Below are positions 1-41,046 of a DNA stretch of 41,046 nucleotides, piece by piece. The translations under genes and the position numbers were made by a program. A model generated the notes under the pieces. That model searched no databases, was not told the origin of the DNA, and saw only the letters and a list, made by a program, of their open reading frames with translations. The stretch lies in the NCBI GenBank assembly GCA_041645285.1, contig JBAZQH010000002.1:1-41046 (forward strand), written 5' to 3'. Numbering within the stretch: position 1 is the stretch's first letter; each line of letters begins with the position of its first letter. This DNA comes from Candidatus Margulisiibacteriota bacterium (GTDB lineage: Bacteria; Margulisbacteria; WOR-1; JAHJIW01).

Positions 1-297
1 TGCCAATTCCACGGAAAGATTGAGCTGGTATCGTTAGTGCAAAAAACTGCGTTTTTCCCGCAGCCCGAGGTAAGCTCGGCAATCGTAAAAATCACGCCGC
101 ATAAAAATCCGCCATTGGTCGGCGCCCAAAAAGAAAGGTTTTTTGAGGTAGTGCATGCCGCCTTTCAGCAAAGGCGCAAAACCATGACTAATTCTCTCAA
201 GAAATTCGACATTAAGGATTGGCCGGTCAACCCGCAGAGAAGACCGGAAACCTTGTCGATTGATGAATTTATTGCCGTCAGCCGCGCCGCGTTATGA
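1..297 (+). CDS. rsmA: 16S rRNA dimethyladenosine transferase RsmA/KsgA, C-terminal fragment (5' end upstream of window)
   Basis: Frame 1 is open from base 1. The translation ...KTAFFPQPEVSSAIVKITP...AAFQQRRKTMTNSL...RRPETLSIDEF matches the conserved KsgA C-terminal region (FxPxPxVxS and QRRK motifs). Confidence 0.8.
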   Translation, partial: CQFHGKIELVSLVQKTAFFPQPEVSSAIVKITPHKNPPLVGAQKERFFEVVHAAFQQRRKTMTNSLKKFDIKDWPVNPQRRPETLSIDEFIAVSRAAL

Positions 298-302
298 TTT
301 CG

Positions 303-311
303 TGATATAAT
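303..311 (+). promoter_or_regulatory. Extended -10 promoter element TGATATAAT upstream of mdh
   Basis: A perfect TGnTATAAT lies 31 nt upstream of the mdh ATG, and a GGAG SD lies in the leader. Confidence 0.4.
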
Positions 312-342
312 TCTCAACAATTATTCGTTTTGGAGAAAAGTT

Positions 343-1266
343 ATGCCCAAAATCACTGTCATCGGCGCGGGTAATGTTGGCGCCGAATGCGCAAAAAAAT
401 TAGCGGAAAAAAACCTGGGCGAAATCGTACTGCTGGACATAGTAGAAGGCCTGCCGCAGGGTAAAGCTCTGGACATGCAACAGTCCGGCCCGGTCTGCGG
501 ATTTGACTCAAGCATCCGCGGAACCAATGATTATAAAGATACGGCTGGCTCAGACCTGGTAGTTATCACTTCAGGTCTGGCCCGCAAACCCGGGATGAGC
601 CGCGATGACTTACTGCAAAAAAACGCCGATATTATCCGCTCTGTAGTTTCACAAGCCGCCACCCAATCCCCCAATGCAGTGTTGTTAATGGTAGCCAACC
701 CGCTGGATGCCATGACTTATCTGGCCTGGAAAGTAAGCACTTTTCCCGCCCGCCGCGTTTTGGGCATGGCGCCGCTACTCGATGCCGCACGCATGGCCAC
801 GTTTATCGCCATGGAATTAAAAGTTTCCCGCAAAGCCGTTAATGCCATGGTGCTGGGCACCCACGGCGATTTAATGGTTCCCATCCCGCGCCTCTCAACC
901 GTCAACAGCAAACCCTTAACCCAACTGTTATCTAAAGAAAAAATTGACGCAATAATTAATCGCACCGCCAACGGCGGCGCCGAAATTGTAAATTTTCTAA
1001 AAACCGGCAGTGCTTACTACGCGCCGGGGGACTGCGCCGCTTACATGGCCGAAGCCATCATCAAAGACAAAAAAGAAACCATCTTAACCTGCGCTTACGT
1101 TGACGGCAAATACGAACTGAAAGATATTTATATCGGGGTGCCGGCGGTTTTGGGGAAAGGCGGCGTGGAAGAAGTGGTTGAGCTCGAATTAACGGCGGAA
1201 GAAAAAGCCCGGCTCAAAAAGTCGGCGGAGTCGATTAGAGAAAACATTGGAAAACTGGGGTATTAA
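343..1266 (+). CDS. mdh: Malate dehydrogenase (LDH-like family)
   Basis: N-terminal Rossmann motif ITVIGAGNVG. The substrate loop GLARKPGMSRDDL has Arg rather than Gln, the MDH signature. A GGAG Shine-Dalgarno (SD) sequence lies about 8 nt upstream of the ATG. Confidence 0.9.
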   Translation: MPKITVIGAGNVGAECAKKLAEKNLGEIVLLDIVEGLPQGKALDMQQSGPVCGFDSSIRGTNDYKDTAGSDLVVITSGLARKPGMSRDDLLQKNADIIRSVVSQAATQSPNAVLLMVANPLDAMTYLAWKVSTFPARRVLGMAPLLDAARMATFIAMELKVSRKAVNAMVLGTHGDLMVPIPRLSTVNSKPLTQLLSKEKIDAIINRTANGGAEIVNFLKTGSAYYAPGDCAAYMAEAIIKDKKETILTCAYVDGKYELKDIYIGVPAVLGKGGVEEVVELELTAEEKARLKKSAESIRENIGKLGY

Positions 1267-1268
1267 AC

Positions 1269-2111
1269 GTGCGCAACATCCCTGCCCGCCATATATCGGA
1301 AGCAATAAAAAACCTCTGCATCCGCGCCAACTATGAATTGCCGGAAGATGTTTTACGCGCCTTGAAATCCGCCCACCGCACCGAAACCAACTCTCGTGCC
1401 CGCGACATTTTGCAACAATTAATTGATAATGCCCGGATTGCCCGCACAAAAAAAATTCCGCTTTGCCAGGACACCGGGGTTGCGATTGTTTTTGTGGAAA
1501 CGGGACACGACGTAAAAATTACCGGCGGCACACTTACGGAAGCCATCCACGCCGGAATTTTGCAGGGCTACAAAGAGGGCTATTTAAGAAAATCCATTGT
1601 CCACCATCCAATCTTACGCAAAAATACCGGCACCAATTTACCCGCGCATATTCATATTGACCATGTGCCGGGCAATAAAATAAAAATCCACTTTTTAGCC
1701 AAAGGCGGCGGCGCCGAAAACTGCAGTCAGATAAAAATGTTTAAGCCCACCGTCGACCCGGAAGAAATTCAGGCCTTTGTGATTGGCGTGGTAAAACAAG
1801 CCGGGGCTTCAGCCTGCCCGCCGGTAATTGTGGGAGTAGGCATTGGCGGAACGTTTGACAAAGCCCCCTCTCTCGCCAAAAAAGCGCTCTTTCGCAAAAT
1901 CGGGTCCCGCAATAAAGATAAAACTGCCGCAGAAATGGAAAAAGAGCTGCTTGCCAAAATTAATCAAACCGGCATCGGCCCATCTGGCTTGGGCGGCAAA
2001 ACCACGGCGCTGGCGGTTTTTGTGGAAAGTTTTCCGTGCCATATTGCCAGCTTACCGGTAGCCGTGAATATGGAATGTCATGCTCATCGGGTCAAGGAAT
2101 GTGTGATATGA
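1269..2111 (+). CDS. Class I (Fe-S) fumarate hydratase / tartrate dehydratase, alpha subunit
   Basis: PLCQDTGVAIVF and KGGGAEN motifs are typical of the Fe-S hydro-lyase alpha subunit. GTG start 2 nt after the mdh stop. The stop overlaps the next ATG as ATGA. Confidence 0.85.
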   Translation: MRNIPARHISEAIKNLCIRANYELPEDVLRALKSAHRTETNSRARDILQQLIDNARIARTKKIPLCQDTGVAIVFVETGHDVKITGGTLTEAIHAGILQGYKEGYLRKSIVHHPILRKNTGTNLPAHIHIDHVPGNKIKIHFLAKGGGAENCSQIKMFKPTVDPEEIQAFVIGVVKQAGASACPPVIVGVGIGGTFDKAPSLAKKALFRKIGSRNKDKTAAEMEKELLAKINQTGIGPSGLGGKTTALAVFVESFPCHIASLPVAVNMECHAHRVKECVI

Positions 2112-2689
2112 AAAATCCAAAATCCCAAATCTCCCGCGAGGCGGGACAAAATCCCAATAAGGCAAAAACATTATACCTTCCTTTGCAAGGATCTCCAGAA
2201 TTACAGAGCCTACAAACTGGTGATAAAGTGTTGCTTAGCGGCACTCTCTACACGGCCCGCGACCAGGCACATAAAAAATTGGCGGCGGCGCTGGTAGCAG
2301 GGAAAAAATTGCCATTTAACCCGGCCGGGCAAGCCCTATATTATGTAGGTCCAACTCCGGCACGGCCGGGGCGCGTCATTGGGGCAGCGGGTCCCACCAC
2401 GGCATCGCGGATGGATGCTTTTGCTCCAACCCTTTACGATGCCGGCATAAAAATCACCATTGGTAAAGGAAATCGCAGCTCAGAAGTAGTAGCTTCTTGC
2501 AAAAAAAACGGGGCGGTGTATTTGGTGGCCACCGGCGGCGCAGGGGCCCTGCTCTCCACATACATAAAATCCGCTAAAATAGTTGCTTTCCCGGAGCTGG
2601 GACCAGAAGCAATTTATCGGCTCGAAGTAAAAAATTTCCCGGCAATTGTCGCCATTGACGCAAAAGGAAATAACCTTTTTAGGCAGTAA
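2108..2689 (+). CDS. Class I fumarate hydratase / tartrate dehydratase, beta subunit
   Basis: LSGTLYTARDQAHKKL...YYVGPTPARPG...GPTTASRMD...IGKG is the conserved Fe-S hydro-lyase beta pattern. I chose the ATG at 2108 (ATGA overlap with the alpha stop) over the upstream track start at 2036, which lies inside the alpha gene. Confidence 0.85.
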   Translation: MKNPKSQISREAGQNPNKAKTLYLPLQGSPELQSLQTGDKVLLSGTLYTARDQAHKKLAAALVAGKKLPFNPAGQALYYVGPTPARPGRVIGAAGPTTASRMDAFAPTLYDAGIKITIGKGNRSSEVVASCKKNGAVYLVATGGAGALLSTYIKSAKIVAFPELGPEAIYRLEVKNFPAIVAIDAKGNNLFRQ

Positions 2690-2693
2690 AACC

Positions 2694-3695
2694 ATGATCA
2701 ACAAACAATTAATCAGTATTGCCGCTTTGCTCATATTGCTTGGATCAGTTTCGCCTGCACTCTGTGCCGCCTCCCCTCCTCCCACCCCCACATCCGCGAC
2801 GGCAGAAACCGCACCCGCAACGGGAGAAACTGCTCCCGCTGCTACCCCGGTCTTATACGACGGCCTGTGGTTTTTAGGTTTCAACCTGAATAAAGACATT
2901 TTCAGCGACCGGCACGGAGTACAAGTAAAAAAAGCAATTGGGCAGGCCCTGGATCGCGAGACCATCGCAAAAACTATCATGGGCAGCCCGGTGGTCCCGG
3001 ACAGCATTGTCCCCAAAACCATGGATGGTTATCTAGCCAAAAGCTATGCCCCGGCCTATTCTGCCAAAGCGGCTAAAGCAATTTTAAGATCTGCCGGATA
3101 TTCTGCCGCAGACAAAAGGTTAGACGGATTGAGCTTACTGCACACCGACGGCGTTAAAACTATTCAAATTGCCAAATTAATCAAAAAAAATCTGGCCGCC
3201 ATCGGCATTAAAATTGACCTGGTCCAGGTTGCCTACCGCGACGAAGAAAAATGGCAAACCGCACTGCAAAGCGGAAAATTCCATATGTTTTTATTGGGTT
3301 ACAAGGCCTCCAGTTTTGGCGCATTGTTTATCGGTGACACCAAAACCCTGGTTTTCCATAAAATCGGGTGCGCCCAGCTGCCCGGCCCCGACTACCAGGT
3401 ATTTTTTAGCAGCTTTGCAGAAGGGCAAGCGCGCGGGTATGCTCCCTGCAAAATTTGCCAGCCCGCCAAAGAAGCTCCGGTTAATGCTTACGACCTGCTC
3501 AATCCCCTGTTTTACTCAAAAGGCAGCGCCAACTTTTGTTTTTACCAAAACGAAAAAATTGACAACCTGCTCGACCAGCTGGCAATCATGGACGTTTCGC
3601 TGGGCACGGAGAGAAACGAAAAATTCCTGAAAATTAACTCGATCTTGTGCGAGGAATTGCCGGTAATCCCGTTGTTTTACATTGAAAAATTATAA
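2694..3695 (+). CDS. Secreted, truncated family-5 solute-binding-protein-like protein with an Ada-N-terminal-like Cys motif insertion
   Basis: ATG at 2694 gives a signal peptide (MINKQLISIAALLILLGSVSPALCA) followed by a Pro/Thr/Ala linker. The middle and C-terminal parts resemble SBP_bac_5 (..AIGQALDRETIAK.., ..YQNEKIDNLLDQ..ERNEKF..LPVIPLFY). The inserted segment is FHKIGC...GQARGYAPCKICQP. Confidence 0.55.
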   Translation: MINKQLISIAALLILLGSVSPALCAASPPPTPTSATAETAPATGETAPAATPVLYDGLWFLGFNLNKDIFSDRHGVQVKKAIGQALDRETIAKTIMGSPVVPDSIVPKTMDGYLAKSYAPAYSAKAAKAILRSAGYSAADKRLDGLSLLHTDGVKTIQIAKLIKKNLAAIGIKIDLVQVAYRDEEKWQTALQSGKFHMFLLGYKASSFGALFIGDTKTLVFHKIGCAQLPGPDYQVFFSSFAEGQARGYAPCKICQPAKEAPVNAYDLLNPLFYSKGSANFCFYQNEKIDNLLDQLAIMDVSLGTERNEKFLKINSILCEELPVIPLFYIEKL

Positions 3696-3696
3696 G

Positions 3697-3909
3697 ATGG
3701 AACTTTTTATCCGGGTAAAAAAAGAAAGCGTACTGGACATTTGTGCTTTTTTTGAATATTTTGAAGGCCTGACCGCAATCCGCACGCCTAATCCGGAAAC
3801 CGGCGACCTGACCACCCTGCACATTCTGGCCGCGGATGATTTTAAGAAGGAATTTGATATATTATTGGAAAGGATGCAAAAGAGAATACCGTGGACCTTG
3901 ACCAATTAA
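3697..3909 (+). CDS. Small DUF4911-like protein (hypothetical)
   Basis: A 70-aa ORF (ELFIRVKKESVLDICAFFEYFEGLTAIRT...LHILAADDFKKEFDILLERM) resembles the DUF4911 family as I remember it. It sits in a co-directional gene string. Confidence 0.45.
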   Translation: MELFIRVKKESVLDICAFFEYFEGLTAIRTPNPETGDLTTLHILAADDFKKEFDILLERMQKRIPWTLTN

Positions 3910-4421
3910 GCGAACAACTGGAAAAATATTGGCGGGACTTTAAAGTTGCTTTCATCCCCAAGCAAAAAGCGGACACCATTTATGACCTCGACCCGGCCGG
4001 GCTAAAAGAAAAAGGGATTAAGGCCCTGATCCTGGATTTGGACGATACTTTATTGCCCAAAACCTCTTCGGATATCACGCCCAAGCTCTATGCTTTCATC
4101 GAAAACTTAAAAAGCCAGGGATTTACCATCTGCATTTCTTCCAACAACCGCTTTCCCAAACGCGTGGAATTTATTGCCAAAACCCTGGATCTACCGCACT
4201 TTTCTCTGGCCCTGAAACCCCTCCCCGCCCCCTTTGCCAAAGCGCTGGAAATTTTAGGATCAAAAAAAGAAGAGACCGCAATTATCGGGGACCAGCTTTT
4301 TACCGACATCCTGGGAGGAAATTTATTTGGGATCTACACAATCCTGGTTAAACCCATAACCAAGGAAACCTTTGTGTTGCGCCAATGGATGCGTGATTTG
4401 GAGAGGTTTTTCCTGGAATAG
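3891..4421 (+). CDS. YqeG-family HAD-IIIA phosphatase
   Basis: HAD motif I DLDDTLL, motif ISSNN, and GDQLFTDILGGN. The length and overall pattern are typical of the YqeG subfamily. GTG start. Confidence 0.75.
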   Translation: MDLDQLSEQLEKYWRDFKVAFIPKQKADTIYDLDPAGLKEKGIKALILDLDDTLLPKTSSDITPKLYAFIENLKSQGFTICISSNNRFPKRVEFIAKTLDLPHFSLALKPLPAPFAKALEILGSKKEETAIIGDQLFTDILGGNLFGIYTILVKPITKETFVLRQWMRDLERFFLE

Positions 4422-4432
4422 AAGGTGGCCTT

Positions 4433-5038
4433 TTATCGCGCCCGCCGCAGGGCCTGCTTGACGATGTTTTCCGTCCCCGAGGATAAAACTGCACTATCCA
4501 ACCCGGCAATAATTGCTTCTGCCTCCCGTGCCATATAACCCAGCGCCACCAGGGCGGCAATGGCATCCGCCGCTTCCGAACTTTTTCCCTTGAACAAATC
4601 AATTTTCATGTCTGCGCCCCCCACCACCCCAAATGCCCGGCTTACTTTTTCGCGCAATTCAATGACAATTTTTTGCGCGGTCTTTTTCCCCACGCCGGGA
4701 ACTGCGGTAATCAAATCCACCTCACCTTTGGTAATGGCAGTTACCAATTTATCCAAACTGAAAGCACCAATTATCGCTACCGCAGTTTTGGGCCCCACCC
4801 CATTGACCTTCAATAAAATCTTAAAAAGATTGCGCTCTTCTTTGGCCAAAAACCCGTAAAGGGAAATATCGTCTTCGCGCACCACCTGGAAAGTAAAAAG
4901 CTTTATCTCCTGGCCAACCTCGGGCAGGCGGGGAATAATTGAGGCGGGAATGGTAACCTGATAACCAATATTGCCAACGTCAACCACGACATGATCATGG
5001 TCTTTGTGTTCAAGTTTGCCCGCCAGATGAGAAATCAT
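4433..5038 (-). CDS. ruvA: Holliday junction branch migration complex subunit RuvA
   Basis: MISHLAGKL..., the HhH region LLKVNGVGPKTA...VPGVGKKTAQKIV, and a C-terminal domain III. Confidence 0.9.
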   Translation of the reverse strand: MISHLAGKLEHKDHDHVVVDVGNIGYQVTIPASIIPRLPEVGQEIKLFTFQVVREDDISLYGFLAKEERNLFKILLKVNGVGPKTAVAIIGAFSLDKLVTAITKGEVDLITAVPGVGKKTAQKIVIELREKVSRAFGVVGGADMKIDLFKGKSSEAADAIAALVALGYMAREAEAIIAGLDSAVLSSGTENIVKQALRRAR

Positions 5039-5054
5039 AAAATTAATTTAAAAA

Positions 5055-5528
5055 TTAAAACCGGTACGTATGCGCGTGACACATGGCAATCGCCAGGGCG
5101 TCAGCGGCGTCATCGGGGCGGGGGATTTTTTCCAGATTAAGCAGTGTCTTAACCATTTGCTGGACCTGCCTTTTATCCGCCCGGCCAAAACCCGTGACTG
5201 CCATTTTTACGTGGAGGGGATTATATTCGAACACTGCCAGGCCGGTTTCGTTGGCGCCCAGCAAAATTACGCCGCGCGCCTGTCCTACCCCCATGGCCGT
5301 CTTGGTATTGCTGCCAAAATACAGCTTTTCCAACGCCATTTGATGAGGCTTAAATTTATTCACAATTTTGGTTAACTCTGCAAAAATAATGCCGAGGCGT
5401 TTTTCATCGGAAAGTTTGGCCGGGGTCTTGATACAGCCGCAACCTAAATATTTGACTGCGTTCTTGGTTTTTTCAATTACTCCCCAGCCGGTAGTGGCGG
5501 TTCCGGGATCAATACCTATGATTAACAT
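5055..5528 (-). CDS. ruvC: Crossover junction endodeoxyribonuclease RuvC
   Basis: IIGIDPGTATTGWGVI..., ...YNPLHVKMAVTGFGRADKRQVQ...DAADALAIA are RuvC catalytic and conserved motifs. It lies directly upstream of ruvA on the same strand. Confidence 0.9.
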   Translation of the reverse strand: MLIIGIDPGTATTGWGVIEKTKNAVKYLGCGCIKTPAKLSDEKRLGIIFAELTKIVNKFKPHQMALEKLYFGSNTKTAMGVGQARGVILLGANETGLAVFEYNPLHVKMAVTGFGRADKRQVQQMVKTLLNLEKIPRPDDAADALAIAMCHAHTYRF

Positions 5529-5608
5529 AAGCTCTTTTATCCTTTTCTTTTGGCTTAATTATACTCCATATATTTAAGTAAAGCGAGGCGTCTATACCCC
5601 TGGAGCAA

Positions 5609-5655
5609 GGGCCCGACTGTTTGAGCCCCGGCTGGCCGGGGCGAGTTTCGGGCCC
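5609..5655. other. GC-rich nested inverted repeat (two-tier hairpin) in the ruvC/rnfC divergent intergenic region
   Basis: The outer arms GGGCCCGA (5609-5616) and TCGGGCCC (5648-5655) enclose the perfect palindrome GCCCCGGC-TG-GCCGGGGC (5625-5642). Confidence 0.5.
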
Positions 5656-5666
5656 GAGCGACTCAT

Positions 5667-5695
5667 TTGATGCCCTAACTGCAAAATGATATACT
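5667..5695 (+). promoter_or_regulatory. Sigma70-like promoter of rnfC: TTGATG, 17-nt spacer, (TGa)TATACT
   Basis: The -35 box is at 5667-5672 and the extended -10 at 5687-5695. Only 10 nt separate the -10 box from the ATG, and there is no SD. Confidence 0.45.
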
Positions 5696-5705
5696 CAATC
5701 CCGCC

Positions 5706-7037
5706 ATGCCAAAAACTTTTTCCGGCGGTATCTTTCTTGAAGATCAGAAAAATTTAACCGCCGACAAACCTATCCGCAAGGCCCCGGCTCCCGCCCTTGC
5801 CATCCTTCCGCTCCAGCAGCACGCCGGTTGCCCCGCCGAACCAAAAGTAGCAGTTGGCGCTATGGTGCAAATCGGGCAGTTGATTGGGGACAGTGAAAAA
5901 TTTATTACCGCGGCAATTCATGCTCCCGTTTGCGGCAAGGTCATCGCAATTGATCGCCGCCTGCACCCTAACGGCATTAAATTATTATCTATCGTCATCG
6001 AAAACAGCGGGGAAACAACCGTCCACCCGTCGGTAACACCACCTTTGCCGCCGGAAAATTTATCCCCTGACCAAATCCGCCAAATTGTGCGGCGGGCAGG
6101 GATTGTGGGAATGGGCGGAGGGGCCTTTCCGGCCCACGTAAAACTGACGCCGCCACCCGGGAAAAAAATTGAATCCGTCATCATCAATGGCGCCGAATGC
6201 GAGCCGTATTTGACCGGCGATTACCGGTTAATGCTGGAACAGCCGGAAAATATCCTTTGGGGGCTTTGGGCAGTGATGCAGGCCACCGGAGCCATCCATG
6301 GCATCATTGCAATCGAGGATAACAAGCCCGCCGCGATCCGCGTCCTTTTGCAAACTCTCCAAAACATAACTTTACCGCAAAACCGGCAAAATGACATCCG
6401 GATTGAAATTTTAGCCGCCAAATACCCGCAAGGGTCAGAAAAACAAATGATTAAATCAATCTTAGGCCGTGAGGTCCCTTCCGGAGGCCTCCCCGCTGAT
6501 TCCCATTGCATTGTAACCAATGTCGCCACCGCCGCCACCATTGCCAGTACAATTAAAACCGGCAGTCCCTTAATTGACAGGGTCATAACCGTAAGCGGCG
6601 GAAACATTAAAAACCCCGCCAACCTTTTATGCCGCATCGGCACGCCATTTATTGATTTAATCAACGCGTGCGGCGGCTTTTTGGAAGAACCAACCAAAAT
6701 TATCATGGGCGGGCCGATGATGGGAATTGCCGTGCCGGGTATTGACGTCCCGGTCCTCAAATGTACCACTGGTATCCTGTCCCTTTCAAAAGCCGAAATG
6801 GCGGAATCCTTGGTACAGCCCTGTATCCGCTGTGCACGCTGCGTTGACGCCTGTCCGCAATTGCTCTTGCCAAACCTGCTGGGTGATTTTTCCGAACACA
6901 ACCACCACCCGCAGGCCAAAGAATACGGCGCCCAAGATTGCATAGAATGCGGAATCTGTGCCTATGTTTGTCCGGCTAAAAGAAATTTGGTGCAATTAAT
7001 CAAAGTCAGCAAGCAAGTTATTAATTCTCAGTCATAG
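5706..7037 (+). CDS. rnfC: Rnf electron transport complex subunit C
   Basis: N-terminal FSGGIF...PLQQHAG, the NADH/FMN-binding region GMGGGAFPAHVKL, and two 4Fe-4S motifs (CIRCARCVDACP, CIECGICAYVCP). Confidence 0.9.
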   Translation: MPKTFSGGIFLEDQKNLTADKPIRKAPAPALAILPLQQHAGCPAEPKVAVGAMVQIGQLIGDSEKFITAAIHAPVCGKVIAIDRRLHPNGIKLLSIVIENSGETTVHPSVTPPLPPENLSPDQIRQIVRRAGIVGMGGGAFPAHVKLTPPPGKKIESVIINGAECEPYLTGDYRLMLEQPENILWGLWAVMQATGAIHGIIAIEDNKPAAIRVLLQTLQNITLPQNRQNDIRIEILAAKYPQGSEKQMIKSILGREVPSGGLPADSHCIVTNVATAATIASTIKTGSPLIDRVITVSGGNIKNPANLLCRIGTPFIDLINACGGFLEEPTKIIMGGPMMGIAVPGIDVPVLKCTTGILSLSKAEMAESLVQPCIRCARCVDACPQLLLPNLLGDFSEHNHHPQAKEYGAQDCIECGICAYVCPAKRNLVQLIKVSKQVINSQS

Positions 7038-7047
7038 GAAAAAAATA

Positions 7048-7953
7048 ATGCCAGATTTAATTATTTCTCCCGGCCCGCATATCAAGGACAAAAAAGATAA
7101 TGCCCAAATCATGCGGGAGGTCCTGATTGCGCTGATTCCCGCCAGTGCCGCCGCCATGTTTTTCTTTGGCCGATCGGCGCTGCTGCTGATTTTTTGCGGG
7201 ATTGTCTCCGCAGTATTTTGCGAGTATCTGATTATAAAAGTTAAAAAGGTTCCGGTTACACCCGCCGACCTTTTAAGCGCAACCCTCACCGGACTGTTGC
7301 TGGCATTGATGGTTTCTCCAGTCACTGCCTGGTGGGCGGTAGGCATAGGATCCGCCGTAGCCATCATCATCGCCAAACACGCTTTCGGGGGGCTGGGACA
7401 TAACATCTTTAATCCAGCTTTGGTTGGCCGGGCATTCATGCTGGCCTCCTGGCCGGTAATGATGACGGCCTGGGTCCGGCCATTTGATGCCGTAACCAGC
7501 GCCACTCCGCTGGCGGAAAATCCCCTCCCCGTCACTTACCTGCAATTATTAATTGGCAACCATGCCGGGTCCATCGGCGAGACCTGCATCCTGGCATTAT
7601 TATTGGGGGCCGCTTACTTGTTTTGGCGCCGGGTAATTGAATGGCGCATCCCGGTTGCATACCTTTGCGCTGTGGTGGTTTTTTCAATATTGCTTAGGCT
7701 GGACTCGATTTTCCAGCTTTTAGCGGGCGGGTTAGTCCTTGGCGCATTTTTCATGGCTACCGACCCGGTTACCTCACCGGTCACTAAATCCGGCCGGTGG
7801 ATTTTTGGGATTGGCGCGGGAATCATTACCGTGGTTATTCGGATTTCCGGAGGGTATCCGGAGGGGGTTTGCTACGCAATTTTAATCATGAATGCGGCCA
7901 CGCCGCTGTTAGACCGTTATGCCCGGGGAAGGATTTTTGGCCATGGCAGATAA
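7048..7953 (+). CDS. rnfD: Rnf electron transport complex subunit D
   Basis: Polytopic membrane protein with NPALVGRAF and FFMATDPVTSP motifs characteristic of RnfD/NqrB. Confidence 0.9.
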   Translation: MPDLIISPGPHIKDKKDNAQIMREVLIALIPASAAAMFFFGRSALLLIFCGIVSAVFCEYLIIKVKKVPVTPADLLSATLTGLLLALMVSPVTAWWAVGIGSAVAIIIAKHAFGGLGHNIFNPALVGRAFMLASWPVMMTAWVRPFDAVTSATPLAENPLPVTYLQLLIGNHAGSIGETCILALLLGAAYLFWRRVIEWRIPVAYLCAVVVFSILLRLDSIFQLLAGGLVLGAFFMATDPVTSPVTKSGRWIFGIGAGIITVVIRISGGYPEGVCYAILIMNAATPLLDRYARGRIFGHGR

Positions 7954-8476
7954 ATCCAAAAATTTAAATGAATATTTAAGATTAGGATTGTTCCTCTTTG
8001 TGATCAGCGCTGTCGCGGCCGGCCTATTAGCCGGGGTTTACCTGGTTACGGCTCCAAAAATTTCCGCGCAAAAAGCCCAAGAAACCCGGCAGGCGTTAAC
8101 CCAACTTTTGCCCGCCGCCCAAACCTTCAATCAATTAACCACGTCAACCTGGTCCGGCTCAAAAGAAGGCAGTGAAATCGGCCGGATTTACCTGGAAAAG
8201 CCCATGGGTTACAGCGGCCCGATTGAAATTCTGGTGGCAATCGAATCCCGGATGCGGGTGGCCGGGGTCAAAATCTTAAGTATGGCTGAAACCCCCGGCT
8301 TGGGGACCAAAGTTCTCTCGCCTCAATTTTTGCAGCAATTCATTGGGAAGTCAGGGAAAGATCCAATCAATCCAAAAGAAGATATTGACGCCATTACCGG
8401 GGCCACCATAACTTCACGCGCAGTTTGCAAAGGGGTAAAATCCGCCCTGGAAAAATATTCGTCAAAGCAGCCGTAA
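7943..8476 (+). CDS. rnfG: Rnf electron transport complex subunit G (FMN-binding)
   Basis: A single N-terminal TM helix and the FMN attachment motif DAITGATITSRAV. I prefer the ATG at 7943 (11-nt overlap with rnfD) over the track start at 7919. Confidence 0.8.
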   Translation: MADKSKNLNEYLRLGLFLFVISAVAAGLLAGVYLVTAPKISAQKAQETRQALTQLLPAAQTFNQLTTSTWSGSKEGSEIGRIYLEKPMGYSGPIEILVAIESRMRVAGVKILSMAETPGLGTKVLSPQFLQQFIGKSGKDPINPKEDIDAITGATITSRAVCKGVKSALEKYSSKQP

Positions 8477-8477
8477 T

Positions 8478-8807
8478 CTAGAGAAACCGCAGTACCGAGG
8501 AAACCGCCCCATCCACCGAAGTCCGCAAGCTTTTTAAATAAGGCGCCACATGGCTTTCAATTGGGATTTCTTCATCCACCACCACTTTAACCTGCAAAAC
8601 CAATTCGCGGGCCAGGCGGCGGGGGAACTTTTTGCAAATATCCACAATCTCATCAATCAGCTTGTCTTCGAAATCAAAAAAGGCGTCGGCGTCATTTTTT
8701 TCGGTAAGGTGTGCAATGGCCTGATGAAAAAATTCTCGGCTGAAGCGGATCTTGGGAACCACTTTCTCCTGGGTCCGGCTGGCATAATCAAAATTTAACG
8801 TTTCCAT
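8478..8807 (-). CDS. Hypothetical protein (109 aa)
   Basis: ORF with a strong SD (AAGGAAGGGAG) 5-6 nt upstream of the ATG. I recognise no family. Confidence 0.5.
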   Translation of the reverse strand: METLNFDYASRTQEKVVPKIRFSREFFHQAIAHLTEKNDADAFFDFEDKLIDEIVDICKKFPRRLARELVLQVKVVVDEEIPIESHVAPYLKSLRTSVDGAVSSVLRFL

Positions 8808-9030
8808 GGCTCTCCCTTCCTTAATCTAGAATTGGAGCTCTCTTGCATTTTTGCTATATATATATCGAACAAAAACAGGAAAAATTGCAGAAAAAACCCT
8901 GCAAATTTTTGGAATCATTTCAACAATTTTGGGAATTCCGAAAAATAATCTCATCACAAAGTGAAATTTATCCGAAAAAAAATAGATGATATAACATAAG
9001 GACCGGGCAAAGCTAAAAGAATCGAGAATT

Positions 9031-9711
9031 ATGTTAACCAGCGGAATAACGCCAATTGTTTCTAACGCAATCACGGGGACCCCGGGTGCGCCTGGCCAGC
9101 TGCCAGTAAATTCTCAACGCATTGAAAAAGCAGTCCAGCTGATGCAAGCAGGACATATCAAACATGCAATGCGATTGCTTAAGGCCGTTTTACACTCCAA
9201 TCCCAACCTCCAAGACCAAATTAATGCCTATTATCTGCTGGCCATGCTGTATTTTGCTTCCGGCAAATCTAGGCAAACCGCAGAGCTTGCCGAAAAATAT
9301 CTGGCGGCACTCGAGAAAAACCCAACCAATCGCAACCTAAGGCAACAAGCGGACATTCAATTCATCCTAGCCGTATCCAGCTCGGCGCTGCAACTTGCAG
9401 CAATGTCGCGCGGTGACATCACTGCAACAAACCAATATATGGAAGAGGCCTACCAGCATTCTCACGCCTGCCTTCAGCTCAATCCCAACCAACCGGAATG
9501 CCTGGCAATTTTAGGAGACATTTACTCACAGTACGGTAACATAACTGCAGATTCAGCAGACAAAAAAGCAGATAAAACCCAGTGGTATACCCTGGCAAAA
9601 GATAATTTACAGAGGGCTTTTGCGCTCAACCCCACACTCGCCGCAAACCCCTACTATCAACAATCTCTCGCCACAGCACAAGCATATCTATCCCAACCAA
9701 ATCAACCATAG
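9031..9711 (+). CDS. Hypothetical TPR-like repeat protein (226 aa)
   Basis: Helical-repeat pattern (..AMRLLKAVLHSNPNLQDQINAYYLLAMLYFASGK.., ..CLQLNPNQPECLAILGDIYSQYGN.., ..RAFALNPTLAANPYY). No SD sequence and no signal peptide. Confidence 0.5.
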   Translation: MLTSGITPIVSNAITGTPGAPGQLPVNSQRIEKAVQLMQAGHIKHAMRLLKAVLHSNPNLQDQINAYYLLAMLYFASGKSRQTAELAEKYLAALEKNPTNRNLRQQADIQFILAVSSSALQLAAMSRGDITATNQYMEEAYQHSHACLQLNPNQPECLAILGDIYSQYGNITADSADKKADKTQWYTLAKDNLQRAFALNPTLAANPYYQQSLATAQAYLSQPNQP

Positions 9712-9723
9712 TTTTTTAATAAA

Positions 9724-10107
9724 TCACGCCGCAAAAGGAATTGTGACAACCACTGCTTCTTTTACTGGTTGAAATTTAACGCCTAGGGCAACTGTCCGTT
9801 CCAAACGTACAAATAATTCTTCCGCAGTGACCGCGCCTTTGGTTTTATCCAACGCCTCACTCCAGGTAGTCGGTTTATCCCCTTCCAATAAAACTTTCGC
9901 CGTACAGGTCCCGTCGGGATTTAGTGTCACTTCTAACATAATCCTGCCACTTGCGCCTGCTTGAGCTTGAGTCGTTAACATTGGCTTAACACAAGCTGTC
10001 GCCAAACGAATCAACTGTGCTTCATTCTCATAGATCGGCCGCACCTTTGGCTCAACTCCACCGCCAGCAGGTTGTCCTCCAACCGGAGAAACTGCTCCAT
10101 CTACCAT
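9724..10107 (-). CDS. Hypothetical protein (127 aa)
   Basis: ORF 36 nt downstream of the preceding minus-strand ORF. I recognise no family. Confidence 0.5.
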   Translation of the reverse strand: MVDGAVSPVGGQPAGGGVEPKVRPIYENEAQLIRLATACVKPMLTTQAQAGASGRIMLEVTLNPDGTCTAKVLLEGDKPTTWSEALDKTKGAVTAEELFVRLERTVALGVKFQPVKEAVVVTIPFAA

Positions 10108-10143
10108 TTTAACCGCCTCCTTTTAATATTCGAATCTTTCTCA

Positions 10144-10605
10144 TTAATTCCCCCACATCCCCCCATCCAAAAACTCGGGCGGAGCCAAATCATCGGGAGG
10201 GAAAAACTCATCTGTAAAAATTCCGGGAGCTTTTTCTCCCAGATACTCTTTTTCGGCCGGAAAGTAAGGCCGCAGGGTTTCTTCGGGCACAATGCGCATG
10301 ACACGGTGCTCGTTATACAGCTCAAAAATAGTATTTTCGCGCACGCCGTCTTTGTACAGCTTAAGGTAATCAAACAAAGCTACGTTAATATAAACGCGGC
10401 CATTTAAAAACAAAGTGGGCTCTTCGCTGTTGCAGGACAGCCGCATCAAGTAACCCTTGCCGGAAGCCATGGTCCGGCCACCCACAATTTCTTGATAAGA
10501 AACTTTACCGAGGTCGCGCAAAAGCAGCAGCATATCCTTTTTTTTGTAAACAATCCCATCGTTGATAATCAGAGGTAAACGCTTGTTGTTTTTTTCCTGC
10601 GCCAT
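10144..10605 (-). CDS. Hypothetical protein (153 aa), immediately downstream of trpF
   Basis: The ATG lies 12 nt after the trpF stop on the same strand. I recognise no family. Confidence 0.55.
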   Translation of the reverse strand: MAQEKNNKRLPLIINDGIVYKKKDMLLLLRDLGKVSYQEIVGGRTMASGKGYLMRLSCNSEEPTLFLNGRVYINVALFDYLKLYKDGVRENTIFELYNEHRVMRIVPEETLRPYFPAEKEYLGEKAPGIFTDEFFPPDDLAPPEFLDGGMWGN

Positions 10606-10617
10606 ACGGTTTTGATT

Positions 10618-11274
10618 CTAGCACTCTGATTTATTTTTCGCAAATCGAATAAACGCACGCAATGCGGGATACGATTTTTTGCCGGGGCGCAATTCCACCC
10701 CCGAGGCAACATCCACCACCGCTGGCCTGACAATTTTGATCGCCATGGCAACGTTAGCCGGCGTTAATCCGCCGGATAAAAATATGCGCGGGTAAAATTT
10801 ACGGGCATTTCGGGCTAACTGCCAGTTAAATTTTTCTCCGGTGCCGCCTCTGCCCTGCCTTGAATAAGCATCGAGCAAAACTGCAAATACCAGGCGATAT
10901 TTTTTGGCGCGTAAAACATCGTGCCGCGACCGCACACGCAGAGCTTTAATGATATTTAACGGAGCTTGCTTGTCGGCAATTTGTGCATGCAAGATTATCA
11001 ACTTTTTACAATAGGCCGGAGTTTCTTCGCCATGGAGTTGGGCATATTTTAAGCCGAGAGTAGCCGCAACTTTGGCCACGGTTTCGGCCTTTTCATTAAC
11101 AAATACCCCAACCCAATTATTAAAACGAGGAAATTTTTGGATAAGGCGGCAAGCTTGGCTAACCGTAACGTTGCGCGGGCTGGGAGCAAAAATCAAACCT
11201 AAAAAATCGGCGCCGGCCAAAAGCGCGGCGCGGGCATCCGCCACATTGGTGATTCCGCAGATTTTTACTTTCAT
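10618..11274 (-). CDS. trpF: Phosphoribosylanthranilate isomerase
   Basis: MKVKICGITN...DARAALLAGADFLGLIF...SPR is the canonical TrpF N-terminus. I prefer the ATG at 11274. The track start at 11307 is a TTG overlapping the trpC stop and remains possible. Confidence 0.85.
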   Translation of the reverse strand: MKVKICGITNVADARAALLAGADFLGLIFAPSPRNVTVSQACRLIQKFPRFNNWVGVFVNEKAETVAKVAATLGLKYAQLHGEETPAYCKKLIILHAQIADKQAPLNIIKALRVRSRHDVLRAKKYRLVFAVLLDAYSRQGRGGTGEKFNWQLARNARKFYPRIFLSGGLTPANVAMAIKIVRPAVVDVASGVELRPGKKSYPALRAFIRFAKNKSEC

Positions 11275-11303
11275 AACTTTTACGTGGGGCCCAACAGGTG
11301 CCG

Positions 11304-12080
11304 TCAAACCAGCAGTTCCCTTAGTTTAGCGGCCGGATCCGCCGCTTTGACCAAAACCTCTCCCAACAATACGCCGGAGACGCCGTTGGCTTTCAGGGCC
11401 TCAATCTCGTTTTTGCTGCGGATGCCGGATTCTGAAAGCACCACGCGTTCTTTCAATGCGGGAATTTTTTTGAGCAACAGCAAAGTATGCCGCACGTCGG
11501 CGCTAAAGGTTTGCAAATCACGGTTGTTGATGCCGATGATGTCGGCCTCGGTTTTTAGTGCAGTCGCCGCTTCTGCTTCGGAATGGATTTCAACTATGCT
11601 CTTCATCCCCAAACTTTTACAAATCGCGACAAATTGGACTAGCGTTGGCTCGTCCACAATCCGGGCAATCAATAACAGCGCATCCGCCCCCGCAATGCGC
11701 GACTCATAGATTTGCGCCTCGGAAATAATAAAATCCTTGCGCAAGACCGGGAGTTTTGAGGCAGATTTTACACGGCGGATATATTCTAAATTTCCTTTAA
11801 AAAACTCCCTTTCGGTAACCACTGAAATTGCGTCCGCTCCCCCGGCTTCGTACAACTTCGCAAAAGAAGCTGGATCCAGATCCGCGCGCAATATTCCTTT
11901 AGAGGGGGAGGCCTTTTTAATTTCGGCAATGGTGAAAAATTTATCTTTGGAAGAAGGGAAAGCAATCGGCGGCAAAACATTTTTTACCGCATTCTTTAAA
12001 AAACTCAGCGGCAGAACTGCGGCTTCTTTTTTCTTGGCGACCAATATGTCATCTAAAAACATGAGAGTATTATAGCGCAT
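11304..12080 (-). CDS. trpC: Indole-3-glycerol phosphate synthase
   Basis: FLDDILVAKKKE..., IAEIKKASPSKG, LRKDFI, ADALLLI and GINNRDL are TrpC motifs. The ATG at 12080 is preceded by AAGGTGGTGG. The ATG at 12062 is an alternative. Confidence 0.85.
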   Translation of the reverse strand: MRYNTLMFLDDILVAKKKEAAVLPLSFLKNAVKNVLPPIAFPSSKDKFFTIAEIKKASPSKGILRADLDPASFAKLYEAGGADAISVVTEREFFKGNLEYIRRVKSASKLPVLRKDFIISEAQIYESRIAGADALLLIARIVDEPTLVQFVAICKSLGMKSIVEIHSEAEAATALKTEADIIGINNRDLQTFSADVRHTLLLLKKIPALKERVVLSESGIRSKNEIEALKANGVSGVLLGEVLVKAADPAAKLRELLV

Positions 12081-12135
12081 AACCACCACCTTTGGCAGAT
12101 AGATAAAAATTAAACAAAACCTCATGCGGATAAGA

Positions 12136-12141
12136 TATAAT
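12136..12141 (+). promoter_or_regulatory. Candidate -10 box TATAAT, 8 nt upstream of the rsmH ATG
   Basis: A perfect hexamer, but with no convincing -35 box and no SD. Confidence 0.3.
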
Positions 12142-12149
12142 TTTATTTA

Positions 12150-13088
12150 ATGGACAATTCAACTATTTACCACATCCCCGCCCTCCTGCACGAAACGGTA
12201 GCTTTCTTAGCCCCGCGCCCGGGAAAATTATTTATTGACGGCACGCTGGGCGGTGGCGGGCATACGCAAGCACTGTTGGATGCAGGAGCAAAAGTTATCG
12301 GGCTGGACCGCGACCCGGAGGCCATTGAATTTTGCAAGAAAAAATTTGTCGGAAATAAAAACCTCAAACTCATGCACGGCAACTTTGCCCGCATCGACGA
12401 ATGTTTATCTTTAAGCGGGCCTTTTTCAAAAAAAGTGGACGGGATATTGCTTGACCTGGGGGTTTCGTCGCACCAAATTGATACGCCGGAGCGTGGTTTC
12501 AGCTACTCAACTGAAGGCCCGCTTGATATGCGCATGAATCAGGGCATTTCCGCCACCGCCAAGGGCATTTTAAACCGCGCCCCACAAGAAGAGCTGGAAA
12601 AAATCTTCCGCGACTTTGGAGAAGAGCGCTTTAGCCGCCAAATTGCACGCGGCGTGGCCTTGGGACGCAAGAAAAAATATATCGGCACCACCCTGCAGCT
12701 TGTGGAAATCATAAAACATGCGGTACCCGACAAAAACCCGGCCCACGTGCGCTCATCACTGGCGCGGATTTTCCAGTCCCTGCGCATTGCCGTCAACCAG
12801 GAGCTAAAAAATCTAGCAATGTTTCTGCCGCACGCCCTGTCAATACTAAAACCGCGCGGGCGGCTGTTGATAATTTCCTATCACTCACTGGAGGACAAAA
12901 TAGTCAAAGATTTTTTCCGTCGTGAAGCCCGGGATTGCATTTGCGACGCGCGCCTGCCCGCCTGCCTCTGCGACCATAAAAAAACCTTAAAAATCTTAAC
13001 TAAAAAACCTGTTACCGCCGAGCCAGCCGAGGTAAAATTAAACCCGCGCGCGACATCTGCTAAACTGCGCGCCGCAGAAAAGTTATAA
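12150..13088 (+). CDS. rsmH: 16S rRNA (cytosine1402-N4)-methyltransferase RsmH (MraW)
   Basis: HIPALLHE...DGTLGGGGH, DRD..A, GILLDLGVSSHQID..RGFS and SYHSLEDKIVK motifs. Confidence 0.9.
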   Translation: MDNSTIYHIPALLHETVAFLAPRPGKLFIDGTLGGGGHTQALLDAGAKVIGLDRDPEAIEFCKKKFVGNKNLKLMHGNFARIDECLSLSGPFSKKVDGILLDLGVSSHQIDTPERGFSYSTEGPLDMRMNQGISATAKGILNRAPQEELEKIFRDFGEERFSRQIARGVALGRKKKYIGTTLQLVEIIKHAVPDKNPAHVRSSLARIFQSLRIAVNQELKNLAMFLPHALSILKPRGRLLIISYHSLEDKIVKDFFRREARDCICDARLPACLCDHKKTLKILTKKPVTAEPAEVKLNPRATSAKLRAAEKL

Positions 13089-13089
13089 T

Positions 13090-13353
13090 ATGAAAATTGG
13101 CCGGGCAATCATCATTTTACTGTTCATGCTAACCCTGGCAATTATCCATTTGACCGTTTTTTCCAAAAGCATTGAAATCAACTACCAGGTTGAAGAACTG
13201 AAACAAAAATTTAACCGGCTCTTATCTGAAAACCGCTCGCTGGCCGCCGCCGTTTCAAGAAAGAACTCGCTGGATTATATTGATAAAATCGCGCAGGAAA
13301 AGCTGGGGATGGTTTATCCGGAAAAGCTGAAGTATCTAAAGAAAAACTACTAA
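13090..13353 (+). CDS. ftsL: Cell division protein FtsL-like
   Basis: The ATG lies 1 nt after the rsmH stop. It has a single TM helix, then a coiled coil, then ...IDKIAQEKLGMVYP, which is the typical FtsL C-terminus. The position after rsmH is conserved. Confidence 0.65.
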   Translation: MKIGRAIIILLFMLTLAIIHLTVFSKSIEINYQVEELKQKFNRLLSENRSLAAAVSRKNSLDYIDKIAQEKLGMVYPEKLKYLKKNY

Positions 13354-13382
13354 ATCTGCGCTGTGCAAAAACAGATAACTTC

Positions 13383-15824
13383 CTAATACAATTTTAGCTG
13401 ATTCAACTGGTTTTTATTGATTGCCGGCGCCAACCCATTTTCCAGTCCCAGCGTTTTAATCATGGTAGTGCTCAAGCCAGTTAAAAAACCGCTCTTCCGG
13501 CCGTAATAGACCAAAATCGGCTCACCGCGGATTTTGGCTATATCTTTGGCAACGTCAACCGCTTTCTGGAAACCGCCCAGTTTGTCAATTAATCCCAAAT
13601 CCAGCGCCTGTTTGCCGGTCAGAATCCGGCCGTCGGCAATGGCTTTAACTTCGGCTGTAGGCAAATCCCTGCCGGACACCACTTTTTGGACAAATTCATT
13701 ATAGGTTTCAAGCTGTAAGGCATGAATTGAAGCCACTTCTTCGCTGGTCAAGGCGCGGATGCCGGAAAACATGTCGGCATACTTTCCTTCTTTTACAATT
13801 TCTTTCTTCACGCCAATTTTATCGTATAAGCCCTGCAGTGCCGGGATTTGGCCGATGACCCCAATACTGCCCGTTATGGTAGCCGGATCCGCCACAATGG
13901 AGTTGGCAGCGCTGGCAATGTAATATCCGCCGGAAGCCGCCACGTCTCCCATAGAAGCCACCACCACTTTGCCTTTTTTGCGCGCTCGCACAATTTCCTG
14001 GTAAATTTGTCCCGCCGCCACCGCCGCCCCGCCCGGACTGCTGATGCGCAAAATTATGGCCTTAACCTGGGGATCGTCCACCGCATTGCGGATATTTTCC
14101 GTAATGGAGTCCGCCCCGGTCGCCTTCCCGCCAAAAAGCAGGTTTTCCCCGCTGCCGCCAAGAGTGATTTCGCCTTCAACCTCCACCACCGCAACCTTGT
14201 TAAAATACGAGAACAAATAATCCTGCAAATCCTTTTCCGCCATTAAATCGTCAGGCCCAATCAGTTTGATATCCTCTTTTGAATCCAAAATTTCTGCCGC
14301 AATCCGGGTCGCATCTTTATAATACCCAATTTCATCCACCAGGCCGATTTTCTTGGCTTCTGCTACCCCAATGATTTGGCCGTCGCCAATATCCTTAATT
14401 TTCGCAATATCAATTTTGCGATCTGCGGCAATATCGGTCAGCATCTGCCGCTGCAAATCAGTGACAATTCCCTGTAAAATCTTTCTCTGCCCTTCGGTCA
14501 AACCGTCTTTATTCATGGAAAAGGTATCTTTATTTTTCCCGATGGCAAATATCTGCCACTCAACTCCCAGCTTTTCGTAAAGGTCTTTGACGCGGGTAAT
14601 TTCAATTTTCCTGGAAAATCCCCCAAACGATGAGCCCTGCGGTGCAATAATCTTATCCGCCACGCTGATTAAGTAATAACCGTCTCCCAGGGCCGAATCC
14701 TCAACGTAGACCACTACCTTTTTCCCTTTGCCCTTAACTTCCTGCAGGGCATCCCGGATTTCCTGCACAATCGCGGTACCGCCCAAGCCCCCGCCAAAAT
14801 CAGAGGCCTTAATCATGACACCGGAAATTCCGCTGTCGCGCGCGGCCCGGCGCAATTTGACAATAATATTTTCCAATCCCTCGCTGTAGCCGCCCAGCAA
14901 ACTGTACTGGGAGCTGCCTCCGGCAACCCCGCCGCGCAAATCAATTTCCACGTATTCTTTGGGCCCAATCAACGACTGCACCCGCTCGGTGTCTTCCCCA
15001 AGCTTCAAACTGCCCCCAAACGACTGGATGGTTCCGGCCGCTCCTCCGCAGTTTTTCATCGCGTAATCAAGCGTCAATCCCAAAATTTGCATTGAGGCGC
15101 CGGCCGTCAAAAATCCCTGGCTGCTACCCACCCTGGCTTTTAACCCCTGGGTAAGCTCCAGTTCCATCCCAAAGTGGGTGAGATTTTCACTGCGGCGGGA
15201 AGAATCAATTTCAAGGTCGCCGGCAAAAATCATGCGGTCCATCAGCGGCAGCAGCGCTACTCCCACCCGCGCCGCAGATGGTGAAACAAAACCGTGCTCC
15301 GACGCAATGTCCTGCCCCACCAAACCGATCGACAACGACGGCATAATTTTAAGGAGAATTCCCAGATCTGCCGACCAACCCTCGCCGTCGCCCGAAGACA
15401 AATTCCAGCGGGCGGTCTTATAATTTACTCCCCACTTAAACCCCCCCGTCCCCTGACTGCCAAACCCGTACATATTAAATGACCCCGACTCCAACGATGT
15501 CGATAACCCGTAACTGGCATAGCCAAAGGGACCGAGTTTTAATAAGTCAAAGCGGCTGTAAGAATAGGTGCGGCGATCCAAATCCGTGTAGCCCAGTGAA
15601 TATTCAAATCCCTGACCCGACATGGCGGCCGGATTATAGAAAATAGCGCTGGCATCACCCTCAATGGCAGTCGCCGATCCCCCCATCCCCATCGCCCTAA
15701 TGCCCATGCCCTGCTTAAAAAGGTCGTCGGTTAAAGTGGCGTAAGCGGGAGAAAAGCAGCTAATAAACAAACAACTAATGACCAATACCTGACAACTAAA
15801 GTTTTTAAATTTTTGCTTTCCCAT
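13383..15824 (-). CDS. sppA: Fusion protein: N-terminal FadL/PorV-like outer-membrane beta-barrel plus tandem S49 signal peptide peptidase (SppA 67K type)
   Basis: Signal peptide, then GIRAMGMGGSATAIEGDASAIFYNPAAM and about 280 aa rich in aromatic/Gly beta-strand pattern. Two S49 domains follow; the second carries the nucleophile motif GDVAASGGYY. SD GGGAGGAAG lies upstream. Confidence 0.8.
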   Translation of the reverse strand: MGKQKFKNFSCQVLVISCLFISCFSPAYATLTDDLFKQGMGIRAMGMGGSATAIEGDASAIFYNPAAMSGQGFEYSLGYTDLDRRTYSYSRFDLLKLGPFGYASYGLSTSLESGSFNMYGFGSQGTGGFKWGVNYKTARWNLSSGDGEGWSADLGILLKIMPSLSIGLVGQDIASEHGFVSPSAARVGVALLPLMDRMIFAGDLEIDSSRRSENLTHFGMELELTQGLKARVGSSQGFLTAGASMQILGLTLDYAMKNCGGAAGTIQSFGGSLKLGEDTERVQSLIGPKEYVEIDLRGGVAGGSSQYSLLGGYSEGLENIIVKLRRAARDSGISGVMIKASDFGGGLGGTAIVQEIRDALQEVKGKGKKVVVYVEDSALGDGYYLISVADKIIAPQGSSFGGFSRKIEITRVKDLYEKLGVEWQIFAIGKNKDTFSMNKDGLTEGQRKILQGIVTDLQRQMLTDIAADRKIDIAKIKDIGDGQIIGVAEAKKIGLVDEIGYYKDATRIAAEILDSKEDIKLIGPDDLMAEKDLQDYLFSYFNKVAVVEVEGEITLGGSGENLLFGGKATGADSITENIRNAVDDPQVKAIILRISSPGGAAVAAGQIYQEIVRARKKGKVVVASMGDVAASGGYYIASAANSIVADPATITGSIGVIGQIPALQGLYDKIGVKKEIVKEGKYADMFSGIRALTSEEVASIHALQLETYNEFVQKVVSGRDLPTAEVKAIADGRILTGKQALDLGLIDKLGGFQKAVDVAKDIAKIRGEPILVYYGRKSGFLTGLSTTMIKTLGLENGLAPAINKNQLNQLKLY

Positions 15825-15836
15825 TCTTCCTCCCGC

Positions 15837-16667
15837 TTACAAACTAACCTTAAATCCAATCATTTGCAGGGCCGGCGCAGACCCGTCGCTACGTGCCGCC
15901 ATTAATGCATACTCAACCGCAACTACGGAAATACTAACCGCCGCTCCCGCAGTCCAGCGATTTTGGTCATAGCCGCCGCGCAACTTGAACCCGGGCGTAA
16001 CAATATTTTCCAGCCCGGCATGCCCGTAAATAGTTGGGCCGGCAGAGGACAGGACATCCCTGAACTCAAAATCAACCGTGCCCACCAATGACGGGAAAAA
16101 GCGGGAAGCAATTCCCACCCGCGCGCTGGCTGGTACTCCCGTATTTTCAATTATATCCTGTAATAATATTCCCCACCGCAAAGTGCGCGAAAAATTTCCG
16201 ATCAAACCGATATCGTAACCGTAGCCGGAACTTTCAGGGGAAGCCCCGCTGGTGTTGATATTTTTATAAGTCATCCCGTAGCTGATGCCGCCGGTTCCCT
16301 GCTTCCCCGCACTGTAAGCAAAAACCTCGGCTTTTTTTCCGGTGGTATCGGTCTTTTTCCAAAAACCATACCCGAACGAATTGGCGGCAAAAAAAGTATG
16401 CTCAAAATCGGTGCTTTCACGGTAATTCAGGTCGTTGTAGCCCTTTAAAAAACCGATTCCCTGCAGCGCCAGTCCCGCCGGGTTATAAAATACCGCGGAA
16501 GGATCATCCGCCAGTGCAGTAAAGGCGCCGCCCATCGAAGCCGCCCGCAACCCGACGCCGTTTTTCAAAATCGCCACCAATAAATCATCCGCCGCCCAAA
16601 CTAAATTTGAGAGCGCTAAAAGAAGTAATAAGGTCAGTACCGTTTTCTTGAACACCGCTTTCCTCAC
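15837..16667 (-). CDS. FadL/PorV-like outer-membrane beta-barrel protein (276 aa)
   Basis: Signal peptide (..LLLLLALSNLVWA), then GLRAASMGGAFTALADDPSAVFYNPAGL. The body shows alternating Gly/aromatic beta-strand character and ends in ..IGFKVSL. GTG start. It lies 12 nt upstream of the barrel-SppA gene. Confidence 0.6.
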   Translation of the reverse strand: MRKAVFKKTVLTLLLLLALSNLVWAADDLLVAILKNGVGLRAASMGGAFTALADDPSAVFYNPAGLALQGIGFLKGYNDLNYRESTDFEHTFFAANSFGYGFWKKTDTTGKKAEVFAYSAGKQGTGGISYGMTYKNINTSGASPESSGYGYDIGLIGNFSRTLRWGILLQDIIENTGVPASARVGIASRFFPSLVGTVDFEFRDVLSSAGPTIYGHAGLENIVTPGFKLRGGYDQNRWTAGAAVSISVVAVEYALMAARSDGSAPALQMIGFKVSL

Positions 16668-16747
16668 TTGCTGAAATTTGCAAGAAACAGGTATACTTGA
16701 TACAGTTAGATTGATTATACTTTATTAAAAAATCGTAAACAACAAAT

Positions 16748-18241
16748 ATGCACAACACTCAAGAAAAATCATTAAACCAAAGCGTCAGGGTGCGTTTTGC
16801 ACCCAGTCCCACCGGCGCCCTGCATTTAGGCGGGGGCCGGACTGCGCTGTTTAATTATCTCTTTGCCAAACACCACGGCGGCCAATTTATTTTACGCATT
16901 GAAGATACCGACCAGGGGCGCTCTACCGAGGAAGCAGTCAAAACCATATTAGAAGGATTGGAATGGCTGGGGATTTACTGGGACGAGGGGCCCAAAGTTG
17001 GCGGCTCCCATGAACCTTATTGCCAAACCGGGCGCCTTAATCTTTACCATAAATACGCCCATGATTTGCTGGCCGCTGGCCGGGCCTATTATTGTTATTG
17101 CACACCGGACGAGCTGGCCGCCGCCCGCGCCCAAGCCGAAAAAGAAAAAACCGCCCCCAAATACAGCGGCCGCTGCCGGACGCTATCGCCAGAGGAAGAA
17201 AAAGCGCATCACGCAAATAAACGCACACGGGTGTTGCGCTTTAAAACTCCGGAAAGCGGACAAACGGGTTTCCCTGACCTGTGCCGCGGAGAAGTAAAAT
17301 TTGAAAATGAATTACTGGATGATTTTATAATAATTAAATCGGACGGCTTTCCGACTTATAATTTTGCGGCCGTGATTGACGACCATTTGATGGAAATTTC
17401 ACACGTCATCCGCGGCGACGACCATATCTCAAATACCCCGCGCCAAATTCAGCTCTATTTAGCCCTGGGCTGGGAACCGCCTCAATTTGGCCATCTTCCC
17501 ATGATTTTGGGCAAAGACAAAGCCCGCCTGTCAAAGCGCCACGGCGCCAAATCGGTGACCGAATACGAAAAAGAAGGATTTTTGCCGGAAGCCATGGTGA
17601 ATTTTTTGGCGCGGCTGGGTTGGGGACACCTTGACCAAGAGATTTTTTCGCGGGAAGAGCTGGTGAAATTATTTACCTTGGGCAAAGTGGCCAAAAGCCC
17701 GGCGATTTTTGACGCGGACAAACTTATTTGGTTAAATAAACATTATATTGCCCAGGCCCTGCCCGAGCGCATTTTTGATCTGTGTCTGCCCTACCTCGAA
17801 AAGGCCTATCCGCATTTTAAGCTTCATGAAAAAGAGCCACAAGCCCTGCTTTATGCGGAAAAAGTGATTGCCCTGCTCAAAGACCGCCTGCAAACCATTC
17901 CCGATATTGTGCCGCTGTCAGAATATTTCTTTAACGAAGTAGAAGCTTACGAAGAAAAAGCACGCGCAAAGTATTTTAAGGGCGAAGCAACCGTTAAAAT
18001 ATTAAACGAACTCAAGACCGCGCTGGAAGCAACCGAACCATTTGACACAGCCAATATTGAAAAAGCTTTTAAGGGGTTGGCCGAAAAATTAGGCGTAAAG
18101 TTAGGCGAAATTATTCATCCGGCCCGCCTGGCACTCACCGGCCGCGGCGAATCGCCGGGGATTTATGCGGTGGTGGAGGTGGTGGGGAAGGAAAAAACAA
18201 TAAACCGCATCGCTAAAACCTTTGCCCTCGTCTTACAATAA
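16748..18241 (+). CDS. gltX: Glutamate--tRNA ligase
   Basis: RFAPSPTGALHLGG (HIGH region), RLSKRHG (KMSKS), and a CYC...C zinc motif. The full-length protein is 497 aa. Confidence 0.92.
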   Translation: MHNTQEKSLNQSVRVRFAPSPTGALHLGGGRTALFNYLFAKHHGGQFILRIEDTDQGRSTEEAVKTILEGLEWLGIYWDEGPKVGGSHEPYCQTGRLNLYHKYAHDLLAAGRAYYCYCTPDELAAARAQAEKEKTAPKYSGRCRTLSPEEEKAHHANKRTRVLRFKTPESGQTGFPDLCRGEVKFENELLDDFIIIKSDGFPTYNFAAVIDDHLMEISHVIRGDDHISNTPRQIQLYLALGWEPPQFGHLPMILGKDKARLSKRHGAKSVTEYEKEGFLPEAMVNFLARLGWGHLDQEIFSREELVKLFTLGKVAKSPAIFDADKLIWLNKHYIAQALPERIFDLCLPYLEKAYPHFKLHEKEPQALLYAEKVIALLKDRLQTIPDIVPLSEYFFNEVEAYEEKARAKYFKGEATVKILNELKTALEATEPFDTANIEKAFKGLAEKLGVKLGEIIHPARLALTGRGESPGIYAVVEVVGKEKTINRIAKTFALVLQ

Positions 18242-19057
18242 AGCAAGAATTTTATACACCAGCCGCGCGGCCAAATAATTTGGGGCAAGCAACCCCTTAA
18301 TTGGCGCCAATTCAACCACATCAAACCCGACCACGTTTTTTTGGCGCGTGACTGCCCGGATAATATCCACTACTTGATTATAGTGCAACCCGCCCGGCTC
18401 GGGCGTACCGGTAGATGGCATCTCCGCTGGATCCAGTACATCCACGTCAAAAGAAATGTAAACGGTGTTTGAAAGTTGGCGCAAAATTGGGTTGATCGCC
18501 GCGAGAGAAATCGCGGATTGCCGTATCAGGTTATCAGTGAGATGGATCTTTTTGCTTTGTCCGGACGCTTTAGCAAAACCATATTCTTCCTGCGACATGC
18601 TCCTGACCCCCACCTGTACTACATTCGGACAAATTTCCAGCAGGCGGCGGGTCGCGCAGGCGTGGCTGTCTTTGCGGCCTTGATATTTATCTCGTAAATC
18701 GGCGTGGGCGTCAAAACACAAGATTGACAAATCCGGAAAAAATTCGCTGACCGCTTCCACCGCCGGCACCGAAATTGAATGTTCGCCGCCTAAAATAATT
18801 GGCAGTTTTTTCTTTTGTAAAATTTGGCGCACCGCCGTTTTAATTTTAGCAACAGGTAAGCGCGTTAAGTTTTTAACTTTTAGCGGCGGCAAAATTTCAA
18901 TTTGATCCAGCGGCAGATTGGTTTTGGTTTCAAGGTCAAACTCCTCAACCTGTGGCAGTGCAGATAAAATTGCCGCCGGCCCGTTTTTGGCCCCTTTGCC
19001 ATAGCAGGTAGTGGCTTCATAGGGAATCGGCAAAATAATAAATTTATTCTTTGGCAT
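18233..19057 (-). CDS. speB: Agmatinase (ureohydrolase family)
   Basis: The arginase-fold Mn ligand motifs GGEHS, FDAHADL and SFDVDVLDP are all present. I prefer the ATG at 19057 (6 nt after the upstream stop) over the TTG at 19063. Confidence 0.85.
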   Translation of the reverse strand: MPKNKFIILPIPYEATTCYGKGAKNGPAAILSALPQVEEFDLETKTNLPLDQIEILPPLKVKNLTRLPVAKIKTAVRQILQKKKLPIILGGEHSISVPAVEAVSEFFPDLSILCFDAHADLRDKYQGRKDSHACATRRLLEICPNVVQVGVRSMSQEEYGFAKASGQSKKIHLTDNLIRQSAISLAAINPILRQLSNTVYISFDVDVLDPAEMPSTGTPEPGGLHYNQVVDIIRAVTRQKNVVGFDVVELAPIKGLLAPNYLAARLVYKILALL

Positions 19058-19063
19058 AAACAA

Positions 19064-19513
19064 TTAATTGACTGCCAAGCGCTGCGGGGAAAATTCATTG
19101 CCGATGGATCCGGCCGGTTGAGAAAATTCGTTGTCTTTATTCATCAGTTCCGCTTCAAAGGTTTGGGCCTCAAACAAACTTACCAGATAACTGGCAACTC
19201 TGCCGGCATCAAAAGTTGCGGCCGAAAAAAGGTCTACAAAAACATGCCGTTTGGTCGGAAAAGTATGGAGCGTAATGTGCGCATCCTTCGCCAAAACTAC
19301 ACCCGAGATACCGGTTTCATTTTCGGTTTTGGCCGGATACCGGTAAACACACGGCGGCATCAATTGGGTCAGGTTAAATTTGGCCGGAAATTTTTCCAGG
19401 GTTTCAAAAATAAAATCCCGGTCTGCCAGTTTCCCGGATGGACACCCGTAACAATCCAAGAGCAGATGGGACCCAATTCCAAGTTCGGCAATTTCAGTTT
19501 GAACCGCAGGCAT
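19064..19513 (-). CDS. S-adenosylmethionine decarboxylase (SpeD/SpeH class 1) fold protein that appears to lack the self-processing Ser
   Basis: GSHLLLDCYGC...GISGVVLAKDAHITLHTFP...VDLFSAA aligns by eye with the G.H...D..GC...G.SGVV...ESH..IHTWPE...D.F.CG pattern. The ES site reads DA and the Cys reads Ala. SD GAGGAAG plus a near-consensus promoter lie upstream. Confidence 0.7.
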   Translation of the reverse strand: MPAVQTEIAELGIGSHLLLDCYGCPSGKLADRDFIFETLEKFPAKFNLTQLMPPCVYRYPAKTENETGISGVVLAKDAHITLHTFPTKRHVFVDLFSAATFDAGRVASYLVSLFEAQTFEAELMNKDNEFSQPAGSIGNEFSPQRLAVN

Positions 19514-19546
19514 AACACTTCCTCAACTAAGGTGTATTTACGTGAG

Positions 19547-19575
19547 ATTTTAGAGTAAATTCAGAGGGATTGCAA
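19547..19575 (-). promoter_or_regulatory. Sigma70-like promoter of the speD-like/speB operon: TTGCAA, 17-nt spacer, TAAAAT
   Basis: Read on the minus strand, the -35 box is at 19575-19570 and the -10 box at 19552-19547. The leader carries a GAGGAAG SD. Confidence 0.5.
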
Positions 19576-19590
19576 GCTGACGAAAACTAC

Positions 19591-21804
19591 TTAGTTACTG
19601 ACTGAGGCAATCAATTCCCCGCTTAGTTTTTTCCAGCTCCCGGCCCGGGCATCGTAAATATCCACCCCGGCTCCCTGGATATAAAGGAATTTTCCGTTGC
19701 CCAAAACGTAAACATCAATCTTTGAGTTTTTGTCGCTTTTGGCTTTCCCGACTATATCGGTGCCTTCGTGCGCGCGCAGGTACGCCCTTAATTTATTGAG
19801 ATTGACCTTTGCCCCCGGGACCGGCTTAACGGCGGCGGATTTTGCGCGGGCAACCTCAGTATTATCCTGTGCCCAGGTCTGGTATTTTATTGCCGGTTTT
19901 ACATCTTGCGCCATCCGGTGGCGATGATTAATGGTCTTGTTGGGCATATAAACCAAGGCCTCTTCCGGCGCCGCATAACCAATCTCAAAGTCGAGCAAGC
20001 GGCTGATCAGGGCCCGGCCAATGCCGGTCTTTTCAAGCATCGAAGTAAACTGGGCGCGGTTCACGCCGGTTTTTTCCATTAACTTCCCATCGGTAATGTA
20101 ATCCAGCATCCCGGCTTTTTTGGTTACCACCAGCTGCGGAGCGGCCCAATGTGAAAGCGCTACGTCCTGAAACGGTTTTTCGGTGGTTTTGTCCGTATAA
20201 GTAATGTCATTATCATAGCGGGCAATCACGACCGCGCCTTCCGCGCGATTAATCTCTTTGTTGGGCTTAAAAGTGCCGTCGGGGTACCCCTCGGTCAAAG
20301 CATAATCTTTGGCAACTTTAAGATATTTATTGGCCCAATGGTCAGCCGCAATATCTTTAAAAACTTTACCGTACACCGTCGGGGTTTCCAGGTTTGTGGC
20401 GCGCACCAGGATCGTAGTTAATTCCACTCTGGATAACACACTGTCCGGACGGAAGCTCCCGTCGGGGTAACCATCAATTAATCCCAGTGTTCCAAAATAT
20501 TCAATCCCCGCGTGCGCCAAGGTATTGTCATTGACGTCCGCAAAAGTGCGGACACGCAAAATACGTTTTTGCTGTTCGGCCAAGGCCCCGTCGTTGCGCT
20601 CGGCAACAATCTCCAACAAATTCTTGCCGATTTTCAGAGGGATTTCCGCCGAAAAAGTATTATCCGGTGCCAGCGCCACCCGGTGGTCGTTGACCCGCAA
20701 GCTGGTCAGCGGGCGGCTTTTTAGCCCTTCCACCCGTCCGGTTACTTTAATACTATTATCTTTAGTGACAACTTTATCCGCCGGCGCATCCACAAAAAGG
20801 TTAAACGGTGATTGCGCCTCCGGCACCAAGGATACGGAAAAATAATGGGTGGCATTTTCAGAATAACTGGAATAAGGATGATAAGCATAGTCAAAGGCTA
20901 TTCCCTTGTACCGGACACCCAGGCCGCCGCACAGATTGGTGACTACCCCGTTTCCCGCGCTCGGGTCCTGGTCCAACCCCATCCTTACCGCCAAAATATC
21001 ATTTGGCCAAAATTCCCCGCCCAAATGCATGGCCATCGGCATGGCCTCATCCACGTACAGGTCTGCGTCCAAACCAACCGATAAATTAAAATCCGATTTT
21101 TTCAATGCGCTTTCCTGATCACCCAGGATTTGTACTTTACTGCCCAGTTTTGAAACAGAATTAATTCCCTCTTCATAACCATTGGCAAACGTCACTTTTC
21201 CGCCCGCGCTGGCAGGCAATAAATCCTGCTGGGTATAGCCCAAGCTTAACCAGGGGTTGGCCTGATAAAGCAAACTTAAGTCCATATCAAAACCGCCGCC
21301 CGATCCCTCCGCCAGCGCATCCGACCCGGAAAGCGCATAACTAAAATACTTTAAATTTGTGCCAAGGTAAACGTTGTCAGAAAGCAGGGAGCTGAGGCTA
21401 TTGGCTTTTACCCCATAGGATAGAAAATATACCGCGCGGTTATAGGTTCCGGTTCCGGCCGAACTCCCGTCTGCATTTCTCAAATCAATATCCGCCGTAC
21501 CCATCCCCACGTACCCCGCCCCCACCGTGTGTCCCGCCGCTACCGGATAGGCCCCACCCAAAAGCATAAAATTAATATCATTCATCAGGTTGGCCTGCAT
21601 GTTGGTTGCCGCAATCCCTTCCAGCCGGCCTAACCCCGCCGGGTTTACAAACAGGGCATCCGCATTTTCGGCATAGCCAACATAAGTCCGCCCCATCCCC
21701 AATGACCGCGCCCCCACACCAATTGCCAATGGGTCAGTGATTGCCGCCGCCGGCAAAGCCAGCAAAAGCAAAATTATAATTACGGCTAACGTTTGGTTTT
21801 TCAT
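19591..21804 (-). CDS. Outer-membrane FadL/PorV-like beta-barrel, then an Ig-like domain, three SLH domains and an unknown C-terminal domain
   Basis: Signal peptide LLLLALPAAA, then GARSLGMGRTYVGYAENADALFVNPAGL and about 300 aa of barrel-like sequence. The three SLH repeats are FADV..GLIDGYPDGSFRPD, FKDI..HWA..GYPDGTFKPN and FQDV..HWA. The ATG at 21804 lies 2 nt after the adhesin stop, with a GAGGAG SD. Confidence 0.75.
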   Translation of the reverse strand: MKNQTLAVIIILLLLALPAAAITDPLAIGVGARSLGMGRTYVGYAENADALFVNPAGLGRLEGIAATNMQANLMNDINFMLLGGAYPVAAGHTVGAGYVGMGTADIDLRNADGSSAGTGTYNRAVYFLSYGVKANSLSSLLSDNVYLGTNLKYFSYALSGSDALAEGSGGGFDMDLSLLYQANPWLSLGYTQQDLLPASAGGKVTFANGYEEGINSVSKLGSKVQILGDQESALKKSDFNLSVGLDADLYVDEAMPMAMHLGGEFWPNDILAVRMGLDQDPSAGNGVVTNLCGGLGVRYKGIAFDYAYHPYSSYSENATHYFSVSLVPEAQSPFNLFVDAPADKVVTKDNSIKVTGRVEGLKSRPLTSLRVNDHRVALAPDNTFSAEIPLKIGKNLLEIVAERNDGALAEQQKRILRVRTFADVNDNTLAHAGIEYFGTLGLIDGYPDGSFRPDSVLSRVELTTILVRATNLETPTVYGKVFKDIAADHWANKYLKVAKDYALTEGYPDGTFKPNKEINRAEGAVVIARYDNDITYTDKTTEKPFQDVALSHWAAPQLVVTKKAGMLDYITDGKLMEKTGVNRAQFTSMLEKTGIGRALISRLLDFEIGYAAPEEALVYMPNKTINHRHRMAQDVKPAIKYQTWAQDNTEVARAKSAAVKPVPGAKVNLNKLRAYLRAHEGTDIVGKAKSDKNSKIDVYVLGNGKFLYIQGAGVDIYDARAGSWKKLSGELIASVSN

Positions 21805-21806
21805 TC

Positions 21807-24800
21807 TCACCTGCTCCTCACTACTACTAACTTACCTTTATACAAAATCTGCCGATGCGTCAGGTCAATTACCCGATATGGGAACAATCCGTTGCCAATC
21901 AAACTGCCAAATTCGTTTACGCCGTCCCAGGAAACTGCATTGTTTCCTTCCTGCCCTTCAAAAATGATGGATTTAATCAGGCGCGCATTTTCATCATAAA
22001 CGCTGATTTGGATTTGGGTGGCCTCGCTTAAGCCAACCAAAAAAGTAATAGGATTAACTGATGGGTCAGACGGGTTGGGATACACATACCCTTCCGCCAA
22101 AGCTTCGGTTATAATATTAAATGTTTCCGTGGCTTCGTTGCCGGCAAGGTCTCGGGCAGTGATGGTCACGGGAGTGGTGCCGGTGCCAATTTGCGCTGAA
22201 CCTAAAGTGGTGTAGCGGATATCATAAGCATTTGAACTAGTATTGGCCGTATCGGAATTGGCACCCGCCGAATTAACCGGCGCAGCCGAGGCCGCCACGC
22301 TCAATGCCGCCCCATTGTTAATTTTGATGTTTATATCAGAGCTGGAAATACCTGACCCGGAATCAGTGATACTGGCATAAATAACCGGGCTGGAAGAATG
22401 GATTACTCCCAAATTAACCACGCCATCGGTACACTCAACCGCATCCACCTTGATGCTATCGATAACCGGAGCGTTTTGGTCAATGGAAAAACTAAACGGC
22501 ACAATTTCACTAAGGTTCCCCGCCCAATCAACCGCGTAAACGCTGTACGTAAAACTTCCGTCTTCGGTAATCGTAACTACCGTTGCATCATCCGCTATTT
22601 CAACGGCGGTACCGTTAGCGGTAGTATATACAATTTTTGCTATACCCGAACCTGTATCCGAGGCCTCAAGATTGACGATCACTTTTGAGCGGTAATAACC
22701 GTTATTCCCCTCAATTCCCAACACCGTGGCGCTGACCAGCGGCGGCTCACTGTCCGGGATTGCGCTTACCCGTACATTCCAACTTGCACTGGCGCTGTCG
22801 CCAAATTGGTCGGTCACAATTAAGGTTATCTGCGCATCTCCTGCCGTGGTTGCGGTATAAACTACCTGTGCCGGGTTGGTGGAAGAAGAAGTTATTCTGC
22901 CGGCGGTGGTAGACCAGAAATAATTAAGTGCATCTCCGTCCGGATCGTAAGCCGCCACGGTAAATCCGGGCTGGGCGCCAACCGTAAATACTTGATCGCC
23001 TTCTGGGGCGCACGCAGTAATGATTGGCGCACGGTTGGTGTTATTTACAACCAAAATAAATTCTTCGGTTGCAACGTTCTCGCCGTCTGATACCAAAACC
23101 TGCAAAGAGTAAACGCCGCTGGCGTCATAGGGAAGCGGGCTCGTAGTGCTCATGACGCCGTCGCCGGAAATTGTCAGCCAGGACGGATGATTAAACAAAC
23201 TGTAAGATAAAACGTCACCATCTGCGTCGCTGGCCACAACACTATACTGGAAAGTTGCCGCCTCGGTGGCAGTAAGCGTTCCAATGGTTTCGATTTCCGG
23301 CGGTTGATTAGCATGCGGCAGATCATTGTCGGCCGTAACGTTTATGGTAATCACGCCAGAATCTGTGCCGCCGTTGCCGTCATTCACCTGGTACCCCAAC
23401 AAATCTGTTCCGAAATAATTTGCGTTGGGAGTATAGATATAATCCGCGCCGCCGTTGACCGCAACCACCGAACCATCAGCCGGCAAACTATAGATAGAAT
23501 ACGACAACGTATCACCATCTGGATCCGAGCCCGGCAAAGTGAATGTCACCGGCGTATCTTCAGCAGTTGTCACGATTGCATCTGATGCAACCGGCGCATG
23601 GTTGATCGTGCTGACAACAATTTCAAACGACTGGGTAGCTTCCGCCTGCCCATCATTTACGGTCAATTTAAGTGGATAAATGCCCGGATCCATCGGTGTT
23701 CCGCTCAATGTGCCCGTGCCATCACCGTTATCACTAAACGTCAACCAATTGGGCTTGTCAACTGCAGACATTAATAATGTATCTGCATCCACATCTGCGG
23801 CAATAACCAGATAGGTATACAAGTCCATCGTGTAAGCCACCGTAACCGGAACGCTGGTAAACTCCGGCGCATCATTGACCGCAGCAATGGTTATGGTTAC
23901 CGTAGCCGTCCTGGATACTACATCACCATCCGTTGCCAAATATGTGAATGAGTCGTCGCCGTTATAACTTGCGGACGGAGTATAAGTAAGATTGGGTGCG
24001 GTGCCGCTTAAAACTCCATGTAATGGCGGTTCGTAATGGTAGGTTAAAACCGCACTGTCAATATCGGAGCCAATCAATAAAATAGGTACTGGGGCCTCCT
24101 CACCAGTACTTACGGAGATATCGCTCGCCACTGGCGGATCATTTACCGGGTTAATTTTTACTGTTACTTCTGCGGTGGCAGACCCCCCCTGGCCATCTTC
24201 TACCAAATAGATAAATCTTTCATTGTCCCCGTACCAATCCTGGTTAGGGGTATAAATAATTGTGGTTTCGCTTTCCAGGGGACCATCGGGAAGGACAAAT
24301 ACCGCAGCGCCATGCACCGGCACTGTTAAAAAGGAATACTGTAAAACATCCTCGTCCGGATCCCACGCAGACACAACTTGCGCAGTTGGAACATCTTCAA
24401 CTCCCGCCAGGGAACATCGCAATGCGATCGGGGCATTATTAATATTCTTTACCGTGACGGTAAATTGCCGGCTAACCGTAGCAGTATTTGAGCCGTCCCG
24501 CAAGGTTATATAAAAAGAATACGCCGTATCTTCAGAAACCGACGGTGCCGTACCGGAAATTGTGGCGGTCTTATCTCCATTGTCAGTTAATGTCAGCCAG
24601 GACGGTAATCCGTCGCTCCCAATTCTTAAGGTATCCCCGGCATCGACATCATCAGCAGTGACGGTCGCGGCATAAGCCGCCAACTCATTAACCGAGGGCA
24701 GCGCAGTGGTAACAAAGGTCGGGTCATCGTTTACTGCATTGATTGTAATATTTATCCGAACTTCAGCATATTGAGAACCTTTATCCCCGCCGGTAAAAAC

Positions 24801-25103
24801 CCTAACAACAAAAGAATCTGATCCATAGTAATTTGGTCCAGGAGTATAAGTAATCTTTGTATTAGTAGCATCTACCGCAAAGGTACCTTTGGTTGGGCTA
24901 GAAACGGTTGCGGAATAATAGACGGATGAAGGTAGCCCACTGGCTTGAGCTAAGTCCGATTGTGATATTTCTACCGCAACATCTTCATTGGTCGTTTTAT
25001 TAATATCTGCCGCCAAAGCCGGCGAGGAAAAAACAGCAGTAAAAATACCCAAACAGGCAATACTTAATACTAACGTTCTTGAGATTTTTAATCTTCTAAA
25101 CAT
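21807..25103 (-). CDS. Large secreted adhesin: alternating cadherin-like/tandem-95-type and He_PIG (dystroglycan-type) Ig repeats, further Ig-like domains, and a C-terminal T9SS-CTD/FlgD-Ig-like domain
   Basis: The ATG at 25103 gives the signal peptide MFRRLKISRTLVLSIACLGIFTAVFSSPALA and is preceded by a GAGG SD. Repeat ends recur: VNDDPTF, INNAPIA, VNDPPVA, VNDAPEF, INHAPVA, NTNRAPI. The motif LPSWLTLTDNGD..ISGT occurs three times. The tail is YPNPSDP...QISVYDENARLIKSI...VSWDGVNEFG..GLFPYRV...KLVVVR. Confidence 0.8.
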   Translation of the reverse strand: MFRRLKISRTLVLSIACLGIFTAVFSSPALAADINKTTNEDVAVEISQSDLAQASGLPSSVYYSATVSSPTKGTFAVDATNTKITYTPGPNYYGSDSFVVRVFTGGDKGSQYAEVRINITINAVNDDPTFVTTALPSVNELAAYAATVTADDVDAGDTLRIGSDGLPSWLTLTDNGDKTATISGTAPSVSEDTAYSFYITLRDGSNTATVSRQFTVTVKNINNAPIALRCSLAGVEDVPTAQVVSAWDPDEDVLQYSFLTVPVHGAAVFVLPDGPLESETTIIYTPNQDWYGDNERFIYLVEDGQGGSATAEVTVKINPVNDPPVASDISVSTGEEAPVPILLIGSDIDSAVLTYHYEPPLHGVLSGTAPNLTYTPSASYNGDDSFTYLATDGDVVSRTATVTITIAAVNDAPEFTSVPVTVAYTMDLYTYLVIAADVDADTLLMSAVDKPNWLTFSDNGDGTGTLSGTPMDPGIYPLKLTVNDGQAEATQSFEIVVSTINHAPVASDAIVTTAEDTPVTFTLPGSDPDGDTLSYSIYSLPADGSVVAVNGGADYIYTPNANYFGTDLLGYQVNDGNGGTDSGVITINVTADNDLPHANQPPEIETIGTLTATEAATFQYSVVASDADGDVLSYSLFNHPSWLTISGDGVMSTTSPLPYDASGVYSLQVLVSDGENVATEEFILVVNNTNRAPIITACAPEGDQVFTVGAQPGFTVAAYDPDGDALNYFWSTTAGRITSSSTNPAQVVYTATTAGDAQITLIVTDQFGDSASASWNVRVSAIPDSEPPLVSATVLGIEGNNGYYRSKVIVNLEASDTGSGIAKIVYTTANGTAVEIADDATVVTITEDGSFTYSVYAVDWAGNLSEIVPFSFSIDQNAPVIDSIKVDAVECTDGVVNLGVIHSSSPVIYASITDSGSGISSSDINIKINNGAALSVAASAAPVNSAGANSDTANTSSNAYDIRYTTLGSAQIGTGTTPVTITARDLAGNEATETFNIITEALAEGYVYPNPSDPSVNPITFLVGLSEATQIQISVYDENARLIKSIIFEGQEGNNAVSWDGVNEFGSLIGNGLFPYRVIDLTHRQILYKGKLVVVRSR

Positions 25104-25211
25104 TTGGGCCTCATCTACTGGGTTGTGAGCCTCTTCCACTAGTTCTATCGGGGTGGGCAGGGCTAAACTTGTGCAAAAAATCAGGAAATTTTTCGATAAA
25201 ACTCGGAAAAA

Positions 25212-25220
25212 TGCTAAAAT
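25212..25220 (+). promoter_or_regulatory. Extended -10 element TGCTAAAAT, 6 nt upstream of the pcm ATG
   Basis: The TGnTAAAAT ends at 25220 and the ATG is at 25227. There is no room for an SD. Confidence 0.4.
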
Positions 25221-25226
25221 TAATGC

Positions 25227-25865
25227 ATGCCGGAAAATCTCCAACAAATCCAGCGGGATGCAATGGTTGAGGTTCAGCTCCACGGCCGCGGCATTAGCGA
25301 CAAAAGAGTATTGCAGGCCTTCCGCCGGGTTCCCCGCCATTTTTTTATACCTAAAAATATGGCGAATGAGGCCTATTTTGACTGCGCCCTCCCCATCGGC
25401 AACGGGCAAACCATTTCCCAACCCTACATGGTAGCTATCATGACCGAATTATTGAAACTAACCGGGAAAGAGACTGTCCTTGAAATTGGCACCGGCTCCG
25501 GCTATCAGGCCGCAATTCTTTGTGAACTGGCAAAACACGTTATTTCGCTGGAAAGGATTCCGGATTTAGCCGACCACGCTCGCCGTCTGCTGGTTGAACT
25601 GGGATACAAAAATTTTGAGGTGATGGTGGCCGACGGCACCCAGGGATGGAAGGAGAAAGCCCTTTACGATCGCATTTTGGTAACCGCCGCAGCGGAAAAA
25701 ATTCCGCAACCACTGATTGACCAGTTAAAAGAAGGCGGCCGGTTAATCATTCCGCTGGGCCAACCGGATCTGCAAATTTTAACCATTGTCGAGAAAATCC
25801 AAGGGAAGATAGTCACCCAACAAAGCATCGGGTGCGTATTTGTGCCGCTGATTTCGGAAACATAG
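25227..25865 (+). CDS. pcm: Protein-L-isoaspartate O-methyltransferase
   Basis: GQTISQPYMVAIMTELL and VLEIGTGSGYQAA (SAM motif I), and ...RILVTAAA...L..GGRLIIP are canonical Pcm motifs. Confidence 0.9.
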   Translation: MPENLQQIQRDAMVEVQLHGRGISDKRVLQAFRRVPRHFFIPKNMANEAYFDCALPIGNGQTISQPYMVAIMTELLKLTGKETVLEIGTGSGYQAAILCELAKHVISLERIPDLADHARRLLVELGYKNFEVMVADGTQGWKEKALYDRILVTAAAEKIPQPLIDQLKEGGRLIIPLGQPDLQILTIVEKIQGKIVTQQSIGCVFVPLISET

Positions 25866-25905
25866 CCGTCGTTCAAAATTTAACTTAAAACGCTCTCAAT
25901 GCAAA

Positions 25906-25914
25906 TGCTATAAT
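25906..25914 (+). promoter_or_regulatory. Extended -10 element TGCTATAAT, 6 nt upstream of the aroE ATG
   Basis: A perfect TGnTATAAT ends at 25914 and the ATG is at 25921. Confidence 0.45.
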
Positions 25915-25920
25915 CTCCTC

Positions 25921-26799
25921 ATGCGCGGCACAAACAAAAAGATACTGGGCGTCATCGGCGATCCAATTTCCCACACCCTTTCCCCCGCCATGCACAACGC
26001 CGCCCTCAAAGCTTTAAAGTTAGACGCCGAGATGGAATATAAGGCCTTTCACGTCAAACCCGGTGATCTGAAAAATTTCATCAACACCCTGCGCCAAAAA
26101 GGATATTTGGGCATCAACGTTACCGTCCCGCATAAAGTTGCCGTCATGGAACACCTGGACGAAATCACCAAATTTGCCAAACTGATCGGCGCGGTAAATA
26201 CGATAAAAAATGAAGACGGAAAACTGGTGGGGTATAACACCGACGGCCCGGGGTTTTTGGAAGCGATCAAACATAAATTAAGCTTTAATCCGACCGGCAA
26301 AAAGGTGGTTTTATTGGGGGCCGGCGGCGCGGCGCGCGCGGTGGGAATGATTTTAGCCGAAAACCAGGCCGCGCAAATTGCAATTTTTGATATTGATGAA
26401 CAAAAGACGGAGACCCTGGCGCAGCAAATCACCTCAAATTTCAAAACCAAAGCCGTCTGCCTGCCATCTAAAAACAATGAGTTGGCTGGCTATATTGCCG
26501 ATTGCGACTTATTGGTCAACGCCACACCCATTGGCATGCACCCATTAGAAAAGGCCTCCCCCTTAGGCACATTAGAACTTATCCCGCCCAGGCAGGCCGC
26601 TGACACATTATATGTATACGACCTGGTTTATGTGCCGAAAGAAACTCTCCTCATCCAGCAAGCCCGATCGGCCGGCGCCATTGCCGCCAGCGGGCTTTCG
26701 ATGCTGGTATACCAGGGTGCACTGGCTTTCACCATTTTTACCGGTCTCCCCGCCCCCGTCGGCGTGATGGAACAAGCTGCCGAAAAAGCCCTTACGTGA
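25921..26799 (+). CDS. aroE: Shikimate dehydrogenase
   Basis: GVIGDPISHTLSPAMHN, GINVTVPHK, NTDG.GF, and LLGAGGAARAV (Rossmann motif). Confidence 0.9.
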   Translation: MRGTNKKILGVIGDPISHTLSPAMHNAALKALKLDAEMEYKAFHVKPGDLKNFINTLRQKGYLGINVTVPHKVAVMEHLDEITKFAKLIGAVNTIKNEDGKLVGYNTDGPGFLEAIKHKLSFNPTGKKVVLLGAGGAARAVGMILAENQAAQIAIFDIDEQKTETLAQQITSNFKTKAVCLPSKNNELAGYIADCDLLVNATPIGMHPLEKASPLGTLELIPPRQAADTLYVYDLVYVPKETLLIQQARSAGAIAASGLSMLVYQGALAFTIFTGLPAPVGVMEQAAEKALT

Positions 26800-26923
26800 C
26801 GAAATCCACTACGTTTCCCAGCTAATTTCATCTATCTCCCGCGCACGTTTGGCCTGGCAAGAAAATTGCTTCAGGTTAGATTGAAAGACCGGTGCCAAAT
26901 TGTCACCGGTTCAAAACCTGAAA

Positions 26924-27991
26924 ATGATTATTAAAACCCTGGACTCACTGCTAAACCAGGCAATTCAACTAAACGCCAGCGATCTCCACTTTGAGCCGCA
27001 AAAAAACGGCGCGGTGGTACGCATCCGCATTGACGGACTTTTGCAGGAAGCATTAAAAACCAACAAAGAAACATTAGTCCCGCTCATTTCACGCATCAAG
27101 GTCTTGTCACATTTGGACCTGGCCGAAAAACGTCTGCCCCAGGACGGCCGCATCTTCATGGAAATTGAAGGACAGCGGGTTGACCTGCGCATTTCCACCC
27201 TCCCCACCATTTACGGCGAAAAAGCCGTCATCCGGATTTTAAACCAAAACTCGCTGGTTAAATCCCTGGTGGAGATAAAAATGCCGTCTTTGGAACACGC
27301 CGCTTTCTGCCGGATGCTGGCTAAAAAGCACGGTATAATTCTGGTTTCGGGCCCCACGGGGAGCGGCAAAACCACCACGCTTTACGCCGCACTGCAAAAA
27401 TTAAATCAAACCGCAGTAAATATCATCACCATTGAGGATCCAGTTGAATATTCACTGGACGGCATCAGCCAAATCCATGTCAATGAAAAAATTGGCATGA
27501 CATTTGAGCGGGGATTACGCGCAATCTTGCGGCAGGATCCGGATATCATCATGGTTGGAGAAATCCGCGACAGAGAGACCGCCCGCATCGCCATCACCGC
27601 CGCACTGACCGGACATTTGGTCCTATCCACCATCCACACCAACGATTGCATCTCCTCAATCAGCCGGCTGGTTGATATGGGAATTGAGCCGTATTTAATT
27701 GCTGGAGCGCTGGTGGGGTTGGTGTCACAACGATTGGTTAGGAAATCCACGGCCACGACATCGGGCGGCGTCTCCGTCCCGCCGCCAACTGCCTGCGGCC
27801 GCCAGGCAATTTTTGAAGTGTTGGAAATTGATGAGGAACTGCGCGGGCTTATCACCCGTGCCGCACCAAAGGATAAGCTCACCACATCGGCGCAAGCCCG
27901 CGGCATGCGGTCGCTTTTGGAAAATGGCTTGGCGCTATGCTCCAGCGGCACAGTAGCCAGGGAAGAATTAAGCCGGGTTTTAAGTGAGTAA
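26924..27991 (+). CDS. Minimal GspE/PilB-family secretion/type IV pilus ATPase (about 355 aa, N2 plus ATPase domains only)
   Basis: AEKRLPQDGRI (N2 domain), Walker A GPTGSGKTT, Asp box TIEDPVEY, Walker B DPDIIMVGEIRD, His box GHLVLSTIHTND. I prefer the ATG at 26924 over the TTG at 26900. Confidence 0.8.
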   Translation: MIIKTLDSLLNQAIQLNASDLHFEPQKNGAVVRIRIDGLLQEALKTNKETLVPLISRIKVLSHLDLAEKRLPQDGRIFMEIEGQRVDLRISTLPTIYGEKAVIRILNQNSLVKSLVEIKMPSLEHAAFCRMLAKKHGIILVSGPTGSGKTTTLYAALQKLNQTAVNIITIEDPVEYSLDGISQIHVNEKIGMTFERGLRAILRQDPDIIMVGEIRDRETARIAITAALTGHLVLSTIHTNDCISSISRLVDMGIEPYLIAGALVGLVSQRLVRKSTATTSGGVSVPPPTACGRQAIFEVLEIDEELRGLITRAAPKDKLTTSAQARGMRSLLENGLALCSSGTVAREELSRVLSE

Positions 27992-28038
27992 TTTCCCATG
28001 CCAAAATTTTTGGTATGGGTTAAAAATGGGAGGAAATC

Positions 28039-28275
28039 ATGGGAAATTGCGGTAAGGCCTCATTGACAACTAAAATGCATTTGATAAAATTTCATACAAA
28101 GCAGCTTTCTGCTCCAAAAAGGCGTAGAATTGCTGGTATCTTTGCGAGATTAACAGAGTACACAACCGCAATCCTGGTTTTTGGATCAATCGTTTCGAAG
28201 CAAATAAATTTGGGCATAATTATCATTGGGCTGATTTTTTTCTTTGTATTTATAGTCATCGCGGTAATTTCATAA
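28039..28275 (+). CDS. Small hypothetical membrane protein (78 aa)
   Basis: SD GGGAGGAAA lies 4 nt upstream of the ATG. There are two hydrophobic helices (ILVFGSIV.., LGIIIIGLIFFFVFIVIAVI). Confidence 0.45.
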   Translation: MGNCGKASLTTKMHLIKFHTKQLSAPKRRRIAGIFARLTEYTTAILVFGSIVSKQINLGIIIIGLIFFFVFIVIAVIS

Positions 28276-28299
28276 CCTAATAATGAGGAGGTAAACTAA

Positions 28300-28404
28300 A
28301 TGGACCCGACCATCGTTTTACTGCTTGGGTTGATATGTATTGGCCTGATTGTATTGGCTTTCCTGCTCATCGGCCAAAGTCAACCCAACCAAAAGCAGCC
28401 ATAA
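28300..28404 (+). CDS. Unlisted 34-aa single-TM peptide (MDPTIVLLLGLICIGLIVLAFLLIGQSQPNQKQP)
   Basis: This ORF is not in the ORF track because it is shorter than 60 aa. A strong SD (GAGGAGG) lies 8 nt upstream of the ATG at 28300. Its TAA stop overlaps the plsC ATG (TAATG). Confidence 0.4.
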   Translation: MDPTIVLLLGLICIGLIVLAFLLIGQSQPNQKQP

Positions 28405-29123
28405 TGCAGAAAATTATAAATTCCCTGCACTCTATCTTTTTCTATTTATTTGTCGCCGTCACTTTCTTGGTCGGCATGTTAATCACCATGGCGGCCGCGC
28501 TTTTTTCCAAAGATAAGGAACGTACTTTTCAAAACGCCGCACGCATTTGGGCAAAACTACTCGCCCGGATTTCGCGCATCAAAGTAAAAGTTGAGGGAAT
28601 GGAAAACCTTCCGCATAACCAGCCGGTGGTATTAGCCGCCAACCATCAGAGCGCCGCCGATATTTTAATTTTGCTGGCGTATATTCCAACTTATTTTAAA
28701 TTTGTGGCTAAACGCGAGCTTTTTAAAGTTCCGTTGTTCGGGTCATATTTACGCCTGGCCGGTTACATTCCAATCGATCGCCAAAGCAACCTGAAAGCGC
28801 ACAAGACGCTTTACGATATCTCAAAACTAATCCGTGCCGGTGATTCTATCTTGATTTTTCCGGAAGGCACACGTACCCGCACGGGAGAGTTGGGGCCGTT
28901 TAAGCGCGGGAGTTTAGTCATTGCCCAACAGGCCGGGGTACCGGTAGTGCCAATTGCCATATCCGGCAGTTTCAATATCATGCCCAAAGGCACGCGCGTA
29001 ATTAACCCAACAAAAGTAAAGCTTTCTATAGGCGAACCAATCCCGGTGGAACATCACAGCATGGAGGAAATTTTAAATCGGGTGCGGAGCAAGATTACCA
29101 GTATGCTAAAGGAAGATTTTTAA
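28404..29123 (+). CDS. plsC: 1-acyl-sn-glycerol-3-phosphate acyltransferase
   Basis: The NHQSAADI (HX4D) and FPEGTRT motifs plus an N-terminal TM helix. I prefer the ATG at 28404 (MQKIINSLH..) over the track start at 28335, which overlaps the small peptide ORF. Confidence 0.85.
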   Translation: MQKIINSLHSIFFYLFVAVTFLVGMLITMAAALFSKDKERTFQNAARIWAKLLARISRIKVKVEGMENLPHNQPVVLAANHQSAADILILLAYIPTYFKFVAKRELFKVPLFGSYLRLAGYIPIDRQSNLKAHKTLYDISKLIRAGDSILIFPEGTRTRTGELGPFKRGSLVIAQQAGVPVVPIAISGSFNIMPKGTRVINPTKVKLSIGEPIPVEHHSMEEILNRVRSKITSMLKEDF

Positions 29124-30481
29124 GATAGTGCAAAGCTTTCCGCATCACGCAAATTCCCCACCGCCTCCACCTTAATGCCCTTAACCTTGGCCGATTCCTT
29201 TGCATTCCCCTGCGGAATAATGGCTTTAGAAAAACCTAACTTGGCCGCCTCCCCTAAACGCAGAGTAATATGATTGACCGCTCGCACCTCGCCCCCCAAC
29301 CCAATTTCCCCCACCACCATTATATCCGCCGGAATGGGCTGGTTTTTGTAGCAGGAAATAACTGCCATCGCCAAAGCCAAATCCGAGGCCGGCTCATTGA
29401 TTTTTACCCCACCGGCAACATTCACATAGACGTCTTTATCCGCCAGTTTTAATCCCAACCGTTTTTCAACCACCGCCAAAATTATCGCAGTACGATTATA
29501 GTCCAGGCCAGTAACCCCGCGACGGGGCATGGGAGAAGAAGTTGAAGTAATTAACGCCTGCAGTTCCACCAATAGCGGCCGGGTGCCTTCCATTGTAGCC
29601 ATCACGCTGGAGCCGGAAATATTCGCCGACCTTTCCTCTAAAAATAACTTTGAGGGATTGGCTACTTCCACTAAACCGTTTTCTCCCATTTCAAAAATGC
29701 CCACCTCGTTGGTTGAGCCAAAACGGTTTTTGGTGGCCCGGATCAGACGAAAATACTTGTGCTGGTCGCCTTCAAAATACAAAACCGTATCCACCATGTG
29801 CTCCAAAAGCCGCGGCCCGGCGATATTGCCTTCCTTGGTCACGTGCCCAACAATAAAAGTCGGCAAATTTAACGCCTTGGCAATTTTTATGATGTAATTT
29901 GAGCTTTCCCTAACCTGTGAAATTGACCCCGGCGCAGACGCAATATCATCGCGGCTCATGGTTTGTGCCGAGTCCACAATTAAAAACGCCGGTTTAAGGT
30001 TATTGATTTCGTTTTCAACCGCAAAAACTTTGGTTTCAGGATATACAATTAAGTTTTTTGAAAGCGCATTCAGCCGCGTGGCGCGCATTTTTATCTGTGC
30101 GGCCGACTCCTCACCGGTAACGTACAAAACTTTTCCGACTGCCGCCAGGCGGGCCGCAACCTGCAACATCAGGGTTGATTTCCCAATGCCCGGCTCACCC
30201 GCCAAAAGTATCACCGAGCCCATTACCAAACCCCCGCCCAACACCCGATCCAGCTCAACAATGCCGGTTTGCGTGCGGTGGTCTGCTTTAAGTGTTACTT
30301 CGGTGATTGCTTGGGGTTTTTCGGCAGAAACAATCGAGGGTGATTGGAATTTTGATTCGGATTCAATAATTCTTTCTTCTACAAAGCTATCCCAGGCATC
30401 GCAGTTGGGGCATTTACCCAGCCATTTGGCGGTGTCATAACCACATTCTTTGCAGAAAAATTTTGATTCTGATTTTGGCAT
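29120..30481 (-). CDS. radA: DNA repair protein RadA/Sms
   Basis: N-terminal zinc finger CKECGY...CPNC, Walker A GEPGIGKST, the KNRFG motif, and a C-terminal Lon-like domain. Confidence 0.92.
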   Translation of the reverse strand: MPKSESKFFCKECGYDTAKWLGKCPNCDAWDSFVEERIIESESKFQSPSIVSAEKPQAITEVTLKADHRTQTGIVELDRVLGGGLVMGSVILLAGEPGIGKSTLMLQVAARLAAVGKVLYVTGEESAAQIKMRATRLNALSKNLIVYPETKVFAVENEINNLKPAFLIVDSAQTMSRDDIASAPGSISQVRESSNYIIKIAKALNLPTFIVGHVTKEGNIAGPRLLEHMVDTVLYFEGDQHKYFRLIRATKNRFGSTNEVGIFEMGENGLVEVANPSKLFLEERSANISGSSVMATMEGTRPLLVELQALITSTSSPMPRRGVTGLDYNRTAIILAVVEKRLGLKLADKDVYVNVAGGVKINEPASDLALAMAVISCYKNQPIPADIMVVGEIGLGGEVRAVNHITLRLGEAAKLGFSKAIIPQGNAKESAKVKGIKVEAVGNLRDAESFALS

Positions 30482-30498
30482 AACCTTACCGCGCCCGC

Positions 30499-33000
30499 TT
30501 ACCGCCCAATTCGAGCTGACTCAATCTCTGGAGGTGTTGGGGCAGGAACATCTTTAGCGGGCGGGACTTTACCCTTGGACCCCTTAAAAGTAATGCCGTC
30601 TTTGCCGGCGGCCGCCTTGATTTTACTGCCCCAGCCAAATTTACCGCGCAAAATTTCCTCTGAAAGCGGGTCTTCGATGTTATCCTCGATGGCACGGCGC
30701 AGGGGGCGGGCGCCCAGTTTGGGATCATAACTTTTATCCACCAAAAAGGTCTTGGCGTCTTTGGCCAGGGAAATTTCAATGCCTTTATCTTTCAGGCGCT
30801 GGCCCGTTTCTTCCATTAAAATATCAACAATCTTCATCAGGTGCTCTTTCGCGAGCGGACGGAATACCAAAACCTCATCAATCCGGTTTAAAAACTCGGG
30901 ACGGAAGCGTTTTTTTACCTCTTCCAACACCTTGCTTTTCATCCGGTCATAATTGACGGAAATATCGTCGCTCTTGACAAAACCCATGGACGTATCTTTT
31001 CTAATCTCTTCTGCGCCCGTGTTTGAGGTCATGACTACGACCGTGTTTTTAAAGTCGATCGCGCGGCCCTGGGCATCGGTAATTTTTCCGTCATCCAAAA
31101 TTTGCAGAAGGATATTGATGACATCCGGATGGGCTTTTTCGATTTCATCAAACAGCACCACCGAATGGGGCTTGCGGCGGATTTGTTCGGTCAACTGACC
31201 ACCTTCCCCATACCCCACATACCCCGGGGGCGATCCGATCATTTTTGAAACCGTGTGTGATTCAAGGTATTCAGACATATCGACGCGCACAATCGCATCC
31301 ATATCCCCAAACAAAAATTCGGCTAATCTCTTGGCCAGCTCGGTCTTACCCACACCTGACGGCCCCAAAAACATGAATGATCCGATGGGGCGGCGGGGGC
31401 TTTTGAGCCCTGCGCGCGCGCGCCGGATTGACTTGGCAATGACCGCAATCGCTTCATTCTGCCCGATAATTTTTTCCTTTAAGGTTGTCTCCATCTGCAA
31501 AAGCCGCTGGGTTTCTTCCTCTGTCAGCTTGGTGACCGGCACGCCCGTCCACCCCGCCACTATCTCGGCAATGGTTTCACTGGTAACCGCCGGCAGGGTA
31601 TCTTTTCCGGCCGGGCCGGATTTTTTGGAAACGGCCTCAAACTTTTGTTTCAGTTCTTCTTCGCGGTCGCGTAGTTTTGCCGCTTCTTCATACCGCTGTG
31701 CCCCCACTGCCTTGTCTTTTTCGTACCTGACCTGCTCCAGTTCTTTACTGGCTTCGATTAATTCGGGCGAAGCGGCATTATTGCGCAGCATCACACGGCT
31801 GGAGGCCTCGTCAATTAAGTCAATGGCCTTATCCGGCAAATGGCGATCGGGAATGTAGCGAGCCGACAGGCGCGCCGCCGCTAACAGCGCCAAGTCATCA
31901 ATTTTCACTCTGTGATATTCTTCGTATTTAGGGCGCAGGCCCCGCAAAATTTCAATGGTCTCTTCAACCGTCGGCTCCGAAACCATGACCGATTGGAAAC
32001 GGCGCTCCAGCGCCGGGTCGGATTCGATGCGCTTGCGGAATTCATCAATGGTGGTGGCGCCGATGCACTGGATTTCACCCCGCGCCAGCGCCGGCTTTAA
32101 AATGTTGGCGGCATCCATGGCGCCTTCGGCGGCCCCCGCCCCAATTAACGTATGCAGTTCATCAATAAAAAGGATGACATTTTTTACTTTAATGACTTCT
32201 TCCAATACCTTCTTTAATCGGTCTTCAAATTCGCCGCGGTATTTGGTGCCCGCAATCATCAGCCCCAAGTCCAGCGTAACAATGCGGCGGTTTAACAACG
32301 TGGGCGGGACATTCCCGGCAATTACCTTTTGCGCCAACCCTTCAACAATGGCGGTTTTGCCAACCCCCGCCTCCCCGATTAATACCGGGTTGTTTTTTTT
32401 GCGGCGCGATAAAATTTGAATGACGCGCTCCACTTCATTGGCACGGCCAATCACCGGGTCCAGGTTGCCTTCGCGTGCGTTATAAGTTAAATCACGGCTG
32501 AAAGAATCAAGGATGGGCGTGTTGGTGGCCTTGGGTACTCCCTGGCGGTAAAAGACGGATTCTTCACCTAAAATAGCGATGACCTTGCTTTTGGCGGCGG
32601 TAGGCGACAGCTGTAATTCCCCTAAAATCTTACCGGTGATCCCCGATCCATCGCGCAAAATTCCCAGGAAAAGATGTTCAACTCCTACGTAGCTGTGGCC
32701 TAATTGGCGGGCTTCTTCCCAGGCAAATTCAATGACTTTTTTAACCTGCAGATTAAACGGGATTTCAATGCCTTTGATCGCCGCCCGCTTCCCGGCTTCT
32801 TTTTCAATCCGGTCTTTCACCATGGCCGGGTCAATGTGAAAAAATTCCAGCGTGCGGATGACCACTTTTTCGCCTTCGCGCAGCATCCCCAAAAGCAAGT
32901 GCTCGGATCCCACAAAGCCGCTGCCCAGCCGTTTTGATTCTTCCTGCGCGGCCATAATAACGCGCACGGCTTTTTCGGTAAAACGCTCAAACATTGCCAT
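30499..33000 (-). CDS. clpC: ATP-dependent Clp protease ATP-binding subunit ClpC
   Basis: Double Clp_N repeats at the N-terminus, two AAA modules ([18 protein letters not shown]), a UVR-like linker ([12 protein letters not shown]) and a ClpB_D2-small C-terminus. It lies upstream of radA, as in Firmicutes-type operons. Confidence 0.92.
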
Positions 33001-33009
33001 AGTGCGTTG

Positions 33010-33038
33010 ATTTTATCAGATAAAAAATGATTGTTCAA
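33010..33038 (-). promoter_or_regulatory. Sigma70-like promoter of clpC: TTGAAC, 17-nt spacer, (TGa)TAAAAT
   Basis: Minus-strand reading. The -10 box ends 9 nt before the clpC ATG at 33000, and there is no SD. Confidence 0.45.
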
Positions 33039-33060
33039 TTGCAAAAGAACCTCGGGCAAC

Positions 33061-33089
33061 TTGACAGGCGTTTTTCGCACACCCATAAT
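33061..33089 (+). promoter_or_regulatory. Near-consensus sigma70 promoter: TTGACA, 17-nt spacer, CATAAT, facing away from clpC
   Basis: The -35 box is at 33061-33066 and the -10 box at 33084-33089. An ATG 8 nt downstream opens a 34-codon ORF. Confidence 0.45.
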
Positions 33090-33472
33090 CATTTAATATG
33101 ACAACAAACCAGCAGCTCACGCCAGAAGAAAAGCAAAAAAAGCGGAAAATAGAAAAATTGCTATTAAAACATGGCTACCGCCGTGATGACCGCCCAGAAT
33201 AATCAATAAATACAGCCACGCTGAAACCTAGTACTGCGGGAAGGCCGAAATCCGCGTAACCGGCAAAGATGAAAACCCAAGATTCGATCGGCGCGTTGAA
33301 CTCTACTTAAACCTTGGCAAATATTCGGTTGATGTCAAAAAAATTGCCGCACTACTAAAACTATTGGACAAACTCGGGAAGCCAGTCAAGCTGTTTTCAA
33401 GCAAAAAATGGTTAAAAACCCTACCAAAAAGATGCTCGCAAACACATACCAAATAGAGCTTACCTTCTTTCA

Positions 33473-33526
33473 CAGGGGATGGGGCTCAGCGCATTATAAA
33501 GAGCCGTATAACGTGCCGTTTAATAC
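33473..33526. repeat. Direct repeat copy A (partial copy of the giant-gene terminator 3' half plus flank), abutting the 3' end of the AAA ATPase gene
   Basis: The core AAAGAGCCGTATAACGTGCC (33498-33517) matches 34759-34778 at 19 of 20 positions. Flanks show weaker similarity (CAGGGG..TGGG.C..GC.CA..). Confidence 0.5.
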
Positions 33527-34680
33527 TGCTGGATTGCGCGCAAAAGTTCCTGCGGGGAAAGAATTAAGATTTTATCGATTTTTTGCGGAATGGTTACGGG
33601 AGCCGCTATATAACAAGGGATTTCTGGATGGGTTGCATGCAGAGCTCGCACCCCGGATAAATCTGCCGCGGAAATGCTTTTTTTGAATTTACACTCTACG
33701 GCAAACAGCTTTTTTTTGCCGCGTTCCACAATCAAATCCACTTCTGCGCCGTGGCCAGTCCTCCAAAAAGACAAGCGCCAATCTTTTGCCGCGTATTGAT
33801 TTAGGCGATATATTTCCTGGATAATCCATTGCTCAAATAGGCGGCCTTTTTCTAGTGAACTCGGCTTATCTTGCAAGGTACCCAGGAGAGCACGCACAAC
33901 CCCGTTATCAAAAAAGTAAAATTTTGGACTATGGCTCATGCGCTTGCGTTCGCTTTTTAGGCAAGGGTAAAGAAAAAAGCCCATCAGCGTGTCTTCCAGG
34001 ATTGAGTAAAACTCACGGACGGTGGCGTAAGCCACGGCACATTGCCGCCCTAAATCCGAAAAATTAACCTGTTCGGCAAATTGCGCAGCGGCCACATCAA
34101 GAAAATTTTGAAATCCCTGTAAATTCCTAACCAACGCTTCGGACTTAATTTCCTCACGGAGATACGTAGTAATGTAGGAACGCAAAAAATCTTGTGCCAA
34201 TTTTTCTTTACGCTGAAGGAGAAATCCCCAAATTTTAGGTAATGAGCCATAACGCAAAACCGTTTCTAACGCAAAGTATTTGCCTAATTCTGCCTGGGTT
34301 AGCGGGTGCATGGTACGGTAAAGCGCCCTTCCGCCCAAAAGGTTGGCGGCGCCGTGGCGGAGCTTGCGCGCGCTGGAGCCAGAAAGGATAAATTTTAAAT
34401 GCGGATATTTTTCTATTAAAGAATGAATAACATCCAGTAGTTTCGGCACCTTTTGGATTTCGTCGATCAGAACAATGCCTTTTTTGCGCGGCAGGGCATC
34501 GACTTGCTTGGACAACAATGACGGATCTTTAGAGTAAAGCAACTGCGTATCTGGCTCCAACATATCTACCGCAAAAAGGGTGTTTATTTTTTTAAGCAGC
34601 GTAGTTTTACCTACTTGACGCGGGCCAAAAAGAAACAGATTTTCACCAGGCAAATTATCTTCCAAATAGCGCTTAAACAT
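33520..34680 (-). CDS. AAA-family ATPase of the AAA_14/DUF4143 type
   Basis: Walker A GPRQVGKTT, Walker B VLIDEIQ, and a C-terminal region (..FYFFDNGV.., ..VDLIVE..) as in DUF4143 proteins. The ATG at 34680 (MFKRYLE..) sits directly behind a sigma70-like promoter. Confidence 0.8.
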   Translation of the reverse strand: MFKRYLEDNLPGENLFLFGPRQVGKTTLLKKINTLFAVDMLEPDTQLLYSKDPSLLSKQVDALPRKKGIVLIDEIQKVPKLLDVIHSLIEKYPHLKFILSGSSARKLRHGAANLLGGRALYRTMHPLTQAELGKYFALETVLRYGSLPKIWGFLLQRKEKLAQDFLRSYITTYLREEIKSEALVRNLQGFQNFLDVAAAQFAEQVNFSDLGRQCAVAYATVREFYSILEDTLMGFFLYPCLKSERKRMSHSPKFYFFDNGVVRALLGTLQDKPSSLEKGRLFEQWIIQEIYRLNQYAAKDWRLSFWRTGHGAEVDLIVERGKKKLFAVECKFKKSISAADLSGVRALHATHPEIPCYIAAPVTIPQKIDKILILSPQELLRAIQQY

Positions 34681-34687
34681 AGTTGAT

Positions 34688-34716
34688 AATATACACGGTA
34701 TTCTATCAACGTGCAA
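34688..34716 (-). promoter_or_regulatory. Sigma70-like promoter of the AAA ATPase gene: TTGCAC, 17-nt spacer, TATATT
   Basis: Minus-strand reading. The -10 box ends 7 nt before the ATG at 34680, and there is no SD. Confidence 0.45.
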
Positions 34717-34731
34717 CTATAATTTATTTGG

Positions 34732-34787
34732 CAGGGGGGTTGGGCGCGGCACAAACCAAAAGAGCCGAATAACGTGCCTGTTAGAAC
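34732..34787. repeat. Direct repeat copy B (includes one arm of the terminator hairpin), upstream of the AAA ATPase promoter
   Basis: The core AAAGAGCCGAATAACGTGCC (34759-34778) has the same orientation as copy A. The two copies bracket the ATPase gene and its promoter. Confidence 0.5.
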
Positions 34788-34798
34788 GTTACCGGCTC
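34750..34798 (-). terminator. Rho-independent terminator downstream of the giant gene
   Basis: On the minus strand, GAGCCGGTAACGT, a 10-nt loop and ACGTTATTCGGCTC form 6+6 bp with a small internal loop. The tail TTTTGGTTTGTG follows. The stem begins 18 nt after the stop codon. Confidence 0.55.
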
Positions 34799-34815
34799 TA
34801 ATTCAATACAAAATA

Positions 34816-37800
34816 TTAAGATCGAACTACATCCGGGATACTTCTTAAATAATCAATCAAAGCGACGTCAACACCATAAAGATTACCCGCATCAGGTAAA
34901 TCAAAGTAAGCATCTGAATAGCGCCCATTTGGTCGTGCTAAAATTTCAGCCTCCCGATCTCTAAGTAAATTCACTAAAGCGGCTTGGACTGAAGCTGCCG
35001 TTAAGTTGCCCTCGTCATCAGCTGGCATATATCCTTTATCGAATAATAATCTGGCCAGCCCATTAAGCACCAATCCATGTTCTTCTAAATTGGCAAAGCT
35101 TACCTGACGATCTCCGCCCAGCACTGCGCGGCTTTCCGCAATATCATCTAAAGTAAGAATTGAAGCAAAATCACTCGCCGTCATTCCTTGCCTAAGCGCT
35201 TGCATGGCCGGGGCAAAATGGCGGTTATTTCTTCTTATTTCCCCTCTATCATTTGAAAAGCCAGCGCTAATATCAGCTGCTTTGGGCACATAGATTCCAG
35301 CACGGCTTTCAACAATGATTTCAGCTATGCGGTGAACTGTCACCATCTCGTCAATTACATTCTTAATAAATAATTGCCTGGTCTTCCCGTTTTCTTCAAT
35401 CATCAACATGCCGTGGTCATAGGCCCATGTCATCAAAGCTGCGGATGGGCGATACGCAACTACGGCTGCCGGGTCATCAACATCTAAATTAATCAATTCG
35501 TCCGGCATTTGCATATAATTTCCGCCGGCCTGTTTATAAAGTTTTGCAAATGCCTGCCATTCTTTAAAAATTGCTCGTTGCGCTGGATCCTGAAGCATGG
35601 ATGCTAAAACTTCCTTCAAAGCTTCATTGCCGGCACTGGTCTTAACATCTAGCCCGTTATCAACCATCGCGGCAAATAAGGCCTGGCCAAACATGGTTAA
35701 CAATGCGCCATCAATCACGTCTGCTTGCTGGCGGTCCATTTCTCTTACCGTATCGGCAAACTGTGAACCGCGGGATGTTTTGGTTACCGCCGCTGAGCCA
35801 AAAGTATTGGTCATCCAGTTTAAACTTTGGGCAGTTCGAGCCATTGCTCCAGTTTGTTGGCTGATCCAATTGTCATACATTAATGCACTACGGTCATAAA
35901 CCGAACGATCATACGCATCCAGGGCTAAATGATTAACTCCTTCGGCTCCAAGGCCGGTAATAAAGTTAACAAAAGCAAAAGCACCTAACGCCCTGCCTGC
36001 GTACGCCAACCTGCCCTTCGGCAACAGGTTAAGTCCCCAGTTTTTCTGAGCCAAATTTGCCCCGAGCTTATACAAATCAGGTACAAAGAACGCTGCCAAA
36101 CCGCCCGCCGCATGAATAGAACTTCCTTTTTCAATACCTAAAACGTCGGCGGCAATATTCCAGCCTGCTACCGCCGCGGTACCCGGACCAAGCATTTCAG
36201 CCAAATTCAACATTTGTGTCCAAGATTTCAATTTGGTTAAATCTTTCAATGCTTTAGCAATTTCGGCTCTTTCGCCAATTACAATTGCCTCAGTTAATCC
36301 TGCCATTGCTTTATTAACCGGATGGAGCGTGACTAAAACCAAACCAAAACTTACGGCAGGGTTAATGTCCGGGCAGGCAAAATGCAATGCTCTTTCAACT
36401 AAAAGCATGCCGCCTAAACCAATTAACATATTTATCGCCCCGGCTCCAGCTCTCAAATTATTCAAACGGATAACTTCGGTTTTTATTTCCACTGCCTTTG
36501 TTTCTGATACACTAAATAATTGTGCAATTTCTGCCGGAGTCATTTTTGAGATACCGCTCGCTAAACGTGCTTCAATTGCAGCTAGCCTTTCCGGAGTTAA
36601 GCTGCGGAGTTGCATCTCAACCACATCAGCAACACCACGCCCATACTTCGAGGTTAAATGCTCCCTTACGGTCATTGCTGCATCGGGAACAACCGCATCC
36701 GTGTCCAAACCAGTTAATCTTTCTGACCTAATTGCTGAACCAGAAGCAGCCTTTCTAGGATCAGGCACATCTCTAACCATTAATGGCCGAGTTTTTGGCC
36801 TTACATCAACTGCCGGTTGGCCGTGATCAACCGAATCCGGATTGCCGGTTACGGTTGCCCAATTAGTCGGCGCTGGGCTGGCTGATTTGGCCGCTTCTCT
36901 CGCACGAGCACTTTCCGCTAACTTTGCATCAACCGCCGCAGTGCCTTCAACCGATGAACCGTCACTAATTAAAACTTCTTGGCGTAATGGTGCGGCTGTG
37001 CGCGGAGCAGTATCCTCTGGCGTCGGACGTGCTTCTACATTAGCCAAAGCGCTGGGAACGGTTGTCGCTTCTTTATTACTTGTTACTGGACGGCTGCGAT
37101 ACTTCCAGAGATGATGTCCGGATAAAACGGTAGCACTAACCGGATCCGCCACAAAACGCGCATCTGCTGGTTGATTAGGATAAAATCTAAATCCGTCCTT
37201 AATTCTAACAAGCTTACCGACAGCATGCCCTGCTGAATCATAAGCAACATGTCCACCCCTAGAAGTTGCTTCCGGACGATAATAAATAGGTTCGGATAGC
37301 CCTTGCACACGAACCTCTCGCCAACTGTTAGCTGTTGCTGCCGGCGCTGCCGCAGGTTTTGGTGCTGGGGCGGGAGTGGATGGCGGCCGTGAAGATGTCC
37401 CGGCCGGCCCAGAACTAGTTGAACCAGAAGGCGCAGCTGGCGTGGTTCCAACGGGACGTCCAACCCGATAACGCGCCCCGCGGGTTGCTTGTTTCCTGAT
37501 TTTTTGCATGCCCATTGGATCGGTTTGCGCGTTCTGGGTAATCGCTTGATATAAGGGAGAAACACCTTCCGGGGGAACGCCATAGCGGGCAAGAAAAGCA
37601 TCAACAATCCTTTGCTGCTGCCATAATCTCAATCGGGCAATTTTCCCTAATTTTCTTCCAGCTTTTTGTGCCGCCTGCTCCCTGGCTTTTAATGCATTAT
37701 ATTTTTGGAAGTCGCGTGCCGCTTTTTCTAGATCGAGTTCCCGCTTATTTTCATGATCAGGTGCTAAATCTGCTACCAAGGCAACTAACTGTTTTCCCGA

Positions 37801-40800
37801 TATTTCAACTGGAACCGGCGTGGCTGCGTTGCCTAAATCAAATCTGTACCCTCGGTCAAGCGCTTCTCCTCTGCCCCACCGCTCCGCCTCCCTTGCCAAT
37901 GAAAAACTGGCCGGAGCCGGCGGCACGGGAACCCACTCCATATTGCGGGTCGCTTCCCTGAATCCCGCAAAACTATCCCACAATTCCTGTATGGTTCCAA
38001 ATTCTCCGGAAAAGTTTCGGGTAGGGTTGTTTGTGTTATATTCCTTGATCGCTCTGGAAAATTCTTCAAGAGTTTGACATTGTGCTAATTTCGCCAGCGT
38101 TTCACCTGAAATCACAAAAGTGCGTTTGGCTTGGGGCATGGACTGGATTGCTTTTCCAACCGGCATTCCTACCTCCAATGCCCGACCCTTTAAAGTCTGT
38201 GATGCTCGCGCAAATTCGGGACGATTATCAAAATAAACGTTGTGGCCTGATTTTTCGGCGTAATGTCCTTCAAGTTGGCTAATCTCTGCCTGAATAACCG
38301 TGCGGCGAGATTTATCGGTAGTATTGCTTAATTCACCATATTTCCTTTCAATTTCTCTCATAACGGACAATAAATATTCCGGTTTGGCTTCGTAGAAATC
38401 ATAACCGGTGCGGCGGGTATATTCTCTTTCCAGCTCCCTTAATTGCACATATTGCTCGGCCTGAACACGGCTTAACCTTTCGACTTCTGGCCCATTTTTA
38501 GTTGCTTCAGCAACCGCAATGTCAGTTTCGCGTGCTACGATTTCTTCCAGTAAAACAGGAATTCTCTTCTCTAACGCACGGGCCTCTGCTCCTCCTCTAA
38601 CTGCGGTAACGCTGAATTCAGCAGCTGGATCCAATTGCGCGCGCAATAAAACCAAATCCTGCAAAGTTGGCTGTAGCCCCAAATAATTCGTCAGCCCGGC
38701 AGCTTTTCGTTCTATTTCAGCAGAGACAGCATTCGCATCACCCGTAACCGTTCCCGCAGTTGAGCTAGTTGCCGGCGTCGAACCTTTACTTAAAGCTTCC
38801 CGCACTCCCTCCAATCCATTTGCCACAACGGCATCCATCCACCTCCCCACCCCGTCGCCAACCACCCGCCATCCCGCTTCTGCGGCATAATCGTATCCTC
38901 TTCCCGGCAGTTCTCCGGCTCGCCCTGGTAAATTAACGGCGTCCACGCCGCGGTTATAAATGCGATCCAACCGCCCTTCCGCAGTTTCCGGAACATCCGG
39001 CAATACTTCGCCGCGGCTTGCCAACGGTTCAATTTCTAATGCAAGACCACTGCCTCTTCTTTCCTGAGCCGCCATCCGGCTCTCGACAATCGACTCATAA
39101 ATACGCGGGGCCTCCAAAATTAATCCGCCATGTGAATAGTAACCGATTTTAATACCTGTTCCCATGTGCTCCTTCGGAACACCACCTACTCTTTTTACTC
39201 CACCCCTCCCACGCAAGCCCTCCCTGACAACGGTAACATCTCGGTACCTACCAAGTCTCTTCCCCTGGTTAATTCCTAGTTTTCTCCACAATGTCTTATC
39301 CACCCAAACCGCCCCGTTCTTAATTCGGACTGCGCCGCTATCTTTGGCATGCGCCATTAGTTGCGGCATACTCTTGAAACTTTGTACAACAAACTTCATG
39401 ATTACCGCCAGTTTGGCAATACCTTCTTTATAGCGCCCCTGTTTGAAGTCCTCAAATATTGAATCAATAAACACAAAACCAAAGGTTTCAAAAACCAAAA
39501 ACGAACCGCCGGTCTTGCCTAACCCAGAGAAAAACCGTTCCAGCCCCTCATAATATTTACCTTGGGCAAATAAAGCAGGCGCGGTGGTCCACATGTCCAC
39601 AAAGCCGGTTTTAATTGAGGTTCCCATCAATATCTTAAATTGGGAATAGGCCTGTACATAAGATTTTGCGCCCTTCCACACGAAGTCGCCTGATTCCACC
39701 AAACCAACCCACAGGTAATCAGTAAATGATTCACAATTGGCCCAAGTTTCTTCCCAGGATTCGCCCATGTCCGTCCAAACGTCATCAATCGTTTCAAATG
39801 TATCTCCCCAGTATCCGTTAACATAAGGCAAATATTTCAACAACGGCATTTCTTTTGCTTCAGAAGCAACCGCATAGTCAGCCGGATTATGTTCCGTATC
39901 CAATCGAACCGAAGCAATGAGGTGCGGCGCTTTTTCGCTGCCGGTGGCAATGCGCATGGTATCCGCAGGGTTAAAATAGGTAATCGGCATATCTTCCGAG
40001 CTATAAATCCCGGCGGCACGGTTTTTTTCACCAACAATCGCCAAAACATCTTCTAAAACCTGCGCTAAATACACCAATTCGTCCCCAATATCACCAGCGC
40101 TGCCGTCATACATCTTCTCCTGGCTAATTGAATCATAAAGCGGCACGCGCAATTTTTCATTTTCTGCAAGCTCATATAAAACCTGCAAATATTCATCCGC
40201 GGATAGCGTTCCATTAATCAATCCAGCAATATCGGTCTTGAATTTTCCTATTTCGGCCAGGTGCAAAAGGCGCTGTTTTAAAAAAGGATTTTCCTTGATC
40301 GCGGGCAGCAATTCGGTTTCAAGATACTGCGCAAACGCCTCAATATCTTTGCCAACCACCACGTCCATAACATCCGGATCATCGGGTTGGCGCGCAGCCT
40401 GGACGCTAATTTTACGGTCAAGATATTTTTGCCCCGCGGTGGAGCCAACCATAATTGAATGCAGCTGCGAAGCATAATTTTGCGGCATGTACATATCGGA
40501 AATCATCGCTACCCAAGACGCAGCCGAATACCAGGCACTCAAAAACGGATTATTAACAAAACTCTCAACTTCCGGAAGATTATCCGGCCCAATTTCAATT
40601 TCGCCCAAGCCCAAAATCTTTGTGCCAATGGCAGTTAAATCGCGCGCGGAATGAAATATCCCCTCCATCCTCCCCCCGCGGCCAAAAAGTAAATTGGGCC
40701 CGGCAACAAACACGTTAAAATGCAGCTGGCGGGGAATTTCCTCGAAAACCTTGGATAGCGCTGCCTTAGCTAACGTAGCGGATTCGCTTTCGCCGGGAGC

Positions 40801-41034
40801 CACCAGAGAAGACATCATCGATATGGTGCCTCCTTGGCTAAAATAATCTTCTAAAACCCGTAGGGCGGTTTTTTCAACCGCGTGTCCTTCGCCATCATAA
40901 ATTACACCCACTGGGGTGCCAGAAAGGGACTTAAAAAACCGCATCAGCCCACCGCAAACCGACTTATTACTTAAAGTCGGCAATCTTTCTATCATCCGGT
41001 CATAGCTTTCTTTATCAAAAACGTCGCTCATCAA
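34816..41034 (-). CDS. Giant hypothetical protein (at least 2071 aa); N-terminus uncertain because the frame is still open at the window edge
   Basis: A single uninterrupted 6.2-kb ORF whose only competitors are short shadow ORFs on other frames or strands. I recognise no catalytic motif and no signal peptide. It has a central coiled-coil-like region, a Pro/Ser/Thr/Ala linker, and several hydrophobic Gly-rich segments in the C-terminal third. Confidence 0.75.
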   Translation of the reverse strand: MMSDVFDKESYDRMIERLPTLSNKSVCGGLMRFFKSLSGTPVGVIYDGEGHAVEKTALRVLEDYFSQGGTISMMSSLVAPGESESATLAKAALSKVFEEIPRQLHFNVFVAGPNLLFGRGGRMEGIFHSARDLTAIGTKILGLGEIEIGPDNLPEVESFVNNPFLSAWYSAASWVAMISDMYMPQNYASQLHSIMVGSTAGQKYLDRKISVQAARQPDDPDVMDVVVGKDIEAFAQYLETELLPAIKENPFLKQRLLHLAEIGKFKTDIAGLINGTLSADEYLQVLYELAENEKLRVPLYDSISQEKMYDGSAGDIGDELVYLAQVLEDVLAIVGEKNRAAGIYSSEDMPITYFNPADTMRIATGSEKAPHLIASVRLDTEHNPADYAVASEAKEMPLLKYLPYVNGYWGDTFETIDDVWTDMGESWEETWANCESFTDYLWVGLVESGDFVWKGAKSYVQAYSQFKILMGTSIKTGFVDMWTTAPALFAQGKYYEGLERFFSGLGKTGGSFLVFETFGFVFIDSIFEDFKQGRYKEGIAKLAVIMKFVVQSFKSMPQLMAHAKDSGAVRIKNGAVWVDKTLWRKLGINQGKRLGRYRDVTVVREGLRGRGGVKRVGGVPKEHMGTGIKIGYYSHGGLILEAPRIYESIVESRMAAQERRGSGLALEIEPLASRGEVLPDVPETAEGRLDRIYNRGVDAVNLPGRAGELPGRGYDYAAEAGWRVVGDGVGRWMDAVVANGLEGVREALSKGSTPATSSTAGTVTGDANAVSAEIERKAAGLTNYLGLQPTLQDLVLLRAQLDPAAEFSVTAVRGGAEARALEKRIPVLLEEIVARETDIAVAEATKNGPEVERLSRVQAEQYVQLRELEREYTRRTGYDFYEAKPEYLLSVMREIERKYGELSNTTDKSRRTVIQAEISQLEGHYAEKSGHNVYFDNRPEFARASQTLKGRALEVGMPVGKAIQSMPQAKRTFVISGETLAKLAQCQTLEEFSRAIKEYNTNNPTRNFSGEFGTIQELWDSFAGFREATRNMEWVPVPPAPASFSLAREAERWGRGEALDRGYRFDLGNAATPVPVEISGKQLVALVADLAPDHENKRELDLEKAARDFQKYNALKAREQAAQKAGRKLGKIARLRLWQQQRIVDAFLARYGVPPEGVSPLYQAITQNAQTDPMGMQKIRKQATRGARYRVGRPVGTTPAAPSGSTSSGPAGTSSRPPSTPAPAPKPAAAPAATANSWREVRVQGLSEPIYYRPEATSRGGHVAYDSAGHAVGKLVRIKDGFRFYPNQPADARFVADPVSATVLSGHHLWKYRSRPVTSNKEATTVPSALANVEARPTPEDTAPRTAAPLRQEVLISDGSSVEGTAAVDAKLAESARAREAAKSASPAPTNWATVTGNPDSVDHGQPAVDVRPKTRPLMVRDVPDPRKAASGSAIRSERLTGLDTDAVVPDAAMTVREHLTSKYGRGVADVVEMQLRSLTPERLAAIEARLASGISKMTPAEIAQLFSVSETKAVEIKTEVIRLNNLRAGAGAINMLIGLGGMLLVERALHFACPDINPAVSFGLVLVTLHPVNKAMAGLTEAIVIGERAEIAKALKDLTKLKSWTQMLNLAEMLGPGTAAVAGWNIAADVLGIEKGSSIHAAGGLAAFFVPDLYKLGANLAQKNWGLNLLPKGRLAYAGRALGAFAFVNFITGLGAEGVNHLALDAYDRSVYDRSALMYDNWISQQTGAMARTAQSLNWMTNTFGSAAVTKTSRGSQFADTVREMDRQQADVIDGALLTMFGQALFAAMVDNGLDVKTSAGNEALKEVLASMLQDPAQRAIFKEWQAFAKLYKQAGGNYMQMPDELINLDVDDPAAVVAYRPSAALMTWAYDHGMLMIEENGKTRQLFIKNVIDEMVTVHRIAEIIVESRAGIYVPKAADISAGFSNDRGEIRRNNRHFAPAMQALRQGMTASDFASILTLDDIAESRAVLGGDRQVSFANLEEHGLVLNGLARLLFDKGYMPADDEGNLTAASVQAALVNLLRDREAEILARPNGRYSDAYFDLPDAGNLYGVDVALIDYLRSIPDVVRS

Positions 41035-41046
41035 ACGGCTTTTTAG

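Follow-up and report, generated by a model that had tools for sequence, protein, structure and literature searches.

A probable cognate pair of a CTD-bearing adhesin and an SLH-bearing PorV-like barrel in Margulisbacteria

Two adjacent genes, D and C, probably encode a cognate pair consisting of a surface protein with a C-terminal domain (CTD) of the kind found in type IX secretion (T9SS) and an outer-membrane anchor of the PorV/PorQ family, with SLH domains tying this anchor to the cell wall. They lie in a window of 41,046 nucleotides, which is the whole stretch of DNA analysed. The source organism is an uncultured member of Margulisiibacteriota, placed in the kingdom Bacillati as a sister group of Cyanobacteria. 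Four open reading frames, A, B, C and D, were verified, all on the minus strand, and the other genes of the window are housekeeping genes such as mdh, fumAB, ruvAC, rnfCDG, trpCF, rsmH, gltX and speBD, together with pcm, aroE, a T2SSE ATPase gene, plsC, radA and clpC. An earlier note on this DNA had read all four genes as one module; of this reading the link between D and C is strong, whereas nothing supports tying A to the removal of the CTD.

Genes D and C and their products

Gene D (21807..25103, minus strand) encodes a secreted 1098-aa adhesin with a signal peptide (MFRRLKISRT...ALA/AD) and domains of the tandem-95/Big_9, cadherin-like, He_PIG, PKD and OmpL47 types. Gene callers applied to public assemblies report the identical 1098-aa product. 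Its predicted sorting/anchoring domain, the CTD (21810..22085, minus strand, aa ~1007-1098), matches TIGR04183 Por_Secre_tail at aa 1007-1060 with 26.5 bits, more than the 23 bits required, while the match of D to FlgD_ig, at 25 bits, stays under its cut-off of 27. The motifs YPNP ... WDG ... GNGLF ... KLVVVRSR are present, the last one at the extreme C-terminus. Judged by these matches the tail of D is a T9SS-type (type A) CTD, as had been suggested. It can be aligned with the CTDs encoded just upstream of the barrel-SLH genes in two related loci (L005 and L007), with which it shares the motifs, and Pfam assigned FlgD_ig to 20 of 20 and Por_Secre_tail to 16 of 20 such CTDs. The best matches of the CTD profile are the CTDs of PorU (6za2, E 1.2e-9) and PorZ (5m11, E 4.3e-7), and matches to cleaved-cargo CTDs (RgpB, 8glj_D) are weak, so that in sequence the CTD of D appears to resemble the retained PorU/PorZ type. 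PorU and PorZ retain their CTDs and dock on PorV and PorQ, respectively.

Gene C (19591..21804, minus strand) encodes 737 aa when read from its ATG, with a barrel followed by an Ig-like domain, by three SLH domains and by a small domain at the C-terminus; an alternative GTG is located at 21810. The barrel domain (20815..21741, minus strand, aa ~22-330) contains the hatch motif GVGARSLGMG...NPAGL followed by ~14 beta strands. C scores 89.0 bits against PorV_fam (NF033709), 1 bit below the cut-off of 90, over profile positions 7-323 of 326, and falls far under the cut-off of the PorV and PorQ equivalog models (29 vs 250). The best Foldseek match of the barrel is PorV (6h3i_F, E 4.8e-10, TM 0.69 on the target), with FadL and TodX coming next. 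A beta sandwich at 335-417 in the AF2 model of C (pLDDT 82.9) corresponds to the Ig-like linker (20554..20802, minus strand, aa ~335-417), which is of Glucodextran_B type (PF09136, 34.5 bits) and predicted to be periplasmic. The SLH region (19996..20547, minus strand, aa ~420-603), predicted to bind a peptidoglycan-linked secondary cell wall polymer, is recognized by Pfam SLH, and its profile matches the SLH trimer of Bacillus anthracis Sap (3pyw, E 1.3e-20). The match to the Sap trimer (profile positions 420-593) and the AF2 model agree on three SLH units, and Foldseek gives TM values of 0.83 to 3pyw and of 0.70-0.76 to SpaA-SLH with pyruvylated ligand. Wall anchoring of C through its SLH domains, which the earlier note had put forward, is hence well founded, and SLH-based outer-membrane tethering along with CsaB is described for diderm Terrabacteria including Margulis/Saganbacteria (bioRxiv 10.1101/2021.05.31.446380).

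As read from the sequence, the D-C junction is ...gtgaGGAGcagg TGA ga ATG, with 2 nt between the stop codon of D and the ATG of C, and the Shine-Dalgarno sequence for C sits within the 3' end of D. The two genes are translationally coupled.

Recurrence of the gene pair in relatives

The CTD-barrel pair is kept across relatives despite unrelated passenger domains. In a Margulisbacteria genome (L005/L006, GCA_018825025.1) an 838-aa Big_9/cadherin protein is encoded with a barrel-SLH gene 3 nt downstream, and in Saganbacteria (L007) the gene for a 973-aa TIG/fn3/CoaZ protein (TIGR04183, 28.1 bits) overlaps the barrel-SLH start. In 144 related loci, a same-strand gene ending in a CTD is found directly upstream of 43-49% of PorV-like barrels as compared to 1-3% of other genes. 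Counted directly, this holds for 69 of 150 barrels against 31 of 1321 other genes, with 11 more barrels having such a gene one gene away and a median gap of -1 nt. The odds ratio of 35 comes with a p-value of about 1e-51, which overstates the significance since the loci are phylogenetically non-independent. Adjacency amounts to 40-43% in the genome set, alike with a 3-sequence seed HMM or an iterated HMM, and to 33-49% in a metagenome set outside the HMM training data, over a background of 0.8-3.2%. Overall, the order of CTD gene followed by barrel gene is enriched 15-40 times in many phyla, including Margulisbacteria, Poribacteria, Elusimicrobia and KSB1, and in Riflebacteria one small gene separates the two. 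The proposed functional coupling of the CTD protein to the barrel-SLH protein is thus supported.

Roughly half of the barrels are without an upstream CTD gene, which is in line with another, quite unlikely reading, according to which C, as a counterpart of OmpM, would mainly tether the outer membrane to the wall and/or let hydrophobic substrates pass as a channel of FadL type, with its adjacency to D reflecting only co-expression of envelope genes. The SLH-plus-barrel architecture indeed defines the OmpM-type tethers of Margulis/Saganbacteria (bioRxiv 10.1101/2021.05.31.446380), and C shows the NPA hatch motif of FadL, with FadL and TodX following PorV among its structural matches. However, the coupled adjacency outlasts the change of passenger and reaches barrels without SLH, which in other phyla also adjoin CTD genes, and PorV is preferred over FadL by sequence model as well as by fold. 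Moreover, genomes carry multiple barrel-SLH paralogues, many with their own CTD gene (L009, L024 and L026 in JAHJIW01; L016, L017 and L028 in JAQVPA01). C shares with the OmpM/SLH-porins/Slp of diderm Terrabacteria, which come from the same region of the bacterial phylogeny, the combination of an outer-membrane beta barrel and periplasmic SLH in one polypeptide, where SLH binds modified peptidoglycan or secondary cell wall polymer, as is predicted for C. It differs in its reversed order with an N-terminal barrel and C-terminal SLH, in having three SLH instead of one SLH and a coiled coil, in a plugged FadL/PorV-type barrel instead of a porin, and in the pairing of its gene with that of a CTD protein.

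The barrel-SppA fusion A and its neighbour B

Gene A (13383..15824, minus strand) encodes 813 aa, in which a signal peptide precedes a PorV-like barrel of 14 strands (aa ~30-290, nt 14955-15737, minus strand) and a tandem S49 SppA part (aa ~300-800, nt 13425-14927, minus strand). Gene B (15837..16667, minus strand), coding for a stand-alone PorV-like barrel of 276 aa with signal peptide, lies upstream of A with a spacer of 12 nt, as already noted earlier (TAA gcGGGAGGaaga ATG, read from the sequence). The barrels of A, B and C are 30-32% identical and have the motif GxGxRxxGMG...NPAG in common, and jackhmmer started from the A barrel recovered B, C and all PorV-family barrels at full length. 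B itself matches PorV_fam only in its N-terminal part (36 bits), and its full-length barrel match in jackhmmer is of 244 bits. With PorV as the best structural match of the A barrel (8gl6_F) as of C, the view of A, B and C as paralogous 14-strand FadL/PorV-type barrels is confirmed, and B, next to A, is a duplicate barrel specific to the lineage.

The product of A contains two Peptidase_S49 domains and scores 296 bits with SppA_dom and 293.7 with TIGR00705, whose cut-off is 311. In its AF2 model (pLDDT 88.1, pTM 0.82, 14 strands) the SppA part superimposes on E. coli SppA (protease IV, 67K type; 3bf0) with TM 0.85 on the target, a fold forming a self-compartmentalised bowl. As in E. coli SppA, the tandem S49 is accompanied by a Ser/Lys dyad (S631, K432), invariant among 43 fusion proteins, but a signal peptide and a 14-strand PorV-like barrel take the place of the N-terminal inner-membrane helix. 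The barrel was present on 126 of 160 retrieved SppA sequences (the best 150 representatives and 10 cluster members), and the fusion is therefore a widespread architecture. Since a 14-strand barrel places the C-terminal SppA domains on the same periplasmic side as the N-terminus, A is, according to its model, probably an SppA with its inner-membrane helix replaced by a PorV-like barrel, that is, an outer-membrane-anchored and periplasm-facing serine peptidase, which is probably catalytically active.

Removal of the CTD in T9SS is extracellular. A role of A as the CTD-removing enzyme is not supported, given the periplasmic location of its SppA domains in the 14-strand model as against cell-surface cleavage in T9SS. 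This bears on the reading of the whole 12-kb region as one pathway, in which a PorV-like barrel would receive the CTD cargo, A would cleave off the CTD in the manner of PorU, and the product would be anchored by the barrel-SLH protein. We regard it as very improbable, as the SppA bowl suits short peptides, the CTD of D resembles the retained type, and in two related Margulisbacteria (L089, L091) the fusion is flanked by gltX and ftsL and has neither B nor a CTD gene or barrel-SLH in its vicinity, while in a third (L172) it is absent from the gltX-ftsL site. In its favour are the grouping of all parts within 12 kb, in L005 as well as here, the conserved catalytic Ser and Lys, and two Poribacteria loci (L067, L085) with contiguous genes for barrel-SppA, pcm, a PorV_fam barrel and a 467-469-aa CTD protein, which leave some room for a link of SppA with CTD proteins. 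In this window A and B are tied to D and C by paralogy and proximity only.

Export route and a proposed anchoring mechanism

Among the open reading frames of the 41-kb window there is no T9SS core gene (PorK/L/M/N/U/Z/Sov), in agreement with the earlier note. A canonical or near-canonical T9SS elsewhere in the genome, with C as its PorV/PorQ-type shuttle or anchor and D as an ordinary cargo, is unlikely in view of this and of surveys confining T9SS to Bacteroidota or the FCB group (PMC4793230; PMC11205867), even though the CTD passes TIGR04183, the barrels belong to PorV_fam, and many pair-bearing phyla (KSB1, Ignavibacteria, Zixibacteria, Latescibacteria) are FCB members, and T9SS is known from this group (PMC11205867). 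Poribacteria are reported to have TIGR04183 proteins but not Por structural genes (PMC3909097). A lead for the export of D, and a further point in favour of such a T9SS, is a SprA-like outer-membrane protein of ~1000 aa found elsewhere in the phylum and conserved in Margulis/Saganbacteria, whose gene in L080 and L171 directly follows those of a CTD giant and a PorV-like barrel. Its match to SprA/Sov is local: 20 of 38 family members match TIGR04189 (best E 4.7e-12), over about 95 residues and far under the cut-off score of 200, and the family profile did not match SprA in the PDB. The literature searched yielded no paper linking T9SS with Margulisbacteria, PorV with SLH or SppA with PorV, and to this extent the arrangement is undescribed, as had been claimed; the about 35 orthologues of C in Margulis/Saganbacteria MAGs are, however, already named 'PorV/PorQ family protein' by NCBI.

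For D and C as a cognate pair, we propose that both proteins would be exported by Sec and that C would insert in the outer membrane with both termini in the periplasm, where its SLH trimer may bind a pyruvylated polymer carried by peptidoglycan, like the SLH domains of Sap, SpaA and OmpM. Assuming that D reaches the surface, it would attach there through its CTD, without a covalent bond, to the outward side of C and remain bound, by analogy with PorU/PorZ on PorV/PorQ and with type B cargo on PorP/SprF, giving a mechanical chain from adhesin to outer-membrane barrel to cell wall. In the PorU-PorV/PorZ-PorQ attachment complex of Porphyromonas gingivalis T9SS, a 14-strand FadL-type barrel likewise holds a surface protein by a retained C-terminal Ig-like domain, and the CTD profile of D and the fold of C are closest to PorU/PorZ CTDs and PorV, respectively. 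The differences are a host outside the FCB group (a Margulisbacterium, Bacillati), no T9SS core genes seen in the window, adjacent and translationally coupled genes, an adhesin as passenger instead of a sortase or LPS carrier, the periplasmic Ig and 3xSLH extension of C, and scores of C under the PorV and PorQ equivalog cut-offs.

Further precedents are the PorE-PorP-PG1035 and SprF-SprB complexes (PMC9143113), with cognate PorP/SprF shuttles encoded beside their cargo (PMC12618676). Common to them and to D-C are a cargo gene linked to a dedicated barrel gene, several paralogue pairs per genome, a cargo held at the surface by the barrel (proposed for D-C) and a barrel joined to a peptidoglycan-binding periplasmic module, there PorE. 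In contrast, the CTD of D is of type A/FlgD_ig-like and not type B, the barrel of C is of the PorV/PorQ and not the PorP family, and C carries its wall-binding module on the same chain as the barrel, with SLH instead of an OmpA_C-like domain. The pair of tail protein and barrel recurs in many phyla without known type IX secretion. If the proposed mechanism is true, the single polypeptide C would do the job of the PorP barrel and the peptidoglycan-binding PorE together.

Gene layout and the barrel domains

Four genes on the minus strand form the core of the window: D (21807-25103, 1098 aa), a cadherin/Big_9 adhesin with a C-terminal sorting domain of the T9SS type (CTD), C (19591-21804, 737 aa), a PorV-like barrel followed by an Ig domain and three SLH domains, B (15837-16667, 276 aa), a stand-alone PorV-like barrel, and A (13383-15824, 813 aa), a PorV-like barrel fused to a tandem S49 SppA peptidase. 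This layout was described correctly in the earlier note, and between B and C lie gltX, an agmatinase-family gene (speB) and the AdoMet decarboxylase gene speD. The sequence bears out the reading of both junctions in the note: D ends with KLVVVRSR and a TGA stop, 2 nt ahead of the ATG of C, with GGAG within the last codons of D, and the TAA stop of B is followed by a 12-nt spacer containing GGGAGG and then by the ATG of A. Plausible Sec signal peptides are present at the N-termini of all four products (4/4). The window sequence was also found in the metagenome contig ENA ERZ27249422 k141_503568 and in JGI 3300028028, and within Bacillati the host phylum belongs to the Cyanobacteriota/Melainabacteria group, a long way from Bacteroidota. 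No tRNA genes or Rfam families were found in the window, and the promoter-like sites, about as numerous as in shuffled controls, and the terminator-like sites, present in modest excess (27 vs 18.7, sd 4.5, in shuffled controls), do not help in defining operons. A giant ORF on the minus strand (34816-41034, >2072 aa), which runs past the window end, has no Pfam or NCBIfam match and a helical-looking C-terminus; considered as a second CTD-ending protein (cargo), it was rejected for want of a CTD and of family matches.

The barrels of A, B and C exhibit 30-32% pairwise identity and the common motif GxGxRxxGMG...(D/N)xxAxFxNPAG. The N-terminal motif proposed earlier for three paralogous barrels is found in each of them, including the conserved NPA(G), the hatch motif of FadL. 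On the PorV/PorQ family model NF033709 (cut-off 90), C reaches 89.0 bits, aligned to profile positions 7-323 of 326, and its orthologue from the Saganbacteria locus L007 scores 94.0 bits. NCBI names several C orthologues 'PorV/PorQ family protein', and the MAGs that contain C orthologues bear the label Candidatus Margulisbacteria, Saganbacteria or WOR-1. On the same NF033709 model, A and B reach 29 and 36 bits, respectively, in their N-terminal part only. On the T9SS PorV equivalog NF033710, C stays at 29.3 bits, below the cut-off of 250, and on the PorQ equivalog NF033711 (cut-off 220) C gives no match and B 17.3 bits. Neither Pfam FadL/Toluene_X (PF03349, E <= 0.1) nor TraF_2 matched any of the three barrels, so that kinship with FadL is visible at the fold level only, and the family placement is based on NCBIfam, jackhmmer and fold. 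A jackhmmer search from the A barrel recovered B, C and every collected barrel of the PorV family over the full length; a word-index search with the A barrel alone returned one 267-aa barrel and missed the self match, and exhaustive phmmer was used instead.

The AF2 model of C (pLDDT 82.9) contains about 14 strands within aa 65-326, an Ig sandwich (335-417), three SLH domains (420-603) and a small extra domain (660-737). Its top PDB match is PorV of the F. johnsoniae SprA complex (6h3i_F, E 4.8e-10, target TM 0.69), followed by FadL, with 'delta NPA' mutant entries among the matches, and TodX, and the SLH part superimposes on the SLH trimers of Sap and SpaA with TM 0.70-0.83. The model of A (pLDDT 88.1, pTM 0.82) has exactly 14 strands followed by the tandem S49 body, and its barrel finds PorV (8gl6_F) as the best PDB match, ranked behind SppA and ClpP matches. 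Thus, barrels of the FadL/PorV type, as had been claimed, are predicted, with a 14-strand fold, an N-terminal hatch and PorV as the best barrel match. The small alpha/beta domain of C (aa 660-737, window 19594-19827), which follows the SLH domains and a disordered linker of ~55 aa, is kept in the two closest relatives (P0002 and P0003), has no family match and is missing from most C orthologues (~610-670 aa).

The adhesin CTD and its pairing with PorV-like barrels

D is composed of tandem-95/Big_9, cadherin-like, He_PIG, PKD and OmpL47-type domains, and its last ~90 aa score 26.5 bits on TIGR04183, the model of T9SS type A sorting domains (cut-off 23), with the domain ending at the final residue and containing the motifs YPNP, GNGLF and KLVVVR, which upholds the T9SS-type tail suggested earlier for this adhesin. 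The same tail falls just short on FlgD_ig (25 bits vs cut-off 27), and D alone is below the cut-off of Pfam Por_Secre_tail (PF18962); among 20 related tails from several phyla, FlgD_ig is matched by 20/20 and Por_Secre_tail by 16/20. A profile built from these 20 tails has its best PDB match in the PorU CTD (6za2, residues 1060-1154, E 1.2e-9), followed by the PorZ CTD (5m11, residues 670-755, E 4.3e-7), and gives marginal matches to cleaved cargo CTDs such as that of RgpB. By profile comparison, the CTD is thus closest to the non-cleaved CTDs of PorU and PorZ, the two T9SS proteins that retain the CTD and are seated on PorV and PorQ. PorU, PorZ, PorQ and PorV together constitute the T9SS attachment complex (PMC11205867). 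Giant cargo proteins from three related loci (L146:1-7968; L171:1-7869; L080:276-9902) contain many internal FlgD_ig-like repeats with 10-45 bits on the CTD model and a terminal copy with 48-104 bits, varying with the CTD model used; within this family of repeated Ig domains, the CTD is the specialised copy at the terminus.

Pairing of a CTD gene with a PorV-like barrel gene recurs in related loci from genomes and metagenomes. In the loci L005/L006 of a Margulisbacteria MAG (57% identity), an adhesin gene is followed after a 3-nt gap by a barrel-SLH gene and then by speD, speB and gltX, a 270-aa barrel and an 805-aa barrel-SppA, such that the arrangement of D, C, B and A recurs as a whole. An extra 270-aa ORF between speB and gltX in this MAG (L005:14315-15127) has no counterpart in the window and no match to any family or to the barrel HMM. 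In L007, the end of the gene for a 973-aa protein with an unrelated passenger (TIG, fn3 and CoaZ repeats) overlaps the barrel-SLH gene, and its tail scores 28.1 bits on TIGR04183 and aligns with that of D. When a barrel-only alignment was scanned against one genome per species, >469 relatives were obtained, and the best 80, which were examined, belong to Margulis/Saganbacteria and, at 25-30% identity, to more distant phyla, including Riflebacteria, Poribacteria, Elusimicrobia, KSB1, Ignavibacteria, Zixibacteria, Latescibacteria, Eisenbacteria and Firestonebacteria, among others. ORFs were called in these loci and searched with custom barrel and CTD HMMs, and in most loci with enough upstream sequence the same-strand gene just before the barrel ends in a CTD. 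The cargo proteins are ~220 to >3200 aa long. The order of CTD gene and then barrel was seen again in 80 metagenome loci that formed a second, independent set.

In the pooled loci, a CTD-ending gene lies directly upstream of 69/150 barrels, and with one gene between in 11 more, as compared to 31/1321 for all other genes in the same loci (odds ratio 35; median intergenic distance -1 nt), although the p-value of this adjacency is only indicative since the loci are mutually related. The adjacency, 43-49% of barrels against a background of 1-3%, was kept with a three-sequence seed HMM and on the set outside HMM training (33-49% vs 0.8-3.2%), and covers about nine phylum-level groups. This gene context suggests that barrels of the PorV/PorQ family work with CTD-bearing proteins. 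Outside the Margulis/Saganbacteria clade, the SLH extension is essentially lacking, and the barrel is alone or has TPR extensions. In several genomes there is more than one barrel-SLH paralogue, and many of these paralogues have a CTD gene of their own.

Further genes accompany these pairs. In Saganbacteria operons, two conserved proteins of ~370 and ~260 aa (L007:5157-7093; L010:1275-3273; L031:666-2604), without Pfam or NCBIfam match, are encoded immediately ahead of the cargo gene(s) and of the barrel-SLH fusion. In many Margulis/Saganbacteria operons, the gene directly preceding the CTD gene encodes a second large, secreted-looking protein (~1050-1300 aa) in which no CTD was detectable; it lies at 3-4 kb upstream from the barrel gene (L010, L015, L016, L018, L020, L021, L022 and L031), and such operons look like multi-protein surface-layer operons. 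In the window, aroE and then a T2SSE-family ATPase gene (25921-27991) adjoin the D-C pair, and the Riflebacteria loci run from a giant CTD protein through a TPR-like protein of ~230 aa and the PorV-like barrel to STAS, aroE, pilB, pilT ... pilD; loci with this aroE and pilus-gene synteny are L040, L046, L050, L052, L054, L055, L058 and L074 (~11400-15400). Synteny of CTD-barrel pairs with type IV pilus genes may represent an ancestral gene order or a functional hint.

The barrel-SppA fusion

A scores 296 bits on SppA_dom (cut-off 155) and 293.7 on the full-length 67K model TIGR00705, just below its cut-off of 311.45. Its S49 part aligns with E. coli SppA (3bf0, target TM 0.85) with Lys and Ser kept, and K432 and S631 do not vary among 43 fusion proteins, by which A is a tandem S49 peptidase with predicted catalytic Ser and Lys. 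The N-terminal cytoplasmic-membrane helix of SppA 67K is absent, and instead A has a cleavable signal peptide and the 14-strand barrel; by the modelled topology, the peptidase is periplasmic and suspended from the outer membrane. Exhaustive phmmer retrieved 160 SppA sequences (the best 150 representatives, mostly 780-830 aa and aligned from ~15-50 to ~780, and 10 cluster members), and 126/160 carry the barrel, such proteins being annotated merely as 'SppA' or 'protease-4' in the source databases.

The S49 peptidase had been put forward earlier as the enzyme processing the CTD, a role argued against by the predicted periplasmic topology and by the presence of A without C/D in Margulisbacteria relatives. 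In five metagenome loci with the fusion (Margulisbacteria, L089-L093), A is in a housekeeping context, gltX, A, ftsL, rsmH and trpC, with or without B, a B-like neighbour being present in L093 only, and the C/D pair is not beside A. A/B and C/D as one obligatory module was rejected, since A occurs in the syntenic L089 and L091 while B and C/D do not, and since A is missing from the gltX-ftsL site in L172. A link in the other direction comes from two loci (L067, and L085 from Poribacteria), where barrel-SppA, pcm, a PorV-family barrel and a 467-aa CTD protein are encoded in a row, and overall the tie of A to CTD proteins is thin. A (with B) is therefore taken as an outer-membrane-anchored SppA and not as a CTD peptidase. 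The pcm gene, encoding protein-L-isoaspartate methyltransferase without a signal peptide, lies beside PorV-like barrels in Margulisbacteria and, in Poribacteria-type loci, between the barrel-SppA fusion and the stand-alone barrel (window 25227-25865; L005:12215-12859; L067:9113-9784; L085:9342-9983; L087:1-645). Literature searches on SppA together with PorV found nothing relevant. Anchored in the outer membrane, this SppA gives a textbook protease a separate architecture that is widespread but unstudied.

Proposed cargo display, wall tethering and export

Of the export, processing and anchoring module suggested in the earlier note, the part comprising cargo, anchor and wall is well supported by comparative genomics and fold, and the protease part is not supported. 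D would be displayed on C, its CTD held at the surface by the barrel, and C, which would unite barrel and wall-binding partner in one chain via SLH, would fasten both this complex and the outer membrane itself to the wall. As both ends of a 14-strand barrel are periplasmic, the Ig-SLH part of C would sit where the wall polymer is, and SLH is a wall-binding module typical of diderm Terrabacteria (bioRxiv 10.1101/2021.05.31.446380). The closest mechanistic precedents are the anchor pairs PorU-PorV and PorZ-PorQ, the PorP/SprF barrels encoded beside their cognate type B cargo (PMC12618676) and PorE-PorP-PG1035, where the barrel that carries a CTD protein binds in turn to a periplasmic protein with affinity for peptidoglycan (PMC9143113). 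Like C, OmpM-type tethers combine SLH and an outer-membrane beta barrel in one protein, but OmpM has N-terminal SLH, a coiled-coil stalk and a C-terminal porin-type barrel, a layout that C does not follow, its FadL/PorV-type barrel being N-terminal (aa 22-330) and its SLH C-terminal (aa 420-603), the reverse of OmpM. Literature searches found nothing relevant on PorV with SLH. We read D-C as T9SS-style anchoring by a CTD and a PorV-family barrel to which an SLH tether is fused. Its phylum lies beyond the range known for T9SS, and the pair belongs to what is apparently an undescribed, broad set of cargo-barrel operons.

No T9SS core gene (PorK/L/M/N = GldK-N, Sov/SprA, PorU, PorZ, PorT or PorW) was found among the window ORFs, as the earlier inspection had also noted for PorK/L/M/N, Sov and PorU. 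T9SS has been described in a review as a system of the FCB superphylum (PMC11205867), literature searches found nothing that links Margulisbacteria with type IX secretion, and in Poribacteria TIGR04183 proteins have been reported without Por structural genes (PMC3909097). It is conceivable, if on balance rather doubtful, that CTD proteins are displayed without a canonical T9SS, by another pathway, in diderm Terrabacteria and several other non-FCB phyla, among them Margulisbacteria, Riflebacteria, Poribacteria and Elusimicrobia. A cognate PorV-like barrel, encoded just after the cargo, would then recognise the CTD and keep the cargo on the surface, in Margulisbacteria being also fixed to the wall by SLH, and transport across the outer membrane would be mediated by something other than the barrel. 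Candidates for this transport would be a phylum-wide outer-membrane protein of ~1000 aa with a local SprA-like segment, or the type IV pilus/T2SS genes adjoining the pairs.

The ~1000-aa family was noticed in the Margulisbacterium locus L080, where a member with a weak match to the SprA/Sov model comes directly after a CTD giant of 3208 aa and a PorV-like barrel of 306 aa. The member in L171 has a giant CTD protein and a PorV-like barrel before it as well. Members of the family are at L080:10826-13816, L065:1612-4719 and L171:10001-13309 and in L169, L170 and L172-L175 (10001-~13100). The family comprises >100 Margulis/Saganbacteria clusters with 36-71% identity, one divergent at 30%, all labelled 'hypothetical', with one UniRef entry named 'SprA N-terminal domain-containing'. 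TIGR04189 is matched by 20/38 members (best E 4.7e-12) over ~95 residues only, the family profile did not find SprA in PDB and Pfam SprA_N gave no match in the family; it was therefore rejected as a bona fide SprA, the local TIGR04189 match alone remaining. A PorV-like barrel precedes the gene in 4/9 distinct contexts, ruvC and ruvA are constant neighbours, and apart from L080 and L171 the gene lies just before ruvC-ruvA. In other Margulisbacteria, the run mdh-fumAB-SBP-HAD-ruvA-ruvC is followed by the ~1000-aa gene, which is not present in the window: the same run from mdh to ruvC is at 343-5528, and the ruvC-proximal site (4433-7037) holds rnfC/D/G (5706-8476) in place of it. Thus, the gene is not at its usual place and is lost or moved in this organism. 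As a candidate for the missing translocon, the family is a lead, no more.

Phyla in which no T9SS is known have many proteins annotated with a T9SS-type CTD, and how such proteins reach the surface and stay there has been a question since at least the 2014 study of Poribacteria (PMC3909097). The window locus and its relatives provide a testable handle, as each such CTD protein tends to bring its own PorV-like barrel. If true, a T9SS-independent pathway would represent the cargo-handling end of T9SS in a minimal or ancestral form and would explain the orphan TIGR04183 proteins of Poribacteria. With the barrel-SLH fusion in a sister lineage of Cyanobacteria, one protein would link adhesin, outer membrane and wall. 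Tethers of the OmpM type figure centrally in present views of how the Terrabacteria envelope evolved, and C gives them a second architecture, with the order reversed.

Follow-up and report, generated by a model that had tools for sequence, protein, structure and literature searches.

The window analysed here, a stretch of 41,046 nucleotides that constitutes a whole contig (G000:C2), ends within a gene of giant size, which raises the question of what kind of protein this gene encodes and where in the cell that protein would act. The frame lies on the minus strand and runs as a single unbroken stretch from position 41046 to the stop codon at 34816–34818; it is still open at the window end, the 5' side of the gene being cut by the contig end. 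Since the window is the whole contig, the frame truly runs off the assembly. The chance of a stop-free run of 2,076 codons, as expected from base composition, is about 1e-52. The uninterrupted 6.2-kb frame reported in a first-pass annotation was therefore borne out, and all of the peptides quoted there were found in the order given: EQYVQLRELEREYTRR (residues 864–879 of the 2,076-codon fragment), REIERKYGEL (897–906), GAINMLIGLGGMLLV (1536–1550), AVSFGLVLVTL (1564–1574), GGLAAFFVP (1648–1656) and ALGAFAFVNFITGLG (1686–1700). The gene also has a terminator-like element of its own, as had been proposed, consisting of a hairpin and a U-rich run directly after the stop codon. This hairpin begins 17 nt past the stop codon, folds with -22.3 kcal/mol in a 70-nt stretch, and was left unlisted by a simple pattern scanner because of its long loop.

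The suspicion that the true N-terminus lies outside the window was substantiated by relatives of the protein and by a candidate start on another contig. Relatives possess ~1,400 residues before the point homologous to the beginning of the window frame, and the first conserved module of this frame, module A, lies 1,100–1,900 residues into them. Within the same assembly, an open frame of 835 aa on contig C82 corresponds to the first 835 residues of the giant and aligns, in the same order, to residues ~190–780 and 866–1081 of the relatives. Upstream of this start, C82 also holds a co-oriented 1,220-aa gene. On these alignments, the giant gene is split over contigs C82 and C2, with about 500 residues between the two frames unassembled, and the window frame would represent the last 60% of a protein estimated at ~3,400 aa. 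No signal peptide was detected in full-length members of the family or at the candidate N-terminus on C82, the fragment's own N-terminus being off the contig.

Although the protein had been regarded as an ORFan, it does have relatives, confined to one bacterial class. A search with module A matched only 39 clusters among 1.84 billion (1.84e9) protein representatives, nearly all of them proteins 2,000–4,400 aa long, and a survey of homologues placed the relatives almost exclusively in the Saganbacteria, a single class of Margulisbacteria without cultured members. Of the 65 genomes from this class, 19 contained module A, against none of 81 elsewhere in the phylum; for the C-terminal hydrophobic module, C1, the corresponding counts were 22 of 65 and, outside the class, 1 of 81. 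These distributions, together with the sequence divergence described below, indicate an undescribed family that evolves very fast and is nearly restricted to a single Margulisbacteria class of the Saganbacteria/WOR-1 type.

The order of modules is constant across members and comprises an N-terminal region, modules A and B, a Pro/Ser/Thr linker, C1 and a variable tail (Table 1). Module A opens with the motif L-x-S-D-x-F-D, contains the further motifs PGE..T.AK.ALSK.FE.LPR, GEIN, LTYFDP and LMP..IA.GF as well as a hydrophobic GSFLVFE helix pair, and matched the giants of relatives with BLAST E-values of 1e-26 to 1e-58. Fifteen of its positions reach a conservation of at least 80% among 33 members; these are mostly Gly, Pro or hydrophobic residues, with no His, Cys, Ser or Lys among them, and neither module A nor C1 contains conserved residues of catalytic appearance. 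The core of module B, situated within a charged middle region (residues 641–1200), matched P0009, P0006, P0031 and P0015 by BLAST, and an iterated profile recovered it from 27 family members, in each case following module A. The same approach retrieved no homologues of the linker, whose quoted Pro/Ser/Thr stretch occupies residues 1201–1237 (window positions 37336–37446). The 346-aa tail, C2, shows ~40% identity to its counterparts in P0003 and in a 1,356-aa ORF of genome G001, while three other members match it only in part.

Table 1. Features of the giant gene and its surroundings in the window (residues are numbered on the 2,076-codon fragment).
Feature	Residues	Position	Strand	Basis
C-terminal part of giant gene, 2,076 codons + stop		34816..41046	-	ORF list, translation
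Module A, family-defining, conserved	1-640	39127..41046	-	BLAST, alignments, profile search
Module B core	~937-1138	37633..38238	-	BLAST, iterated profile
Linker, Pro/Ser/Thr/Ala-rich, non-conserved	1201-1430	36757..37446	-	composition table
Module C1, hydrophobic, Gly-rich, ~five helices	1477-1727	35866..36618	-	profiles
First helical hairpin of C1	1533-1576	36319..36450	-	hydrophobicity, charge pattern
Tail C2, variable, acidic, pI 4.8	1731-2076	34819..35856	-	sequence comparison
Intrinsic-terminator-like hairpin, ~14 bp stem + U-rich tail		34750..34799 (about)	-	sequence, RNA fold

In agreement with the initial impression, domain, profile and structure searches brought to light neither an enzymatic motif nor a repeat family already known. 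Profile searches of Pfam, NCBIfam, PADLOC and the PDB returned no match for the giant, Pfam domains were absent from 10 giants of the family, and the fragment showed no self-similarity indicative of internal repeats. AlphaFold models were poor (pLDDT 49 and 44) and gave no Foldseek match. The low-confidence model of residues 1–640 was almost all helix, at odds with the mixed alpha/beta character assigned to the first ~700 residues. The protein as a whole is probably nearly all alpha-helix and without enzymatic activity. Thus, the open frame, the peptides and the terminator-like hairpin of the first-pass annotation stand, whereas its ORFan status and mixed fold were not confirmed.

The chromosomal setting of the gene was compared with that of P0003, a 3,509-aa ortholog at the same position in another Margulisbacteria genome. 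The P0003 locus consists of argC-argJ-argB, a 287-aa gene, a 1,161-aa gene and the giant, followed by clpC, radA, plsC, pilT, aroE and a Big_9 adhesin gene, and the gene order in the window is the same. The giant is a single-copy chromosomal gene at a conserved housekeeping position. A partner gene encoding 900–1,220 aa precedes the giant in all nine loci that have upstream sequence; some copies of it are homologous to each other, and the 1,220-aa gene of C82 shares 35% identity with its 1,161-aa counterpart at the P0003 locus. The AAA (DUF4143) ATPase gene neighbouring the giant in the window is absent from the P0003 locus and from 10 further loci, and is thus no regular partner. While flanking orthologs share 70–82% identity between the window and the P0003 locus, the two giants share 40%, only across the last 650 residues; hhalign nevertheless ties P0003's middle part to module A with 93.7% probability.

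This conserved synteny, which extends across families, also speaks against a phage or mobile-element remnant such as a tape-measure-like protein, a reading to which we give almost no credence. It was raised by one weak PHROG match (E = 0.0024, residues 408–560) to a family of tail length tape measure proteins, but the matched part is a hydrophobic helix pair, for which composition alone can give such scores, and the ortholog P0003 has no PHROG match. Phage genes are absent from the window and from the syntenic locus, and the entire fragment had no tblastn match among 50,697 phage and 72,556 plasmid records.

The hydrophobic block near the C-terminus proved to be a real, conserved module, probably membrane-embedded, that occurs in 20 family members and always close to the C-terminus. 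The membrane-inserting segments proposed earlier are only moderately hydrophobic in the window protein (Kyte-Doolittle 19-residue maxima of 1.4–1.7), whose own first and last C1 helices (1.51 and 1.41) fall short of the threshold normally taken for transmembrane segments; in many relatives, however, these helices are of transmembrane grade, the uncharged first helix (KD at least 1.6) in 12 of 21 members and the last in 8 of 21. In the first hairpin of C1, a Gly-rich helix devoid of charge is joined by an acidic loop of 13 residues to a second helix opening with an NPAVSFG motif, the helices being ~18 and 13 residues long. Averaged over 20 members, net charge is +2.5 ahead of helix 1, -1.5 within the loop and +4.7 after helix 2, a pattern that fits the positive-inside rule for an N-in membrane hairpin. 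C1 is thus the probable membrane anchor of the giant.

Could C1 instead form a pore in the cell's own membrane, as a diverged aquaporin-like (MIP) half-channel? All 16 PDB matches of the C1 profile up to E = 10 were aquaporins (best E = 0.014), spanning a 46-residue unit of helix, short loop and NPA half-helix in both halves of aquaporin-1, and the window protein has INPAVSFG at the matched place. Nevertheless, the E-values are not significant (2.4 and 53 per stretch), only around half of the members retain the Asn-Pro pair, and the Pfam MIP model found nothing either in the window protein itself or, giants included, in 31 genomes of the class searched in six frames. We consider this possibility extremely improbable.

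The recurrence of C1 outside the giants bears on its orientation. In four genomes of the class, C1 directly follows the kinase domain of Hanks-type Ser/Thr kinases. A 533-aa protein of G034 contains a Pkinase domain (residues 51–295) and a C1-like region (301–446); this tail matches G034's own giant (E = 1.3e-14), two other giants, and 655–705-aa ORFs in G011, G007 and G019, each with a Pkinase domain just upstream of the match. The kinase tail aligned with the C1 family profile by hhalign (E = 1.8e-5), and the C1 of the window protein is linked to the kinases only indirectly, through the family profile (hhalign probability no more than 78%); neither of the two kinases of its own genome carries the module. 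C1 can therefore be described, from these homologies, as a separate module shared by giants and Hanks-type Ser/Thr kinases. Since a kinase domain needs ATP, the N-terminal side of C1 should be cytoplasmic in those kinases, and homology to a post-kinase region suggests that C1 is an anchor in the membrane of the producing cell itself.

The reading that we favour, with confidence about evenly balanced between acceptance and doubt, is that of a giant helical protein that lies mostly in the cytoplasm and is attached to a membrane of the cell itself. C1 would be the anchor, a helical hairpin inserted in the cytoplasmic membrane and facing the cytoplasm on its N-terminal side; given this orientation and the lack of a signal peptide, the ~2,900 residues ahead of it (N-region, A and B) would form a helical scaffold that extends into the cytoplasm from its membrane tether and probably cooperates with the partner protein.

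The rapid divergence of the family and its wide pI range (4.7–10.3) count against a cytoplasmic scaffold, since both are seen more often in surface or conflict proteins. The alternative of an extracytoplasmic protein of the envelope or cell surface, exported with no N-terminal signal (a type I-like route via TolC is one example), kept in the envelope by C1 and evolving fast in the face of phages, hosts or neighbours, seems to us rather unlikely. The giant diverges as fast as the neighbouring Big_9/cadherin adhesin (29–34% identity, against 70–82% for housekeeping neighbours), the genome has three TolC-like genes, and Margulisbacteria are rich in very large genes and proteins (10.1101/2023.11.21.568195; PMC11573180). 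In the distant member P0041, moreover, a LysM domain directly precedes C1, and one member is labelled peptidoglycan-binding by IMG. LysM domains are normally extracytoplasmic, which would place the N-terminal side of C1 outside in P0041. The IMG name was not reproduced by Pfam, however, Ig-like, cadherin, beta-helix and RTX repeats are absent from the giants, and no ABC transporter or membrane-fusion gene lies beside the gene in either syntenic locus. C1 also follows cytoplasmic kinase domains, and its charge pattern puts the N-terminal flank inside.

The same observations bear on the suggestion, made when the block was first noticed, of a large translocated effector or toxin whose hydrophobic block would be a pore-forming delivery region inserting into the membrane of a target cell. 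Like large clostridial, MARTX and RHS/YD toxins, the giant is very large, lacks a classical signal peptide and possesses an internal, moderately hydrophobic helical region; in the giant this region contains Gly-rich helical hairpins, its tail differs between relatives, and the small genomes of the lineage (~1.5–2 Mb) could conceivably fit a partner-dependent lifestyle. Unlike those toxins, it has no catalytic domain, autoprotease, repeats or immunity gene: profile searches detected none of their defining RHS/YD, MARTX or LCT domains, nor any toxin, protease, glycosyltransferase or ADP-ribosyltransferase domain. No secretion gene lies near the giant and no immunity-like gene follows it in the window or at the P0003 locus; TssC and VirB4 were not found in its own genome (89% complete), which has a lone FlhA-type (FHIPEP) export-gate gene that is presumably flagellar. 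The single-copy housekeeping position, the presence of C1 on kinases of the same class and the nature of the residues conserved in module A and C1 argue further against this proposal, which we judge improbable; the greasy C1 block is no evidence for a toxin. Hence, of the earlier interpretation, the missing N-terminus, the want of known motifs and the membrane module were upheld, and the likeness to toxins and effectors was not.

Among known systems, the proposed membrane-tethered scaffold can be set beside the very large proteins already described from the phylum. Margulisbacteria are among the non-PVC phyla with many very large genes listed in a study of Omnitrophota giant genes (10.1101/2023.11.21.568195), and a survey of huge proteins found them enriched in such proteins, these lacking functional (COG) assignment (PMC11573180). 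The published giants measure from >5,000 to >30,000 aa, have numerous transmembrane segments and carry domains of SecA-like, dockerin or peptidase type (10.1101/2023.11.21.568195; PMC11573180). The present family shares with them very large size, restriction to a lineage and unassigned function, but its members have ~3,000–3,700 aa, one hydrophobic module and no recognisable domain. By description rather than by sequence, the bilobed hydrophobic unit of C1 resembles chlamydial Inc and reticulon-type hairpin proteins, the likeness to the Inc hairpin lying in two helices, a 13-residue loop and positive outer flanks. Inc proteins are secreted by a type III system into the host vacuole membrane, whereas nothing points to secretion or to a host for the giant. 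A further parallel is with the PknB-like Hanks-type kinases of the class (533–705 aa; G034, G011, G007 and G019), whose post-kinase stretch is homologous to C1. PknB-type kinases typically have a single transmembrane helix, compared with about five helices in C1, and the giant's C1 is followed by no PASTA or other known sensor domain. In both the Hanks-type kinases and the giant, C1 follows a large, signal-less N-terminal part, ~2,900 residues standing in the giant where the kinases carry their catalytic domain.

The frame runs for 2,076 codons on the minus strand, from position 41046 to a stop codon at 34816-34818, and is open up to the end of the window; computed from the base composition of the frame, the probability of such a stretch lacking a stop is about 1e-52. 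The first-pass annotation had described it as an uninterrupted giant ORFan whose true N-terminus might lie outside the window. The frame and the layout of the protein proved real: every peptide quoted from it was found, in the order stated, and the terminator assigned to the gene corresponds to a stem of about 14 bp followed by a U-rich tail, 17 nt past the stop codon. No internal repeats were found in the encoded fragment. Since the window is an entire contig (C2, 41,046 bp) of an assembly comprising 1.52 Mb in 121 contigs (89% complete), the frame truly leaves the assembled sequence. Moreover, the apparent start of the frame, LMSDVFDK, corresponds to an internal motif of related proteins (L-x-S-D-R-F-D), and the first module of the fragment (module A) lies 1,100-1,900 residues into the protein in every relative. 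Consequently, some 1,400 residues are absent from the window's giant, and the suspicion of an N-terminus beyond the window was well founded.

A syntenic ortholog, the 3,509-aa hypothetical protein P0003 of a Candidatus Margulisbacteria genome, was found with the C-terminal region as query and shares 40% identity with the window's giant over the last 650 residues. In its locus (L027), the gene order is argC-argJ-argB, a 287-aa gene, a 1,161-aa gene, the giant, clpC, radA, plsC, pilT, aroE and a Big_9 adhesin; from the giant on, the window is arranged identically. Two ORF6N-domain genes of the P0003 locus, in the radA/plsC gap (L027:24575-25084) and in the pilT/aroE gap (27019-27537), are both absent from the window. 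Identity between the flanking orthologs amounts to 70-82%, but BLAST fails to align the giants outside the last 650 residues, and the comparison therefore indicates that the giant gene evolves far faster than its neighbours. The middle of P0003 and module A are linked by profile comparison (93.7% probability).

Phage ancestry of the giant would agree with one PHROG tape-measure match (E = 0.0024); this match falls on a hydrophobic stretch and is absent in P0003, the gene context is housekeeping rather than tail genes, and tblastn of phage and plasmid records gave no match to the giant fragment, so that such an origin appears exceedingly improbable. The AAA_14/DUF4143 ATPase gene adjoining the giant in the window also lies just downstream of a giant in G004, a genome from a different family of the class (L021:16790-17989); the ATPases of the two loci are 66% identical, the giants only about 26%. 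The ATPase is not present at the P0003 locus nor at 10 other giant loci, and it was rejected as a regular functional partner. A second copy, 28% identical, is located on contig C8 of the same genome.

The first 1,400 residues of two relatives, searched against the window's own genome, gave no match. When the N-terminal parts of seven relatives were used in tblastn, they matched a single other contig of the assembly, C82 (6,571 bp), on which the start of the giant was located. Its 835-codon frame aligns collinearly to residues ~190-780 and 866-1081 of the relatives, and the gene upstream of it shares 35% identity with the 1,161-aa gene preceding P0003. Because the layout matches that of the P0003 locus and the two partner genes are 35% identical, the C82 and C2 fragments are, as judged from these comparisons, two parts of one gene, with about 500 residues between them missing from the assembly; the full-length giant would thus measure about 3,400 aa. 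In all nine loci with upstream sequence, C82 included, a partner gene of 900-1,220 codons lies directly upstream of the giant in the same orientation, and some of the partner copies are recognisably homologous to one another. Stop-to-stop frames of 1,000 codons or more number 32 in the own genome and represent 8.9% of the 1.52-Mb assembly. Many of these frames touch contig ends, and very large genes therefore seem to be a main cause of the assembly breaks.

The designation as an ORFan did not hold in its strict sense. Word-indexed homolog searches returned the self-match alone when queried with the whole fragment or residues 1-640, and reached P0003 only when queried with the C-terminal region. 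A six-frame search of 40 related genomes revealed giant frames of 2,355-3,719 codons matching residues ~30-554, within module A, some of which also match residues 1460-2075. The record titles of these relatives read Candidatus Saganbacteria or Candidatus Margulisiibacteriota. The module A profile (about 590 positions) retrieved 39 proteins from 1.84 billion representative proteins, 32 of them at E <= 1e-30 and nearly all of 2,000-4,400 aa; the window's protein ranks fourth, scores 701 bits and is related to members by BLAST at E = 1e-26 to 1e-58, and like them it carries module A in the middle of a giant in this size range. The survey for homologues thus yielded relatives nearly confined to one class: of 65 genomes of the class, 19 contain module A and 22 the hydrophobic Gly-rich module C1, compared with none and one, respectively, of 81 from the rest of the phylum. 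Some C1-bearing genomes encode giants of about 3,000 aa in which module A is not detectable; giants with C1 only are those of G007, G011, G023, G030 and G057. Most genomes have one copy and a few have two or three; in G047, two giants stand in tandem on contig C3 (3,109 and 2,784 codons; G047:C3:4718-6313 and 14676-16406) and a third on another contig.

To our knowledge, Saganbacteria-type Margulisbacteria have no cultured member, and the Cyanobacteria have no closer non-photosynthetic relatives than Margulisbacteria. The phylum has been reported as unusually rich in very large genes and proteins (10.1101/2023.11.21.568195; PMC11573180), the proteins being without functional assignment (PMC11573180), and the giant family is described in neither report.

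That no enzymatic motif or known repeat family is recognisable in the giant was borne out. Pfam, NCBIfam, PADLOC and PHROGs gave nothing usable for the window's protein and its relatives, and no weak family recurred in scans, at E <= 10, of all sequences aligned for module A and C1. Neither sequence nor profile searches of the PDB produced a significant match to the whole protein, to module A or to the last 646 residues. The name 'peptidoglycan hydrolase-like', given in IMG to the family member P0010, was not reproduced by Pfam. Since no relation between this family and a described one could be detected, the family counts, as far as such searches reach, as new.

The same searches bear on the earlier suggestion that the giant resembles a translocated effector or toxin with a pore-forming delivery region. 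No clostridial toxin domains (glucosyltransferase, TcdA/TcdB pore, C80), MARTX repeats or cysteine protease, or RHS/YD domains were detected in the whole fragment by hmmscan against Pfam-A and NCBIfam at E <= 1; they are likewise lacking in the giants of seven plus three more relatives, and the sensitive searches placed the giant in none of the RHS/YD, MARTX and LCT families. Together with the lack of internal repeats, this leaves the analogy with no backing: every defining element that could be tested is missing, and we regard a translocated effector or toxin as very unlikely. The window's protein is a contig-end fragment and should be annotated neither as a complete gene nor as a toxin.

Iterated profile searches defined a module order common to the family (N-region, A, B, linker, C1, tail), and the window's giant shows the order A, B, C1 and tail together with the co-oriented upstream partner.

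Features of the giant gene, its modules and the adjoining genes
Feature	Location	Strand	Remarks
N-region	beyond the contig, about 1,400 aa		weakly conserved among relatives
Module A	residues 1-640		in all members
Module B	core residues about 937-1138		27 members
Pro/Ser/Thr/Ala linker	residues 1201-1430		not conserved
Module C1	residues 1477-1727		20 members
Tail	residues 1731-2076		acidic; conserved among closest relatives only
First 835 codons of giant	C82 (L030) 2-2506	(-)	begins with Met, exits contig at its first base
Partner gene, 1,220 codons	C82 (L030) 2516-6175	(-)	directly upstream of giant's start, same strand; without Pfam domain
AAA_14/DUF4143 ATPase	window 33520-34716	(-)	just downstream of giant gene

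In an alignment of 33 module A sequences, the positions shared by 80% or more are occupied mainly by Gly, Pro and hydrophobic residues, and also by Gln, Asp, Asn, Thr and Glu; no His, Cys, Ser or Lys is found among them, and the conserved set does not resemble an active site. Isoelectric points within the family span 4.7 to 10.3. AlphaFold2 models of residues 1-640 (6-sequence alignment) and 1431-2076 (2 sequences) reached pLDDT values of 49 and 44, and Foldseek searches of both low-confidence models against the PDB were uninformative (E > 0.8, TM-scores about 0.1). Contig C12 of the same genome encodes a 356-aa protein (14410-15477, plus strand) composed of a small head, a proline-rich linker, a stand-alone copy of the last C1 helix, a Y-x-R-S-V motif and the beginning of the tail, which matches the giant of G012 (E = 1e-17) and that of the window (E = 6e-4).

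The hydrophobicity of C1 is modest in the window's giant, with maxima of 1.51 and 1.41. Across 21 members, helix 1 reaches transmembrane grade (KD >= 1.6) in 12 and the last helix in eight. Among 20 distinct members, helix 1 is essentially uncharged, and the mean net charge is +2.5 in the 17 residues before helix 1, -1.5 in the 13-residue loop and +4.7 after helix 2, the pattern expected of a putative hairpin with both ends in the cytoplasm. A sub-threshold resemblance to aquaporins over 46 residues, obtained with the C1 profile against the PDB, raised the possibility of an aquaporin-like pore; PF00230 is unmatched in the window's protein and in six-frame searches of 31 genomes, Asn-Pro is not invariant within the giant family, and this assignment is scarcely credible. 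The matches were rejected as evidence of membership in the MIP/aquaporin family after the MIP model failed in the 31 genomes. In these genomes of the class (G000-G030), the six-frame searches gave no MIP/aquaporin gene, the control being positive in 9 of 14 reference genomes.

A different relationship of C1 emerged from a 533-aa protein of G034, in which a Pkinase domain (residues 51-295) is followed by a segment (residues 301-446) that aligns to the C1 family profile, A5, with E = 2.5e-4 in hmmsearch and E = 1.8e-5 (78% probability) in hhalign. Used by itself as query, this kinase tail matches G034's own giant (E = 1.3e-14) and the giants of G047 and G011. It also matches 655-705-codon frames in G011, G007 and G019, each of which encodes a Pkinase domain immediately ahead of the matched part. 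The link from the window's C1 to the kinases runs via A5, without a direct pairwise match, and the score of 323 bits for the window's C1 against A5 is not independent, the window's sequence being a member of A5. This indirect but consistent evidence suggests that C1 is homologous to the region following the Pkinase domain in Hanks-type kinases of the class. The window's own genome has two kinases, both without C1.

Kinase domains work in the cytoplasm; therefore, in the C1-bearing kinases, the part of the chain that precedes C1 is cytoplasmic. By homology, the most economical reading is that the bulk of the giants would be cytoplasmic as well, with no signal peptide in any full-length member or in the start on C82. 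One distant member, P0041 (2,405 aa, on a 149-kb IMG contig), carries a LysM domain (residues 1624-1667) directly ahead of a C1-like module (1687-1940), which is at odds with the N-terminal side of that protein being cytoplasmic. Export by a non-classical route, as an envelope or surface protein, is somewhat unlikely: the window's protein has no HemolysinCabind or Ig-like Pfam match of the kind that marks RTX/type I giant adhesins, and neither the window nor the P0003 locus contains transporter genes. TolC-like genes are present elsewhere in the genome.

The best-supported reading, on which we would place an even bet, is that of a membrane-tethered, mostly cytoplasmic helical giant: an all-helical protein that would be anchored in the cell's own membrane through C1 and would probably act together with the partner protein. 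An apparent orphan has thus become a defined family whose full length has been reconstructed, whose module order is fixed, and which has a constant partner gene and a narrow taxonomic range. Including a testable anchor module common to protein kinases, this definition offers a starting point for deep-alignment structure, topology and interaction work. A bolder extension, which we consider quite unlikely, is that C1 may be a new membrane-embedded interaction module where giants and Hanks-type Saganbacteria kinases meet, the giant of about 3,400 residues and its partner of about 1,200 aa forming a lineage-specific, kinase-regulated platform under the membrane, built wholly from folds not seen before. 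If true, such a platform would represent a bacterial counterpart of the cortical cytoskeleton or of a signalling scaffold.
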